Positions 1-64,000 of a stretch of 64,000 nucleotides of DNA are shown here, piece by piece (positions within the stretch are counted from its first letter, which is position 1; every line of letters starts with the position of its first letter). The notes beneath the pieces were generated by a model. It was not told the DNA's origin, did no database searches, and worked only from the letters and a program-made list of their open reading frames with translations. The stretch spans positions 416,001 through 480,000 of the forward strand of contig CAWCRS010000005.1 in NCBI GenBank assembly GCA_963798085.1. Reading direction: 5' to 3'. A program made the position numbers and the translations under genes. The stretch comes from an uncultured Gemmatimonadales bacterium. GTDB taxonomy: Bacteria; Gemmatimonadota; Gemmatimonadetes; Longimicrobiales; RSA9.

Positions 1-164
1 CATCCATGAAGACGCGCGCCTGGAGGCCGAGCGCGGTGCCCTTGCGCACCGCCTCGCGCAGCAGGTCGCCGGTCGAGAGGCGGACGAGGTCGAAGCGCTC
101 GGCCGAGCAGCGGGCCCTGCGTGCCTTTGCCGGCGCCCGGCGGGCCGAAGAGAATGATGTTCAT
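1..164 (-). CDS. adk: Adenylate kinase, N-terminal part (runs off window; one apparent indel)
   Basis: Manual translation gives MNIILFGPPGAGKGTQ, then after a frameshift AERFDLVRLSTGDLLREAVRKGTALG (P-loop and STGDLLR motifs); lies downstream of secY. Confidence 0.93.
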   Translation of the reverse strand, partial: MNIILFGPPGAGKGTQGPLLGRALRPRPPLDRRPAARGGAQGHRARPPGARLHG

Positions 165-276
165 GCGCCGTCGACGTCCCTGGCAACGAGAGGGGCCCGG
201 GAGGCAACGCAGCCCCGCCCGCTCCGCGTCTCACGGCCGTGCCGGGCCGGCGCATCGCCCGACCGGATCGGCCCAC

Positions 277-1610
277 CTACATGTAGCGCTGGCGGCCACG
301 GAAGCGGACACGGCCCTTCTTCATGAAGCCCTCGTAGTGGCGCAGCAGCAGGTGCTGCTGCATCTGCTGGACCGTGTCCAGACCGACACCGACGACGATC
401 AGCAGCGACGTGCCGCCGAAGAAGAACGTCTGGATATTGAACCAGTTGAAGATCAAGAACGGCAGCAGCGCGATCAGCGAGAGATAGGCCGCGCCGGCGA
501 CGGTGATGCGGCTCAGCACGTAGTCGATGTACTCGGCCGTGCGCGCGCCCGGCTTCACGCCCGGAATGAACGCGCCCTGCTTCTTCAGGTTCTCCGCGAG
601 GTCGACCGGGTTGAAGATGATCGCCGTGTAGAAGTACGTGAAGAAGAAGATCAGGATCGCGTAGAGCACGACTGTACAGCCAGCCGCCCGGCTGCAGCGA
701 TGTCCTGGATGTCGCTGCAGGAACGGGCATGCGCGTGAACGCCGCCAGTGTGCCCGGCACGATGATGATCGACTGCGCGAAAATGATCGGCATCACGCCC
801 GCCGAATTGATGCGCAGCGGGATGAAGCTCTTCTGTCCTTCGCGAACCCGCCCGCGCCCATCACCTTGCGCGGGATCTGCACCGGGATCTTGCGCGCCGC
901 CATGGTCATGGCCACGACGCCGCGCGATCACGCCGACGATCACGAGCACCGAGCACGATCAGTGCGATCGGCCCGATCACGCGGGTGCGGAACGTCTCCC
1001 ACGTGCGTCGCCACGCGCGGCCGGGAAGCTGTCCATGATCGAGAAGAAGATCAGCAGCGACATGCCGTTGCCGATGCCGCGATCCGTGATCTGCTCGCCG
1101 AGCCACATGACGAAGATCGCGCCCCGACCAGCGAGCAGCATCGTCGTGATCAGGATGAACGAGAAGCCGGGTCGCGATGACGGCCTGCGCCGTTGTTCAG
1201 GCTCTGGATGAACACCGCGTAGCCGTAACCCTGCAGCGCCGGCGAGGGCGACGGTCGCGTAGCGCGTCCACTGCGTCAGCTTCTTGCGCCCTCGTCGCCT
1301 TCCTTCTGCATCTTCTCGACGTCGGGAACACCGCGGCCAGCAGCTGAAACATGATGCTCGCCGAGATGTACGGCATGATGCCCAGTCCGAAGACCGTCGC
1401 GCGTGAGAGCGCGCCGCCCACGAACATGTCGAAGAGGCCGAGTGTCGTCCTCTGCGAGCTGGCCGAAGGCCGGCCTGCAGCGCGTCGTAGTCGACCGAAG
1501 GCACCGTGATGTGCGCCCCCGATGCGGTAGACCGCCAGCGCTAACAGCGTGAACAGGATTTTCTGCTTCAGCTCCGGGACCCGGAACAGATTGGGAATCG
1601 GGTTGCGCAT
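277..1610 (-). CDS. secY: Preprotein translocase SecY (split by several apparent sequencing indels)
   Basis: Fragments across frames: [79 protein letters not shown]. Confidence 0.96.
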
Positions 1611-1612
1611 CG

Positions 1613-2065
1613 TCAGCTCCCGATCAGCTCGACGGTTCCGCCTGCGGCTTCGATCTTCGATTTCGCCGCTGGCGCTGGCCGCGTGCACGTGCACCGTCAC
1701 CTTGCGCTCGATGACGCCATTACCCAGCAGCTTGACGGGCATGCCGTTGCCCGCATCGATCGAGCGATGCGTCGTGGAGCAGCTCCAGCGTGATGTCGGT
1801 CTATCGGCCAGTGCGACCAGTCGGCGACGTTGATGACCTGGTACGCGGTGCGGAACGGGTTGCGGAAGCCGCGCTTGGGCACCCGCCGCTGCAGCGGCAT
1901 CTGGCCGCCTTCGAACCACGGGTGAATGCCGCCGCCGGTGCTCGCCTTGTGTCCCTTGTTGCCTTTGCCGCTCGTCTTGCCCAGTCCGGACCCCGGTCCG
2001 CGGCCCAGCCGCTTGCGCTCACGGTGCGCGTTCGCCGGCCGCGACAGGTTGCTGAGATCCGTCAT
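1613..2065 (-). CDS. rplO: 50S ribosomal protein L15 (frameshifted)
   Basis: [19 protein letters not shown] and [18 protein letters not shown]-terminal VKLLGNG in another frame. Confidence 0.95.
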
Positions 2066-2285
2066 TGGGCGCTCCCTCCTGCGACTTCATCCACCACGAG
2101 CATGATGGCTGAATCTGGAAGATCATCCCGCGAATCGCCGGGCTGTCCTCGTGCTCCACCGTCTGCTGATGCCGGCGCAGCCCGAGCGCTTCGAGAGTTG
2201 CGCGATGCTTGAGTGGCCGGCCGCTCCTGCTCCGGATCTGGGTGATGCGCAGCCGTGTGGGCTGCGCGTCGTCTTTGCTAGGCAC
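2062..2285 (-). CDS. rpmD: 50S ribosomal protein L30 (indel near 3' end)
   Basis: [36 protein letters not shown]; position between rpsE and rplO. Confidence 0.93.
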
Positions 2286-2821
2286 GGCGCACCCCCAGAT
2301 TCTGCGACACTGATACCCCGCTCCGCGGCGACCCGCTCCGCTGTCACCATCTGCTCCAGGCCGTTCATCGTCGCCCGCGCCACGTTGATCGCATTGCTCG
2401 AGCCCAGGCTCTTGGTCAGCACATCGGTGAAGCCCGCCGCTTCCAGCACGGCGCGCACCGGTCCGCCCGCGATCACGCCTGTACCGGGGCCGGCCGGCCG
2501 GAGCAGCACCCGCGCCGCGCCGTGACGGCCCATCGCCTCGTGCGGCAGCGTGCCGCTGAGCACCGGCACATCCACCATGCTCGTGCGCGCCCGCTCTACG
2601 GCCTTGCGAATGGCCTCCGACACTTCGTTCGCCTTGCCCAGCGCGATGCCGACGTGGCCATCCTTGTCACCCACCGCGACGAGAGCGGTGAACGAGAAGC
2701 GTCGCCCACCCTTCACTACCTTGGCGACGCGATTCACGACAATCACGTTCTCCGCGAGATCGCTCTCGCCACGTGACCGCCGCGGAGACCGTGAGTCTTT
2801 CCCCTGCCGCTGATTATCCAT
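2278..2821 (-). CDS. rpsE: 30S ribosomal protein S5 (3' end approximate)
   Basis: [24 protein letters not shown] and [15 protein letters not shown]. Confidence 0.96.
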
Positions 2822-2834
2822 CGATCCGTTTCCC

Positions 2835-3212
2835 CTAGAACTCCAGCCCGCCTTCACGGGCGCCTTCGGCAAACGCCGCCACGCGACCGTGATACGCGTA
2901 ACCACCCCGATCGAACACGACCGCCGTGATGCCTGCGCTCTTCGCCTTCTCCGCCAGCATCCGGCCCGCGGTATGACTGAGCGACTTCTTCGAGCTGCCA
3001 TCCCCGGACTTGCGCAGGTCGCGCAGCTCGGGCGCCAGCGTCGAGATGCCCATCAGGACCTTGCCACTGGCATCATCGGCAATGTGTCCCTGCATGTTCT
3101 TCAGCGACCGGTGCACCACCAGGCGAGGTCGCTCGGCGGTGCCCTGTATGCGACGGCGCACCCGACGGTGCCGGCGCTTCAGCTGCGTTTCGCGGTCTCT
3201 CGATTTCGACAT
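2835..3212 (-). CDS. rplR: 50S ribosomal protein L18
   Basis: [13 protein letters not shown] and [28 protein letters not shown]. Confidence 0.97.
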
Positions 3213-3228
3213 TTGCCTTTCCTCACGC

Positions 3229-3768
3229 CTACTTGGCGCCGGCCTTGCCCGCCTTGCGGCGGACCTGCTCGCCCCTATACCGAATGCCCTTGCCCTTGTA
3301 CGGTTCCGGCGGACGCACCGACCGGATCTCCGCCGCCACCTGCCCGACCTTCTGCTTGTCAGCGCCCTCGATCACAATGTTGATCGGAGAAGGCGTGGTG
3401 ATCTTGATCCCCGTCGGCTCCGGGTACTGCACCGGGTGCGAGTAGCCCACGGTCAGCGTCAGCGCCGTGCCCTTCTTCTCCGCCTTGTAGCCCACGCCCA
3501 CGATCTCCAGCGCGCGACTGTACCCGCTCGCCACGCCCGTGACCATGTTGGCGAGCAGCGCCCGCGTCAGGCCGTGCAGGGCGCGGTCGCGTTTGGAATC
3601 GCTGCCGCGCGTGACCAGTATCCGCCCGTCGTCCAGCGCAACGCTCACCTCGGGCCGGAACGTGCGTGCCAATTCGCCCTTCGGCCCCTTCACACGCACA
3701 GTGTTGTCCGTGATCTCGACGGTGACGCCCTTGGGCACAGGCACCGGCTTCTTTCCGATTCGTGACAT
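3229..3768 (-). CDS. rplF: 50S ribosomal protein L6
   Basis: MSRIGKKPV and [13 protein letters not shown]. Confidence 0.98.
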
Positions 3769-3777
3769 GCCGCCCCC

Positions 3778-4170
3778 CTACCAGACCAGCGCCATGACCT
3801 CGCCCCCGATATTCCGGGAGCGGGCCTGCCTGTCGGACATCACGCCCTGCGGTGTCGTGACGATCGCGATGCCCAGGCCGCCGCGCACACGCGGCAGGTC
3901 GCGCGCCCCGCGATACAGGCGCCGCCCTGGCCGCGATACGCGGCGGATCGAGCGGATCACGGGTCGTCCCTCGAAGTACCGCAGGTACACGCGCAGCACG
4001 CCGTGCCGCCCGTCGTCCAGCACCTTGTAGTCCTGAATGAAGTGGTTTTCCTTGAGGATGCGCGCGACCTCGGTCTTCAGACGGGAGGTTGGCATGTCCA
4101 CACGTCGCTGCCGCGCGCCGCACGCGTTGCGGATGCGGGTGAGCAGATCCGCAATCGGATCGGTCATCAT
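3778..4170 (-). CDS. rpsH: 30S ribosomal protein S8
   Basis: MTDPIADLLTRIRN, SRPGRRLY, GLGIAIVTTPQGV. Confidence 0.98.
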   Translation of the reverse strand: MMTDPIADLLTRIRNACGARQRRVDMPTSRLKTEVARILKENHFIQDYKVLDDGRHGVLRVYLRYFEGRPVIRSIRRVSRPGRRLYRGARDLPRVRGGLGIAIVTTPQGVMSDRQARSRNIGGEVMALVW

Positions 4171-4237
4171 GATGAGTCTTGCCTCCTAGAGTATCCGGTC
4201 AGGCCGGACTTTTAGGATCAGGGGTCGTTGCGCCGGT

Positions 4238-4423
4238 CTACCAGCTCGCCTTGCGCACGCCCGGGATCTCGCCATTCAGCGACATCTCCCGGAAACGAAT
4301 GCGGCAGAGGCCGAACTTCCGCAGAAATGCGCGCGGCCGGCCGCAGCGCGTGCAGCGGTGCCGCACGCGCACGCCGAACTTGGGCTTGGCCCGCGACTTC
4401 TCGATCAGTGCCTTCCTCGCCAT
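4238..4423 (-). CDS. rpsN: 30S ribosomal protein S14, short zinc-binding type Z
   Basis: 61 aa with [24 protein letters not shown]. Confidence 0.97.
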
Positions 4424-4452
4424 GTCTTCCTCGATCTCCGTCCGGCCGCCGA

Positions 4453-5022
4453 CTACTCGGCGGCCAGCAGCACGGGCGTCTCGCCGCGGAAGGGCATGCC
4501 CATCTCGCGCAGCAGTGCTAACGCCTCATTATCCTTCTTCGTGGACGTCACCATCACGATGTCCATCCCGTGGACCTTCTCCACCTTGTCGTAGTCGATC
4601 TCGGGGAAGATCATCTGTTCCTTGATGCCCAGCGTGTAGTTGCCGCGGCCATCGAAGGAACGCGTGGGCACACCGCGAAAGTCGCGCACGCGCGGCAGCG
4701 CCACGTTGATCAGGCGGTCCAGGAACTCGTACATGCGCGGGCCGCGCAGCGTCACGCTGACGCCCACGGGCTGGCCCTCGCGCAGCGCGAAGTTGGATAT
4801 CGACTTCCTCGCGCGCGTGATCAGCGGCTTCTGACCCGTGATGGCGCCGATCTCGGCGGCCACCGAGTCCAGCAGCTTGGCGTTGCTCTTGCCCTCACCC
4901 AGGCCCACGTTCACCACCACCTTCTCGATACGCGGGATCTGGAACGGATTGCCGAACCCGAACTCCTCTGCCAGCCGGTTGCGCACGCGCTCTTCGTAGT
5001 AGGCCTGCAGCCGTGGTTTCAT
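4453..5022 (-). CDS. rplE: 50S ribosomal protein L5
   Basis: [23 protein letters not shown] and [20 protein letters not shown]. Confidence 0.98.
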
Positions 5023-5034
5023 TGCGTTGCTCCG

Positions 5035-5421
5035 CTAACTGCGTGTAACCGGAATGGCGTTGCCACTCCGCACGCTGATCCGTTCCGTGCGACCGTCCTT
5101 GTCCTTGTGCCGCCGCACCCGTGTCGGATCGCCCGTGGCCGGATCGATCAGCATCACGTTGGACGCATGGATCGGCGCTTCGAACGTGACGATGCCGCCT
5201 TCCGGGTTGGCCTGTGACGGCCGCATGTGCCGCTTGCGCATGTTGACGCCCTCGACCACCACGCGGTTCTGCGACGGCACTGCGCTCAGGACCCTGCCTT
5301 CGCGGCCGGCGAACGCGCCGCGGATGATGCGCACCTTGTCACCCTTGCGCACGTGCATCTTGCGCACGCCCTCGCGCGGCTTCCTGCGCGCGCCGCCGCC
5401 GCCGATCGTCTGTCTCGGCAT
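5035..5421 (-). CDS. rplX: 50S ribosomal protein L24
   Basis: [31 protein letters not shown]. Confidence 0.96.
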
Positions 5422-5789
5422 CAGATCACCTCCGGCGCCAGCGAGACGATCTTCATGAACTTCTTCTCGCGCAGCTCCCGCCCCACCGGACCGAAGATGC
5501 GCGTGGCCTTGGGCTCGCCTGCCTCGTTGATGATCACGGCCGCGTTGTCATCGAAGCGGATGTAGGAGCCATCGCGACGACGCACTTCCTTGGCTGTGCG
5601 CACCACCACTGCCTTGGCCACCTCACCCTTCTTCACGGTACCATTGGGCAGCGCATCCTTGATAGTGACAACGATCACGTCGCCCACGGACGCGTAGCGC
5701 CGGCCCGACCCGCCCAGCACGCGGATGCACAACGCCTCCTTGGCGCCGGAATTGTCCGCGATCTTCAGTATGGTTTCCTGCTGGATCAT
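5421..5789 (-). CDS. rplN: 50S ribosomal protein L14
   Basis: [17 protein letters not shown] and [12 protein letters not shown]. Confidence 0.98.
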
Positions 5790-5796
5790 GGTTGCC

Positions 5797-6066
5797 TCAC
5801 TTCGCCTGGCGCAGGACTTCGATCACACGCCAGCGCTTCAGCTTGGAGAGCGGCCGCGTCTCTGCGATGCGCACCAGGTCACCCTCGTGCGCTTCGCCCT
5901 GCTCGTCGTGCGCGTAGTAGCGATGCGTGTGCGCCACCTGCTTGCCGTAGAGCGGGTGTGCGACGCGGCGTTCCACCACCACGACCACCGTCTTCTGCTG
6001 CTTGTCGCTCGTCACGCGCCCCACGCGGGTCTTGCGCGTGCCCCTCGACTTTTCCATGTCAGCCAT
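5797..6066 (-). CDS. rpsQ: 30S ribosomal protein S17
   Basis: [31 protein letters not shown]. Confidence 0.97.
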
Positions 6067-6256
6067 TCTTCGACTCCCGCTCGCGCAGGATCGTGTTCAT
6101 GCGCGCCACGTCGCGGCGCAGCTTGCGCAGCAGCGACGGGTTCTCCAGCTCCTGCGTGGCACTGCGGAAGCGCAGGCGGAACAGCTCTTCGCTGGTCTGT
6201 GCGATCTGTTCGCGAACCTCGACATCGGTCAGGTCCCGGATTTCGTCCGCCCTCAC
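6059..6256 (-). CDS. rpmC: 50S ribosomal protein L29
   Basis: GTG start overlapping rplP stop; [30 protein letters not shown]. Confidence 0.94.
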
Positions 6257-6681
6257 GACTTCTTCTCCTCGGCCCGGTGGCTCGTCACCATCTTCGACTT
6301 TACCGGCAGCTTGGCGGCAGCCAGTGCGAACGCCTTGCGTGCAATGTCCGCCGCAATGCCCTCCACCTCGAACATGACGCGCCCGGGCTTGACCACGGCC
6401 ACCCACATTTCCGGGTTGCCCTTGCCCTTCCCCATGCGCGTTTCCGCCGGCTTCTTGGTGACCGGTTTGTCCGGGAAGATGCGGATCCACACCTTGCCGC
6501 CACGCTTGATGTGGCGCGTCAAGGCGACGCGGGCCGCTTCGATCTGCCGGTTCGTGACCCAGCCCGGCTCGAGCGATTGCAGACCGTAGTCACCGAACGC
6601 CAGCGTGTTGCCGCGCGTCGCCATGCCGCGCATGCGGCCCTTCTGCTGCTTACGGTACTTGACTCTTTTCGGCGCCAGCAT
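6253..6681 (-). CDS. rplP: 50S ribosomal protein L16
   Basis: [15 protein letters not shown] and [24 protein letters not shown]. Confidence 0.98.
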
Positions 6682-6693
6682 CTCGCGTCCTCG

Positions 6694-7353
6694 TCACATC
6701 CCTGTCGAGTAGGTCCGCCCGCGGCGGTCCTCGACCACTTCGCCCTTGAATATCCAGACCTTGACCCCGATCGTGCCGTACGTCGTCTTGGCCGTGGACC
6801 GTGCATAGTCAATGTCCGCGCGAATCGTGTGCAGCGGCACGCGACCCTCGTGATAACCTTCTGTTCGCGCGATTTCTGCACCACCCAGGCGCCCGCTCAC
6901 CTTGACGCGGATGCCATCCGCGCCCGAGCGCATCGCCCCCTGCACCGCGCGCTTCATGGCGCGGCGGAAGGAAACCCGCTGCTGCAGCTGATGCGCGATG
7001 TTGTCGGCCACCAGCTGTGATTCCACTTCCGGCCGCTTGATCTCTTCCACATTGATGGCGACCTCGCTCTTGGTGAGGTGCGCCAGTTCGTCACGCAGCT
7101 TGTCCACTTCCGCACCCTGCTTGCCGATCACCACGCCCGGCCTCGCCGTGTGGATGGTGACCACGATCTTCTGCGGCTTGCGCTCGATCTCCACTTCCGC
7201 GAGCGCCGCATGCGCGAGGCGCTGGTGCAGGTATTTGCGGATCGTCTCGTCTTCACGCAGCATCGCGCCGAACGTGCGCTCCGCGTACCAGCGCGACCGC
7301 CACGGCTTGATGACGCCCAGACGGAAACCGCGCGGGTGCGTCTTCTGTCCCAT
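6694..7353 (-). CDS. rpsC: 30S ribosomal protein S3
   Basis: [13 protein letters not shown] and [26 protein letters not shown]. Confidence 0.98.
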
Positions 7354-7355
7354 GC

Positions 7356-7706
7356 CTACTCCTTCCGGTCCACGACGATGATCACATGCGACGTCGGACG
7401 CCGGATCGGCGCCGCCCGTCCCATGGCGGCGGCGCGCCAGCGCTTGAGCCGCGGACCCCCATTGATGAAGGCGGCCTTCACGTAGAGTTCATCCACGTCG
7501 ACCGGCTCGCCCTGGTTCTCCGACTTGACGCGCGCATTCGCCACCGCCGAGCGCAGCGTCTTGTCGATGCACTCCGCCGCGCGCCGATTGGAGAACTGCA
7601 GAATGGCGTACGCCTCGTTGACGGCGCGGCCGCGGATCTGATCCACGACCTGCCGCATCTTGCGCGGACTCTGCCGGTTGTGTCGCGATTCAGCCCTGGC
7701 TTCCAT
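7356..7706 (-). CDS. rplV: 50S ribosomal protein L22
   Basis: [14 protein letters not shown] and [15 protein letters not shown]. Confidence 0.97.
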
Positions 7707-7712
7707 GCGGCC

Positions 7713-8003
7713 TCACTTCACCTTGGCTTTCTTGTCCGAACTCAGCTTGCCGCCGTGGCCGCGGAACAGTCGCGTGGGCGCGAATTCGCCCAGCTTGTGG
7801 CCCACCATGTTCTCCGAGATGTAGACCGGAATGAACTTGTTGCCATTGTGCACGGCCAGCGTGTGACCCACGAACTCGGGCGAAATCGTGGACGCACGCG
7901 CCCACGTCTTCACCACACGCTTCTCGTTCCGGCTGTTCATGATGCGAATCCGGTCCTGCAGCTTCACATCGATGAACGGGCCCTTCTTCGTTGATCGGCT
8001 CAT
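7713..8003 (-). CDS. rpsS: 30S ribosomal protein S19
   Basis: [12 protein letters not shown] and [13 protein letters not shown]. Confidence 0.98.
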
Positions 8004-8037
8004 GTCGTTCCCGAACGGCGGTCTCTGTGGTCCTGGC

Positions 8038-8883
8038 TCATGAACCGCCCGTCGCCTTCCCGCGACGGCGTCCCCTGACGATGTACTGGTTCGACTGCTT
8101 CTTGTGCGCGCGCGTCTTCACGCCCTCGGGTTTGCCCCAGGGCGAGCAGGCCGGCCGACCGCCGGAGGACTTGCCCTCGCCACCACCCAGCGGGTGATCG
8201 ACCGGGTTCATGGCCACGCCGCGCACCTTGGGCCGCTTGCCCCGCCAGCGCGACGCCCCTGCCTTGCCGATGACCTGCAGCTCGTGGTCGGTGTTGCCCA
8301 CTTCGCCGATCGTCGCCAGACAGCGGCGCAGCACCATGCGCACTTCTGTCGAGGGCAGGCGCAAGGTCACATACTCGCCTTCCTTGGCCACGACCTGCGC
8401 GGAATTGCCGGCCGAGCGCACGATCTGGCCACCCTTGCCCGGCTTCAGCTCGATGTTGTGCACCACCGTGCCCAGCGGCACCTCGCCCAGCGGCACGCAG
8501 TTGCCCACGCGAATGTCGGAGCCCGGCCCGCTCACCACCGAATCGCCCTTCACCAGGCCACGCGGGTGCAGGATGTAGCGCTTCTCGCCATCCGCATAGT
8601 GGATCAAGGCGATGTTGGCCGAGCGGTTGGGATCGTATTCGATCTCGGCCACGCGCCCCACGACGCCGAACTTGTCGCGCCGGAAATCAATGCGCCGGTA
8701 GAGGCGGCGCGCACCCCCACCGCGGCGCCGCGAGGTGACGCGCCCGTGATGGTTGCGCCCGCCGCTCTTGCTCAGCGGCTCGAGCAGCGACGCCTCGGCT
8801 CCCTGGCGCGTGATCTCCTCGTAGTGCGAGACCAGCCGGAACCGCGTGCCGGGTGTAACCGGCTTGAATTTCTTGGTCGGCAT
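8038..8883 (-). CDS. rplB: 50S ribosomal protein L2
   Basis: [13 protein letters not shown] and [17 protein letters not shown]. Confidence 0.98.
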
Positions 8884-8917
8884 AACCGTCTGTTATGAAG
8901 CCATGAGGGCCGTCATG

Positions 8918-9208
8918 CTACACGCCCTCGTACACATCAATGGAATCGCCTTCCGCCAGGCGCACCACCGCCTTCTTGTAGGCCGGACGCCGGCCCAGGC
9001 TGCGTCCCACGCGGCGCCACTTGCCCTGGTAATTCGCCGTGCGCACCGTCTCCACGCGCACGCCGAACAGCTGCTGCACCGCGTTGCGGATCTCCAGCTT
9101 GTTGGCGGCGCGCGCCACAATGAACGTGTAGGTGCGCATGGTTTCCTGCATGGCGGCCGAACCCTCGGTTACGACCGGCCGCAGGATCACGCTGCGGGGA
9201 TCACGCAT
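8918..9208 (-). CDS. rplW: 50S ribosomal protein L23
   Basis: ILRPVVTE, ANKLEIRNAVQQLFGVRV, YKKAVVRL. Confidence 0.96.
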   Translation of the reverse strand: MRDPRSVILRPVVTEGSAAMQETMRTYTFIVARAANKLEIRNAVQQLFGVRVETVRTANYQGKWRRVGRSLGRRPAYKKAVVRLAEGDSIDVYEGV

Positions 9209-9830
9209 GCGCCACCTCCGCGGCCCTCTCCAGGGCGCCCACTTCGATGATCACACTGTCCGCCCACAGCACATCGTACGTCGACTCCTCGCCGAAGGGC
9301 CGTACCTCGAGACCGACCACGTTGCGCGCCGAACGGTGCACCAGCGGCTGGTGGCCGTCGGTCAGTAACAGCACGTTACCGGTCGCCCCGGTCGCCTTGA
9401 GCACCGTGACCAGGCGCTTCGTCCCGGGCGCATCCATGCGGATGCTGTCGATGAGCAGCACACTGTTGTCCTGCGCCCGCGCATTGTACGCCGAGCGGCG
9501 CGCCAGCCAGCGCACCTGCTTGGGCAGATCCTGCTTGTAATTGCGGCCCGGGCGCGGCCCGAACACCACGCCGCCGCCCCGCCAGTGCGGGGAGCGGATG
9601 GAACCCTGGCGCGCGCGGCCCGTGCCCTTCTGCCGCCACGGCTTCTTGTTGCCGCCCGAAACTTCGGCGCGCGTCTTGGTGGAGGCCGTCGCCTGTCGCT
9701 GATTCGACAGGTACGCCTTCACCGCCTGCCACATGGCCGCCTCGTGCACCACACCATCGAACAGCGTGTCAGGCAGCTCGCGCTCGCCCGACTTCTGCCC
9801 GTCAGTGTCATAAACCGGTGCCTTGAACAT
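9201..9830 (-). CDS. rplD: 50S ribosomal protein L4
   Basis: [30 protein letters not shown]. Confidence 0.98.
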
Positions 9831-9918
9831 CGTGTCTGCTCCGTTCTCCCCGGCGTCCGGGGTCGGAACCGTCGCGCCGGCGACGCCGTGCTTCCGGCGA
9901 CCGCCGCGCCCTCCGGTC

Positions 9919-10551
9919 TCAGCCCTGGGCCTCCATCTTCCGGATCACGACCAGGCTGTTGCGTGCGCCTGGCACTCCACCCCGCACGAAAATCAGGTTG
10001 CGCTCCGCGTCCACACGCTCGACGCGCACGTTGCGCATTGTGTGCTGCCGGTCCCCCATGTGTCCGGGCATCTTCTTGCCCTTGATGGTGCGGGACGGAT
10101 TGGTGCCCGGTCCCAGGGTCCCCGGATTGCGCTTCTTCGGGTGTCCGTGCGACGCGGGCCGGCCCCGGAATCCGTGGCGCTTCACCACGCCCTGGAAGCC
10201 GCGTCCCTTCGTCGTCCCCACGACCTTGATGCGGTCGCCTTCCGCGAATTGCGCCACTGTCAGGCTCTGACCGACCGTCACGTCGGGCGGAGCTGTCAGC
10301 CGGATCTCGCGCAGCGTGCGGGGCGCGTACTCCAGGCCCGCCTTGCGCACGTGCCCGAGCTCCGCCCTGGGAGAGCGCGCCGGCTTGCGGGCACCGAACG
10401 CGACCTGCACCGCGTCGTACCCATCACTGTCGCGCGTCTTCACCTGCGTCACCGGGCAGGGACCCGCTTCGATCACGGTCACCGGCACGGCTGCGCCCGA
10501 TGCACCGAAGATCTGGGTCATGCCAATCTTGCGTCCGATCAGTCCCGCCAT
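9919..10551 (-). CDS. rplC: 50S ribosomal protein L3
   Basis: [10 protein letters not shown] and [14 protein letters not shown]. Confidence 0.98.
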
Positions 10552-10580
10552 ATCTCGCCTGATCCCGTTGCCGCTACTCG

Positions 10581-10889
10581 TCAGTCGACCTTGATCTCGA
10601 CGTCTACACCCGCCGGCAGATCCAGCTTGGTCAGCGCATCAATGGTCTGCGGCCGTGAGTCGATGATGTCGATCACGCGCTTGTGCGTCTTCAGCTCGAA
10701 CTGCTCGCGACTCTTCTTGTCAATGTGCGGAGAACGCAGCACGGTCCAGCGCTGCACCCGCGTGGGCAGCGGAATCGGCCCGCTGATGCGGGCGCCCGTC
10801 TTCTCGGCGGTGCGCACTATGTCCGACGCAGTCTGGTCAATCACCGCGTGGTCGAACGCCTTCAGTCGGATCCTGATCTTGCCGGCCAT
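10581..10889 (-). CDS. rpsJ: 30S ribosomal protein S10
   Basis: [11 protein letters not shown] and [14 protein letters not shown]. Confidence 0.98.
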
Positions 10890-10931
10890 GTTCCCCTAAC
10901 AGATCGATAGCATTGTTGCGTGAAACCTCGA

Positions 10932-12215
10932 ACCGCGTTACTGGGGCTCGGGCTGGTTGCTGGGGAACTGCTGAACTGCCACCGCAAAACCAGCTCCTGC
11001 GCCCTTGCCCGTTGCCGCTTACAGCACCACCTCGGTCACGACGCCGGCGCCTACCGTGCGGCCGCCCTCGCGGATCGCAAAGCGCAGCTCCTTCTCCATC
11101 GCGATCGGCATGATCAGCTCGATCTCCATCTGCACGTTGTCGCCCGGCATCACCATCTCCACTCCCGCCGGCAGCTGCACCGCCCCCGTCACGTCCGTCG
11201 TCCGAAAATAGAACTGCGGCCGGTACCCATTGAAAAACGGCGTGTGCCGGCCCCCTTCTTCCTTCGTCAGCACGTACACTTCCGCCTTGAACTTCGTGTG
11301 CGGCGTGATCGATCCCGGCTTCGCCAGCACCATCCCCCGCTCGATCTCTTCCTTCCCCACCCCGCGCAGCAGCAGCCCCACATTGTCCCCCGCAAACCCC
11401 TCGTCCAGCAGCTTGCGGAACATCTCCACCCCCGTCACTACCGCCTTCTTCGCCGCCCCAAGCCCCACCATCTCCACCTCATCCCCCACCTTCACCTTCC
11501 CCCGCTCGATCCGACCCGTCGCCACCGTCCCACGACCCGTGATGCTGAACACATCCTCCACCGGCATCAGGAACGGCTTGTCCGTCTCCCGCACCGGCTC
11601 CGGGATATAGCTGTCAATCGCATCCATCAATTCCCCGATCTTCTTCCCCCACTCGCTCTCCGGGTCCCCGCTCTCCAGCGCCTTCAGCGCGCTCCCCCGG
11701 ATCACCGGCGTGTCGTCCCCCGGAAAATCGTACTCCGACAACAGCTCCCGTACTTCCAGCTCCACCAGGTCGATCAGCTCCGGGTCGTCCACCGCATCGC
11801 ACTTGTTCAGGTATACCACCACGTACGGCACATTCACCTGCCGCGCCAGCAGTATGTGCTCCCGCGTCTGCGGCATCGGCCCATCCGCCGCACTCACCAC
11901 CAGTATCGCCCCGTCCATCTGCGCCGCACCCGTGATCATGTTCTTCACATAATCCGCGTGCCCCGGACAGTCCACGTGCGCGTAGTGCCGGTGCACCGTC
12001 TGATACTCCACGTGCGCCGTCGCGATCGTGATCCCCCGCTCCCGCTCCTCCGGCGCCTTGTCAATGTTGTCGAACGACACAAAGTCCGCCAACCCCTTCT
12101 TCGACTGGATCAGCGTGATCGCCGCCGTCAACGTCGTCTTCCCGTGGTCCACATGCCCGATCGTCCCCACGTTCACGTGCGGCTTCGTCCGCTCAAACTT
12201 CGCCTTCGCCATGTC
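10932..12215. repeat. Direct repeat, copy 1 (tuf plus 87 bp of 3' flank); copy 2 at 27780-29063
   Basis: Same sequence at a constant offset of 16848 bp; translations identical; no mismatch seen by eye. Confidence 0.95.
11019..12212 (-). CDS. tuf: Elongation factor Tu (str-operon copy)
   Basis: [27 protein letters not shown]; full length, 397 aa. Confidence 0.99.
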
Positions 12216-12304
12216 CTTTTCTCCGCGCCCTCGAATTTCCGCTCAACTGCGATTCCGTTTTCCGGGCCTGGTTCTGCGTGCGACCAGCAACCCGCAACGA
12301 CGTG

Positions 12305-14401
<2,097 letters not shown>

Positions 14402-14411
14402 AGCGATTATG

Positions 14412-14537
14412 GTTTCTGGGGCTCGGGCTGGGGCTGGGGAACGGAAGCACCGTTCCTGCACCCTTGCCGCACCTCCAGACCCCTCATTTCCTCAATTCAG
14501 TTCCCCAGCAACCAGCCCGGGCCCCAGCCCCAGAAAC
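14412..14537. repeat. Inverted pair of a ~30 bp REP-like intergenic element between rpsG and fusA
   Basis: GTTTCTGGGGCTCGGGCTGGGGCTGGGGAAC at 14412 faces CAGTTCCCCAGCAACCAGCCCGGGCCCCAGCCCCAGAAAC at 14498; same unit at 10941 and 27789. Confidence 0.75.
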
Positions 14538-14565
14538 GCTTTTTCAGGCCACCGAGCCCACGCAC

Positions 14566-15036
14566 CTACCAACGGTAATGGGCAAACGCCTTGTTTGCCT
14601 CCGCCATGCGGTGCGTGTCTTCCTTCTTCTTGATGGTATTGCCTTCGTTCTTGCTGGCCGCCACCAGCTCGTTCGCCAGGCGGTCCGCCATGGTTTTGTC
14701 GCCGCGCTCACGCGAGTAGCTGACCAGCCATTTCATGGCCAGTGAGTTGCGCCGTTCCTGGCGCACTTCCACCGGCACCTGGTAGGTCGCGCCGCCTACG
14801 CGCCGGCTCTTCACTTCCAGCACCGGCTTGGCGTTGTTGAGCGCCTGCTTGAACACGTTCATCGCGGGCTGGCCGGTCTTCTCCTCGATGATGCGCATCG
14901 CCTCGTAGAAGATGCCCTCGGCCGTCGATTTCTTGCCGTCCAGCATGAGCGTGTTGATGAACTTGGTCACGGTCGTCGATCCGTAGCGCGGATCGGCCGG
15001 TGTCTCGCGCTTGATGGCGCTCTGGCGTCGGCTCAT
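14566..15036 (-). CDS. rpsG: 30S ribosomal protein S7
   Basis: [41 protein letters not shown]. Confidence 0.98.
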
Positions 15037-15041
15037 GGTGT

Positions 15042-15413
<372 letters not shown>

Positions 15414-15560
15414 TCGCCTTCCTGATTGCCTCGTGGGTGATGCCGGTCGAAAAAAGGCGGGGACGCACCCACCGGGGGTCCCCGCGCGGCCGGAAGAGGT
15501 TGGCTCTTGCCGGGCGCATTGCCGGTAAGCCGAACATTCCATTTGGCCAACAGACTTGGA

Positions 15561-15589
15561 AACTTAGAGGCGGTCGCCGGATCCGTCAA
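15561..15589 (-). promoter_or_regulatory. Sigma70-type promoter of the str operon
   Basis: Minus strand TTGACG-17 bp-TAAGTT, about 150 bp upstream of rpsL. Confidence 0.7.
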
Positions 15590-15646
15590 CCCACCGAACT
15601 GGAATGACTTCCTGTTCGGCGAGCAGGTTGTTGGCGAGGGTGGCGG

Positions 15647-15712
15647 AAACAGAAGCGGCCGGGTCGGGTGGGCGGCTTGCGCGCCCCACCCGAACCGGCC
15701 GCTCCGGAGCGG
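15647..15712 (-). terminator. Intrinsic terminator after rpoC
   Basis: GC-rich stem GCGGCCGG.TCGGGTGGG / CCCACCCGA.CCGGCCGC followed on the minus strand by TTCTGTTT. Confidence 0.65.
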
Positions 15713-15713
15713 C

Positions 15714-20043
<4,330 letters not shown>

Positions 20044-20139
20044 CTTTTTTCAACCCTTCCGGCTATTGCCGTTGCAGCACTAACGCTGCGTTTGCGGGCC
20101 CAGTACGAAACAGAGACGTTTCCGGGGCATTGCCAGACC

Positions 20140-24377
<4,238 letters not shown>

Positions 24378-24604
24378 GAGGATCACCCTCCTCGAGCCCG
24401 GACCTGTCCGGGCATAAGCACAGAAACCCCCGGCCGCCCGCTTGGCGGCGGGGTCGCTATGAGATCTCGAATGTTGTGTGCGGCTCGCTCGGAGCATGGG
24501 CACTCTCGCCGAACTGAAGTACGTCTCCGCTAACTTCCGCGGCCGGCGGGTTCCGGGTACTGACCCGGCGACCCTCGAGTTCCGGCCGCGGACCCGGCGG
24601 GGAC

Positions 24605-24985
24605 CTACTTCAGCTCGACGGTCGCACCCTGCTCTTCCAGTTTGGCCTTGACCTGCTCGGCCTCCTGCTTGCTCACGCCTTCCTTCACCGCCTTGGGCGG
24701 ATTGTCCACCAGGTCCTTGGCCTCCTTGAGGCCCAGGCTGGTAACTTCGCGGACCACCTTGATGACCTGGATCTTCTTGGCGCCCGCTTCCTTGAGGACG
24801 ACGTCGAACTCCGTCTGTTCCTCGACCGCAGCGGCCGCTGCACCACCGCCAGCCGGCGCGCCTGCTGCGGGCGCCGCCACCACGGCGGTAACATTGAATT
24901 TTGTCTTGAACGCTTCTACGAACTCCGCCAGCTCCAGGACGGTCATGTTGCCAATGGTCTCGAGCAGTTCTTCGGTCTTCGCCAT
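24605..24985 (-). CDS. rplL: 50S ribosomal protein L7/L12
   Basis: [10 protein letters not shown] and [23 protein letters not shown]. Confidence 0.98.
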
Positions 24986-25036
24986 GGTCGCTTCTTCCCT
25001 GTGCTCCGCAGTGAGTGATTACCGTCCCCGACGTGT

Positions 25037-25555
25037 TCAGGCCCTCGCCTCGCGCAGGGCCTCCAGCAGTCCGGCCATCTCAATGAGCTTGGCCTGGAGC
25101 GCGTAGGCCAGCTGGGCCATGGGGGCCTGCATGGCACCCGCCAGCTGGGCGAGCAGCTGATCGCGCGACGGCAGTCGCGCCAGCCGTTCGACATCGGCCG
25201 CGCCAATCGCGCGGCGATCGACGATACCGGCCTTCACCACAGGCCGGTTGTCGTGATCTCTGGCGAAATCGGATAGCGCACGCGCGGGCGCCACCGGATC
25301 CGTGGGCGCGATCACCAGTCCGGTCGGGCCGCGGAAGAACTCCGCGACGTCGGGCATCTCCAGACCGTCGAGGGCGCGCTCGGCCAGCGTATTCTTGACG
25401 ACGAGGTACTCTCCACCTTCGCGCCGCACCGTGGCGCGCAGCGCTGTCATCGCCTTGACGTTCAGTCCCACGAAATCCGTGAGGTACACCGCGTTGGCGT
25501 GACGCAGCTTCTCGGTCAACTCGGCGACCAGCGCCTGCTTCTGCTCCGTGTTCAT
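25037..25555 (-). CDS. rplJ: 50S ribosomal protein L10
   Basis: [24 protein letters not shown]; gene order rplA-rplJ-rplL. Confidence 0.96.
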
Positions 25556-26259
25556 CGGGCACCCGCGCGCCGGTAGAGGTTGGGATCGATCCGGAAACCG
25601 GGGCCCATCGTGCTCGATACCGTGACGGTCCGGATGTAGGTGCCCTTGGACGACGACGGCTTGGCGCGCACCACCGTCTCCATGAAAGCCTCCATGTTCG
25701 CCGTCAGCTTGTCGACCGGGAACGAAACGCGCCCGATGGCCGCGTGCAAGTTGCCGGTCTTGTCCACGCGGAACTCGATCTTGCCGCCCTTGATCTCGCG
25801 CACGGCCTTGCCCACCTCGAAGGTGACGGTGCCGGCCTTGGGCGAGGGCATGAGACCGCGCGGACCGAGAATGCGGCCCAGCTGACCGACCTGCCCCATC
25901 ACATCGGGCGTGGCCACGGCGACATCGAAGTCAGTCCAGCCGTCCTTGATCTTCTGCACGTGCTCCATGCCAATGAAATCGGCGCCCGCTTCTTCGGCTT
26001 CCTTGACCTTGTCGCCCTGCGCCAGCACCAGCACGCGTGTGACCTTGCCCGTGCCGTGCGGCAACACGACGGTGCCGCGCACCACCTGGTCGGCGTGCTT
26101 GGGATCGACGCCCAGGCGGACGGAGATCTCGACCGATTCGTCGAACCTGGCGAAGGACGCATCCTTCACCAGCTGCAAGGCCGACGTCGGGTTCTCCAGC
26201 GCGACTTCACGGTTCACGCCGTTGGCCGCCTTCATGTAGTTCTTGCCGTGTCTCGACAT
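25552..26259 (-). CDS. rplA: 50S ribosomal protein L1
   Basis: [15 protein letters not shown] and [19 protein letters not shown]. Confidence 0.98.
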
Positions 26260-26684
26260 TAGTCCACCACCAGAATGCCCATGGACCGGGCCGTGCCGGC
26301 GATCATGCGCATGGCTGCATCGACACTGGCCGCATTGAGGTCAGGCATCTTGAGCTCGGCAATGTCGCGGACCTGCTTCTTCGTCACCTTCGCCACCTTG
26401 TCGCGGTTGGGCGCGGCTGCGCCCTTGTCCACGCCTGCAGCCCGCTTCAGGAGAATCGCGGCCGGCGGGGTCTTGGTGATGAACGTGAACGAGCGATCCG
26501 CGAACACCGTGATCTCCACCGGGATGATCAGCCCGGGCTGACCCTGGGTGCGCGCATTGAACTGCTTGCAGAACTCCATGATGTTGACACCGTGCTGGCC
26601 CAATGCCGGGCCCACGGGCGGGGCGGGGTTGGCCGCACCCGCCGGCACCTGGAGTTTCACGAAGCCTGTAACCTTTTTCGCCAT
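26259..26684 (-). CDS. rplK: 50S ribosomal protein L11
   Basis: [31 protein letters not shown]. Confidence 0.99.
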
Positions 26685-26786
26685 CGACGAAAGCCCTCTG
26701 CCGACCTGGTTGCAACGCTCTGTTAGTCCGACTCAGCCTGGCGGTGCTGCGCGGTCGCGCCGGCACTGCGTGCCCGTCGCGCCGCT

Positions 26787-27338
26787 TCAGTATCCCTTCA
26801 GCTGCGTGTAGTCGAGCTCGACGGATGTGGGCCGGCCGAACAGGCTCACCTCCACCTTGACCTTGCCCTTGTCGTGATAGATCTCCTGCACGGTGCCGGT
26901 GAAGTCGGTGAACGGCCCTTCGGTCACTTCCACGACCTGGCCGGCGCGGAACGGGATCTGCTCGCGTGCCTCGACCTGTTCCTCGACCGGCACGAGGCCG
27001 AGGATCTTGTTCACTTCGTCATCGCGCAGAGGCTGCGGCTCGCTGCCGGGCCCCACGAACTTGATGACGCCCTGGATGTTGTTGATCAGGTGAACGGTGT
27101 GCTGGTTCTTGCGCATCTTGACCAGCACGTAGCCGGGATAGAGCCGGCGCGTGACGGTAACGCGCTTGCCGTTCTTGATCTCGACCACATCCTGGGTCGG
27201 AACCAGTGCTTCCTGAATTTCCTTTTCCTCGGGCGCTCCGGGCTCTTCCGCGATGCGGTGGTCAATCAGGCGCTTCACTTTGTTCTCGTGACCCGAGTAT
27301 GTCTGGATCGCGTACCAGCGTGTTTCGTCCATGTTCAC
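26787..27338 (-). CDS. nusG: Transcription termination/antitermination factor NusG
   Basis: WYAIQTYSGHENKVK, YPGYVLV, KOW motif GPFTDFTG..VSLFGRPTSVEL. Confidence 0.97.
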   Translation of the reverse strand: MNMDETRWYAIQTYSGHENKVKRLIDHRIAEEPGAPEEKEIQEALVPTQDVVEIKNGKRVTVTRRLYPGYVLVKMRKNQHTVHLINNIQGVIKFVGPGSEPQPLRDDEVNKILGLVPVEEQVEAREQIPFRAGQVVEVTEGPFTDFTGTVQEIYHDKGKVKVEVSLFGRPTSVELDYTQLKGY

Positions 27339-27541
27339 GCCGAAAACAGATTCATGACAAAGCTCAGGACGTTACGGATGATCAGGTCCATCGCGAAGAT
27401 GATCAGCGATACGATGATCACGAACGCGATCACCACGAGCGTCGAGTTCTTGAGCTGCGGCCAGTCTGGCCATGTGACCTTGCGGATCTCCTCCACGACC
27501 TGCTGCGTGAAGTCCCGCGTCCGAACCACGATCAATGCCAT
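27335..27541 (-). CDS. secE: Preprotein translocase SecE
   Basis: EIRKVTWP followed by one transmembrane helix; directly upstream of nusG. Confidence 0.95.
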   Translation of the reverse strand: MALIVVRTRDFTQQVVEEIRKVTWPDWPQLKNSTLVVIAFVIIVSLIIFAMDLIIRNVLSFVMNLFSA

Positions 27542-27559
27542 TCGCCCGCCCGTCCCGCG

Positions 27560-27712
27560 TCAGCGGGTTTCCTTGTGTGGCGTGTGCTTGTTGCAGCGCG
27601 GGCAGTGCTTCTTCCACTCCACCCGCTCCGGGTGCTTACGCTTGTTTTTCTCGGTGAAATAGTTGCGTTCCTGGCAGACGGTGCAGGCCAGGATAATCTT
27701 GTCTCGAGGCAT
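27560..27712 (-). CDS. rpmG: 50S ribosomal protein L33 (zinc-binding type; missing from the ORF track)
   Basis: Manual translation [50 protein letters not shown]. Confidence 0.96.
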
Positions 27713-27779
27713 GGTCTCCGGGCTCCGATGTAGCCTTTATTTTACTCGCATTGCTGCGCTGCGTTCCGGCCGAACGGCG

Positions 27780-29063
27780 ACCGCGTTACTGGGGCTCGGG
27801 CTGGTTGCTGGGGAACTGCTGAACTGCCACCGCAAAACCAGCTCCTGCGCCCTTGCCCGTTGCCGCTTACAGCACCACCTCGGTCACGACGCCGGCGCCT
27901 ACCGTGCGGCCGCCCTCGCGGATCGCAAAGCGCAGCTCCTTCTCCATCGCGATCGGCATGATCAGCTCGATCTCCATCTGCACGTTGTCGCCCGGCATCA
28001 CCATCTCCACTCCCGCCGGCAGCTGCACCGCCCCCGTCACGTCCGTCGTCCGAAAATAGAACTGCGGCCGGTACCCATTGAAAAACGGCGTGTGCCGGCC
28101 CCCTTCTTCCTTCGTCAGCACGTACACTTCCGCCTTGAACTTCGTGTGCGGCGTGATCGATCCCGGCTTCGCCAGCACCATCCCCCGCTCGATCTCTTCC
28201 TTCCCCACCCCGCGCAGCAGCAGCCCCACATTGTCCCCCGCAAACCCCTCGTCCAGCAGCTTGCGGAACATCTCCACCCCCGTCACTACCGCCTTCTTCG
28301 CCGCCCCAAGCCCCACCATCTCCACCTCATCCCCCACCTTCACCTTCCCCCGCTCGATCCGACCCGTCGCCACCGTCCCACGACCCGTGATGCTGAACAC
28401 ATCCTCCACCGGCATCAGGAACGGCTTGTCCGTCTCCCGCACCGGCTCCGGGATATAGCTGTCAATCGCATCCATCAATTCCCCGATCTTCTTCCCCCAC
28501 TCGCTCTCCGGGTCCCCGCTCTCCAGCGCCTTCAGCGCGCTCCCCCGGATCACCGGCGTGTCGTCCCCCGGAAAATCGTACTCCGACAACAGCTCCCGTA
28601 CTTCCAGCTCCACCAGGTCGATCAGCTCCGGGTCGTCCACCGCATCGCACTTGTTCAGGTATACCACCACGTACGGCACATTCACCTGCCGCGCCAGCAG
28701 TATGTGCTCCCGCGTCTGCGGCATCGGCCCATCCGCCGCACTCACCACCAGTATCGCCCCGTCCATCTGCGCCGCACCCGTGATCATGTTCTTCACATAA
28801 TCCGCGTGCCCCGGACAGTCCACGTGCGCGTAGTGCCGGTGCACCGTCTGATACTCCACGTGCGCCGTCGCGATCGTGATCCCCCGCTCCCGCTCCTCCG
28901 GCGCCTTGTCAATGTTGTCGAACGACACAAAGTCCGCCAACCCCTTCTTCGACTGGATCAGCGTGATCGCCGCCGTCAACGTCGTCTTCCCGTGGTCCAC
29001 ATGCCCGATCGTCCCCACGTTCACGTGCGGCTTCGTCCGCTCAAACTTCGCCTTCGCCATGTC
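27780..29063. repeat. Direct repeat, copy 2 (tuf plus 3' flank)
   Basis: Matches 10932-12215. Confidence 0.95.
27867..29060 (-). CDS. tuf: Elongation factor Tu (secE/nusG-linked copy)
   Basis: Translation identical to 11019-12212. Confidence 0.99.
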
Positions 29064-29351
29064 GCTCTCGGTTCGAGTTGGGAGGGTTTGCTGTACGTTG
29101 CGAGCTGGGCCGGTGCCCGGTTGCGTGTGCCGGGCGGAGCGTGGGTCCCGGGTCCTCGAGAAGAGGTCGCCGGGACGCATTCGGAGGGGGCATGAAAGAG
29201 AGCGGCGATCGCGCGCGTGTCCGCGCGCCCGCATCGCCGTTCCACGTCAGCCCGCCAGGCTCCGACCGGTCTGGTGGTTTGGCGCACGGCAGGCTGCCGC
29301 AAGGTGCTCCCACCAGACAGTCCCGGAGTACCGGTTCCGGGACAGACGAGC

Positions 29352-29380
29352 AAGATACCGGCAGGCCTCTTCAGTGTCAA
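29352..29380 (-). promoter_or_regulatory. Sigma70-type promoter of the tuf-rpmG-secE-nusG operon
   Basis: Minus strand TTGACA-17 bp-TATCTT, about 290 bp upstream of the tuf ATG. Confidence 0.8.
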
Positions 29381-29561
29381 TCCTTCACGTCGACTCACCG
29401 CGGAGAGCGCTGGAGGGCGCGAAGCGGCCGGCTACAGGACTGGAGTTTCCGCGAATGCCTCGGGTGAATGAGGGGGTGATGGAGGTGAGGATCGGGTCTG
29501 CGCGTGCGCGCGCGCGATAACCTGCGGTGGCTGAGCAAGGCGTGGAGAAGCGGGCCGGGGG

Positions 29562-29570
29562 TGCTATTAT
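29562..29570 (+). promoter_or_regulatory. Candidate extended -10 promoter for the hhyS-paralogue/two-component operon
   Basis: TG-C-TATTAT about 35 bp before the ATG at 29604, in GC-rich context. Confidence 0.45.
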
Positions 29571-29603
29571 GGGCGCTGGCTCACCACATCGAGAGGCGGT
29601 GGC

Positions 29604-30644
29604 ATGCTCATGGGGTCCGCGCCGGGAGAAGCGGGTGGCGAAGGCGCCGCACCGATCGAGGCGATCTCGATTCTCTGGCTGACTGCGGGCCTGAGCTGCG
29701 ACGGGGACACGATCGCGCTGACCGGGGCCACGCAGCCGAGTATCGAGGACCTGATCTCGGGTGCGATACCCTGGACGCCGCGGGTCACGCTCTACAATCC
29801 CCTGCTGGCTCCCGAGACAGGCGACGACTTCCTGCAGTACTTCCATCGGGGCGCGGCCGGTTCGCTGGGGCCGTTCATCCTCGTAGTGGAAGGCTCGATC
29901 CCGGACGAGACGCTGAGCGGCGAGGGGTACTGGGCATCGTTCGGTACGGACCCGGAAACCAAACAGCCCATTACCACGTGCAGATGGATCGACAGGCTGG
30001 CGCCCAGGGCGTGGGCCGTCGTCGCCGCGGGAACGTGCGCGGCCTATGGCGGCATCCACGCCATGGCCGGCAACCCGACCGGTTGCATGGGGCTGCCCGA
30101 GTACCTGGGCTGGCAGTGGCGGTCCCATGCCAACGTACCGCTGGTCTGCATTCCGGGCTGCCCTGTGCAGCCGGACAACATGACCGAGACGCTGCTGTAC
30201 CTGCTCTATCAGGCCGCCGGTCGTGCGCCCGCGATCCCGCTCGACAATGCACTGCGGCCGCGCTGGCTGTTCCAGCAGACCGTGCACGAGGGCTGCGATC
30301 GCGGCGGTTACTATGAGCAGGGTGAGTTCGCGGACGCGTACGGCTCGCCACTCTGCATCGTGAAGCTGGGCTGCTGGGGTCCGGTCGTGCAGTGCAACGT
30401 GGGCAAGCGTGGCTGGATGGGCGGCGTAGGCGGCTGTCCGAATGTGGGCGGGATCTGCATTGGCTGCACCATGCCCGGGTTTCCGGACAAGTTCATGCCG
30501 TTCATGGATCAGCCGCCCGGCTCATTGCTCTCGTCCGCGGCGGTCTCGACATACGGACGCGCCGTGCATGCGCTCCGACGTTTCACGCAGGCGTCGCTCA
30601 ACAAGACACCGGTGCGGCACAAGCCCGGGCGTCCGTCTACCTGA
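29604..30644 (+). CDS. Second [NiFe]-hydrogenase small-subunit paralogue (group 1h type) with no adjacent large subunit
   Basis: Collinear with 33418-34479: CDGD, EGS, GTC, PGCP, HEGCDR, C..KLGCWGP, CN, CPNVGGICIGC; no Tat signal; lacks the C-terminal WRH..ELTTGY tail. Confidence 0.93.
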   Translation: MLMGSAPGEAGGEGAAPIEAISILWLTAGLSCDGDTIALTGATQPSIEDLISGAIPWTPRVTLYNPLLAPETGDDFLQYFHRGAAGSLGPFILVVEGSIPDETLSGEGYWASFGTDPETKQPITTCRWIDRLAPRAWAVVAAGTCAAYGGIHAMAGNPTGCMGLPEYLGWQWRSHANVPLVCIPGCPVQPDNMTETLLYLLYQAAGRAPAIPLDNALRPRWLFQQTVHEGCDRGGYYEQGEFADAYGSPLCIVKLGCWGPVVQCNVGKRGWMGGVGGCPNVGGICIGCTMPGFPDKFMPFMDQPPGSLLSSAAVSTYGRAVHALRRFTQASLNKTPVRHKPGRPST

Positions 30645-30649
30645 CTTCC

Positions 30650-32200
30650 ATGATGGCAGCGCACCAGCGCACGGAGAGCTTGCCACTCACGTCGCCGGAA
30701 GCGGAGACACTGCTTGCCGAGCTCGCGGGCGTATTCCTGCGCGAGCGCGGCCCGGGTGCCGCGGCCGTGGAGTCGGCGAACGGACAGTCGGAGGTTCCGC
30801 TCGTCGACCTCGATGCGCAGTACCGCACACTGGTCGAGCAGATTCCGGCCGTCGTGTTCATGGCCTATCTGGATCGTGGCATTGGTGAAGCGTACGTGAG
30901 TCCGCGCATCGAGGAGGCACTGGGCTTCTCGCAGGAGGAGTGGCTGGAGGATCCGGTGCGGTGGTACCGCCAGATCCATCCGGATGATCGCCAGCGCTGG
31001 AGTCTGGAAGCAGCCGAGATGTTTCTGACGGGCCGGCCGCTGCGCTCGGCCTATCGCGTGCTCTCGCGCGACGAGCGCGTGATCTGGTTCCAGTGCGAAG
31101 CCAAGATGGTGCGGCGGGAGGACGGCCGGCCGTGGTTCATCCACGGTGTGGGCGTCAATGTCACGGAGCTCAAGCATGGCGAGGCGGCGTTGCAGGCGGA
31201 GCGCAACCTCATGTCCGCCATTCTCGATACCGTGGGCGCACTGGTCATCGTGCTGGGACCGGGCGGTCGCATCATGCGGTTCAATCGCGCGTGCGAGGCG
31301 TTGAGCGGGTATCGGTCGGCCGAAGTGCAGGGCCGCTACCTGTGGGAGCTGTTTCAGAACGTGGAGGAAGCGGCACTCGTCCGCAGCGTGATCGAGAACC
31401 TGCGGCCCGGGGATGGTCGCAGCGTGTTCGAGGGTGCGTGGCAGACGCGTGACGCCGGGCAGTATCACATCGCGTGGTCCAGTATCGTGCTGCCGGCGAC
31501 GGCGACGGCGCCTTCGTGCATTGTCACCACGGGCATCAATGTAACCGAGCGGAAGCGCATGGAGAAGACCGTGCTCGAGATCAGCGCGCGCGAGCAGCGG
31601 CAGATCGCACAGGACCTGCACGACGGCCTGGGCCAGCACCTCACGGGCATTGCCTTCATGAGCAAGGTACTGCAGCAGGGGCTGGCGCGACGCTCGCCGG
31701 CGAGGGCGGCGGAAGCCACGAAGATCGTGCAGCTGGTCAACGAGGCGATCAACAAGACGCGCGAGCTGGCACGTGGCCTGCTTCCCGTGGTTTCCGATGC
31801 GGATGGCCTCATGTCCGCGCTGGCACGCTGGGCGCTGGAAGTGGAAGACCTGTTCGACGTCGCCTGCGCGTTCCACTGCCCCGAGCCGGTCCTGGTTGCG
31901 GATGTGAACGCGGCCACGCACCTGTACCTCATTGCGCACGAAGCCGTACACAACGCCATCAAGCACGGAAAGGCCCGCTGCGTCACGCTCTCGCTGACCA
32001 GCGCCGGCGGCACGGGCACGCTGCTGATCGAGGATGATGGCGTCGGATTCGGGGGCGCGTGTCTCGATAACACGGGATTAGGACTGCGCATCATGAACTA
32101 CCGTGCCAGCATGGTGGGCGGCGCGCTGGAAGTGCGGCCGGGCGAGGCAGGAGGCGTCACGGTGGCCTGCCGCTTTCCCGCGGACGGAGGCGTGCCGTGA
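30650..32200 (+). CDS. Soluble PAS-PAS sensor histidine kinase (HisKA_3, NarX/UhpB type)
   Basis: PAS_3 (IHPDDR), second PAS (FNRACEALSGY), H-box EQRQIAQDLHDGLGQHL, ATPase motifs EAVHNAIKHG, DDGVGF, GLGLRIM; no obvious transmembrane helix. Confidence 0.95.
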   Translation: MMAAHQRTESLPLTSPEAETLLAELAGVFLRERGPGAAAVESANGQSEVPLVDLDAQYRTLVEQIPAVVFMAYLDRGIGEAYVSPRIEEALGFSQEEWLEDPVRWYRQIHPDDRQRWSLEAAEMFLTGRPLRSAYRVLSRDERVIWFQCEAKMVRREDGRPWFIHGVGVNVTELKHGEAALQAERNLMSAILDTVGALVIVLGPGGRIMRFNRACEALSGYRSAEVQGRYLWELFQNVEEAALVRSVIENLRPGDGRSVFEGAWQTRDAGQYHIAWSSIVLPATATAPSCIVTTGINVTERKRMEKTVLEISAREQRQIAQDLHDGLGQHLTGIAFMSKVLQQGLARRSPARAAEATKIVQLVNEAINKTRELARGLLPVVSDADGLMSALARWALEVEDLFDVACAFHCPEPVLVADVNAATHLYLIAHEAVHNAIKHGKARCVTLSLTSAGGTGTLLIEDDGVGFGGACLDNTGLGLRIMNYRASMVGGALEVRPGEAGGVTVACRFPADGGVP

Positions 32201-32886
32201 CGGCGGATTCCGTGCGCGGCTACCAGGGGCGGGGCAAACACCGTGTTTTTGTCGTGGACGATCACCCCATCGTGCGGCAGGGGCTGGCGCTGCTCATCAA
32301 CCAGCAGCCGGACCTGATGGTGTGCGGCGAGGCGGAGGACGCGAACCAGGTGCTGCAGGCAATCGACGCGGCGCAGCCGGACGTTCTCGTGCTGGACATC
32401 ACGCTGCGCGGCCCGGACGGCATCGACGTTCTGAAGATGGTGCGCTCCGCCCAGCCGGAATTGCCGGTGCTGATCCTGTCCATGCACGACGAATCGCTCT
32501 ACGCGGAGCGGGCACTGCGGGCGGGCGCCAACGGCTACATCATGAAGCAGGAAGCAACGGAGAACGTGCTGGTGGCCCTGCGGCGCATTCTGCGGGGCGA
32601 AGTACACGTGAGCCCGCGCGTCGCCCACCGCATCGTGCAGCAGCTCGTGCCCGGCTCTCCGCGGGCCAGGCCGGCGTCGATCGCGAGCCTGAGCGATCGC
32701 GAGCTCGAGGTGTTCCGCCTGATCGGAGCCGGTTACGGCACGCGCCGCATCGCGCAGGAACTGCACCTCAGTGTGAAGACCGTGGAATCGTACCAGGCGC
32801 ACATCAAGGAGAAGCTCTCGCTGGACGGAGCGCGCGCCCTCATGCGCCGCGCCATCGAATGGACTCTGCAGGAAGAACGTGGCTGA
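32197..32886 (+). CDS. NarL/FixJ-family response regulator (REC plus LuxR HTH)
   Basis: VVDDHPIVRQG, VLVLDITL, LSDRELEVFRLIG..LSVKTVESY; GTGA overlap with the kinase stop. Confidence 0.96.
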   Translation: MTADSVRGYQGRGKHRVFVVDDHPIVRQGLALLINQQPDLMVCGEAEDANQVLQAIDAAQPDVLVLDITLRGPDGIDVLKMVRSAQPELPVLILSMHDESLYAERALRAGANGYIMKQEATENVLVALRRILRGEVHVSPRVAHRIVQQLVPGSPRARPASIASLSDRELEVFRLIGAGYGTRRIAQELHLSVKTVESYQAHIKEKLSLDGARALMRRAIEWTLQEERG

Positions 32887-33250
32887 TTGCACCGCCGAGC
32901 TGAGAGAGTGCCGCGGCTCGGCTGCAGGGCGCAACAACAGGTGATTCCCCGATCTGATCCAGGCGGCGTGGCGTGCTTCTGCAGGCAGCCGCCTGTTGTC
33001 TTTCTTCTTTCGTGCTGCGCGGTTTCGTCCCTTTTTTCAATCGCCTGAAGCCGAACGTGCTGCGGCCTGCCCGTCGCCCGCACCGACGCTCGCTATAACA
33101 GCCAGTTAGACGCACCGCCGGCCCCTGGCGTGGTGCCGGGCGGCCGGCGCGGTGCGGACAGTGTGACGACTGGCAGGGCAGGCGCGGCCAGCGTGGCGCG
33201 CAGCCCGGCAGCGGCGCTGGCATTCCTGCGCGGCGGGCGCGAAAGCCGGG

Positions 33251-33326
33251 GTAGGGGAATCCCCCAGACCGCAGGTGCGGGGGTGGGGGCGGGCCTGATT
33301 GTGGCCGCGGCGGCGGAAGTCAATCT
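33251..33326 (+). promoter_or_regulatory. Candidate regulator box and activator-dependent promoter of the hhySL operon
   Basis: Palindrome GGGGA-A-TCCCC at 33254-33264, then CCTGA-TTGTGG-16 bp-CAATCT; same spacing recurs at 50188-50231. Confidence 0.4.
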
Positions 33327-33417
33327 ATGAGGAGTCGGCAGGCGACACATTCGGCCCAGTGCCGCATTCCTGAAGTCGGGATCTGACCACGCGCAGCTCG
33401 GGAAGGAGGGATGTGCC

Positions 33418-34479
<1,062 letters not shown>

Positions 34480-34532
34480 CTCTTCGTTTACCTGCCGGCA
34501 GGGACGCGGACCGGCAAAAGGAGCTACGTCCA

Positions 34533-36323
34533 ATGAGCACGATGACCGCCCGGGATGCGACGACACGCGGCAGCTCGCGCAAGCTGGTCGAGATGAACTG
34601 GGATCCAATCACGCGCATTGTGGGCAGCCTGGGCATCTTCACCAAGATCGATTTCGAGAACCGGGAAGTGGCGGAGTGCCACAGCACCTCGTCGATCTTC
34701 CGCGGCTACAGCATTTTCATGAAGGGCAAGGATCCGCGCGACGCGCACTTCATCACGAGTCGCATCTGCGGCATCTGCGGCGACAATCACGCGACCTGCG
34801 CCATGTACGCACAGAACATGGCGTTCGGCGTGAAGCCGCCGCCGCTGGGCGAGTGGATCGTCAATCTGGGTGAGGCGGCCGAGTACATGTTCGACCACAA
34901 CATCTTCCAGGACAACCTGGTGGGGGTCGACTTCTGCGAACAGATGGTGAAGGCCACCAACCCGGGCGTGTGGGAAAAGGCGCAGAAGACGGAAGCGCCC
35001 AACGCGGCGCTGCACGGGCACCGCACCATCGCCGACATCATGACGGCGCTGAATCCGTTCACGGGCACGTTCTACCGCGAGACGCTGCACGTGAGCCGCT
35101 ACACGCGCGAGATGTTCTGTCTCATGGAAGGCCGGCACGTGCATCCCTCGACGCTCTATCCCGGCGGCGTCGGCACGGTGCCCACGGTGCAGCTCTTCAC
35201 CGACTACCTCGTCCGGCTGGCGCGCTACGCCGAATTCATGAAGAAGTGCGTGCCGCTGCACGATGACCTGTTCAACTTCTTCTACGATGCGCTGCCCGGT
35301 TACGAGAAGGTGGGATTGCGGCGCACGCTGCTGGGATGCTGGGGCTCGTTCAACGATCCCGACGCCTGCGACTACACCTACAGGAACATGTCGAGCTGGG
35401 GCGACAGGATGTACGTGACGCCGGGTGTGGTGGTGGACGGCAAGCTGGTGACGCACGACCTGGTGGACATCAACCTGGGCATCCGCATTCTGCTGGGGCA
35501 CTCATTCTACGATGACTGGGACCGGTCGGAGCGGTTCGTGGCGACCGATCCGCTGGGCAACGCGGTGGACCAGCGGCATCCCTGGAATCAGACGACGCTC
35601 CCGAAGCCCCAGAAGCGCGACTTCGACGGCGCCTACAGCTGGACCATGTCGCCGCGCTGGTTCGACGGCAAGGACCACCTGGCGCTGGACACGGGCGGCG
35701 GTCCCATTGCCCGCCTCTGGGCGACGGCACTGGCAGGCATCGTGGACAACGGCTACGTAAAGTCCACGGGCAGCAGCGTGAAGATGTATCTGCCGAAGAC
35801 GGCCACACTGCCGGACGCGGAATTCGAGTGGAAGATCCCGCAGTGGAGCAACGCCATCGAGCGCGATCGTGCGCGCACCTATTTCCAGGTCTATGCCGCC
35901 GCGTGCGCCTACTATTTCGTGGAGAAGGCGCTGGCCGAACTGCACGCGGGCCGCACGCGCACATGGAGCGAGTTCGAAGTGCCGCAGGAAGCGGTTGCCT
36001 GCGGTTTCCACGAAGCGGTGCGTGGCGTGCTCTCGCATCACGTGGTGATTCGTGATGGCAAGATCGCGAACTACCATCCGTATCCGCCCACGCCGTGGAA
36101 CGGCAGCGTGCGCGATGTCTACGGCACACCGGGTCCGTACGAGGATGCGGTGCAGAACACGCCCATCTTCGAGGAGAACGGACCGGACACGTTCAAGGGC
36201 ATCGACATCATGCGCGCGGTGCGCAGCTTCGATCCCTGCCTGCCCTGCGGCGTGCACATGTACCTGGGCAACGGCAAGGTGCTGCAGACGCACCACTCCT
36301 CGATGTTCGGCCTGCATTCCTGA
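34533..36323 (+). CDS. hhyL: Group 1h [NiFe]-hydrogenase large subunit
   Basis: WDPITRIVGSLG, L1 motif TSRICGICGDNH, L2 motif SFDPCLPCGVH plus a cleavable C-terminal extension. Confidence 0.96.
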   Translation: MSTMTARDATTRGSSRKLVEMNWDPITRIVGSLGIFTKIDFENREVAECHSTSSIFRGYSIFMKGKDPRDAHFITSRICGICGDNHATCAMYAQNMAFGVKPPPLGEWIVNLGEAAEYMFDHNIFQDNLVGVDFCEQMVKATNPGVWEKAQKTEAPNAALHGHRTIADIMTALNPFTGTFYRETLHVSRYTREMFCLMEGRHVHPSTLYPGGVGTVPTVQLFTDYLVRLARYAEFMKKCVPLHDDLFNFFYDALPGYEKVGLRRTLLGCWGSFNDPDACDYTYRNMSSWGDRMYVTPGVVVDGKLVTHDLVDINLGIRILLGHSFYDDWDRSERFVATDPLGNAVDQRHPWNQTTLPKPQKRDFDGAYSWTMSPRWFDGKDHLALDTGGGPIARLWATALAGIVDNGYVKSTGSSVKMYLPKTATLPDAEFEWKIPQWSNAIERDRARTYFQVYAAACAYYFVEKALAELHAGRTRTWSEFEVPQEAVACGFHEAVRGVLSHHVVIRDGKIANYHPYPPTPWNGSVRDVYGTPGPYEDAVQNTPIFEENGPDTFKGIDIMRAVRSFDPCLPCGVHMYLGNGKVLQTHHSSMFGLHS

Positions 36324-36970
36324 TGGCCGCCACGAGCGAGTTCGAGCAGCACATCCAGCGCATCGATCAACTGGTCGGTGCGCTGGAAGCAGCGCCCGAT
36401 TCGGCGGTACGCACGTCGGCGCGCGAACTGGTGCAGCGCATCATGGAGCTGCACGGCGCCGGACTGGAGCGACTGCTCACAGTGGTGCACGAAGCGGGGG
36501 CCGCAGGCGGCTCCATGATCGAGAATCTCGCGCGTGATCCGCTGGTCAGCAGCCTGCTGCTGCTCTACGGCCTGCACCCTGTGGATCTGCCCACGCGGGT
36601 GCAGCAGGCGCTGGAGACGTCGCGGCCGTACCTGCGCTCGCACGGCGGCAACGTCGAGCTGGTGTCGGTCGATGCGGCGGGCACGGTGCGACTGCGCATG
36701 GAAGGCAGCTGTCACGGCTGCCCATCCTCCGCGCTCACGCTGAAACTGGCCATCGAGCAGGCCATCCGGGAAGCGGCGCCGGATGTGCTGGCGATCGAGG
36801 TGGAAGGCGAAACTTCACAACCGCCGCAGCCTGCGCCGCTGCCTGAACATCTCGTACCGCTGGGGTACAGCGGGCGCAACGGTACGGTGAACACAGGCGC
36901 CGGACAACGCTCCGGCAACGGGACGGGAGACGTCGCCTGCACTACGGCGGACGCCGTGTCACCAGCTTGA
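36323..36970 (+). CDS. NifU/NfuA-like Fe-S protein of group 1h clusters
   Basis: RPYLRSHGGNVEL..GSCHGCPSS..TLK NifU C-terminal motif; TGATG overlap with hhyL. Confidence 0.9.
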   Translation: MAATSEFEQHIQRIDQLVGALEAAPDSAVRTSARELVQRIMELHGAGLERLLTVVHEAGAAGGSMIENLARDPLVSSLLLLYGLHPVDLPTRVQQALETSRPYLRSHGGNVELVSVDAAGTVRLRMEGSCHGCPSSALTLKLAIEQAIREAAPDVLAIEVEGETSQPPQPAPLPEHLVPLGYSGRNGTVNTGAGQRSGNGTGDVACTTADAVSPA

Positions 36971-37629
36971 CCGTGGCGCGCGCACCACTCCAGACGGGCG
37001 ATGCGGCGTTCGCCAATCTGCGCCGTTTCGTGCAACGGCGTGCGCCCGAAGAGCGTTGCGACATGTGCGCGCGCAGCATCGCCGCGGAGCACGATCACCT
37101 GATCGAGCTGAAGACGCGGCAGCTGTCCTGCGCGTGTCCGGCCTGCGCGGTGCTGTTCAGCGGCCAGACGGGGATGCGGCACAAGCGCGTGCCGCGGCGG
37201 GTGCGTCTGCTCGAGGATTTCCGGATGAGCGACGCGCAGTGGGACGGCCTGCGCATCCCCATCAACCTCGCCTTCTTCTTTCACAGCAGCACGGAAGGCC
37301 GCACGCTGGTCTTCTATCCCAGCCCGGCCGGTCCCACGGAGTCGCTGCTGCCGCTGGACACGTGGCAGGACGTGGTGCGTGATAACGACGTGTTACAGGA
37401 TGCGCAGACCGACGTCGAGGCGCTGCTCGTGAACCGTTCGGCACACGCGCGCGGCGCGGGTCCGGCCGAGTACTATCTGCTGGGCATCGACGAGTGCTAC
37501 CGCCTGGTGGGTCTGATCCGCGCGCGCTGGAAGGGTCTGCACGGAGGCAGCGAGGTGTGGCAGTCGATCGGCGACTTCTTCGACGAGCTGCGGCGTCGTG
37601 CGCGGGCCGGCGGGGGACATCGTGCCTGA
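36967..37629 (+). CDS. Conserved group 1h hydrogenase accessory protein (DUF5947-like, Cys-rich)
   Basis: CDMC..H..CACPAC, YPSPAGPTESLL, IDECYRLVGLIR; family name from memory. Confidence 0.75.
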   Translation: MTVARAPLQTGDAAFANLRRFVQRRAPEERCDMCARSIAAEHDHLIELKTRQLSCACPACAVLFSGQTGMRHKRVPRRVRLLEDFRMSDAQWDGLRIPINLAFFFHSSTEGRTLVFYPSPAGPTESLLPLDTWQDVVRDNDVLQDAQTDVEALLVNRSAHARGAGPAEYYLLGIDECYRLVGLIRARWKGLHGGSEVWQSIGDFFDELRRRARAGGGHRA

Positions 37630-38272
37630 CCTGAGCTTCGAAATCGAGGGCGTGGAAGCCGTGCGCTTCGCGGTCACGCCGCAGCTCACATTCCAGATGG
37701 GCGTCAGCAACAGCGTGCCGGACGAAGCGGTGGCGACCGTCGTGCTGCGCTGCCAGATCCAGATCGAGGTGGCACGTCGGCGCTACGGCAGCGCGGAGGA
37801 GGAGCGGTTGCGCGACCTGTTCGGCGAGCCTGCTCGCTGGAGCCAGACGCTGCGCACCATGCTGTGGACACACGTCAATGTGGTGGTGAGTCCCTTCACC
37901 GCGCACACCACCGTGGCAGTGCCCGTGCCGTGCACTTACGACTTCAATGTCGCTGCCACCAAGTACTTCTATGGCCTGACGGAGGGCGAGATCCCGCTCT
38001 CGTTCCTGTTCAGCGGCACGGTGTTCTACGAAGTCGGAGAGGGCGGTCTCATGGCGGCGCCGATCTCGTGGGACAAGGAAGCGCGCTTCCGGCTGCCCGT
38101 GCAGACGTGGCAGGAGCTGATGGACGCCTATTACCCTAACACGGCGTGGCTGCAGCTGCGGCGCGATGTGTTCGACCGGCTGTACCAGTACAAGGTGAAA
38201 CGGGGCATTCCGACGTGGGAGCAGGCGCTGGAGAACATCCTGCCCCCGGCGGAAGATGCGGTGCAGCAATGA
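37622..38272 (+). CDS. Conserved group 1h hydrogenase accessory protein (DUF6084-like)
   Basis: LRCQIQIE..RRY..LRDLFGEP.RW, PCTYDF, YYPNTAWL; family name from memory. Confidence 0.75.
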   Translation: MPDLSFEIEGVEAVRFAVTPQLTFQMGVSNSVPDEAVATVVLRCQIQIEVARRRYGSAEEERLRDLFGEPARWSQTLRTMLWTHVNVVVSPFTAHTTVAVPVPCTYDFNVAATKYFYGLTEGEIPLSFLFSGTVFYEVGEGGLMAAPISWDKEARFRLPVQTWQELMDAYYPNTAWLQLRRDVFDRLYQYKVKRGIPTWEQALENILPPAEDAVQQ

Positions 38273-39315
38273 GAGAGAGCGAGGTCGAGCGGGTGGCGGC
38301 GGCGCTGCTGTACGAGGGCTACATGCTGTATCCGTACCGGCCCTCAGCCGTGAAGAACCGGCAGCGTTTCAATTTCGGCGTGCTCTATCCCGAAGCATGG
38401 TGTCAGGGACGGCCGGGCTCGGACTCGTGGTACCTGCAGGCAGAGTTCCTGGTGACGGGCGCGGCCACTGCGCAGCTCGATGTGCGACTGCGCTTCCTGC
38501 AGCTCGTCGACCGCCAGGTGGCCGAGGTACTCGAGCCGGTCGCGGAGCTGGCGCCTGCGACAACGTACCAGCCGGTCCCGGCGCTGGCGGTGGAGGGGCG
38601 CACCTACTCGAGCTGGCAGGAAGCCACCGAGCGCGAGGTGGTGGTGTCCTGCCCGGTGATGGCACTCAGCGCGCCCGGCTTCGAGCATTCGTTCCAGGAG
38701 CCGGCCGGCGAGCAGATCGAGCCGCTGCGCACGGCTTCGGGACTCGTGGCCGGGGTGTGCCTCCGCCGGCGCGCGGCTCTGCACGGCGCGCTGCAGGCGT
38801 CTGGGATGATATGCGGTGACGACGTCGCGCGCGTCACGGTGCGCGTCGTGAACCAGGCGCTAACCGACGGTTCGAACGAGCGCGGTGCGGCCCTGATGCA
38901 GTCGCTGGTCTCGGCACACCTGATCGCGCGGGTGCGGGATGGCGCGTTCTGCTCACTGCTGGACCCGCCGCCCGAGTTGCGCGCGGCCGCGAGCGCCTGC
39001 CGCCAACACAGTGTGTGGCCGGTACTGGCGGGCGAAGAGGGAACGCACGACACGCTGCTCTGCTCACCCATCGTCGTCTACGATTATCCGCGTCTTGCGC
39101 CGGAGAGCCGGGGCGACTTCTTCGACGGCACGGAGATCGACGAGATGCTGTCGCTGCGCGTGCTGACGCTGACGGACGCGGAGAAGCTGGAGATGGCGCA
39201 GGCCGATGAGCTGACGCGTCGTCTGCTGGAGCGCACGGAGGCGATGGGCGAAGCCGAGCTGATGAGCCTGCATGGCACCCTGCGCGACATGCGCCGACCT
39301 GGAGCTGCGCGATGA
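38269..39315 (+). CDS. Conserved group 1h hydrogenase accessory protein of unknown function
   Basis: LLYEGYMLYPYRPSA.KN and SPIVVYDYP..APES.GDFFDGTEIDEML; coupled overlaps on both sides. Confidence 0.8.
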   Translation: MRESEVERVAAALLYEGYMLYPYRPSAVKNRQRFNFGVLYPEAWCQGRPGSDSWYLQAEFLVTGAATAQLDVRLRFLQLVDRQVAEVLEPVAELAPATTYQPVPALAVEGRTYSSWQEATEREVVVSCPVMALSAPGFEHSFQEPAGEQIEPLRTASGLVAGVCLRRRAALHGALQASGMICGDDVARVTVRVVNQALTDGSNERGAALMQSLVSAHLIARVRDGAFCSLLDPPPELRAAASACRQHSVWPVLAGEEGTHDTLLCSPIVVYDYPRLAPESRGDFFDGTEIDEMLSLRVLTLTDAEKLEMAQADELTRRLLERTEAMGEAELMSLHGTLRDMRRPGAAR

Positions 39316-40154
39316 GCGCGTCGCGTCACGACCCGCTGGAGCCGCACGCACTGGAGTTCCTGCGCGTCACGGAGGCAGTGCTGCGCGCGGGTGACCCGGT
39401 GCGCATCCTGCCGCGCGCGGGTGGCGACGTGTTCGATCTCGCGCTGGCGGGCAAGGCAGGCATCATCGAATCCATCGAAACGGATTTCGAAGGCCGGCTG
39501 CACTGTGCCGTGGTGCTGGACGATGACCCCGGCAGCGACCTGGGCATGGCGCGCATGCCTGCGCACCGGTTCTTCTTCGCGCCCGATGAGCTGGAGCGTC
39601 TGGCGCAACGCGCGCCGCGCAGCGTGCCGGCGGCGAGCGGTACGCTGCTGATCGCCGGCATCGGCAACATCTTCCTGGGCGATGATGCGTTCGGCGTGGC
39701 CGTAGTGCGCCGTCTGTTCAGCCGACCGTTGCCGGAGAACGTGACGTTAGTCGACTACGGGATTCGCGGCTTCGATCTGGCGTGCGCGCTGGTACGCGGC
39801 TACGACCGCACGATCCTGGTCGATGCGTGTCCACGCGGTGAAGCGCCGGGAACGCTGTACGTGATGGAGCCCGACCTGACGGCACTGGATGCGGCTGCCG
39901 ACGCCGCGGCCGTCGTGGACGGACACAGCATGAATCCGCTGAACGTGCTGCGTCTGGCGCGCACCCTGGGCGGACCGCTGAACCCGGTACTGCTGGTGGG
40001 TTGCGAGCCCGAGTCGCTGGGACCGGAGGAAGGCCTGATCGGCCTGAGCAAACCGGTGGAGGCGGCGGTGGAGCAGGCCGTGCCCCTGATCGAGTCATTG
40101 ATTGCCGAGTTCCTGGAGCAGCAGACCGCGGTCAGCGATCGAACCACATCCTGA
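39312..40154 (+). CDS. Hydrogenase maturation endopeptidase (HyaD/HupD family) with an extra ~100 aa N-terminal domain
   Basis: AGIGNIFLGDDAFGV, DYGIRG, LVDA, GHSM, VGCEP. Confidence 0.92.
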   Translation: MSASRHDPLEPHALEFLRVTEAVLRAGDPVRILPRAGGDVFDLALAGKAGIIESIETDFEGRLHCAVVLDDDPGSDLGMARMPAHRFFFAPDELERLAQRAPRSVPAASGTLLIAGIGNIFLGDDAFGVAVVRRLFSRPLPENVTLVDYGIRGFDLACALVRGYDRTILVDACPRGEAPGTLYVMEPDLTALDAAADAAAVVDGHSMNPLNVLRLARTLGGPLNPVLLVGCEPESLGPEEGLIGLSKPVEAAVEQAVPLIESLIAEFLEQQTAVSDRTTS

Positions 40155-40169
40155 GAGAGGTGAAATCAC

Positions 40170-40382
40170 ATGAGGGATCGGATCGAGGTATCGGAGAACA
40201 CGGGTGCGGCGGACCGGGACACGCTGCTCCTGTTCGGCGGTCTGGCGCTCATCGTCATGGGTGCGGGCATGATCCTGTCCAACGCAACGGTGCGGCGTCA
40301 GCTGGGCCAGTTCGGAGCCGGCAATCTGCTGCAGGCGGGCCTGCCTGATTTCCAGCGGTACCTGAAGCTGAGGTCAATGTGA
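40170..40382 (+). CDS. Small single-transmembrane protein
   Basis: 70 aa; GAGGTGA SD; hydrophobic LLLFGGLALIVMGAGMIL; ends PDFQRYLKLRSM. Confidence 0.75.
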   Translation: MRDRIEVSENTGAADRDTLLLFGGLALIVMGAGMILSNATVRRQLGQFGAGNLLQAGLPDFQRYLKLRSM

Positions 40383-40972
40383 TCCTGCAGTCCGCGCGAG
40401 CCCTGTTCGACAGAGAGACCCACGTGACACAGTACGTCATCGATGCGGGAGTCAGCCGGTTCACCGTGCGCGCCTTTGCCGCGGGCATGCTGTCGGCACT
40501 GGGCCACAATCCGACGTTCGCGGTGCGCGATCTGAAGGGCGAACTGGAGTTCGACGAACAGAATCCTGCCGCTTCGTCGATGCGGCTGGTGGTGCGCGCC
40601 TCGTCGCTGGAGCTGCAGGACAACATGAGCGAGAAGGACCGGCGCGAGATTCTGCGGACGTTGAACGAGGACGTACTGGAAACGGCGCGTTATCCCGACA
40701 TCGTGTACGAGTGCCGCAGCGTGACGGTGCAGCGGAGCGATGGGCCGCTGGACCTTCTGCTGGACGGTGAGCTGAGCCTGCACGGGGTCACGCGACGGCA
40801 GGCGATTCCCGTGCGCATTTCGGTGATGGGCAGCCTGCTGCGCGCGTTCGGCGAGTTCACGCTGCGGCAGACCGACTATGGCATCAGGCTGGTGGCGGTC
40901 GCGGGCCGGATGCTGCAGGTGAAGGATGAGCTGAAGTTCTCGTTCGAGCTGGTAGCGCGCGCAGCGGCCTGA
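40379..40972 (+). CDS. YceI-family (lipid/polyisoprenoid-binding) protein
   Basis: LETARYPDIVY, GELSLHGVTR, TLRQTDYGI; start may instead be the GTG near 40423. Confidence 0.85.
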   Translation: MILQSARALFDRETHVTQYVIDAGVSRFTVRAFAAGMLSALGHNPTFAVRDLKGELEFDEQNPAASSMRLVVRASSLELQDNMSEKDRREILRTLNEDVLETARYPDIVYECRSVTVQRSDGPLDLLLDGELSLHGVTRRQAIPVRISVMGSLLRAFGEFTLRQTDYGIRLVAVAGRMLQVKDELKFSFELVARAAA

Positions 40973-41019
40973 CGTCAGCGGCACTGCGCGCACCGGTTCA
41001 CTGCAGGAGCATCCCAACC

Positions 41020-41343
41020 ATGTGCCTCGCCATACCCGGCAAGATCGTGGAGCTGGCCGCGGGTGACGTTCCGCTCGCGCTGGTCGAGGTGGCGGGTGTG
41101 CGCCGCCGCGTCGACCTCGCTCTGCTGGCGGACGATCCGCCCGTGCTGGGCGACTGGGTGCTGATCCACGTCGGATTCGCCATGAGCAGGATCAGCGAGG
41201 CGGCGGCGCAGGAACAGATGCGGATGCTGGCGCTGCTGGGCGAGGACGAGGCTGCCATGCAGGAGGTGCGCGGCTACGGCCTGCACAATGGCGATGCGGG
41301 CGATACGCGCGGCACGGAGACATCCAATGAAATTCGTCGATGA
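41020..41343 (+). CDS. hypC: Hydrogenase maturation chaperone HypC
   Basis: MCLAIPGKIV and GDWVLIHVGFAM. Confidence 0.96.
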   Translation: MCLAIPGKIVELAAGDVPLALVEVAGVRRRVDLALLADDPPVLGDWVLIHVGFAMSRISEAAAQEQMRMLALLGEDEAAMQEVRGYGLHNGDAGDTRGTETSNEIRR

Positions 41344-42456
41344 GTTCCGCGACCCCGGGATCATTGCCAGGACGCGGGAAGAGATTCGTCGTCTGGCGGA
41401 TCCGGGCCGGCACTACCGCCTCATGGAGGTGTGCGGCGGGCACACGCACGCCATCTACCGTTTCGGGCTGAAGGACCTGCTGCCGGCGAACATCGAGTTG
41501 ATCCACGGCCCGGGGTGTCCGGTGTGCGTCCTGCCCATGGGCCGCATCGACGATGGGCTGGCGCTGGCCGACGAGCCGCATTTCGTGTTCACGGCGTTCG
41601 GCGACATGATGCGCGTGCCGGGCACGCAGGGCAGCCCGCTGGCGCACAAGGCCATGGGCAAGGATGTGCGCATCGTGTATTCGCCGGCGGACGCGCTCAA
41701 GCTGGCGCAGCGCAATCCCGACCGGCACGTGATGTTCTTCGCCATCGGCTTCGAGACCACGGCGCCGTCCACCGCCCTCACGCTGATGCGCGCGAAGCAG
41801 CTGGGCGTGCACAACTTCTCGGTGTTCTGCAACCACGTGACGATCATCCCGGCCATCCGTGCGATCCTGGATTCGCCGGACATGCGGCTGGACGCCTTCA
41901 TCGGGCCGGGTCACGTTTCGACGGTGATCGGCTGCCGCCCGTACGAGTGGATCGCGCAGGACGCAGGGCAAGCCCATCGTCGTCTCGGGCTTCGAGCCAC
42001 TGGACATGCTGCAGTCGATGGTCATGCTGCTGCGCCAGCTGCGTGACGGTGAAGCGAAGGTGGAGAACCAGTACGACCGCGTGGTGCCGTGGGAAGGGAA
42101 CCGCGCGGCGCTGCAGGCGATGGCGGAAGTCTTCGAGCTGCGCCCGTACTTCGAATGGCGGGGTCTCGGCTTCATCTCGCAATCGGCTCTGCGCATCAGC
42201 GAGCGCTACGCGGAGTACGACGCCGAGCGGCTCTTCGACGTGCCGGGCGTACGGGTGACCGACCCCAAGGCGGCGCAGTGCGGCGAGGTGCTCAAGGGCG
42301 TGCTGAAGCCGGTGCAATGCAAGCTGTTCGGCCGCGAGTGCACGCCGGAGCACCCGGTCGGCGCACTGATGGTTTCCTCGGAAGGCTCATGCGCAGCCTA
42401 CTACAACTACGAACACCGGAAGACGGAATCGAGCGCGGCACTGGTCACCGGCGTGA
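41327..42456 (+). CDS. hypD: Hydrogenase maturation protein HypD (indel near 41965; 3' end uncertain)
   Basis: MEVCGGHTH, GPGCPVC, GFETT, GPGHVS, C-terminal CGEVLKG..C.LFG.ECTP..MVSSEGSCAAYY. Confidence 0.95.
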
Positions 42457-43518
42457 ATGGGGACGCGGTCACAGCCGCGATTCCGCCGCTCCGCTTTCGT
42501 GATCCCGGCATCGAGATGGCGCACGGCGCGGGCGGCAAGGCCAGCCGGCGGCTGGTCGAGGGTCTGTTTGCGCCGCTGCTGCTGTCGGGCAGCGGCGCAG
42601 CGCTCGGCGATGCCGCGCGACGTGACGGTGGACGGCACCCGGATGGCGTTGACCACCGACAGCTTCGTGGTGACGCCGCTGCGTTTCCCCGGCGGCTCGA
42701 TCGGCGAGCTGGCCGTCAACGGCACCGTGAACGATCTCGCGGTGTCGGGCGCACGCGCGATCGCGCTGGTCACGACCTTCGTGCTCGAGGCGGGACTGCC
42801 CACGAGGAGCTGGAGGCAGAGGTGCGCGCGATGGCGGCCGCGGCCCGCGCGCGCGGGCGTCGCGATCGTGGGCGGCGACACAAGGTGGTGGAGCACGGCA
42901 AGGCCGACCGGATGTACATCACCACCACCGGCATTGGGCGGCACCATCCCGGGCGTCAGCGCTGGACGCGCGCTCGGTGCGCGCCGGGCGACAAGGTGCT
43001 GCTCTCCGGGCCCGATCGGCGATCACGGGATCACCATTCTGCTGGCGCGCGGGGAACTGGACCTGGAGGCGGACCTGCGCTCGGACACGCGCTCGGTTTT
43101 GCCGCTGGTGGAGGCGCTGGCGGCGGCGGCCGGCGCCGGGCACTTCGCTGGATGCGGGATCCCACCCGCGGCGGCGTGGCGACGTCGCTCAACGAACTGG
43201 CGCGCGACTGCGGCCTGGCGGTGGCATCTCGTCGAGGAGCAGATCCCGATGCGCGACGAGGTGCGCGGCGCCTGCGAGCTGCTCGGGCTGGACCCGCTGC
43301 ACATCGCCAACGAAGGCCAGTTCCTGGCGGTGGTGGCGGCCGGATGCGCGGATGCGGCGCTGGCGGCGCTGCAGCGCGACGCCGGGCGGCGAGGAGGCGC
43401 GCATCATCGGCGAGGTGCGGGACGCAGCCCGCCGCCACGGTGCTGGTGCGACACGCGCTACGGCGGAAGCCGCATCGTGGACATGCTGGTGGGCGATCCG
43501 CTGCCGCGCATCTGTTAG
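42457..43518 (+). CDS. hypE: Hydrogenase maturation protein HypE (multiple apparent indels)
   Basis: MAHGAGGKAS, TTDSFVV.P..FPGGSIGELAVNGTVNDLA, MRDPTRGGV, ANEG, C-terminal LPRIC. Confidence 0.93.
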   Translation: MGTRSQPRFRRSAFVIPASRWRTARAARPAGGWSRVCLRRCCCRAAAQRSAMPRDVTVDGTRMALTTDSFVVTPLRFPGGSIGELAVNGTVNDLAVSGARAIALVTTFVLEAGLPTRSWRQRCARWRPRPARAGVAIVGGDTRWWSTARPTGCTSPPPALGGTIPGVSAGRALGARRATRCCSPGPIGDHGITILLARGELDLEADLRSDTRSVLPLVEALAAAAGAGHFAGCGIPPAAAWRRRSTNWRATAAWRWHLVEEQIPMRDEVRGACELLGLDPLHIANEGQFLAVVAAGCADAALAALQRDAGRRGGAHHRRGAGRSPPPRCWCDTRYGGSRIVDMLVGDPLPRIC

Positions 43519-43531
43519 CGGACAGCATGGG

Positions 43532-44736
43532 ATGGCGAGCCGAGCGATCCACGCTCTGCGACGCGCCGCTCGAGGAAAGGCCTGCTCGAACGCAACGAGC
43601 TCTTCGAGCGACTTCTTCGCCCGGGAAGCGCCGCGCCTGGCCGAGGCCTGCCGCGAGATGTCGTAGCGCTTCCTGCGCGGCGGGCCGGCTGCTGGCGTTC
43701 GGACGGGGGCCGTACGCCACCGACGCGCAGCACGTGTCGGTCGAGTTCGTGCATCCCGGTCATCGTGGGCAAGCGGGCGCTGCCCGCGCTCGATCTCTCG
43801 CTGCTGTTCGGGCCGTGGCTGGAGGCGATCGCTGCAGCCCGAAGACATCGTGATGGGCTTCGGGCCGCCCGACGGCGATCCCGAAGTGCCGGCGGCGCTG
43901 CGACTGGCCGCGGGCCGGGGCGCGATGACATTCGCGCTGCCGGGCAGCGACGGCTCCTATGCCGTGGCGCCGGCGACGCGCCGATCCCTTCATGCACCAG
44001 GAACTGGTCGGAGATTCTCTATCACACGCTCTGGGAACGGTGCACGTCTTCTTCGAGCACCGCGAGCTGGGACACGCATGTCGGGCAGGCCGGCTTTCTG
44101 TATCCGTTCCTCGGGCAGGCGACGCCAGGACGAGCCGGACGCTCCTGCCGAGGTCGCGGCTCCATCCGCATGAAGGTGGCGGACGATGCGCAGCTGCGGC
44201 GCCGGGTGGCGCGGGAGCAGGCCGAGCCGATCAGCCGATGCCACGCGTGGCCATCAGCGAGCGGCTGGCGCGGGGCGGCAAGCTCATCATGCTCGGCAAC
44301 GGCGGCTCGGCGACCGACGCCAACGACTTGGCGCTCGATTGCGTGGCGCCGCCGCCCGGGTACGCGGCCGCTGCCGGCCATCTCGCTGGCGCTCGAGCCC
44401 GCCAACATCACGGCGATCGCGAATGATGTCGGCATCGACGTCGTTTTCCTGCGCCAGCTGATCGCCCATGGCGCAGCCCGGACGATGTGGTGATCGCGAT
44501 CTCCACCAGCGGCGGCTCGCGCAATATCATCGTGGCGCTGGAGGAGGCGCGTCGGCGGGGTTTGCTGACGCGTGGCACTGCTGGGCTACGACGGTGGCGA
44601 GATCCGGCGCCGCGGGCTGGCCGATTTTTCGCTCGTCGTGCAGTCCGACTACATCCCGCGCATCCAGGAAGTGCAGGCGAGCATCTACCACATCATGCGC
44701 GAAGGACTGGAGCAGGCGAGGCATGGCGCGCATTGA
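43532..44736 (+). CDS. GmhA-like double SIS-domain protein (heavily frameshifted)
   Basis: Fragments ATDAQHVSVEFVHP, GNGGSATDAND, ITAIANDVG, AISTSGGSRNI, SDYIPRIQEVQ. Confidence 0.8.
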
Positions 44737-45019
44737 GCTGTACGGCACGGCGGGCTGTCAGGCCACGCAGGACATGCGCGAGTGGCTGGACTGGCGCGGC
44801 GTCGAGTTTGCCGAATTCGATGTCGAGGCGGACCCGCAGGCGAGGGAGCGGCTGCGCGCGCTGGCGGGCGATCCGCGCACGGTGCCCGTACTCATTGAGG
44901 ACGGACGCGTGGCGCAGGTAGGCTGGCAGGGTCGCGGTTGCGTCATTGGCGACCACACGCCCGGGAACATGCAGGCGGGGATGAGCCCGCCGCCCTTGTC
45001 GAGTCGGATGGGCGGCTGA
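44723..45019 (+). CDS. Glutaredoxin/NrdH-like protein
   Basis: IELYGTAGCQAT, FDVEAD, RTVPVLIEDG, GWQGRGC. Confidence 0.8.
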   Translation: MARIELYGTAGCQATQDMREWLDWRGVEFAEFDVEADPQARERLRALAGDPRTVPVLIEDGRVAQVGWQGRGCVIGDHTPGNMQAGMSPPPLSSRMGG

Positions 45020-45021
45020 CC

Positions 45022-45366
45022 ATGCACGAGTTGTCGATTGCCCTGAGCCTGGTGGATGCAGCGCGCGAGGAGGGCGAGCGACTGGGCACGCCGGTGCTGG
45101 CCGTACACGTGCGCGTGGGTCGCCTCTCGGGCGTGGTGAGCGAGGCGCTGCTCTCCTGCTACGAGATCGCGTGCCACGAGACACCGCTGCAGGGCTCGCG
45201 ACTGGTGATCGAGGAAGTGCCCGTGGTGGTCTTCTGCGATGACTGCCGCGCGCAGCGGGACCTGCCCCTGGGCTCGTGGTTCACGTGTCCGGAGTGCGGC
45301 GCGCCGACGCCCGATGTGCGGCAGGGTCGCGAGCTGGAGCTGGTGGCGCTGGAGGTGGCGGCGTGA
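45022..45366 (+). CDS. hypA: Nickel metallochaperone HypA
   Basis: MHELSIA, CDDC..CPEC, GREL. Confidence 0.96.
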   Translation: MHELSIALSLVDAAREEGERLGTPVLAVHVRVGRLSGVVSEALLSCYEIACHETPLQGSRLVIEEVPVVVFCDDCRAQRDLPLGSWFTCPECGAPTPDVRQGRELELVALEVAA

Positions 45367-46070
45367 GCACGGAACCGCGTCTGGTCGAGGTGCGCAGGAA
45401 CGTGCTCAAGGAGAACGATCGTGCAGCCCGCCAGTTGCGCGAGCAGTTCCGCGCCGCGGGCGTCTGCACGGTGAGCCTGGTCTCGGGTCCGGGCTCGGGC
45501 AAGACGATGTTCCTGGAGCGCACGCTGACGCTGCTGCAGCCCGGATACCGTGTGGCCGCGCTCGTGGGTGACCTGGCAACCGAAAACGATGCGCAGCGAC
45601 TCGCGCGCAGCAAGGCACCGGTGCGCCAGATCGTGACCGGCACAGTCTGTCACCTGGAAGCCGCGATGGTGCAGCGGGCGGCAGAAGGCTGGGACTTCGG
45701 ACAGCTCGACTTCCTCTTCATCGAGAACGTGGGCAACCTGGTGTGTCCCGCATCGTTCGATCTCGGCGAAGAACTGCGGCTCGTCCTGATGTCCGTGACG
45801 GAAGGCGAAGACAAGCCCCTCAAGTACCCTACCATCTTCAACACCGCGGACGTCGCGATCATCACGAAGCTGGACCTGGCCGCCGCGGTGGAGTTCGACC
45901 AAGACACCGCCACGCGCAACATCCTCGCCGTGCGTCCGGGTATGCCGATTCTGTGCGTGTCGGCGCGCACCGGTGAGGGCATGAGCACGTGGCTCGAGCT
46001 GCTGGCCTCGCGCCGGCGGCAGCTGCACGCTTCGGGGAGCGACCACGCCGCACTGTCGGGAGCGCTGTAA
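45363..46070 (+). CDS. hypB: Nickel-insertion GTPase HypB
   Basis: SGPGSGKT, CHLEA, IENVGNLVCPASFDLGE, TEGEDKPLKYP. Confidence 0.97.
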   Translation: MSTEPRLVEVRRNVLKENDRAARQLREQFRAAGVCTVSLVSGPGSGKTMFLERTLTLLQPGYRVAALVGDLATENDAQRLARSKAPVRQIVTGTVCHLEAAMVQRAAEGWDFGQLDFLFIENVGNLVCPASFDLGEELRLVLMSVTEGEDKPLKYPTIFNTADVAIITKLDLAAAVEFDQDTATRNILAVRPGMPILCVSARTGEGMSTWLELLASRRRQLHASGSDHAALSGAL

Positions 46071-46251
46071 GACACACGCCCACCTTCCCTGTGCCGCGCA
46101 CACACGCCGCACGAGCCCCGGCATTGCACCACCCGTCGTCGCCTGCAAGGTGCACAGATGGAGGCGCGCCGGGCTTCCCTAACAACGAGTCAGGGGCGCG
46201 CGCGGCCGGGCGCGGAGCCTGGCTGCGACCGCGGTGGCCGATGGGTGCGGA

Positions 46252-46464
46252 TCAGGCGCGGCGCGAGCGCGGGAGCAGAGCCATGAAGTGACGCGTGCAG
46301 CTGCGGCAGTAGCGCCAGCGCAGGCGGCGGAAGATTGTCGATGCCAGGAAGACGTGGGAGGACCGGCGGAACGGTTCCATGGTGTCCGATGACGAGCAGA
46401 AGGGGCAGACGGGAAGATGCCGCCTGCGTGCTTCGCTGTTTGAATCGACACTGGCAGCGGTCAT
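46252..46464 (-). CDS. Small putative zinc-ribbon protein
   Basis: CPFC and CRSC pairs in a basic ~70 aa ORF; start uncertain. Confidence 0.45.
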   Translation of the reverse strand: MTAASVDSNSEARRRHLPVCPFCSSSDTMEPFRRSSHVFLASTIFRRLRWRYCRSCTRHFMALLPRSRRA

Positions 46465-46988
46465 CGTTCCCGGCACGATGAGAGGCAGGCCGGCACTGGC
46501 ACCGCCCCGGCCCTGATCCGGGATCGATTCCGCCTGCGTCGGCTCGATGACAGCCTCGGGCAAAGGTGCGGCCAGTTCGGCCGCCTCCGCGCGCTCCATC
46601 CTCGGATCCACGATCTGCCTGTCCAGAAGCGATTTACACCCGGTGAACCGGAAGAGATGACGAGCTTGTCATGCATCCACCTGTGGCGCGAACTCCCGGT
46701 CCGACGACCGCCCGCTACAGCCCGGTACACGCTCAGGGTCTCGTGCCGCAGCTCTGGCGAACCCGCGCCCGGCCAGAAGGTCGGCAGCAGCCCGTGCGCG
46801 GTGCGTCTCCATGATAGGCCCTGGCCCGTATGCGCCGCCAGTTGCACAGCGGGGGCGGAGCGGAATTTCGCTTCGAGACGCTGGTCACAATGAAGCATGG
46901 CATTCGTCTCTCGCCAGCCGGAGCGTGGCGGCGTAGGTTGGGAGCTTCCCCTTCACCTCAATCCGTCGTCGGACGGGGAGTCGATCAC

Positions 46989-49900
46989 ATGCTCGCAGCC
47001 CGTCGATTCATGCTGGCAGGAGCGCTGGGCGGAATGCTCGCCAGCGCCGGCGTGCAGGCGCAGGCGACGCCCGCCACGCAGCAGGGCAACAAGCGGATCA
47101 CGCCTGAGGACATGCGCGCGTGGAATACGATCCGGCAGAGCGCGCTGTCGGGTGATGGCAAGTGGTTCGCGTACGTGGTAGCGCCGGCCGAGGGCGATGC
47201 CACCGTAGTGCTGCGCGGCACGGCGCAGAACGCGACGGAGACCCGCATTCCCGTGGGCGAGGGCGGCGGTCAGATCGCGATTTCGGGCGATTCGAAATGG
47301 CTGGGCTTCATTGTGGCGCCGCCGCGTCCGCCAGCGGGCGCGAATCGCGGCGGCCGGGGCGGCCGCGGTGGTCGGGGCGGCGGTGGCGGCGGGCAAGGCG
47401 CGGATTCGGCGGCCAGTCGCGCCGCCAACAAGTTCGTGCTGATGAATCTGGCGACGGGCGAGAGGAAGGAATTCGATCGCATCCGCCGCTTCAGCTTCAG
47501 CGGCGACGCCCCGGTGTGGGTGGCGCTGGGCGGCTATCCGGTGGAAGGGGGCGCGCCGTCGGCGGGGGCAGCGCCCGCGGGGCGCGGCGGTCGCGGCGGC
47601 TTCCCGGGCGGGGCGGACTCCGGTTCGGAATCGGGCGGCGGCGGCGATCTGCTGCTGTACAACCTGGCGGGCGGCCAGCTGTTCAACATGGGCGTGGTGG
47701 GCGAGTACGCGTTCGACGACGCGGGCACGTGGCTGGCCTACACGATGGACGCGCCGGACCAGGTGGGCAACGGCGTGCAGCTGCGCAGTCTGAACACAAA
47801 CATCGTGTTATCACTGGAGAGCGACCGCCTGCTCTACCGGCACCTGGCCTGGCAGGACAGCACGGAAGTGCTGACCGTGATGCGCGGGAAGATCGATGAC
47901 GCGTCGCACGACACGGTGTTCTCGATCGAGGCGTTCAGTGGCATCAGTGACAGCGGCGCGAAGAACAAGCTGCTGTTCGATCCCGCAGGGCGGAACGACT
48001 TCCCGACAGGGATGAAGCTGGCATCGGAGCGCTCGCCGCACTTCGCGGATGATCTGTCGGCGGTGTTCTTCGGCATTCGCGAGGCGGCGAAGCCGGTGCC
48101 GCGCAACGGGCTGGCGGCGAACGGCCGGGGCTCGGCGATCCAGCCGGGAGCGCCCGGACCGGGCGGCACCATCAATCAGGGCCGCGGCGGCAGTGGCAGC
48201 AACGCGGATGAGGATCCCACGCTCATTCTCTGGCACGCGAAGGACCCGCGGCTGCAGTCGCAGCAGATCGTGCAGGAAGCGGCGGACCGCGCCTTCAACT
48301 ACCTGGCCGAATATCGCTTCAGCGACAACCGCTTCGTGCGCCTGGCGGATGACTCGCTGCGCAACGTGACCGTGACGTCGGGCGAGAAGTACGCATACGG
48401 CATCGACACGCGGGCCTACGACCAGGTGGCGAGCTACTCCGGGCGCAACTACCAGGACTTCTATCGCGTCGACCTGCGCACGGGCGCGCGCAAACTGGTC
48501 ATGAAGAAGAAGCCCGCGGTGGGTGGCATGACGCAGTCGCCGGACGGGCGCAAACTGCTCTACTGGGGCGACGACGGCAACTACTGGGTGCTGGACCTGG
48601 CGAATGGCGAGTCAGCCAACATCACGAAGGGTCTGGCGGCCAGTTTCGTGAACACGGAAGACGACCACAACAACCTGTATCCGCCGGCGATCCCGGCGCG
48701 CGGCTGGACCAAGGATGGCTCCGCCGTGCTGCTCTATGACAACTGGGACGTGTGGAAGGTACCGGTGAAGCCGGGCAGCGCCGTGGCCGTGAACCTCACC
48801 GGCGACGGCAGGAAGAACCAGATCCGCTATCAGCGCATTTACGAATTCGCTCGCAATGGCGGCGCGGCAGGCGGCGGTCGCGGTGGTCGCGGCGGCGGCG
48901 CGGGCCGCGGCGGCGGGCCAGGCGGCGGCAGGGCATCGACGTGTCGCAGCCGCTCTATTTCGGCACGTACGGCGAGTGGACCAAGAAGGAGGGGCTTGCG
49001 CGGGTGGATCCGGGCCAGGCGGGCGCGAAGAGCCTGTTCTTCGACGATGCGCGCTACAACATCGTCAAGGCCGACGATGCCGACGCCTACCTCTACACCA
49101 AGCAGACGTTTACGGAATACCCGGACTGGTGGGTCTTCAACAATGGCTTCAAGGGCGGCTACAAGATCACGGATGTGAATCCGCAGATGAAGGATTTCGC
49201 GTGGTCGAGCGGCACCCGGCTGATCGACTACACGAGCGACAAGGGCGACAAGCTGCAGGGAGCGCTGTACCTGCCGGCGAACTATCAGCCGGGCAAGAAG
49301 TATCCGCTGCTCGTGACGATCTACGAGAAGCGCTCACAGCAGAAGAACAGCTTCGTTTCACCCAGCGAGACGCGGGCGCCGGATCCCACGCTGTACACGA
49401 ACCGCGGCTATGCGGTGCTCGACCCGGACATCGTCTATCGCGTGAACGATCCGGGCATGTCGGCGGTGTGGTGCGTGGTGCCCGCGGTGAAGGCGGCGAT
49501 CGCGACGGGTATCGTGGATCCGGCGAAGGTCGGGTCTCTGGGGTCACTCGTGGGGGGGCTACCAGACCGCGTTCCTGGTGACGCAGACCAACATCTTCTC
49601 GGCTGCGATCGCGGGGGCACCGCTCACGGACATGGTGAGCATGTACAGCTCGATCTACTGGAACACGGGGGGCGCGAACCAGGCGATCTTCGAGTCGAGC
49701 CAGGGCCGCTTCAAGGGCAACTTCCTGGATAACTACGACGCGTACATCCGCAACTCGCCGGTATTCCACGCGAACAACGTGAAGACGCCGCTGATCATCC
49801 TGCACAACGACAAGGATGGCGCGGTCGATTTCAATCAGGGCATCACGTACTTCAACACGCTGCGCCAGCTGGGCAAGGACGTGATCCTGCTGGAGTACGT

Positions 49901-50099
49901 CGGCGAGAATCACGGGCTGGCGCGACCGGTGAACCAGAAGGACTACGCGATCCGCATGGGCGAGTGGTTCGACTACCATCTGAAGGGCGAGCCGGCCACG
50001 GACTGGATCAAGAACGGCGTGCCCCGCATCAAGATGGAGGAGCACCTGCAGATGCGTAAGGACACGGTGCCGCGCGCCATCTCGAACAACAACAACTGA
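46989..50099 (+). CDS. Secreted S9 family (prolyl oligopeptidase-like) peptidase; indels near 48925 and 49530
   Basis: Signal peptide, beta-propeller region, nucleophile motif GHSWGG in the corrected frame, ILHNDKDGAVD, GENHGL. Confidence 0.9.
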
Positions 50100-50123
50100 G
50101 CGCGTGCACGGAGCTGTGCGCGC

Positions 50124-50157
50124 GAACGGCCGCCGGATTCATTCCGGCGGCCGTTCC
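50124..50157 (+). terminator. Hairpin downstream of the peptidase
   Basis: GAACGGCCGCCGGA-TTCAT-TCCGGCGGCCGTTC perfect 14 bp stem; no clear U-tract. Confidence 0.55.
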
Positions 50158-50187
50158 TGCATCCGCGCTGCCGGCTCCGCGGCGGGC

Positions 50188-50231
50188 GTAGTGAAAACCC
50201 TGCTTGCGAAATGACGGACCAGCGGCAATCG
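50188..50231 (+). promoter_or_regulatory. Candidate regulated promoter of the nickel permease
   Basis: GTAGTGAAAACCCTGC-TTGCGA-16 bp-CAATCG, resembling the pattern upstream of hhyS. Confidence 0.4.
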
Positions 50232-50239
50232 TGACGGCC

Positions 50240-51046
50240 ATGACAAGCTGGGTGGCGGTGCTCGCGCTGGGGTTCTTCCTGGGGATGCGTCATGCGACGG
50301 ATCCCGATCACGTCCTCGCCGTGACGACGATCGTGTCGCGGTACCGGTCCGTCCGCGATGCGGCGCTGGTCGGGTTTTTCTGGGGCATTGGCCACACCCT
50401 GACCATTCTGGCCGTGGGCACCGGCATTGTGCTGTTCGGCTGGGTGATCCCGCCGCGGCTCGGCCTGTCGATGGAGTTCTCGGTGGGCCTCATGCTGATC
50501 CTGCTGGGCGGCTTCACGCTGGCGAGCGTGCTGCGGCGTGTCGATGAGACGGTGGCGCCGGCGAGGCGGGCGGAGCACACGCATTCGCACGCACACAGTC
50601 ACGGTGACTACATCCACACGCACCCGCACGGACACGGCCCGGACGTGCACCCGCACGCTGCCGAGCGAACGCCGCTCGCGTGGATCGATCGCAGATTCGG
50701 GCGGCTGGGCATCTACCAGATGGTGCGCCCGCTGATCGTGGGCATCGTGCACGGCCTGGCAGGCTCCGCGGCCGTCGCGTTGCTGGTGCTGACCACCATC
50801 CGCAGTCCGGAATGGGCTGTTATCTACCTGCTGATCTTCGGTGTGGGCACGGTCGTGGGGATGATGCTGATCACGGCCGCCATCGCGACGCCGTTCGCGT
50901 ACACACACGCCCGCTTCAGTCGTCTCAGCCGCAATCTGCGCCTTGCTTCCGGCATGCTGAGTCTGGGTTTCGGCCTGCTGATCGCGTACAAGCTGGGCGT
51001 CAGCAACGGCCTGTTCACGGGCCATCCCGTCTGGACACCGCGTTAG
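50240..51046 (+). CDS. High-affinity nickel/cobalt permease (NiCoT/UreH-like)
   Basis: GMRHATDPDH signature, GIGHT, His-rich loop HTHSHAHSHGDYIHTHPHGH, VGIVHGLAGSA; multiple transmembrane helices. Confidence 0.9.
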   Translation: MTSWVAVLALGFFLGMRHATDPDHVLAVTTIVSRYRSVRDAALVGFFWGIGHTLTILAVGTGIVLFGWVIPPRLGLSMEFSVGLMLILLGGFTLASVLRRVDETVAPARRAEHTHSHAHSHGDYIHTHPHGHGPDVHPHAAERTPLAWIDRRFGRLGIYQMVRPLIVGIVHGLAGSAAVALLVLTTIRSPEWAVIYLLIFGVGTVVGMMLITAAIATPFAYTHARFSRLSRNLRLASGMLSLGFGLLIAYKLGVSNGLFTGHPVWTPR

Positions 51047-51113
51047 GACACCGCTGCCGGCACAACGGATTCGGTCCGGCAGGGCGACGACGCATCGTCG
51101 CCTGAACTCCGTT

Positions 51114-52077
51114 TCAGCTGAAGCCGGCGCGGTACTCGGCGAGCGTGACGCCGGGAATGGAGAGCGATGCGATGTGGCCGAACAGGCGCTCGAGGTGCGC
51201 GTAGAGCACGTCGATGTCTGCGGCCGTGCGGAACGTGGGACTGCCCGCGGGCATGAGCTCGGACGAGTGCAGCATGAACTCGATCACCGGCAGCTGGCGC
51301 TGCGTGGCCCAGTCCACGATGCCCAGGAGTGTCTCGATGTTCACGCCGTTGGGGCGCAGCCACAGGTTGGGGGGGCCCATGGTGCGGCGCAGCACACGCC
51401 CCGCGAAGTTGTCCTCGACCACACGGTGCAGCCGCTTGATCATCGCCGAGTGATTCGGGCGGATGGTCATGGGCACTTCCAGCAGCGGCGATGCGCCACT
51501 GCTGGCGATGTCCTGCGGGTCGAGGAAGTAGGGCCGGTCGGGAAAGCCTGTGTAGTCAGGGCCGCCGCGGCCGTGGGCAGCGCCGGGATACTTCTTCCAC
51601 GACACGCCGGGCGTCACCGAGCAGTCCACGAGGTACCCCGCATTGACGAGCACGCGAGCCACGCGCTCGTCGAAGCCCCAGCGACCCGCGCGGTGCGAGA
51701 GCGGCTGCGCCTCGAAGACATCAGCGAGCATGCGTGTCAGGTAGTCCACTTTCGCGCACAGCAACTCATCGGACAGCTCGTACATGTAGAGCTGGTCGCC
51801 ATGGCCATTGCCGTCGACGGGCGGCGAGTCCCACGCGTGCACATGCAGTCCGATCTCGCCAACCGCGCGGCGCAGCACGTCGCGGCCGAAATCCTGGAAG
51901 CGCGGGTCGGCAGCCATCTCCGTAATTCACGAGCCATGTGGGCTTGAAGCCGTAGCGGTCGCAGAGTGACTGGAAGCGCGGCAGGTAGCGCGTGTTCTCG
52001 GTGGTGACTCGCGCGGGCCGGCTCCACAGGTCGTCGCCCTCCGTATCGATCGTGATGATGAAGACAGGCGCGGACAT
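51114..52077 (-). CDS. Polysaccharide deacetylase-like protein (WalW-type); indel near 51925
   Basis: IITIDTEGD, EIGLHVHAW, SHRAGRW, VDCSVTPG, FMLHSSEL. Confidence 0.8.
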
Positions 52078-53831
52078 CAGGCCTCGTTCAGCGCGGCGAT
52101 CATGCCGGCAACGCTCGCCGCAATGCGTGCGTAGCACTGCTGGAACGCGGCAGTCGGCTGACCCCACGGATCCGCGATCTCGTATCCGGATCCGTCCTCC
52201 GCGAACGAGCCCAGGAAGAAGAGCTTCCTGCGGGCGTGCGGCCAGGTGTCGCTGAGCTCGCGATAGTCGCGGAAATCCATGCACAGGATGGCAGTGGCGC
52301 GATCGATGAGCGTGCGGTCGAGCGTACGTGACCGGTGCGCGTCGAGGTCGAGCTGGTGTTCCCGCGCCGCGCTGCGCGCTTCACCAGGCGATTCACGCCC
52401 CGCCACAGGGTAGGTGCCCGCGGAGATCCACTCGATTCCCTTCCCCCGACGTTCCGGCGAAGCGCGTCGCGCACTCGCCTCGGCAAACGGGCTGCGGCAG
52501 ATGTTGCCACGACAAATGAAAAGCACCGTCCCGCCATTGCGCAACACGCGACGCAGCCGGGCCCGCTGCCGGCGACGCCAGCCCGGCGAGGATCCCAGGC
52601 GGCCGAACAGGGCCCGCCGGGCGCGCATGTTCAGGCGGCGAGGAAACGCATTCGCGGCCCGCCCGATCTCGACGAGGCCGGGCACCGGATCATCCAATGT
52701 GATCGTGTCCCAGTGCTCGCGTCCCAGCACAGTGTTAGACAGACCCTGGGCCGCCATTTTGACGGGCACCACGAGGGCGCGTGCCGTCGAGCCCGCGCAA
52801 GCCATGCGTTCGCGCAGCCAGCCCACATCCTTGCCGGGATTGCGGCAGTAGACGCCCAGGCGGTACGGCGCAGGCGTGGGGCGCCGGCCGTTGACCAGCA
52901 GATCGAACAGGTGGAAGGGGAAATCCAGGCCCGCCGCGACGGCCAGCGGCAGCGATCCCCAGAAGCGCCCGTTGATCTCCATGAGCGCGAACCGGCCGGT
53001 CGCGGGGTCGCGCTTGTACTCGACCATGGCAACACCCGTCCAGCGCAACGCCTCGAGCAGTTTGCGCGAGGCTTCCAGCATGGCCGGGTCGAGCGCGACG
53101 CTCCTGCGGTAGCTGCTGCCGCCGCCGCTGAGCGGCTCGTGCACGCGCTCGTGCTGAAAGGCATCCACGATCTCGCCGCGATCGGCAAGGAACTCCTGCC
53201 CGGCGCCCTCACCCGGGAAATAGCTCTGGATCAGCACCGGGCCAATGCCGAGGAGACCCCCAACCATGCGGGTCAGTTCGCCGGCATCGTTCGCGGAACG
53301 GACCTGGAGGTCGAGTCGTCGCCCATCCTGCCACACCTTGGATGAGACCGGCTTGACGATGAGCGGGAAGCGCCACCGGTCATCGGCGAGAACCGCATTG
53401 AGGTCGTCCAGCGAAGCGACTGCCACTGAATCCGGCGAGGGCACCCCCAGCGTGTCCGCCAGCGCGAATGTCAGGTCCTTGCGATAGCTGTGCGTGAAGC
53501 CGTACTCGTCCGGAATGGCGAGACGGGCGAGCGGCGCGAAGTCGGCGCGGTGCTGCGCCAGCGGCACGAGGCTCTGGTCCGAGCAGGGCAGCACGAGGTC
53601 CATGGGCTCGCGTTCGAGCACTGAACGCACTTCCGCCAGCCACTGACCGGTCTGCAGTCCTGTCGAGGGCAGGAATACGGTGCGCGCGACGTAGCGCGAA
53701 CGGGGCACCACCGAGTCGCTTTCCTCGGTACCGAGCCATACCTCGATGCCCTTCCGTCCGAGCGACCGCACCACCGTGAGACAGCTCCGGTTGTCCTCGC
53801 CAAGGACGAGCGCGCGTGGCCGATCAGGCAT
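52077..53831 (-). CDS. ATP-grasp protein fused to a low-molecular-weight protein tyrosine phosphatase domain
   Basis: VRSLGRKG, FPLIVKP, GVAMVEYK..MEINGRFWGS; C-terminal CRGNICRS P-loop and IADPW. Confidence 0.88.
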   Translation of the reverse strand: MPDRPRALVLGEDNRSCLTVVRSLGRKGIEVWLGTEESDSVVPRSRYVARTVFLPSTGLQTGQWLAEVRSVLEREPMDLVLPCSDQSLVPLAQHRADFAPLARLAIPDEYGFTHSYRKDLTFALADTLGVPSPDSVAVASLDDLNAVLADDRWRFPLIVKPVSSKVWQDGRRLDLQVRSANDAGELTRMVGGLLGIGPVLIQSYFPGEGAGQEFLADRGEIVDAFQHERVHEPLSGGGSSYRRSVALDPAMLEASRKLLEALRWTGVAMVEYKRDPATGRFALMEINGRFWGSLPLAVAAGLDFPFHLFDLLVNGRRPTPAPYRLGVYCRNPGKDVGWLRERMACAGSTARALVVPVKMAAQGLSNTVLGREHWDTITLDDPVPGLVEIGRAANAFPRRLNMRARRALFGRLGSSPGWRRRQRARLRRVLRNGGTVLFICRGNICRSPFAEASARRASPERRGKGIEWISAGTYPVAGRESPGEARSAAREHQLDLDAHRSRTLDRTLIDRATAILCMDFRDYRELSDTWPHARRKLFFLGSFAEDGSGYEIADPWGQPTAAFQQCYARIAASVAGMIAALNEA

Positions 53832-54200
53832 GCACCACAAACTGTCGATTCAGGCGACGACGGGTCTTCGAGTGCCGGCGCCTGCGGCGGGTGTTTCGGT
53901 CTGATCGTGCTCCGGGACCAGCCTGGATCATCGTACTCCCGTGTTTCGAACGGATCCCATGTGTGCCGGCTCTTTGGGCCGTGGGTAAGGCAGGAGCCGT
54001 GCCGACCAGCGTATGCCTTTGTACCGGGCACGGCGAACGTGCTTTGCGCCTGTTTCCTGCTTCCCGTTGATGCGCGCCGGCCACAAGGGTTGACCGGAAG
54101 CGCGCCGGCCGCGGGAGCTGCTCGCGATTCCGCGGCCGGGCTCTACTACCCGCGTTCCAGTCGAATCATCCGTGGCGCGCGCTCTTCACGCGACGAGGTG

Positions 54201-55571
54201 TCATTTTGCGGTGGTGAAGGAGAGGATACCACCGTGGGGATCGGTGCCCTCTGTGTTGGCGGATGCCCTGATCTCGAAGTAGTACGTGGTGCCAGGAAGC
54301 AGGCCTGCGATTGGAATAGCCCACTCGCTTGCACCGAACGCCGGGTCGCCCAAGCCATTGACGAATATCTCACGAGTGTTCGGCCCATACACGTCGGGTT
54401 CGGTGCCAAGAAAGAACATGACGAGATGCATATCGCCTGTGGTTGATCCTCTGAGCGTGGCAGTAGTGTTTCCTATGTTCGTTGCTGGCCGTGTATGAGC
54501 GTCGGGGAATCCGGAGTGGATGCTTAGATATTCGATCGGCAAGCTGACTTGTGCTACGCCGGGTGTGGTTGAGCCAACGTCAACATGAGCAAACCACCGA
54601 CCCGGGAAGCAACCCGCGGCGGTCGCGTTGCGCCATTCCAGAATGAGCTTTGTTGGAGTCGTGCTGTCAACGACTGTAGCCGCGAAGCCCAGCCAGCCTT
54701 CGTTGAAACATGGGTCGATGAAAACGACCTCAGCAGTCAGGCCGCCGATCGGTCGTCCAGAACTCGTAACCAGGATCGTATCTGCATCCGGCAGGAACCT
54801 CCGCGATGCCGAATCGAACCACCAATAGTTGTCCCAATGCTCTCGATAAAGGGACGCCGGTGTCAGAATCAGATGCGGCGGTATTGCCGCAAACTCTGCG
54901 GTCACGGCCGCCTCCGCAGTGAGCGCCAGCGGGCAGGAGCCCGGTCCCTGACACGCGCCGGTCCAGCCGGTGAACGTCGAACCGTCGGCGGGTTTCGCGG
55001 TGAGTGTAACGAGCGTGCCGTCGTCGAAGTTCCTGTGGCAGTCGCCGGTTGCCACCCCGGCGGTAAGTGTGCAGGCAATGCCTGCGGGACTCGAGGCGAC
55101 ACTGCCCGAGCCGGTGCCGGCGCCCGTCACGGTCAGCGTGTGGTGCGGCCGGCCGCGGATGTCGAACTCGGCGGTGACGACAACCGGCGAGGTGATGGGG
55201 AACTGACACGGTGTCATGCCGGTGCACGGGCCGCTCCAGCCACCGAAGATGGAACCGGACAGCGCATCGGACTTGAGCACGACGACGGTCCCGCTGTCCA
55301 CATCCACGAAGCAGCTGTCGGGTGCATTGCCCTTCGTGATGCTGCAGTTGAAGCCGAGCGGTCTGGAGCTGACCACGCCCGAGCCGCTGCCGTCGCCCCT
55401 CACGCGCAAGCGGAAACGCGTGGCGTGCCCATCCTTTCCGGCGGCGACGTCCATGACGAGTCCGGTCCGGTCCGAACCGGTTGCGCCGGGCTCGCACGCG
55501 GCGGCGAGCAGGAGAAGCGAAAGAACAGAGCGACAGGCTGCTCCGCGTCGAGCAACGGTTTTCGTCCGCAT
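54201..55571 (-). CDS. Putative surface lipoprotein with two InlB B-repeat-like domains and a C-terminal Fn3-like domain (copy A)
   Basis: Lipobox LLLAAAC; two repeats of G.GSG.V.S.P.G..C..F.GW.G.C; C-terminal GLLPGTTYYF..SFTT. Confidence 0.75.
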   Translation of the reverse strand: MRTKTVARRGAACRSVLSLLLLAAACEPGATGSDRTGLVMDVAAGKDGHATRFRLRVRGDGSGSGVVSSRPLGFNCSITKGNAPDSCFVDVDSGTVVVLKSDALSGSIFGGWSGPCTGMTPCQFPITSPVVVTAEFDIRGRPHHTLTVTGAGTGSGSVASSPAGIACTLTAGVATGDCHRNFDDGTLVTLTAKPADGSTFTGWTGACQGPGSCPLALTAEAAVTAEFAAIPPHLILTPASLYREHWDNYWWFDSASRRFLPDADTILVTSSGRPIGGLTAEVVFIDPCFNEGWLGFAATVVDSTTPTKLILEWRNATAAGCFPGRWFAHVDVGSTTPGVAQVSLPIEYLSIHSGFPDAHTRPATNIGNTTATLRGSTTGDMHLVMFFLGTEPDVYGPNTREIFVNGLGDPAFGASEWAIPIAGLLPGTTYYFEIRASANTEGTDPHGGILSFTTAK

Positions 55572-55631
55572 TGAATGGCTCCCGGGAAGAGGCACGGCGG
55601 TGGATGCCGGCATCGCGATGCTGCGCCGGCA
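54913..55631. repeat. ~720 bp near-identical direct repeat; second copy at 56655-57373
   Basis: Constant offset of 1742 bp with only scattered substitutions. Confidence 0.92.
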
Positions 55632-55936
55632 CGCGGAGCAAGTATGCATGATACCACTGACAGTGACGTGCTGAAGGTGCCCGTCGCGGTGTGTCCGCTG
55701 CTCGAGCGAGGCGCCGCCTGATTGCCCGAGGCTCCATTTCTCGGGCTGCTCGACACGTCAACCCGGAACTTCCTAACTATGCATTGCGGCCCGGTCGCAG
55801 CACCGACCCGCGGCCCGCTTGCGCTCACCACATTGCGTTGAACGCACACACGCCGGCCGCAGGACCTCACGATCCCGCGGCCGGCCTCCATCTACGGCCG
55901 TGGTGCTACGGATTCACCGCTGAGCTCCAGTGTGGG

Positions 55937-57313
55937 TTATCTGGGCGTCGTGAATGAGAGAACGCCGCCGAGAATCGCAGGCGACACGAACTCGAAGTTG
56001 ATGTACGCAAGAATCTGAAAGTAATAGCGTGTGTCCGGCGCGAGACCGTTGATTGGAATCGACCATTCGCTGTTCCCGAATGCCGGGGCAAATGGATCGG
56101 CAACGTTGATGTAACGACCAACGCCCCATGCGACGTCTGTCGAGTCGGTACCGATGATGAACCACACAGTGTGCATCTGGCCGCCGGTGGATCCGCGCAA
56201 CGTGGCGGATGTTGTGCCGATGCTGGTAGCGGGCCGCGTATTCGCTTCTGGAGCCTGTGAGCGGATCACAGCAAGCGTGATGGGGAGACTGACCGGCAGT
56301 ACGCCGGGTTCTGTCGATTCTACGTCGAAGCGGCCGGGCCATGTTGAGGCCGGGCAGCCATCATCAGCGGTTCCCCAATTCATGATGATCCGGGCTGGAG
56401 TAACGGTGTCGGCGAGAAAACCGCTCACACCGAGCCAGCCCTCGAAAAAGCAGGAATCCAGCACGAGGAACTGGCCAGATAATCCGCGAATCGGTCGGCC
56501 TGAGCTGGTGACCAGGATAGTGTCAGAATTCGGCAGGAAGGTTCGTGTGGCAGAATCGAACCACCATTCATGATCCCAGTTCTCTCGACGCAGCGATGTT
56601 CGACTGATGATCAGCCTCGGCGGAATCTCCGCGAACTCTGCGGTGATGGCTGCGTCCGCAGTGAGCGCCAGCGGGCAGGAGCCCGGTCCCTGACACGCGC
56701 CGGTCCAGCCGGTGAACGTCGAACCGTCGGCGGGTTTGGCGGTGAGTGTAACGAGCGTGCCGTCGTCGAAGTTCCTGTGGCAGTCACCGGTTGCCGCCCC
56801 GGCGGCAAGTGTGCAGGCAATGCCTGCGGGACTCGAGGCGACACTGCCCGAGCCGGTGCCGGCGCCCGTCACGGTCAGCGTGTGGTGCGGCCGGCCGCGG
56901 ATGTCGAACTCGGCGGTGACGACAACCGGCGAGGTGATGGGGAACTGACACGGCGTCATGCCGGTGCACGGGCCGCTCCAGGCACCGAAGATGGAACCGG
57001 ACAGCGCATCGGACTTGAGCACGACGACGGTCCCGCTGTCCACATCCACGAAGCAGCTGTCGGGTGCATTGCCCTTCGTGATGCTGCAGTTGAAGCCGAG
57101 CGGTCTGGAGCTGGCCACGCCCGAGCCGCTGCCGTCGCCTTTCACACGCAAGCGGAAACGCGTGGCGTGCCCATCCTTTCCGGCGGCGACGTCCATGACC
57201 AGTCCGGTCCGGTCCGAACCGGTTGCGCCGGGCTCGCACGCGGCGGCGAGCAGGAGAAGCGAAAGAACAGAGCGACAGGCTGCTCCGCGTCGAGCAACGG
57301 TTTTCGTCCGCAT
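55937..57313 (-). CDS. Putative surface lipoprotein, tandem paralogue (copy B)
   Basis: N-terminal ~220 aa near-identical to copy A; C-terminal half homologous but divergent (GLAPDTRYYF..SFTT). Confidence 0.75.
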   Translation of the reverse strand: MRTKTVARRGAACRSVLSLLLLAAACEPGATGSDRTGLVMDVAAGKDGHATRFRLRVKGDGSGSGVASSRPLGFNCSITKGNAPDSCFVDVDSGTVVVLKSDALSGSIFGAWSGPCTGMTPCQFPITSPVVVTAEFDIRGRPHHTLTVTGAGTGSGSVASSPAGIACTLAAGAATGDCHRNFDDGTLVTLTAKPADGSTFTGWTGACQGPGSCPLALTADAAITAEFAEIPPRLIISRTSLRRENWDHEWWFDSATRTFLPNSDTILVTSSGRPIRGLSGQFLVLDSCFFEGWLGVSGFLADTVTPARIIMNWGTADDGCPASTWPGRFDVESTEPGVLPVSLPITLAVIRSQAPEANTRPATSIGTTSATLRGSTGGQMHTVWFIIGTDSTDVAWGVGRYINVADPFAPAFGNSEWSIPINGLAPDTRYYFQILAYINFEFVSPAILGGVLSFTTPR

Positions 57314-57479
57314 TGAATGGCTCCCGGGAAGAGGCACGGCGGTGGATGCCGGCATCGCGATGCTGCGCCGGCAGGGCATCAGTATGCGTGTCACCAGTGA
57401 CAGTCACGGCTGGCGCAATTCGCGGTTCGGCGCGGTCCCGGCCTCGCCCGGCGGCTGCGAAACGGATTAGATTCGGAGC

Positions 57480-58640
57480 ATGTCGAAGCTCGACTCGAAC
57501 AGGCGCTCCGGTCTGCCGGACAGCGCGTTCGCCTACATCGACTCCCGCGGCAAACGCCGCCTGCCGATCAACGACGAGGCGCACGTGCGCAATGCGCTCT
57601 CGCGATTCAACCAGGTCCGGTTCGAGAGCGAGAAGGCGCGCGAGAAGGCACGCAAGCGGCTGCTCAATGCGGCCAAGAAGTTCGGCATCATGCCGGTCGG
57701 CTTCATCACGGGACAGCTCGAAACCGAGCGCAAGCACGCGACGGCGGGACGGCTGGTGATCGAACTGGGCCGGTACGGCGCGCCGGGCGAGCTGGAACAG
57801 CGGCTGCGCAGTGTGCTGCGTGACCCGACACTGTCGGTGCTGCACTGGTCGGATGCGGCGGGCGCGTACCTGAACAGTTCGGGCAGGCCGGTGTCGCTGC
57901 CCGCGGAGAGTGACGCCACGGCCGTGACGTACCTCGAGCGTGCCGGACACCCGGCGACGGCGCTGGTACACGATCCGGCCCTCCTCAACGATGCGGATAT
58001 TGCGCAGACCGTGCTCGCCGCGGTGCGTTTCGTGGTGGGAAACGATCTCGCCTACCGGCGCGAGAACGCCGAGGCCACGGATGCGGCCGCCCTGCCTACC
58101 GGCTTCCTGACGATGATGATGACGGACATCGAATCGTCGACTTCACTGCTGCACCGGCTGGGCAACCGCTATCGCGACCTGCTGAACGACGTGCGCCAGA
58201 TCCTGCGCGCTGCGGCGAGCAGCGCAGGCGGGCGCGAGGTGGATGTGCGGGCGGACGAGTTCTTTGCGGTGTTCGATCAGGCGGCGCAGGCCGTGAGCGC
58301 AGCGGTGGCGGTGCAGCGCATTGTGCTCGAGCGCACCTGGCCGGAGCAGCTCGCGGTGCGCGTGCGCGTGGGCATCCACAGCGGCGTGCCCACACTCACG
58401 GACGTGGGCTACATTGGCATGGCGGTACACACCGCGGCGCGTGTCTGCTCGGCGGCGCGCGGCGGCCAGATCGTGCTGTCCGGTGATGCCGTGGCGGCGC
58501 TGGGCGAGTCTCTGCCCGCGGGTGTGCGCGCGAGCAGTCTGGGCCCGCACCGTCTGGCGGGACTGCCCGAGATTACCGCTCTCTACCAGATCGAGGCCGA
58601 CGGGCTGCGACTGCCCGACGCGGAGACACCCGCCGGCTGA
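57480..58640 (+). CDS. Class III nucleotidyl cyclase with an N-terminal DUF6582-like domain
   Basis: LPDSAFAY..RRLPINDEAHVRNALSRFNQV; cyclase motifs TDIESST, DEFF, VRVGIHSG, AARV..A.GGQIVLS. Confidence 0.82.
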   Translation: MSKLDSNRRSGLPDSAFAYIDSRGKRRLPINDEAHVRNALSRFNQVRFESEKAREKARKRLLNAAKKFGIMPVGFITGQLETERKHATAGRLVIELGRYGAPGELEQRLRSVLRDPTLSVLHWSDAAGAYLNSSGRPVSLPAESDATAVTYLERAGHPATALVHDPALLNDADIAQTVLAAVRFVVGNDLAYRRENAEATDAAALPTGFLTMMMTDIESSTSLLHRLGNRYRDLLNDVRQILRAAASSAGGREVDVRADEFFAVFDQAAQAVSAAVAVQRIVLERTWPEQLAVRVRVGIHSGVPTLTDVGYIGMAVHTAARVCSAARGGQIVLSGDAVAALGESLPAGVRASSLGPHRLAGLPEITALYQIEADGLRLPDAETPAG

Positions 58641-58764
58641 CTAACAGCGAATTGCGAGCGCGCGCGCAGGCTCGCCCATGGCTTCCGGACACGAACGGGC
58701 GAGGGCCCGCGGCCTGCTGCCCGCGGAGCCCTCTCCTCTTGCCTGCCGCCGGCGCGCTGCCGAG

Positions 58765-58898
58765 TCAGCGCCGGAAATACCCATTGGTCAGGGTCTTCAG
58801 GAAGGCGACGACGGCGGCTTCCTGGTCGGCGTGAGACCCAGGTCGCCCAGCTCATCGACGTTCACGTTCGCCCGCACCTCGGGCGACGTTCCCAGCAT
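58765..58898 (-). pseudogene. Remnant resembling the C-terminus of a di-heme cytochrome c peroxidase (MauG/CCP family)
   Basis: Manual translation PEVRANVNVDELGDLGLT, then after a frameshift DQEAAVVAFLKTLTNGYFRR*; no CxxCH motif seen upstream. Confidence 0.6.
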
Positions 58899-59361
58899 GT
58901 AACACCCTGTTTGGACGAAGCCACCGCGGCGCATCGCGCACGGCAGGGTTCGGCATGTTCCGGTCAGGGCAAGCGGCCCATTGCAGGGAGAGCACCAGGG
59001 TCTTGCCGTACGGTGACAACTCCGGGATCGGGCGGGGCGGCGATCGGCGAAGTCGCTGACGGCCCGCGTTGTGCGCGAAGCGCACCAGTGGGCGCCGTCC
59101 CGCTGGCACGGCACAGCCGCAGCGGATGAAGGTCAGCGCTCCGTCAGGAGAGGGCGCATGGAATGGGAGAGACCTGTGCGGGCAGGCGCGCTGCCGGTGG
59201 TGACCTGCCTCGGCCTGCTCCATGTCGAGATGAGCCGGTTCCGCGGGGTCACACACACAGGCGCGGATGGGATTCCCCGGCCATCGATGCGTACGTCGGC
59301 GCGCGCATGCGGTCCTCGCGCATTCCCGGGGCTGGCCCTGGCGGGCGCTTTACGTTCTCCA

Positions 59362-59388
59362 TGTCGAAATCGAGGCCATTGCTTCGTC
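59362..59388 (+). promoter_or_regulatory. Candidate ECF42-type sigma promoter
   Basis: TGTCGA-17 bp-CGTC upstream of a DGPF/YciI gene. Confidence 0.55.
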
Positions 59389-59472
59389 GGGATGGTGAGG
59401 ACGCGCGCGGATCGTTCCGGCGCTCGTCGCTTGAGAACTGTTCGTTCACTCGAAATACAGGAGACCCGACCG

Positions 59473-59832
59473 ATGAAATTCCTGATGCTGATCAAGCACG
59501 CCGAGAGCTACCGATCCGAGCCGATTCCCCAGGGGCTGAACCATGCGATGGGTGTCTTCGTCGAGCAGTCGTTCAAGAGCGGTGTGCTCAAGGACACGGC
59601 GGGTCTCAAGCCAACGAGCGAAGGCTTTCGCGTCGGCTCCTCGGGTGGCAGGCTGACCGTGACGGACGGCCCGTTCGCCGAATCGAAGGAACTGGTGGGC
59701 GGATACGCGCTGGTGGAGGTTCCCACCCGGGAGGATGCGCTGCGGGTCGCGCGCGACTTCATGGAATTGCACCGCGTGCACTGGCCCGCGTTCGAAGGCA
59801 TCTGCGAGGTCAGGCCGGTCGAGGACATGTAG
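59473..59832 (+). CDS. YciI/DGPF-family protein
   Basis: MKFLMLIK, GLKPTS, TDGPFAESKELVGGYAL, CEVRPV; SD AGGAG. Confidence 0.9.
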   Translation: MKFLMLIKHAESYRSEPIPQGLNHAMGVFVEQSFKSGVLKDTAGLKPTSEGFRVGSSGGRLTVTDGPFAESKELVGGYALVEVPTREDALRVARDFMELHRVHWPAFEGICEVRPVEDM

Positions 59833-59844
59833 GAACGGAGGCGA

Positions 59845-59880
59845 CGAGGCTCCACCGCAGTGATCCGCGGTGGAGCCTCG
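59845..59880. terminator. Hairpin between convergent YciI and tRNA-Gly
   Basis: CGAGGCTCCACCGC-8 nt-GCGGTGGAGCCTCG perfect 14 bp stem. Confidence 0.6.
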
Positions 59881-59890
59881 GGTCATGAAG

Positions 59891-59964
59891 AGCGGGCGAT
59901 GGGATTCGAACCCACGACCCTCAGCTTGGAAGGCTGATGCTCTAGCCAACTGAGCTACGCCCGC
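59891..59964 (-). tRNA. tRNA-Gly (anticodon TCC); CCA not encoded
   Basis: GCGGGCGTAGCTCAGTTGGCTAGAGCATCAGCCTTCCAAGCTGAGGGTCGTGGGTTCGAATCCCATCGCCCGCT folds as a cloverleaf. Confidence 0.97.
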
Positions 59965-60398
59965 GCTGACGAGCCATCAGGATAACGGTAGCGCATCACC
60001 GCGATCAAGCCGCTGGGGCCTCTCCCGTCCGACAGATTGCGCCGCACCACTGCTTCCGAGCCCTGCAATCCGGGCCGGCTGCGGGATGGCGACATACCAC
60101 CAGATTCCTGCCCCGCCCTGCGGTCGACTCCGGCACGTGCACGAGCGATAACGCTCGTTACACCATCCTCACACTTGAGCCATGGCGCTGGCACCGCGGA
60201 GTTCTAGTTTCGCGCTGCAGCGCGAAAGACCAGACAGCAAGGAGCCGGCGAGTGAGCGCATCAGGAATCTCCGGGGGCAGGGCTGGGCCTGGGGCTGGTT
60301 CAACGGATTCTTCGACGGCGCGGGGCGCGGGCGAGCGGCGGCGAGGCAATTGCCCCGTTCCATGGCGCCGCGGAACCGGTTGCGCGGAGGCTGTCGTT

Positions 60399-63191
60399 TT
60401 GAGAGCAGCCACGTTCGGCCCGAGATGGAGGAGCGGCCTGGTATTGACGGGTTTGCTGATCGGGCTGGCCGCGTGCAGCCAGCCGGTGTGGATCGCTACG
60501 GCACCGGCTGACACCGCCTACACGACCGTCGACGACGGCGGCAGGACCGTGTTGCCCAACGGCCGCGTGCTGACGCCGCGTGGGCGACAGATCGAGGTAG
60601 CGCCGCACCCGTACGGCCTGGTGCTCAGCCGGGACGGGCAGGTCGCGGTGACGGCCAACTCGGGCGTCCGGCCCTTCTCGATCTCGATTCTGCGGGGAAT
60701 CGCGACCGAGCACCCCGAGGTCCAGCAGGTTCCACCCGACGCGGCGGGCGACAAGGGGGTTCTCGAATCGGTCTTCATGGGACTGGCGCTCTCGCCTGAC
60801 GGCCGGCTCGTCTACGTCGGCGGCGGACAGGAAGGCGCGATCGTGGTGTTCGATGCGGCGAGCGGCAAGCGTGTCGGAGAGATCGACTGCAACGTGACGG
60901 CGAGCGGCCGGCAGTACGAGGACAGCTACATTGGGGACCTCGTGCTGACCCGCGACGGGAGCACGCTCTACGCCGTCGACCAGACCAACTTCCGCATGAT
61001 CATCGCCTCGACCACCCGCCGTACGGTGGAATCGAGCATACCCGTGGGGCGCTACCCGTTCGGGATCACGCTCACGCCGGACGAGCAGCGCGTGTACGTC
61101 GCGAACGCGGGCCAGTACCAGTACTCGGCGGTCGAGCCGCTCACGGACAGCGCCAGGGCAGCGCGGGGTCTGGCCTTCCCTGCCTTCTCGAACGGCACAC
61201 GCGAAGCGGCGGAGGGCGTGGCAAAGGATGGGTACCAAATTCCCGGCCTGGGTGAGGCGAACGCGCCGGAAGCGTTCTCGGTCTGGGGCGTGGACGTGCA
61301 CGATCCGGCCAGCGCTCACGTGGTGTCGCGCATCAAGACGGGAATCCTGGTGGGTCAGCCCATCGAGGGTGTGCCGGCGGTCGGTGGATCGAGCCCCAAC
61401 TCGGTGGTCTCGACTGCGGACCGCGTATTCGTGAGCAACGGCAACAACGACCGCATCTCCGTGATCGACATCACAGGCGATTCGGTGGTTGCCGACATCG
61501 TGCTTCACGTGGACGACCGCCTTGGCCATCTGCGCGGCGTGATCCCCTTCGGGCTGGCGCTGTCCCCGGACGGAACGCGTTTGTATGTGGCCGAAGCGGG
61601 CATCAATGCGGTCGGTGTGATCAATGTGGCCACGCGGCGCGTGCTGGGCCACATCCCGGTGGGCTGGTTTCCCAGCAAGCTGGCGGTGACGCCGGATGGA
61701 CGATCACTGGTCGTCGCCAACGCCAAGGGCAGGGGCAGCGGACCGAACGGCGGAGCGCAGTTCGCCAGCAGCCCTGCGGGCAGCTACATCGGCAATCTCA
61801 TGCGGGGCACGGTTTCCGTGCTCACGATCCCGCCGGACAGCGCGCTCGACAGCGAGACCGCGCAGGTGATGCGGAACAATTTTCGTTTCCGCCAATCGGA
61901 CGACCCAGCGTTCCGGCGCTCGCCGGACAACAGCCCGATTCCGCTGTATCCCGGCGAGTTTTCGTCGACGATCCAGCACCTGGTGTTCATTACGAAGGAG
62001 AACCGGACGTTCGACGAGGTGCTGGGCCAGGCGGCCGGCGCACGCGGAGATCCGTCGCTGGCCCGGTTCGGGCGAGGCGTAACCGTGCGCAACAGGAAAG
62101 GAACCGCCAGCGCTTCGGGAATCACGGTAATGCCCAACCACCTGGCGCTGGCCGCGCGCTTCGCCATCGCGGACAACTTCTACTGCGATTCCGACGTTTC
62201 CGCGGATGGCCACCGCTGGCTGGCCGGCACGTTTCCCAACGAATGGGTGGAAGCGAACACGCCCGCGGCGTACGGCGGCGGCAGGAAGCTGCACTGGCCC
62301 AGCACGGCTCCCGGCATGCCGGCGCTGGTGGGATCATCCGCCGCGATCTACCCCGAGGACTACAACGAAGCGGGCTCGATCTGGGACCAGTTCGACCGTC
62401 ACAGCGTTACCTACTTCAACTTCGGGTTAGGATTCGAGTTCGCGGGCGGAGTCGAGGATGAGAGCTTCCGCCATACCGGCATCCGCATCCCGTTCAACTA
62501 CCCGATGCCCGGTTCGCTGCTCGACCACACATCCCGTCAGTTCGCGACCTTCAACATGGGTGTGCCGGACCAGTACCGCGCGGACATGTTCATCCACGAG
62601 TTCACCGAGCGATGGCTGGGCGAGGGCAAGACCATGCCCGCAGTGATCACGATGATGTTGCCCAACGACCACGGCGCGGACGAACGGCCGGCGGCAGGAT
62701 ACCCGTTCCTCGAGAGCTACATGGCCGATAACGATCTGGCGCTCGGTCGCGTGGTCGAATTCCTGTCGCACACACCGTACTGGCAGCATATGGCGATCGT
62801 CGTCACGGAAGACGATCCGCAGGGTGGCGTGGACCACGTGGACGCGCATCGCAGCATCCTCATGGTGATCTCGCCCTTTGCCCGGACCGGATACGTGGGG
62901 CGGGTTCACTACAGCTTCGGCAGCATCATGAAGACGTTCTGGAACGTGCTCGGTGTGCCCTACCTCAACCAGTACGACTTCGGCGCCAGCGACCTGGCCG
63001 ATCTCTTCACGACGACACCGGATGCGACGGCATACACCGCGTTAGCGGCGGACTCGCGCATCTTCGATCCGCGCCTGGCGCTGGAGCCCTCCGACCCGAA
63101 CTTCGACTGGAAGGCGGTCGCGAATTCACCGCGCCTGGATGACGTCGAAGACATGCAACGGATGGCAGCGGAGAAGGACAAACGGCGCTGA
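60399..63191 (+). CDS. YncE-type beta-propeller plus phosphoesterase (alkaline phosphatase superfamily) lipoprotein
   Basis: GGAGG then TTG start, lipobox LAAC, IPVG.YP propeller repeats, KENRTFDEV, SADGH.W, LPNDH, EDDPQGG.DHVDAHRS. Confidence 0.88.
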   Translation: MRAATFGPRWRSGLVLTGLLIGLAACSQPVWIATAPADTAYTTVDDGGRTVLPNGRVLTPRGRQIEVAPHPYGLVLSRDGQVAVTANSGVRPFSISILRGIATEHPEVQQVPPDAAGDKGVLESVFMGLALSPDGRLVYVGGGQEGAIVVFDAASGKRVGEIDCNVTASGRQYEDSYIGDLVLTRDGSTLYAVDQTNFRMIIASTTRRTVESSIPVGRYPFGITLTPDEQRVYVANAGQYQYSAVEPLTDSARAARGLAFPAFSNGTREAAEGVAKDGYQIPGLGEANAPEAFSVWGVDVHDPASAHVVSRIKTGILVGQPIEGVPAVGGSSPNSVVSTADRVFVSNGNNDRISVIDITGDSVVADIVLHVDDRLGHLRGVIPFGLALSPDGTRLYVAEAGINAVGVINVATRRVLGHIPVGWFPSKLAVTPDGRSLVVANAKGRGSGPNGGAQFASSPAGSYIGNLMRGTVSVLTIPPDSALDSETAQVMRNNFRFRQSDDPAFRRSPDNSPIPLYPGEFSSTIQHLVFITKENRTFDEVLGQAAGARGDPSLARFGRGVTVRNRKGTASASGITVMPNHLALAARFAIADNFYCDSDVSADGHRWLAGTFPNEWVEANTPAAYGGGRKLHWPSTAPGMPALVGSSAAIYPEDYNEAGSIWDQFDRHSVTYFNFGLGFEFAGGVEDESFRHTGIRIPFNYPMPGSLLDHTSRQFATFNMGVPDQYRADMFIHEFTERWLGEGKTMPAVITMMLPNDHGADERPAAGYPFLESYMADNDLALGRVVEFLSHTPYWQHMAIVVTEDDPQGGVDHVDAHRSILMVISPFARTGYVGRVHYSFGSIMKTFWNVLGVPYLNQYDFGASDLADLFTTTPDATAYTALAADSRIFDPRLALEPSDPNFDWKAVANSPRLDDVEDMQRMAAEKDKRR

Positions 63192-63415
63192 CGAAGGTGT
63201 CCGCCGGCCCACGCGATGCCAAAGCCCGGTGATCGGGTGACGAAGGCCCGGGCCCCGGCCAGCACGGCACGCTGACCGGATCGCCGGCCAGCGCCCACAG
63301 CGCCGGCCCCGTTTCCCAACCAGAGCGGTGCGCGGTTCCGTCGAAGGAGTGGTGGGTGCTGTTGCCATGATTAATCACACGATGTATAAGAAATCGTGTG
63401 CGCTCGAGGAATGCG

Positions 63416-63550
63416 ATGAAGGGACCGCCCACAACGTGGGAGAATTCGAGACGCTGGTCCTGCTGGCGCTCCTGCGCCTGGACAATGACGCCTACGGTAT
63501 GGAGGTACGCGAGGAAATCGAGAAGCGCACCGGGCGCGCGGTCTCCCTCC
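63416..63550 (+). pseudogene. Truncated PadR-family regulator
   Basis: GEFETLVLLALLRL..DAYGMEVREEIEKRTGRAVSL, then similarity stops before the recognition helix and wing. Confidence 0.7.
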
Positions 63551-63781
63551 CCCTGCCGCGCACTTCGGCACCCGGCGCCGGCGCGCCGCAACACCATGTT
63601 CGCTGTTTCAGCGTGACTCCGTGATGCGACGGATGCCGGTTGTCCGGGAATTGCCGACCCGGAATGGCGGAGTCACCGCTCATGAGGACTGCGCCGGATG
63701 CCCATACTTATGCGCACGGCGCGGTTGTTTACGCGCCGTGCGCAGCAATGATGTCCCCCGCAGACGCGGATCCTGGAATCG

Positions 63782-64000
63782 ATGTCGACAGAGAAACGGC
63801 CACACGTCGTCATCATCGGCGGCGGTTTTGGCGGGCTGGCGTGTGCGCGTGCCCTGGCGCGGGCGCCCGTCCGCATCACGCTGTTCGACAAGCGCAACTT
63901 CCACCTGTTCCAGCCGCTGCTCTACGAGGTCGCGACGGCCACGCTGTCGCCGGCGGACATCACCACATCGTTGCGGCACGCCTTGCGCAAACAGCGCAAC
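63782..64000 (+). CDS. ndh: Type II NADH dehydrogenase-like FAD oxidoreductase, N-terminus (runs off window)
   Basis: Manual translation MSTEKRPHVVIIGGGFGGLACARALARAPVRITLFDKRNFHLFQPLLYEVATATLSP. Confidence 0.88.
   Translation, partial: MSTEKRPHVVIIGGGFGGLACARALARAPVRITLFDKRNFHLFQPLLYEVATATLSPADITTSLRHALRKQRN

Follow-up and report, generated by a model that had tools for sequence, protein, structure and literature searches.

A kinase-linked paralogue of the small subunit of group 1h NiFe hydrogenase, here termed S′, occurs in many soil bacteria and, as judged by sequence comparison, probably constitutes the input of a candidate switch for hydrogenase genes. Group 1h hydrogenases carry out the soil uptake of atmospheric H2. 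The reading preferred here, in which S′ pairs with HhyL, the redox state of S′ sets the kinase via PAS1, and the regulator activates hhySL, is given about an even chance. In the window, i.e., the whole stretch of 64,000 nucleotides analysed, S′ (29604..30644, + strand; 346 aa; Oxidored_q6 and NiFe_hyd_SSU_C domains) is followed after 5 bp by a histidine kinase of 516 aa (30650..32200, +) composed of an N-terminal helix, PAS1 (PAS_3), PAS2 (PAS), HisKA_3 with the H-box residue His324, and HATPase_c. The kinase gene overlaps by 4 bp that of a NarL/LuxR response regulator (32197..32886, +; Response_reg and GerE domains; acceptor Asp67 by motif; recognition helix SVKTVESYQAHIKEKL). Downstream lie hhyS, the catalytic group 1h small subunit with its LTTGY tail (33418..34479, +), hhyL, the sole group 1h large subunit in the assembly and the proposed partner shared with S′ (34533..36323, +), and an accessory and maturation cluster (36323..46070, +) encoding NifU-like, DUF5947, DUF6084, HycI protease, YceI-like, HypD, and HypB proteins, with hypC, hypE, and hypA taken from the ORF list. 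Both the locus and its junction with tuf are based on the genome assembly, and the same gene order is present in G623 and L061. Consensus matches only mark a promoter-like site of the S′-kinase-regulator unit (29543..29570, +; extended −10 TG-TATTAT), a divergent tuf promoter (29380-29352, −), and a terminator-like hairpin 3′ of the regulator (32981..33001, +); no separate sigma-70 promoter for hhyL emerged from the consensus scan. The genome, which is 90% complete, contains one group 1h large subunit, and its only other NiFe large subunit, located on C7, shares 27% identity with it and is accompanied by a separate small subunit. Coordinates and domains bear out the first-pass annotation, which had described an intact second small subunit with all Fe–S ligand motifs and no large subunit of its own, followed by a soluble HisKA_3 kinase and an overlapping NarL regulator directly before hhySL.

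S′ is 70–71% identical to HhyS in the window and finds its best PDB match in HofK (5AA5; E 6e-160, residues 18–339), as HhyL does in HofG of the same entry. The ten conserved cysteines, which are Fe–S ligands, are present in 34/34 S′ rows and shared with HofK; the distal histidine is invariant in alignment A2, and CDGD is changed to CDGE in six of the 34 rows. In contrast to HofKG and HhySL, S′ falls into a clade of its own, is without the LTTGY tail, and is linked to a kinase rather than to a large subunit and maturation genes. Measured as a group 1h small subunit, it thus possesses the Fe–S ligands and departs in hhyL adjacency and tail. With the catalytic rows L078 and L034 (frameshifts) and the distant L083 excluded from the counts, an LTTGY-like end is found in 1/34 S′ rows versus 67/67 catalytic rows, and Cys126 in 29/34 versus 5/67, whereas Cys182, present in 30/34 S′ but also in 25/67 catalytic rows, was rejected as a sensor-specific residue. 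No claim draws on G746, which is unpublished. Of the proposed tail loss, therefore, the LTTGY part stands while EP-x-W-R is mostly retained across the clade, and of two extra cysteines only Cys126 proved to be a clade marker. Further differences from the catalytic subunit comprise the clade-marking Trp57, Trp137, Gly267, and an altered C-terminal helix at 314–331. In the tree, 22 S′ rows form one branch (support 100/98) nested among group 1h small subunits. The clade is under purifying selection, with dN/dS values of 0.016–0.038 in the six of ten acidobacterial pairs that are unsaturated, similar to those of catalytic HhyS. In known hydrogenases, the large subunit is faced by the segments around the proximal cluster; these are nearly invariant in S′. 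An AlphaFold2 model of S′ from a 27-row alignment reached a mean pLDDT of 64.5, with the C-terminal domain below 50.

The link between S′ and the kinase was examined from both ends. Among 79 GTDB loci picked by likeness to S′, the gene lies directly 5′ of a kinase in 31; in the reverse test, with loci fetched by the kinase input, S′ was upstream in 75 of 80. PAS1 (30812..31189, +) travels with S′ whichever kinase core comes next: set against 35 generic PAS_3 repeats, the PAS1 domains group on a single branch (100/99) and give a tree largely congruent with that of S′, while the core behind PAS1 is swapped among HisKA_3, HisKA, and HisKA_2 and PAS2 is missing in 18/45 loci. No NtrC-type partner was found near HisKA-type kinases among ORFs of ≥150 aa in L018 or L057. 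In G064 the locus has broken up, such that S′ and a helix-PAS1-HisKA kinase stand apart from a PAS2-HisKA_3 kinase and regulator at hhySL. Clean in-frame fusions of S′ with PAS and HisKA_2 exist as well (P0006 from ENA and P0050 from JGI, one 90% cluster) and contain no large-subunit part; P0036 and P0040 were treated as frameshift artefacts because of out-of-frame stretches, and P0292, P0296, and P0317 were likewise rejected as S′ fusions. The kinase-linked paralogues thus form their own clade with one PAS input across genomes, as the first-pass annotation had asked, rather than a strain-specific duplicate. Adjacency of the two genes is not absolute, given that a kinase input with 1959 bp of upstream sequence in L168 has no S′ and that S′ and kinase lie on different contigs in G073. 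The motif EAExxLxxLAxVF of the N-terminal helix (30695..30739, +), a candidate docking element, is strong in kinases of Acidobacteriota and Gemmatimonadota and weak or undetected by HMM in Binatota-type ones; it scores a weak 10 bits in L072 and fails to reach significance in L212, L079, and the fusions. A complex prediction with two S′ and two helix-PAS1 chains scored 0.17 (mark 0.32), which counts neither for nor against an interaction. The generic family around PAS1 is very large (6,653 representatives at E≤1e-30), so that this domain may bind its own ligand; assignment of a cofactor by similarity was abandoned, the PDB and Atlas matches being generic PAS domains. A membrane helix is not evident in the kinase because its most hydrophobic 19-residue window scores 1.8 and falls inside PAS2. 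Kinase and regulator have the anatomy of the NarX/NarL class (a HisKA_3 and HATPase kinase with H-box, a REC and LuxR regulator), and neither reaches an NCBIfam equivalog cut-off; the pair is therefore not NarX/NarL itself.

A large-subunit partner for S′ can be traced in relatives. An S′-L′-kinase arrangement occurs beside a separate hhySL in five genomes (G071, G075, G389, G390, and G391); in the search for L′, an order-level scan took the place of a phylum-wide one, which was too dilute (2/201). These dedicated S′L′ pairs retain both NiFe ligand motifs and precede the kinase without maturation genes, as group 2b sensors do. In G113 and G059, MAGs of unstated completeness, the NiFe hydrogenase genes found amount to an S′-clade gene and a single large subunit; in G113 the S′-type gene occupies the normal hhyS position within a full maturation operon, and G059 is similar. 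Because five genomes provide S′-clade proteins with their own large subunit and two assemblies have them as the sole small subunit, borrowing of HhyL by S′ is favoured over action alone, the two options offered at first pass; the sensor reading itself has gained from the age of the clade and its tie to a single PAS input, the natural fusion, and a conserved putative operator. The apparent S–L fusions P0007–P0010 and P0033 seem to be catalytic genes that a frameshift or read-through has joined.

Part of this arrangement has been encountered before. According to PMC8027828, an additional hhyS copy lies ~3,600 bp upstream of hhySL in Acidobacteriaceae KBS 83, Edaphobacter aggregans, and Pyrinomonas methylaliphatogenes; second copies in some Acidobacteria were also mentioned at first pass. 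This spacing agrees with the distance from S′ to hhyS, which is 3.8 kb in the window and 3.65 kb in L006, and makes the published copy very probably the same module. The main text of that paper contains neither 'kinase' nor 'response regulator' and assigns no function to the extra hhyS, and its supplement SI-2 may describe two-component genes; a literature search returned no title or abstract start about an S′-kinase-regulator module. The extra copy is thus already published, and what is added here are the S′ clade, the matching PAS clade, the S′-kinase fusion, the dedicated L′, and the palindrome. The same source reports that the hydrogenase is induced by carbon limitation while growing cells do not consume H2, that a transcript of the additional hhyS showed up in KBS 83 but went undetected in E. 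aggregans, a strain nonetheless able to oxidise H2, and that hhyL transcripts are present in exponential phase in the absence of hhyS transcripts (section 16); on this last account, free HhyL would remain for S′.

Apart from the last, these observations weigh against the preferred reading. In a rival reading with the same wiring, S′-HhyL would report electron flux or energy state (respiratory back-pressure, O2, or starvation) and not the level of H2. Because H2 in the atmosphere hardly varies, what is useful to sense would be whether electrons have an outlet; induction tracks carbon limitation in two acidobacteria with an extra hhyS (PMC8027828), and PMC4767420 argues that trace H2 occurs everywhere and found hhySL of Streptomyces avermitilis unaffected by H2, explaining the missing response by a missing sensor. 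However, the module is absent from the Streptomyces loci fetched for comparison, so that this result says nothing about it, and the S′L′ pairs with their intact NiFe ligand motifs and sensor-like gene context speak against a flux signal; this reading is considered unlikely. Still less credit is given to S′ as a free Fe–S redox or O2 sensor that binds the kinase without a large subunit. The majority of S′ genes come without a dedicated large subunit (a single group 1h one in 32/35 genomes), Cys126 and the new Trp residues might serve such a role, and the fusion carries no large-subunit part; nevertheless, hhyL is present in all 35 S′ genomes tested, between five and seven genomes pair S′-clade proteins with a large subunit, and the segments around the proximal cluster have been kept. 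That S′ is instead an alternative catalytic small subunit for another electron acceptor, with only its operon in common with a two-component pair, the PAS of which senses its own ligand, agrees with the retained Fe–S ligands and with G113 and G059 but is highly doubtful, as it leaves unexplained the S′-kinase fusion, the matching S′ and PAS1 trees, and the departure of S′ from hhySL in company with helix-PAS1 on break-up of the locus.

The output side of the preferred reading, S′ paired with HhyL and acting through PAS1, is suggested by a palindrome. After removal of near-identical promoters (71 to 61), ATCRGGGAWTCCCYGAT was found upstream of hhyS in 60/61 loci with this regulator type (leave-one-out) and in 0/305 shuffles, and two held-out loci scored 25.4 and 28.6 bits; it occurs in 0/72 regions upstream of S′. 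In Blastocatellia-type loci with another regulator, the putative operator is replaced by its counterpart, a TACGTAGGT-type site (4/4). The palindrome thus changes with the regulator, and as a conserved putative operator it appears to tie this regulator type to hhySL. In the window, the operator-like palindrome GTAGGGGAATCCCCCAG (33251..33267; 15.5 bits leave-one-out) lies ~160 bp 5′ of the hhyS start and a second, ACAGGTGATTCCCCGAT, at 32937..32953 (16.1 bits); the bare pattern within the window alone gives 3 matches versus 2.8 expected, no excess over chance.

Taken as the input subunit of a sensor assembled from group 1h hydrogenase parts, S′ would first hold three Fe–S clusters and pair with a matured large subunit, presumably the single HhyL in this genome and the dedicated L′ in some Binatota-type genomes. 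Oxidation of H2 at the NiFe site would then reduce the S′ clusters, and the tail-less S′ may dock on the kinase N-terminal helix and PAS1, which would replace the normal electron acceptor. From the domain anatomy, this would alter both how the kinase phosphorylates itself at His324 and how the phosphoryl group passes to Asp67 in the NarL regulator. Since the regulator co-occurs with a palindrome that sits upstream of the hhyS promoter in the manner of an activator site, it is proposed, by comparison, to control hhySL and the maturation genes. No palindrome accompanies the S′ unit, which is probably expressed at a low and constant level, and a shortage of carbon or energy is probably needed as a second input. 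For hhySL in Acidobacteriota, Gemmatimonadota, and others, a sensor, a kinase, a regulator, and a binding site can now be named as candidates.

HoxA and HupR are NtrC-type (sigma-54) regulators, whereas the regulator described here belongs to the NarL family (Response_reg and GerE only) and its kinase is of HisKA_3 type. The group 2b systems HoxBC-HoxJ-HoxA of Cupriavidus necator and HupUV-HupT-HupR, as presented in PMC5037454 and PMC12319191, likewise combine a hydrogenase module without its usual outlet with a soluble PAS kinase and a regulator adjoining the uptake hydrogenase that it would control. HydDB places sensory NiFe hydrogenases in group 2 only (PMC5037454). The subunits here are of group 1h, S′ and HhyL matching HofKG far better than other solved chains, and a dedicated small and large pair is missing in this genome and found only in the five relatives with L′. 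By analogy, the module would work like a group 2b sensor and yet is no member of that group. More tentatively, and with somewhat less than an even chance, group 1h may have given rise, independently of group 2b, to its own sensory family in at least four forms: the S′L′ pair (Binatota-type), a lone S′ borrowing the large subunit of the enzyme it controls (window and Acidobacteriota), the S′-kinase fusion, and a sole enzyme serving both H2 oxidation and signalling, with the PAS domain as a fixed plug and kinase cores, regulators, and operators exchanged. This would imply a sensor operating at atmospheric H2 levels, with positive feedback via the shared large subunit, and, if S′ borrows HhyL, one made through subunit swapping inside one enzyme family. 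Group 1h enzymes in general can do without the module, as 7 of the 17 sampled Acidobacteriota genomes having a 1h small subunit show only a single copy of that subunit. Unlike the group 2b large subunit, the L′ of the relatives keeps a C-terminal extension after DPCLPC.

The kinase-linked second group 1h small subunit of the window, S′ (29604-30644, two small-subunit Pfam domains), ends 5 bp before a PAS kinase (30650-32200; Pfam PAS_3, PAS, HisKA_3, HATPase_c), which overlaps a NarL-type regulator by 4 bp (32197-32886; Pfam Response_reg and GerE). After a gap of 531 bp, the catalytic small- and large-subunit genes hhyS (33418-34479, two small-subunit Pfam domains) and hhyL (34533-36323) follow, and accessory genes then. 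Gene coordinates and Pfam domains bear out the first-pass annotation, which had placed S′, kinase and regulator in this order directly before hhySL. Since S′ and HhyL match HofK and HofG, the chains of PDB 5AA5, both are group 1h subunits; the HhyL of a Gemmatimonadales MAG (L061), the nearest relative with a name, is 91% identical to that of the window, and the host accordingly is probably a member of Gemmatimonadota. The module is real and conserved, and it is probably a convergent hydrogenase-based sensor controlling hhySL. The case made here is sequence-based and draws on locus anatomy, conservation, linkage of S′ to PAS1 (the PAS_3 domain which, with an N-terminal helix, forms the kinase input), gene fusion, dedicated large-subunit pairs and operator–regulator co-variation.

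The phylogeny proposed at the outset gives the kinase-linked paralogues a clade of their own: the 22 S′ proteins in a carefully built 44-row tree fall on a single branch (100/98) inside group 1h, and a quick 103-row tree gives the same picture. Values of dN/dS for S′ (0.016-0.038) resemble those of catalytic HhyS in six of ten acidobacterial pairs, the other four being saturated. All ten conserved cysteines are kept in 34/34 S′ rows, as the claim of retained Fe-S ligand motifs implied, and, of the C-terminal tail reported as lost, the LTTGY-like end is indeed rare in S′, occurring in 1/34 S′ vs 67/67 catalytic rows. Of two extra cysteines singled out earlier, Cys126 is a clade marker (29/34 S′ vs 5/67 catalytic rows), whereas Cys182 is not (30/34 vs 25/67). 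S′ is an old, conserved clade. One member (L060, 2797-3849) still ends in an ELTSGY tail and is possibly an intermediate or recombinant. In an Actinomycetota MAG (L045), an additional hhyS (2084-3094, minus strand) belongs to the catalytic clade and has no large-subunit gene beside it; it is a separate duplication unrelated to S′. A distant small-subunit lineage (L083, L084, L089, L222; ~50% identity), extended at the C-terminus by a long stretch rich in Trp and Tyr, occurs in relatives of the window's genome.

Among 79 GTDB loci fetched with S′ as query, S′ lies directly 5′ of a kinase in 31 (29 intact rows and the frameshifted L040 and L065), which is no prevalence estimate because the loci were picked for likeness to S′. 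The reverse search fetched 80 metagenome loci with the kinase helix-PAS1 alignment alone, and 75 of them carry S′ upstream, 74 within 400 bp and one at ~700 bp; together with the S′-kinase fusions described below, this sustains the suggestion of a conserved paralogue-kinase link across genomes. Four of the five loci without a visible S′ have <900 bp of upstream DNA, and the fifth (L168) has 1959 bp; L168 and G073, where S′ and kinase lie on different contigs, are the exceptions to strict linkage. Where at least 4 kb of downstream DNA is available, the regulator is found in 45/45 loci, hhyS in 44/45 and hhyL in 43/45, and the second PAS domain, PAS2, is missing in 18/45. The core behind PAS1 is HisKA_3 in the window, HisKA in L018, L057 and L020, and HisKA_2 in L072 and L079; the N-terminal helix is strong in window-type kinases and weak or HMM-undetected in Binatota-type ones. 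PAS1 belongs to a huge family. Its 27 module-type members—18 with context known from loci or fusions, nine library matches grouped by helix motif—come together on a single branch (100/99) when set against the best 35 generic repeats among the 150 matches listed, in a tree that largely mirrors that of S′ and whose bootstrap is not fully settled. In G064, one contig carries S′ with a helix-PAS1-HisKA kinase and another a PAS2-HisKA_3 kinase with the NarL regulator at hhySL, which correspond to the window's kinase divided between two proteins. Clean in-frame S′-PAS-HisKA_2 fusions (P0006, 761 aa, ENA; P0050, 763 aa, JGI; one 90% cluster) have their small-subunit part inside the S′ clade of the 44-row tree. 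A Thermoleophilaceae protein (P0018, NCBI MEA2419514.1) fuses another small-subunit homologue, 54% identical to S′ and with Arg in place of the distal-cluster His (TAREGC), to PAS-PAS and a HisKA start; this single partial record is possibly a second, independent recruitment to a kinase. Two JGI proteins (P0017, P0021; two one-member clusters) carry a caspase-like CHAT domain C-terminal to a group 1h-like small subunit.

The palindrome GGGA-N-TCCC precedes catalytic hhyS in 44/61 non-redundant loci with this regulator type vs 5/50 without it. A weight matrix (consensus ATCRGGGAWTCCCYGAT) scores at least 12 bits in 60/61 regulator-type loci (leave-one-out), 0/305 shuffles and 5/50 controls, at least three of these controls (L095, L100, L101) coming from module-carrying genomes; the operator loci are kin, and the counts are not independent events. 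Two later-fetched loci reach 25.4 and 28.6 bits; in the same phylum, hhyS genes that lack the regulator stay below 0, and none of 72 regions upstream of S′ has the operator. Four Blastocatellia-type loci pair a regulator bearing a different recognition helix with TACGTAGGT-type sites, which occur in no other locus of the compared set; operator and regulator co-vary. A weaker second site at ~+23, an A tract at ~+37 and a conserved TTG at ~+54 lie 3′ of the operator, a layout suggestive of an upstream activator site before a putative promoter. The window's genome (G000) has 16 matches in 6.2 Mb, two of them in the regulator-hhyS gap (32937 and 33251); because the bare pattern is not above chance within the window, the operator case rests on conservation.

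In the proposed mechanism, Fe-S clusters would be loaded into S′, which would pair with matured HhyL; H2 oxidation would reduce S′, reduced S′ would shift kinase activity via PAS1, and the phosphorylated regulator would then activate hhySL. Such H2-coupled sensing with a borrowed HhyL is put at an even chance. Passages of PMC8027828 on expression report that hhyL was transcribed during exponential growth and hhyS was not, a state that would supply HhyL for S′. According to the same passages, the hydrogenase was induced when carbon became limiting, cells did not take up H2 while growing, and transcripts of the additional hhyS were not detected in E. aggregans. H2 as sole signal is thus unsupported, and sensing of flux or energy state is an alternative of lower probability.

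Borrowing of HhyL by S′ agrees with its large-subunit partners. G000, 90% complete, encodes a single group 1h large subunit, as do 32 of the 35 genomes with S′; two copies of catalytic type occur in G060. A second, divergent large subunit, L′, is encoded in G071 and G075 in the order S′-L′-PAS kinase, with a separate hhySL of actinobacterial lineage nearby. In the order of G075, group 1h large subunits occur in 20 of 165 genomes and an extra L′ in four (G075, G389, G390, G391), with the S′-L′-kinase order confirmed and frameshifts in G389 and G391. L′ retains RICGICG and DPCLPC, and the large-subunit partners of S′ cluster together (SH-aLRT 94, quick tree) within the acidobacterial/planctomycete HhyL lineage. 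The sole NiFe hydrogenase genes found in G113 and G059 are an S′-clade gene and one large subunit, in G113 embedded in a complete hyp operon with a PAS kinase after it; since both are MAGs, a hydrogenase copy may be missing. Since L076, the deepest-branching S′, has no large subunit of its own, L′ may be either ancestral or a later gain. A free Fe-S sensor is improbable: since S′-clade proteins occur with an encoded large-subunit partner, borrowing is preferred to S′ acting alone. That S′ is an alternative catalytic subunit is the most doubtful reading.

An extra hhyS ~3.6 kb upstream has been published for three acidobacteria, with no function assigned in the main text (PMC8027828), and the HydDB description in PMC5037454 confines kinase-linked NiFe sensors to group 2b. 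The window system would work similarly, but its subunits are group 1h, its S′ has no large subunit of its own and its regulator is of the NarL type (Response_reg and GerE); it is uncharacterised so far. In 400 genomes drawn evenly from Acidobacteriota (the phylum of L012), 17 encode a small subunit of at least 62% identity, ten of them in two copies, counted from matches alone. The window's own phylum yields matches in 10/300 genomes, with S′ before a PAS input in three (G623, G502, G669). An S′-type copy was seen in none of the 40 nearest relatives, and the single same-genus genome gave no match; the cluster is therefore patchy in this lineage.

Around the cluster, hypD is truncated, covering Pfam positions 4-204 of 351, while hypE and a gmhA-like region lie in shifting reading frames (41327-44500), probably through long-read indel errors, possibly through decay. 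A NicO-like nickel transporter gene (50231-51046) lies near the cluster end. The cluster begins ~160 bp from a divergently oriented tuf promoter; this tuf copy (27780-29063), beside which no tRNA gene was found, and another (10932-12215) share 1284 bp at 100% identity, ~90 bp of it 3′ flank, through gene conversion or assembly collapse. Elsewhere in the genome, 22 tRNA genes are densely packed on one strand (G000:C5:189593-193300), as is typical of a mobile tRNA array. A distant second hydrogenase (G000:C7:970533-973600) pairs a group 1 large subunit with its own Tat-type small subunit and is divergent from a molybdopterin-enzyme-like gene; a weak operator-like match between them (973591, 12.8 bits) makes co-regulation a borderline possibility.
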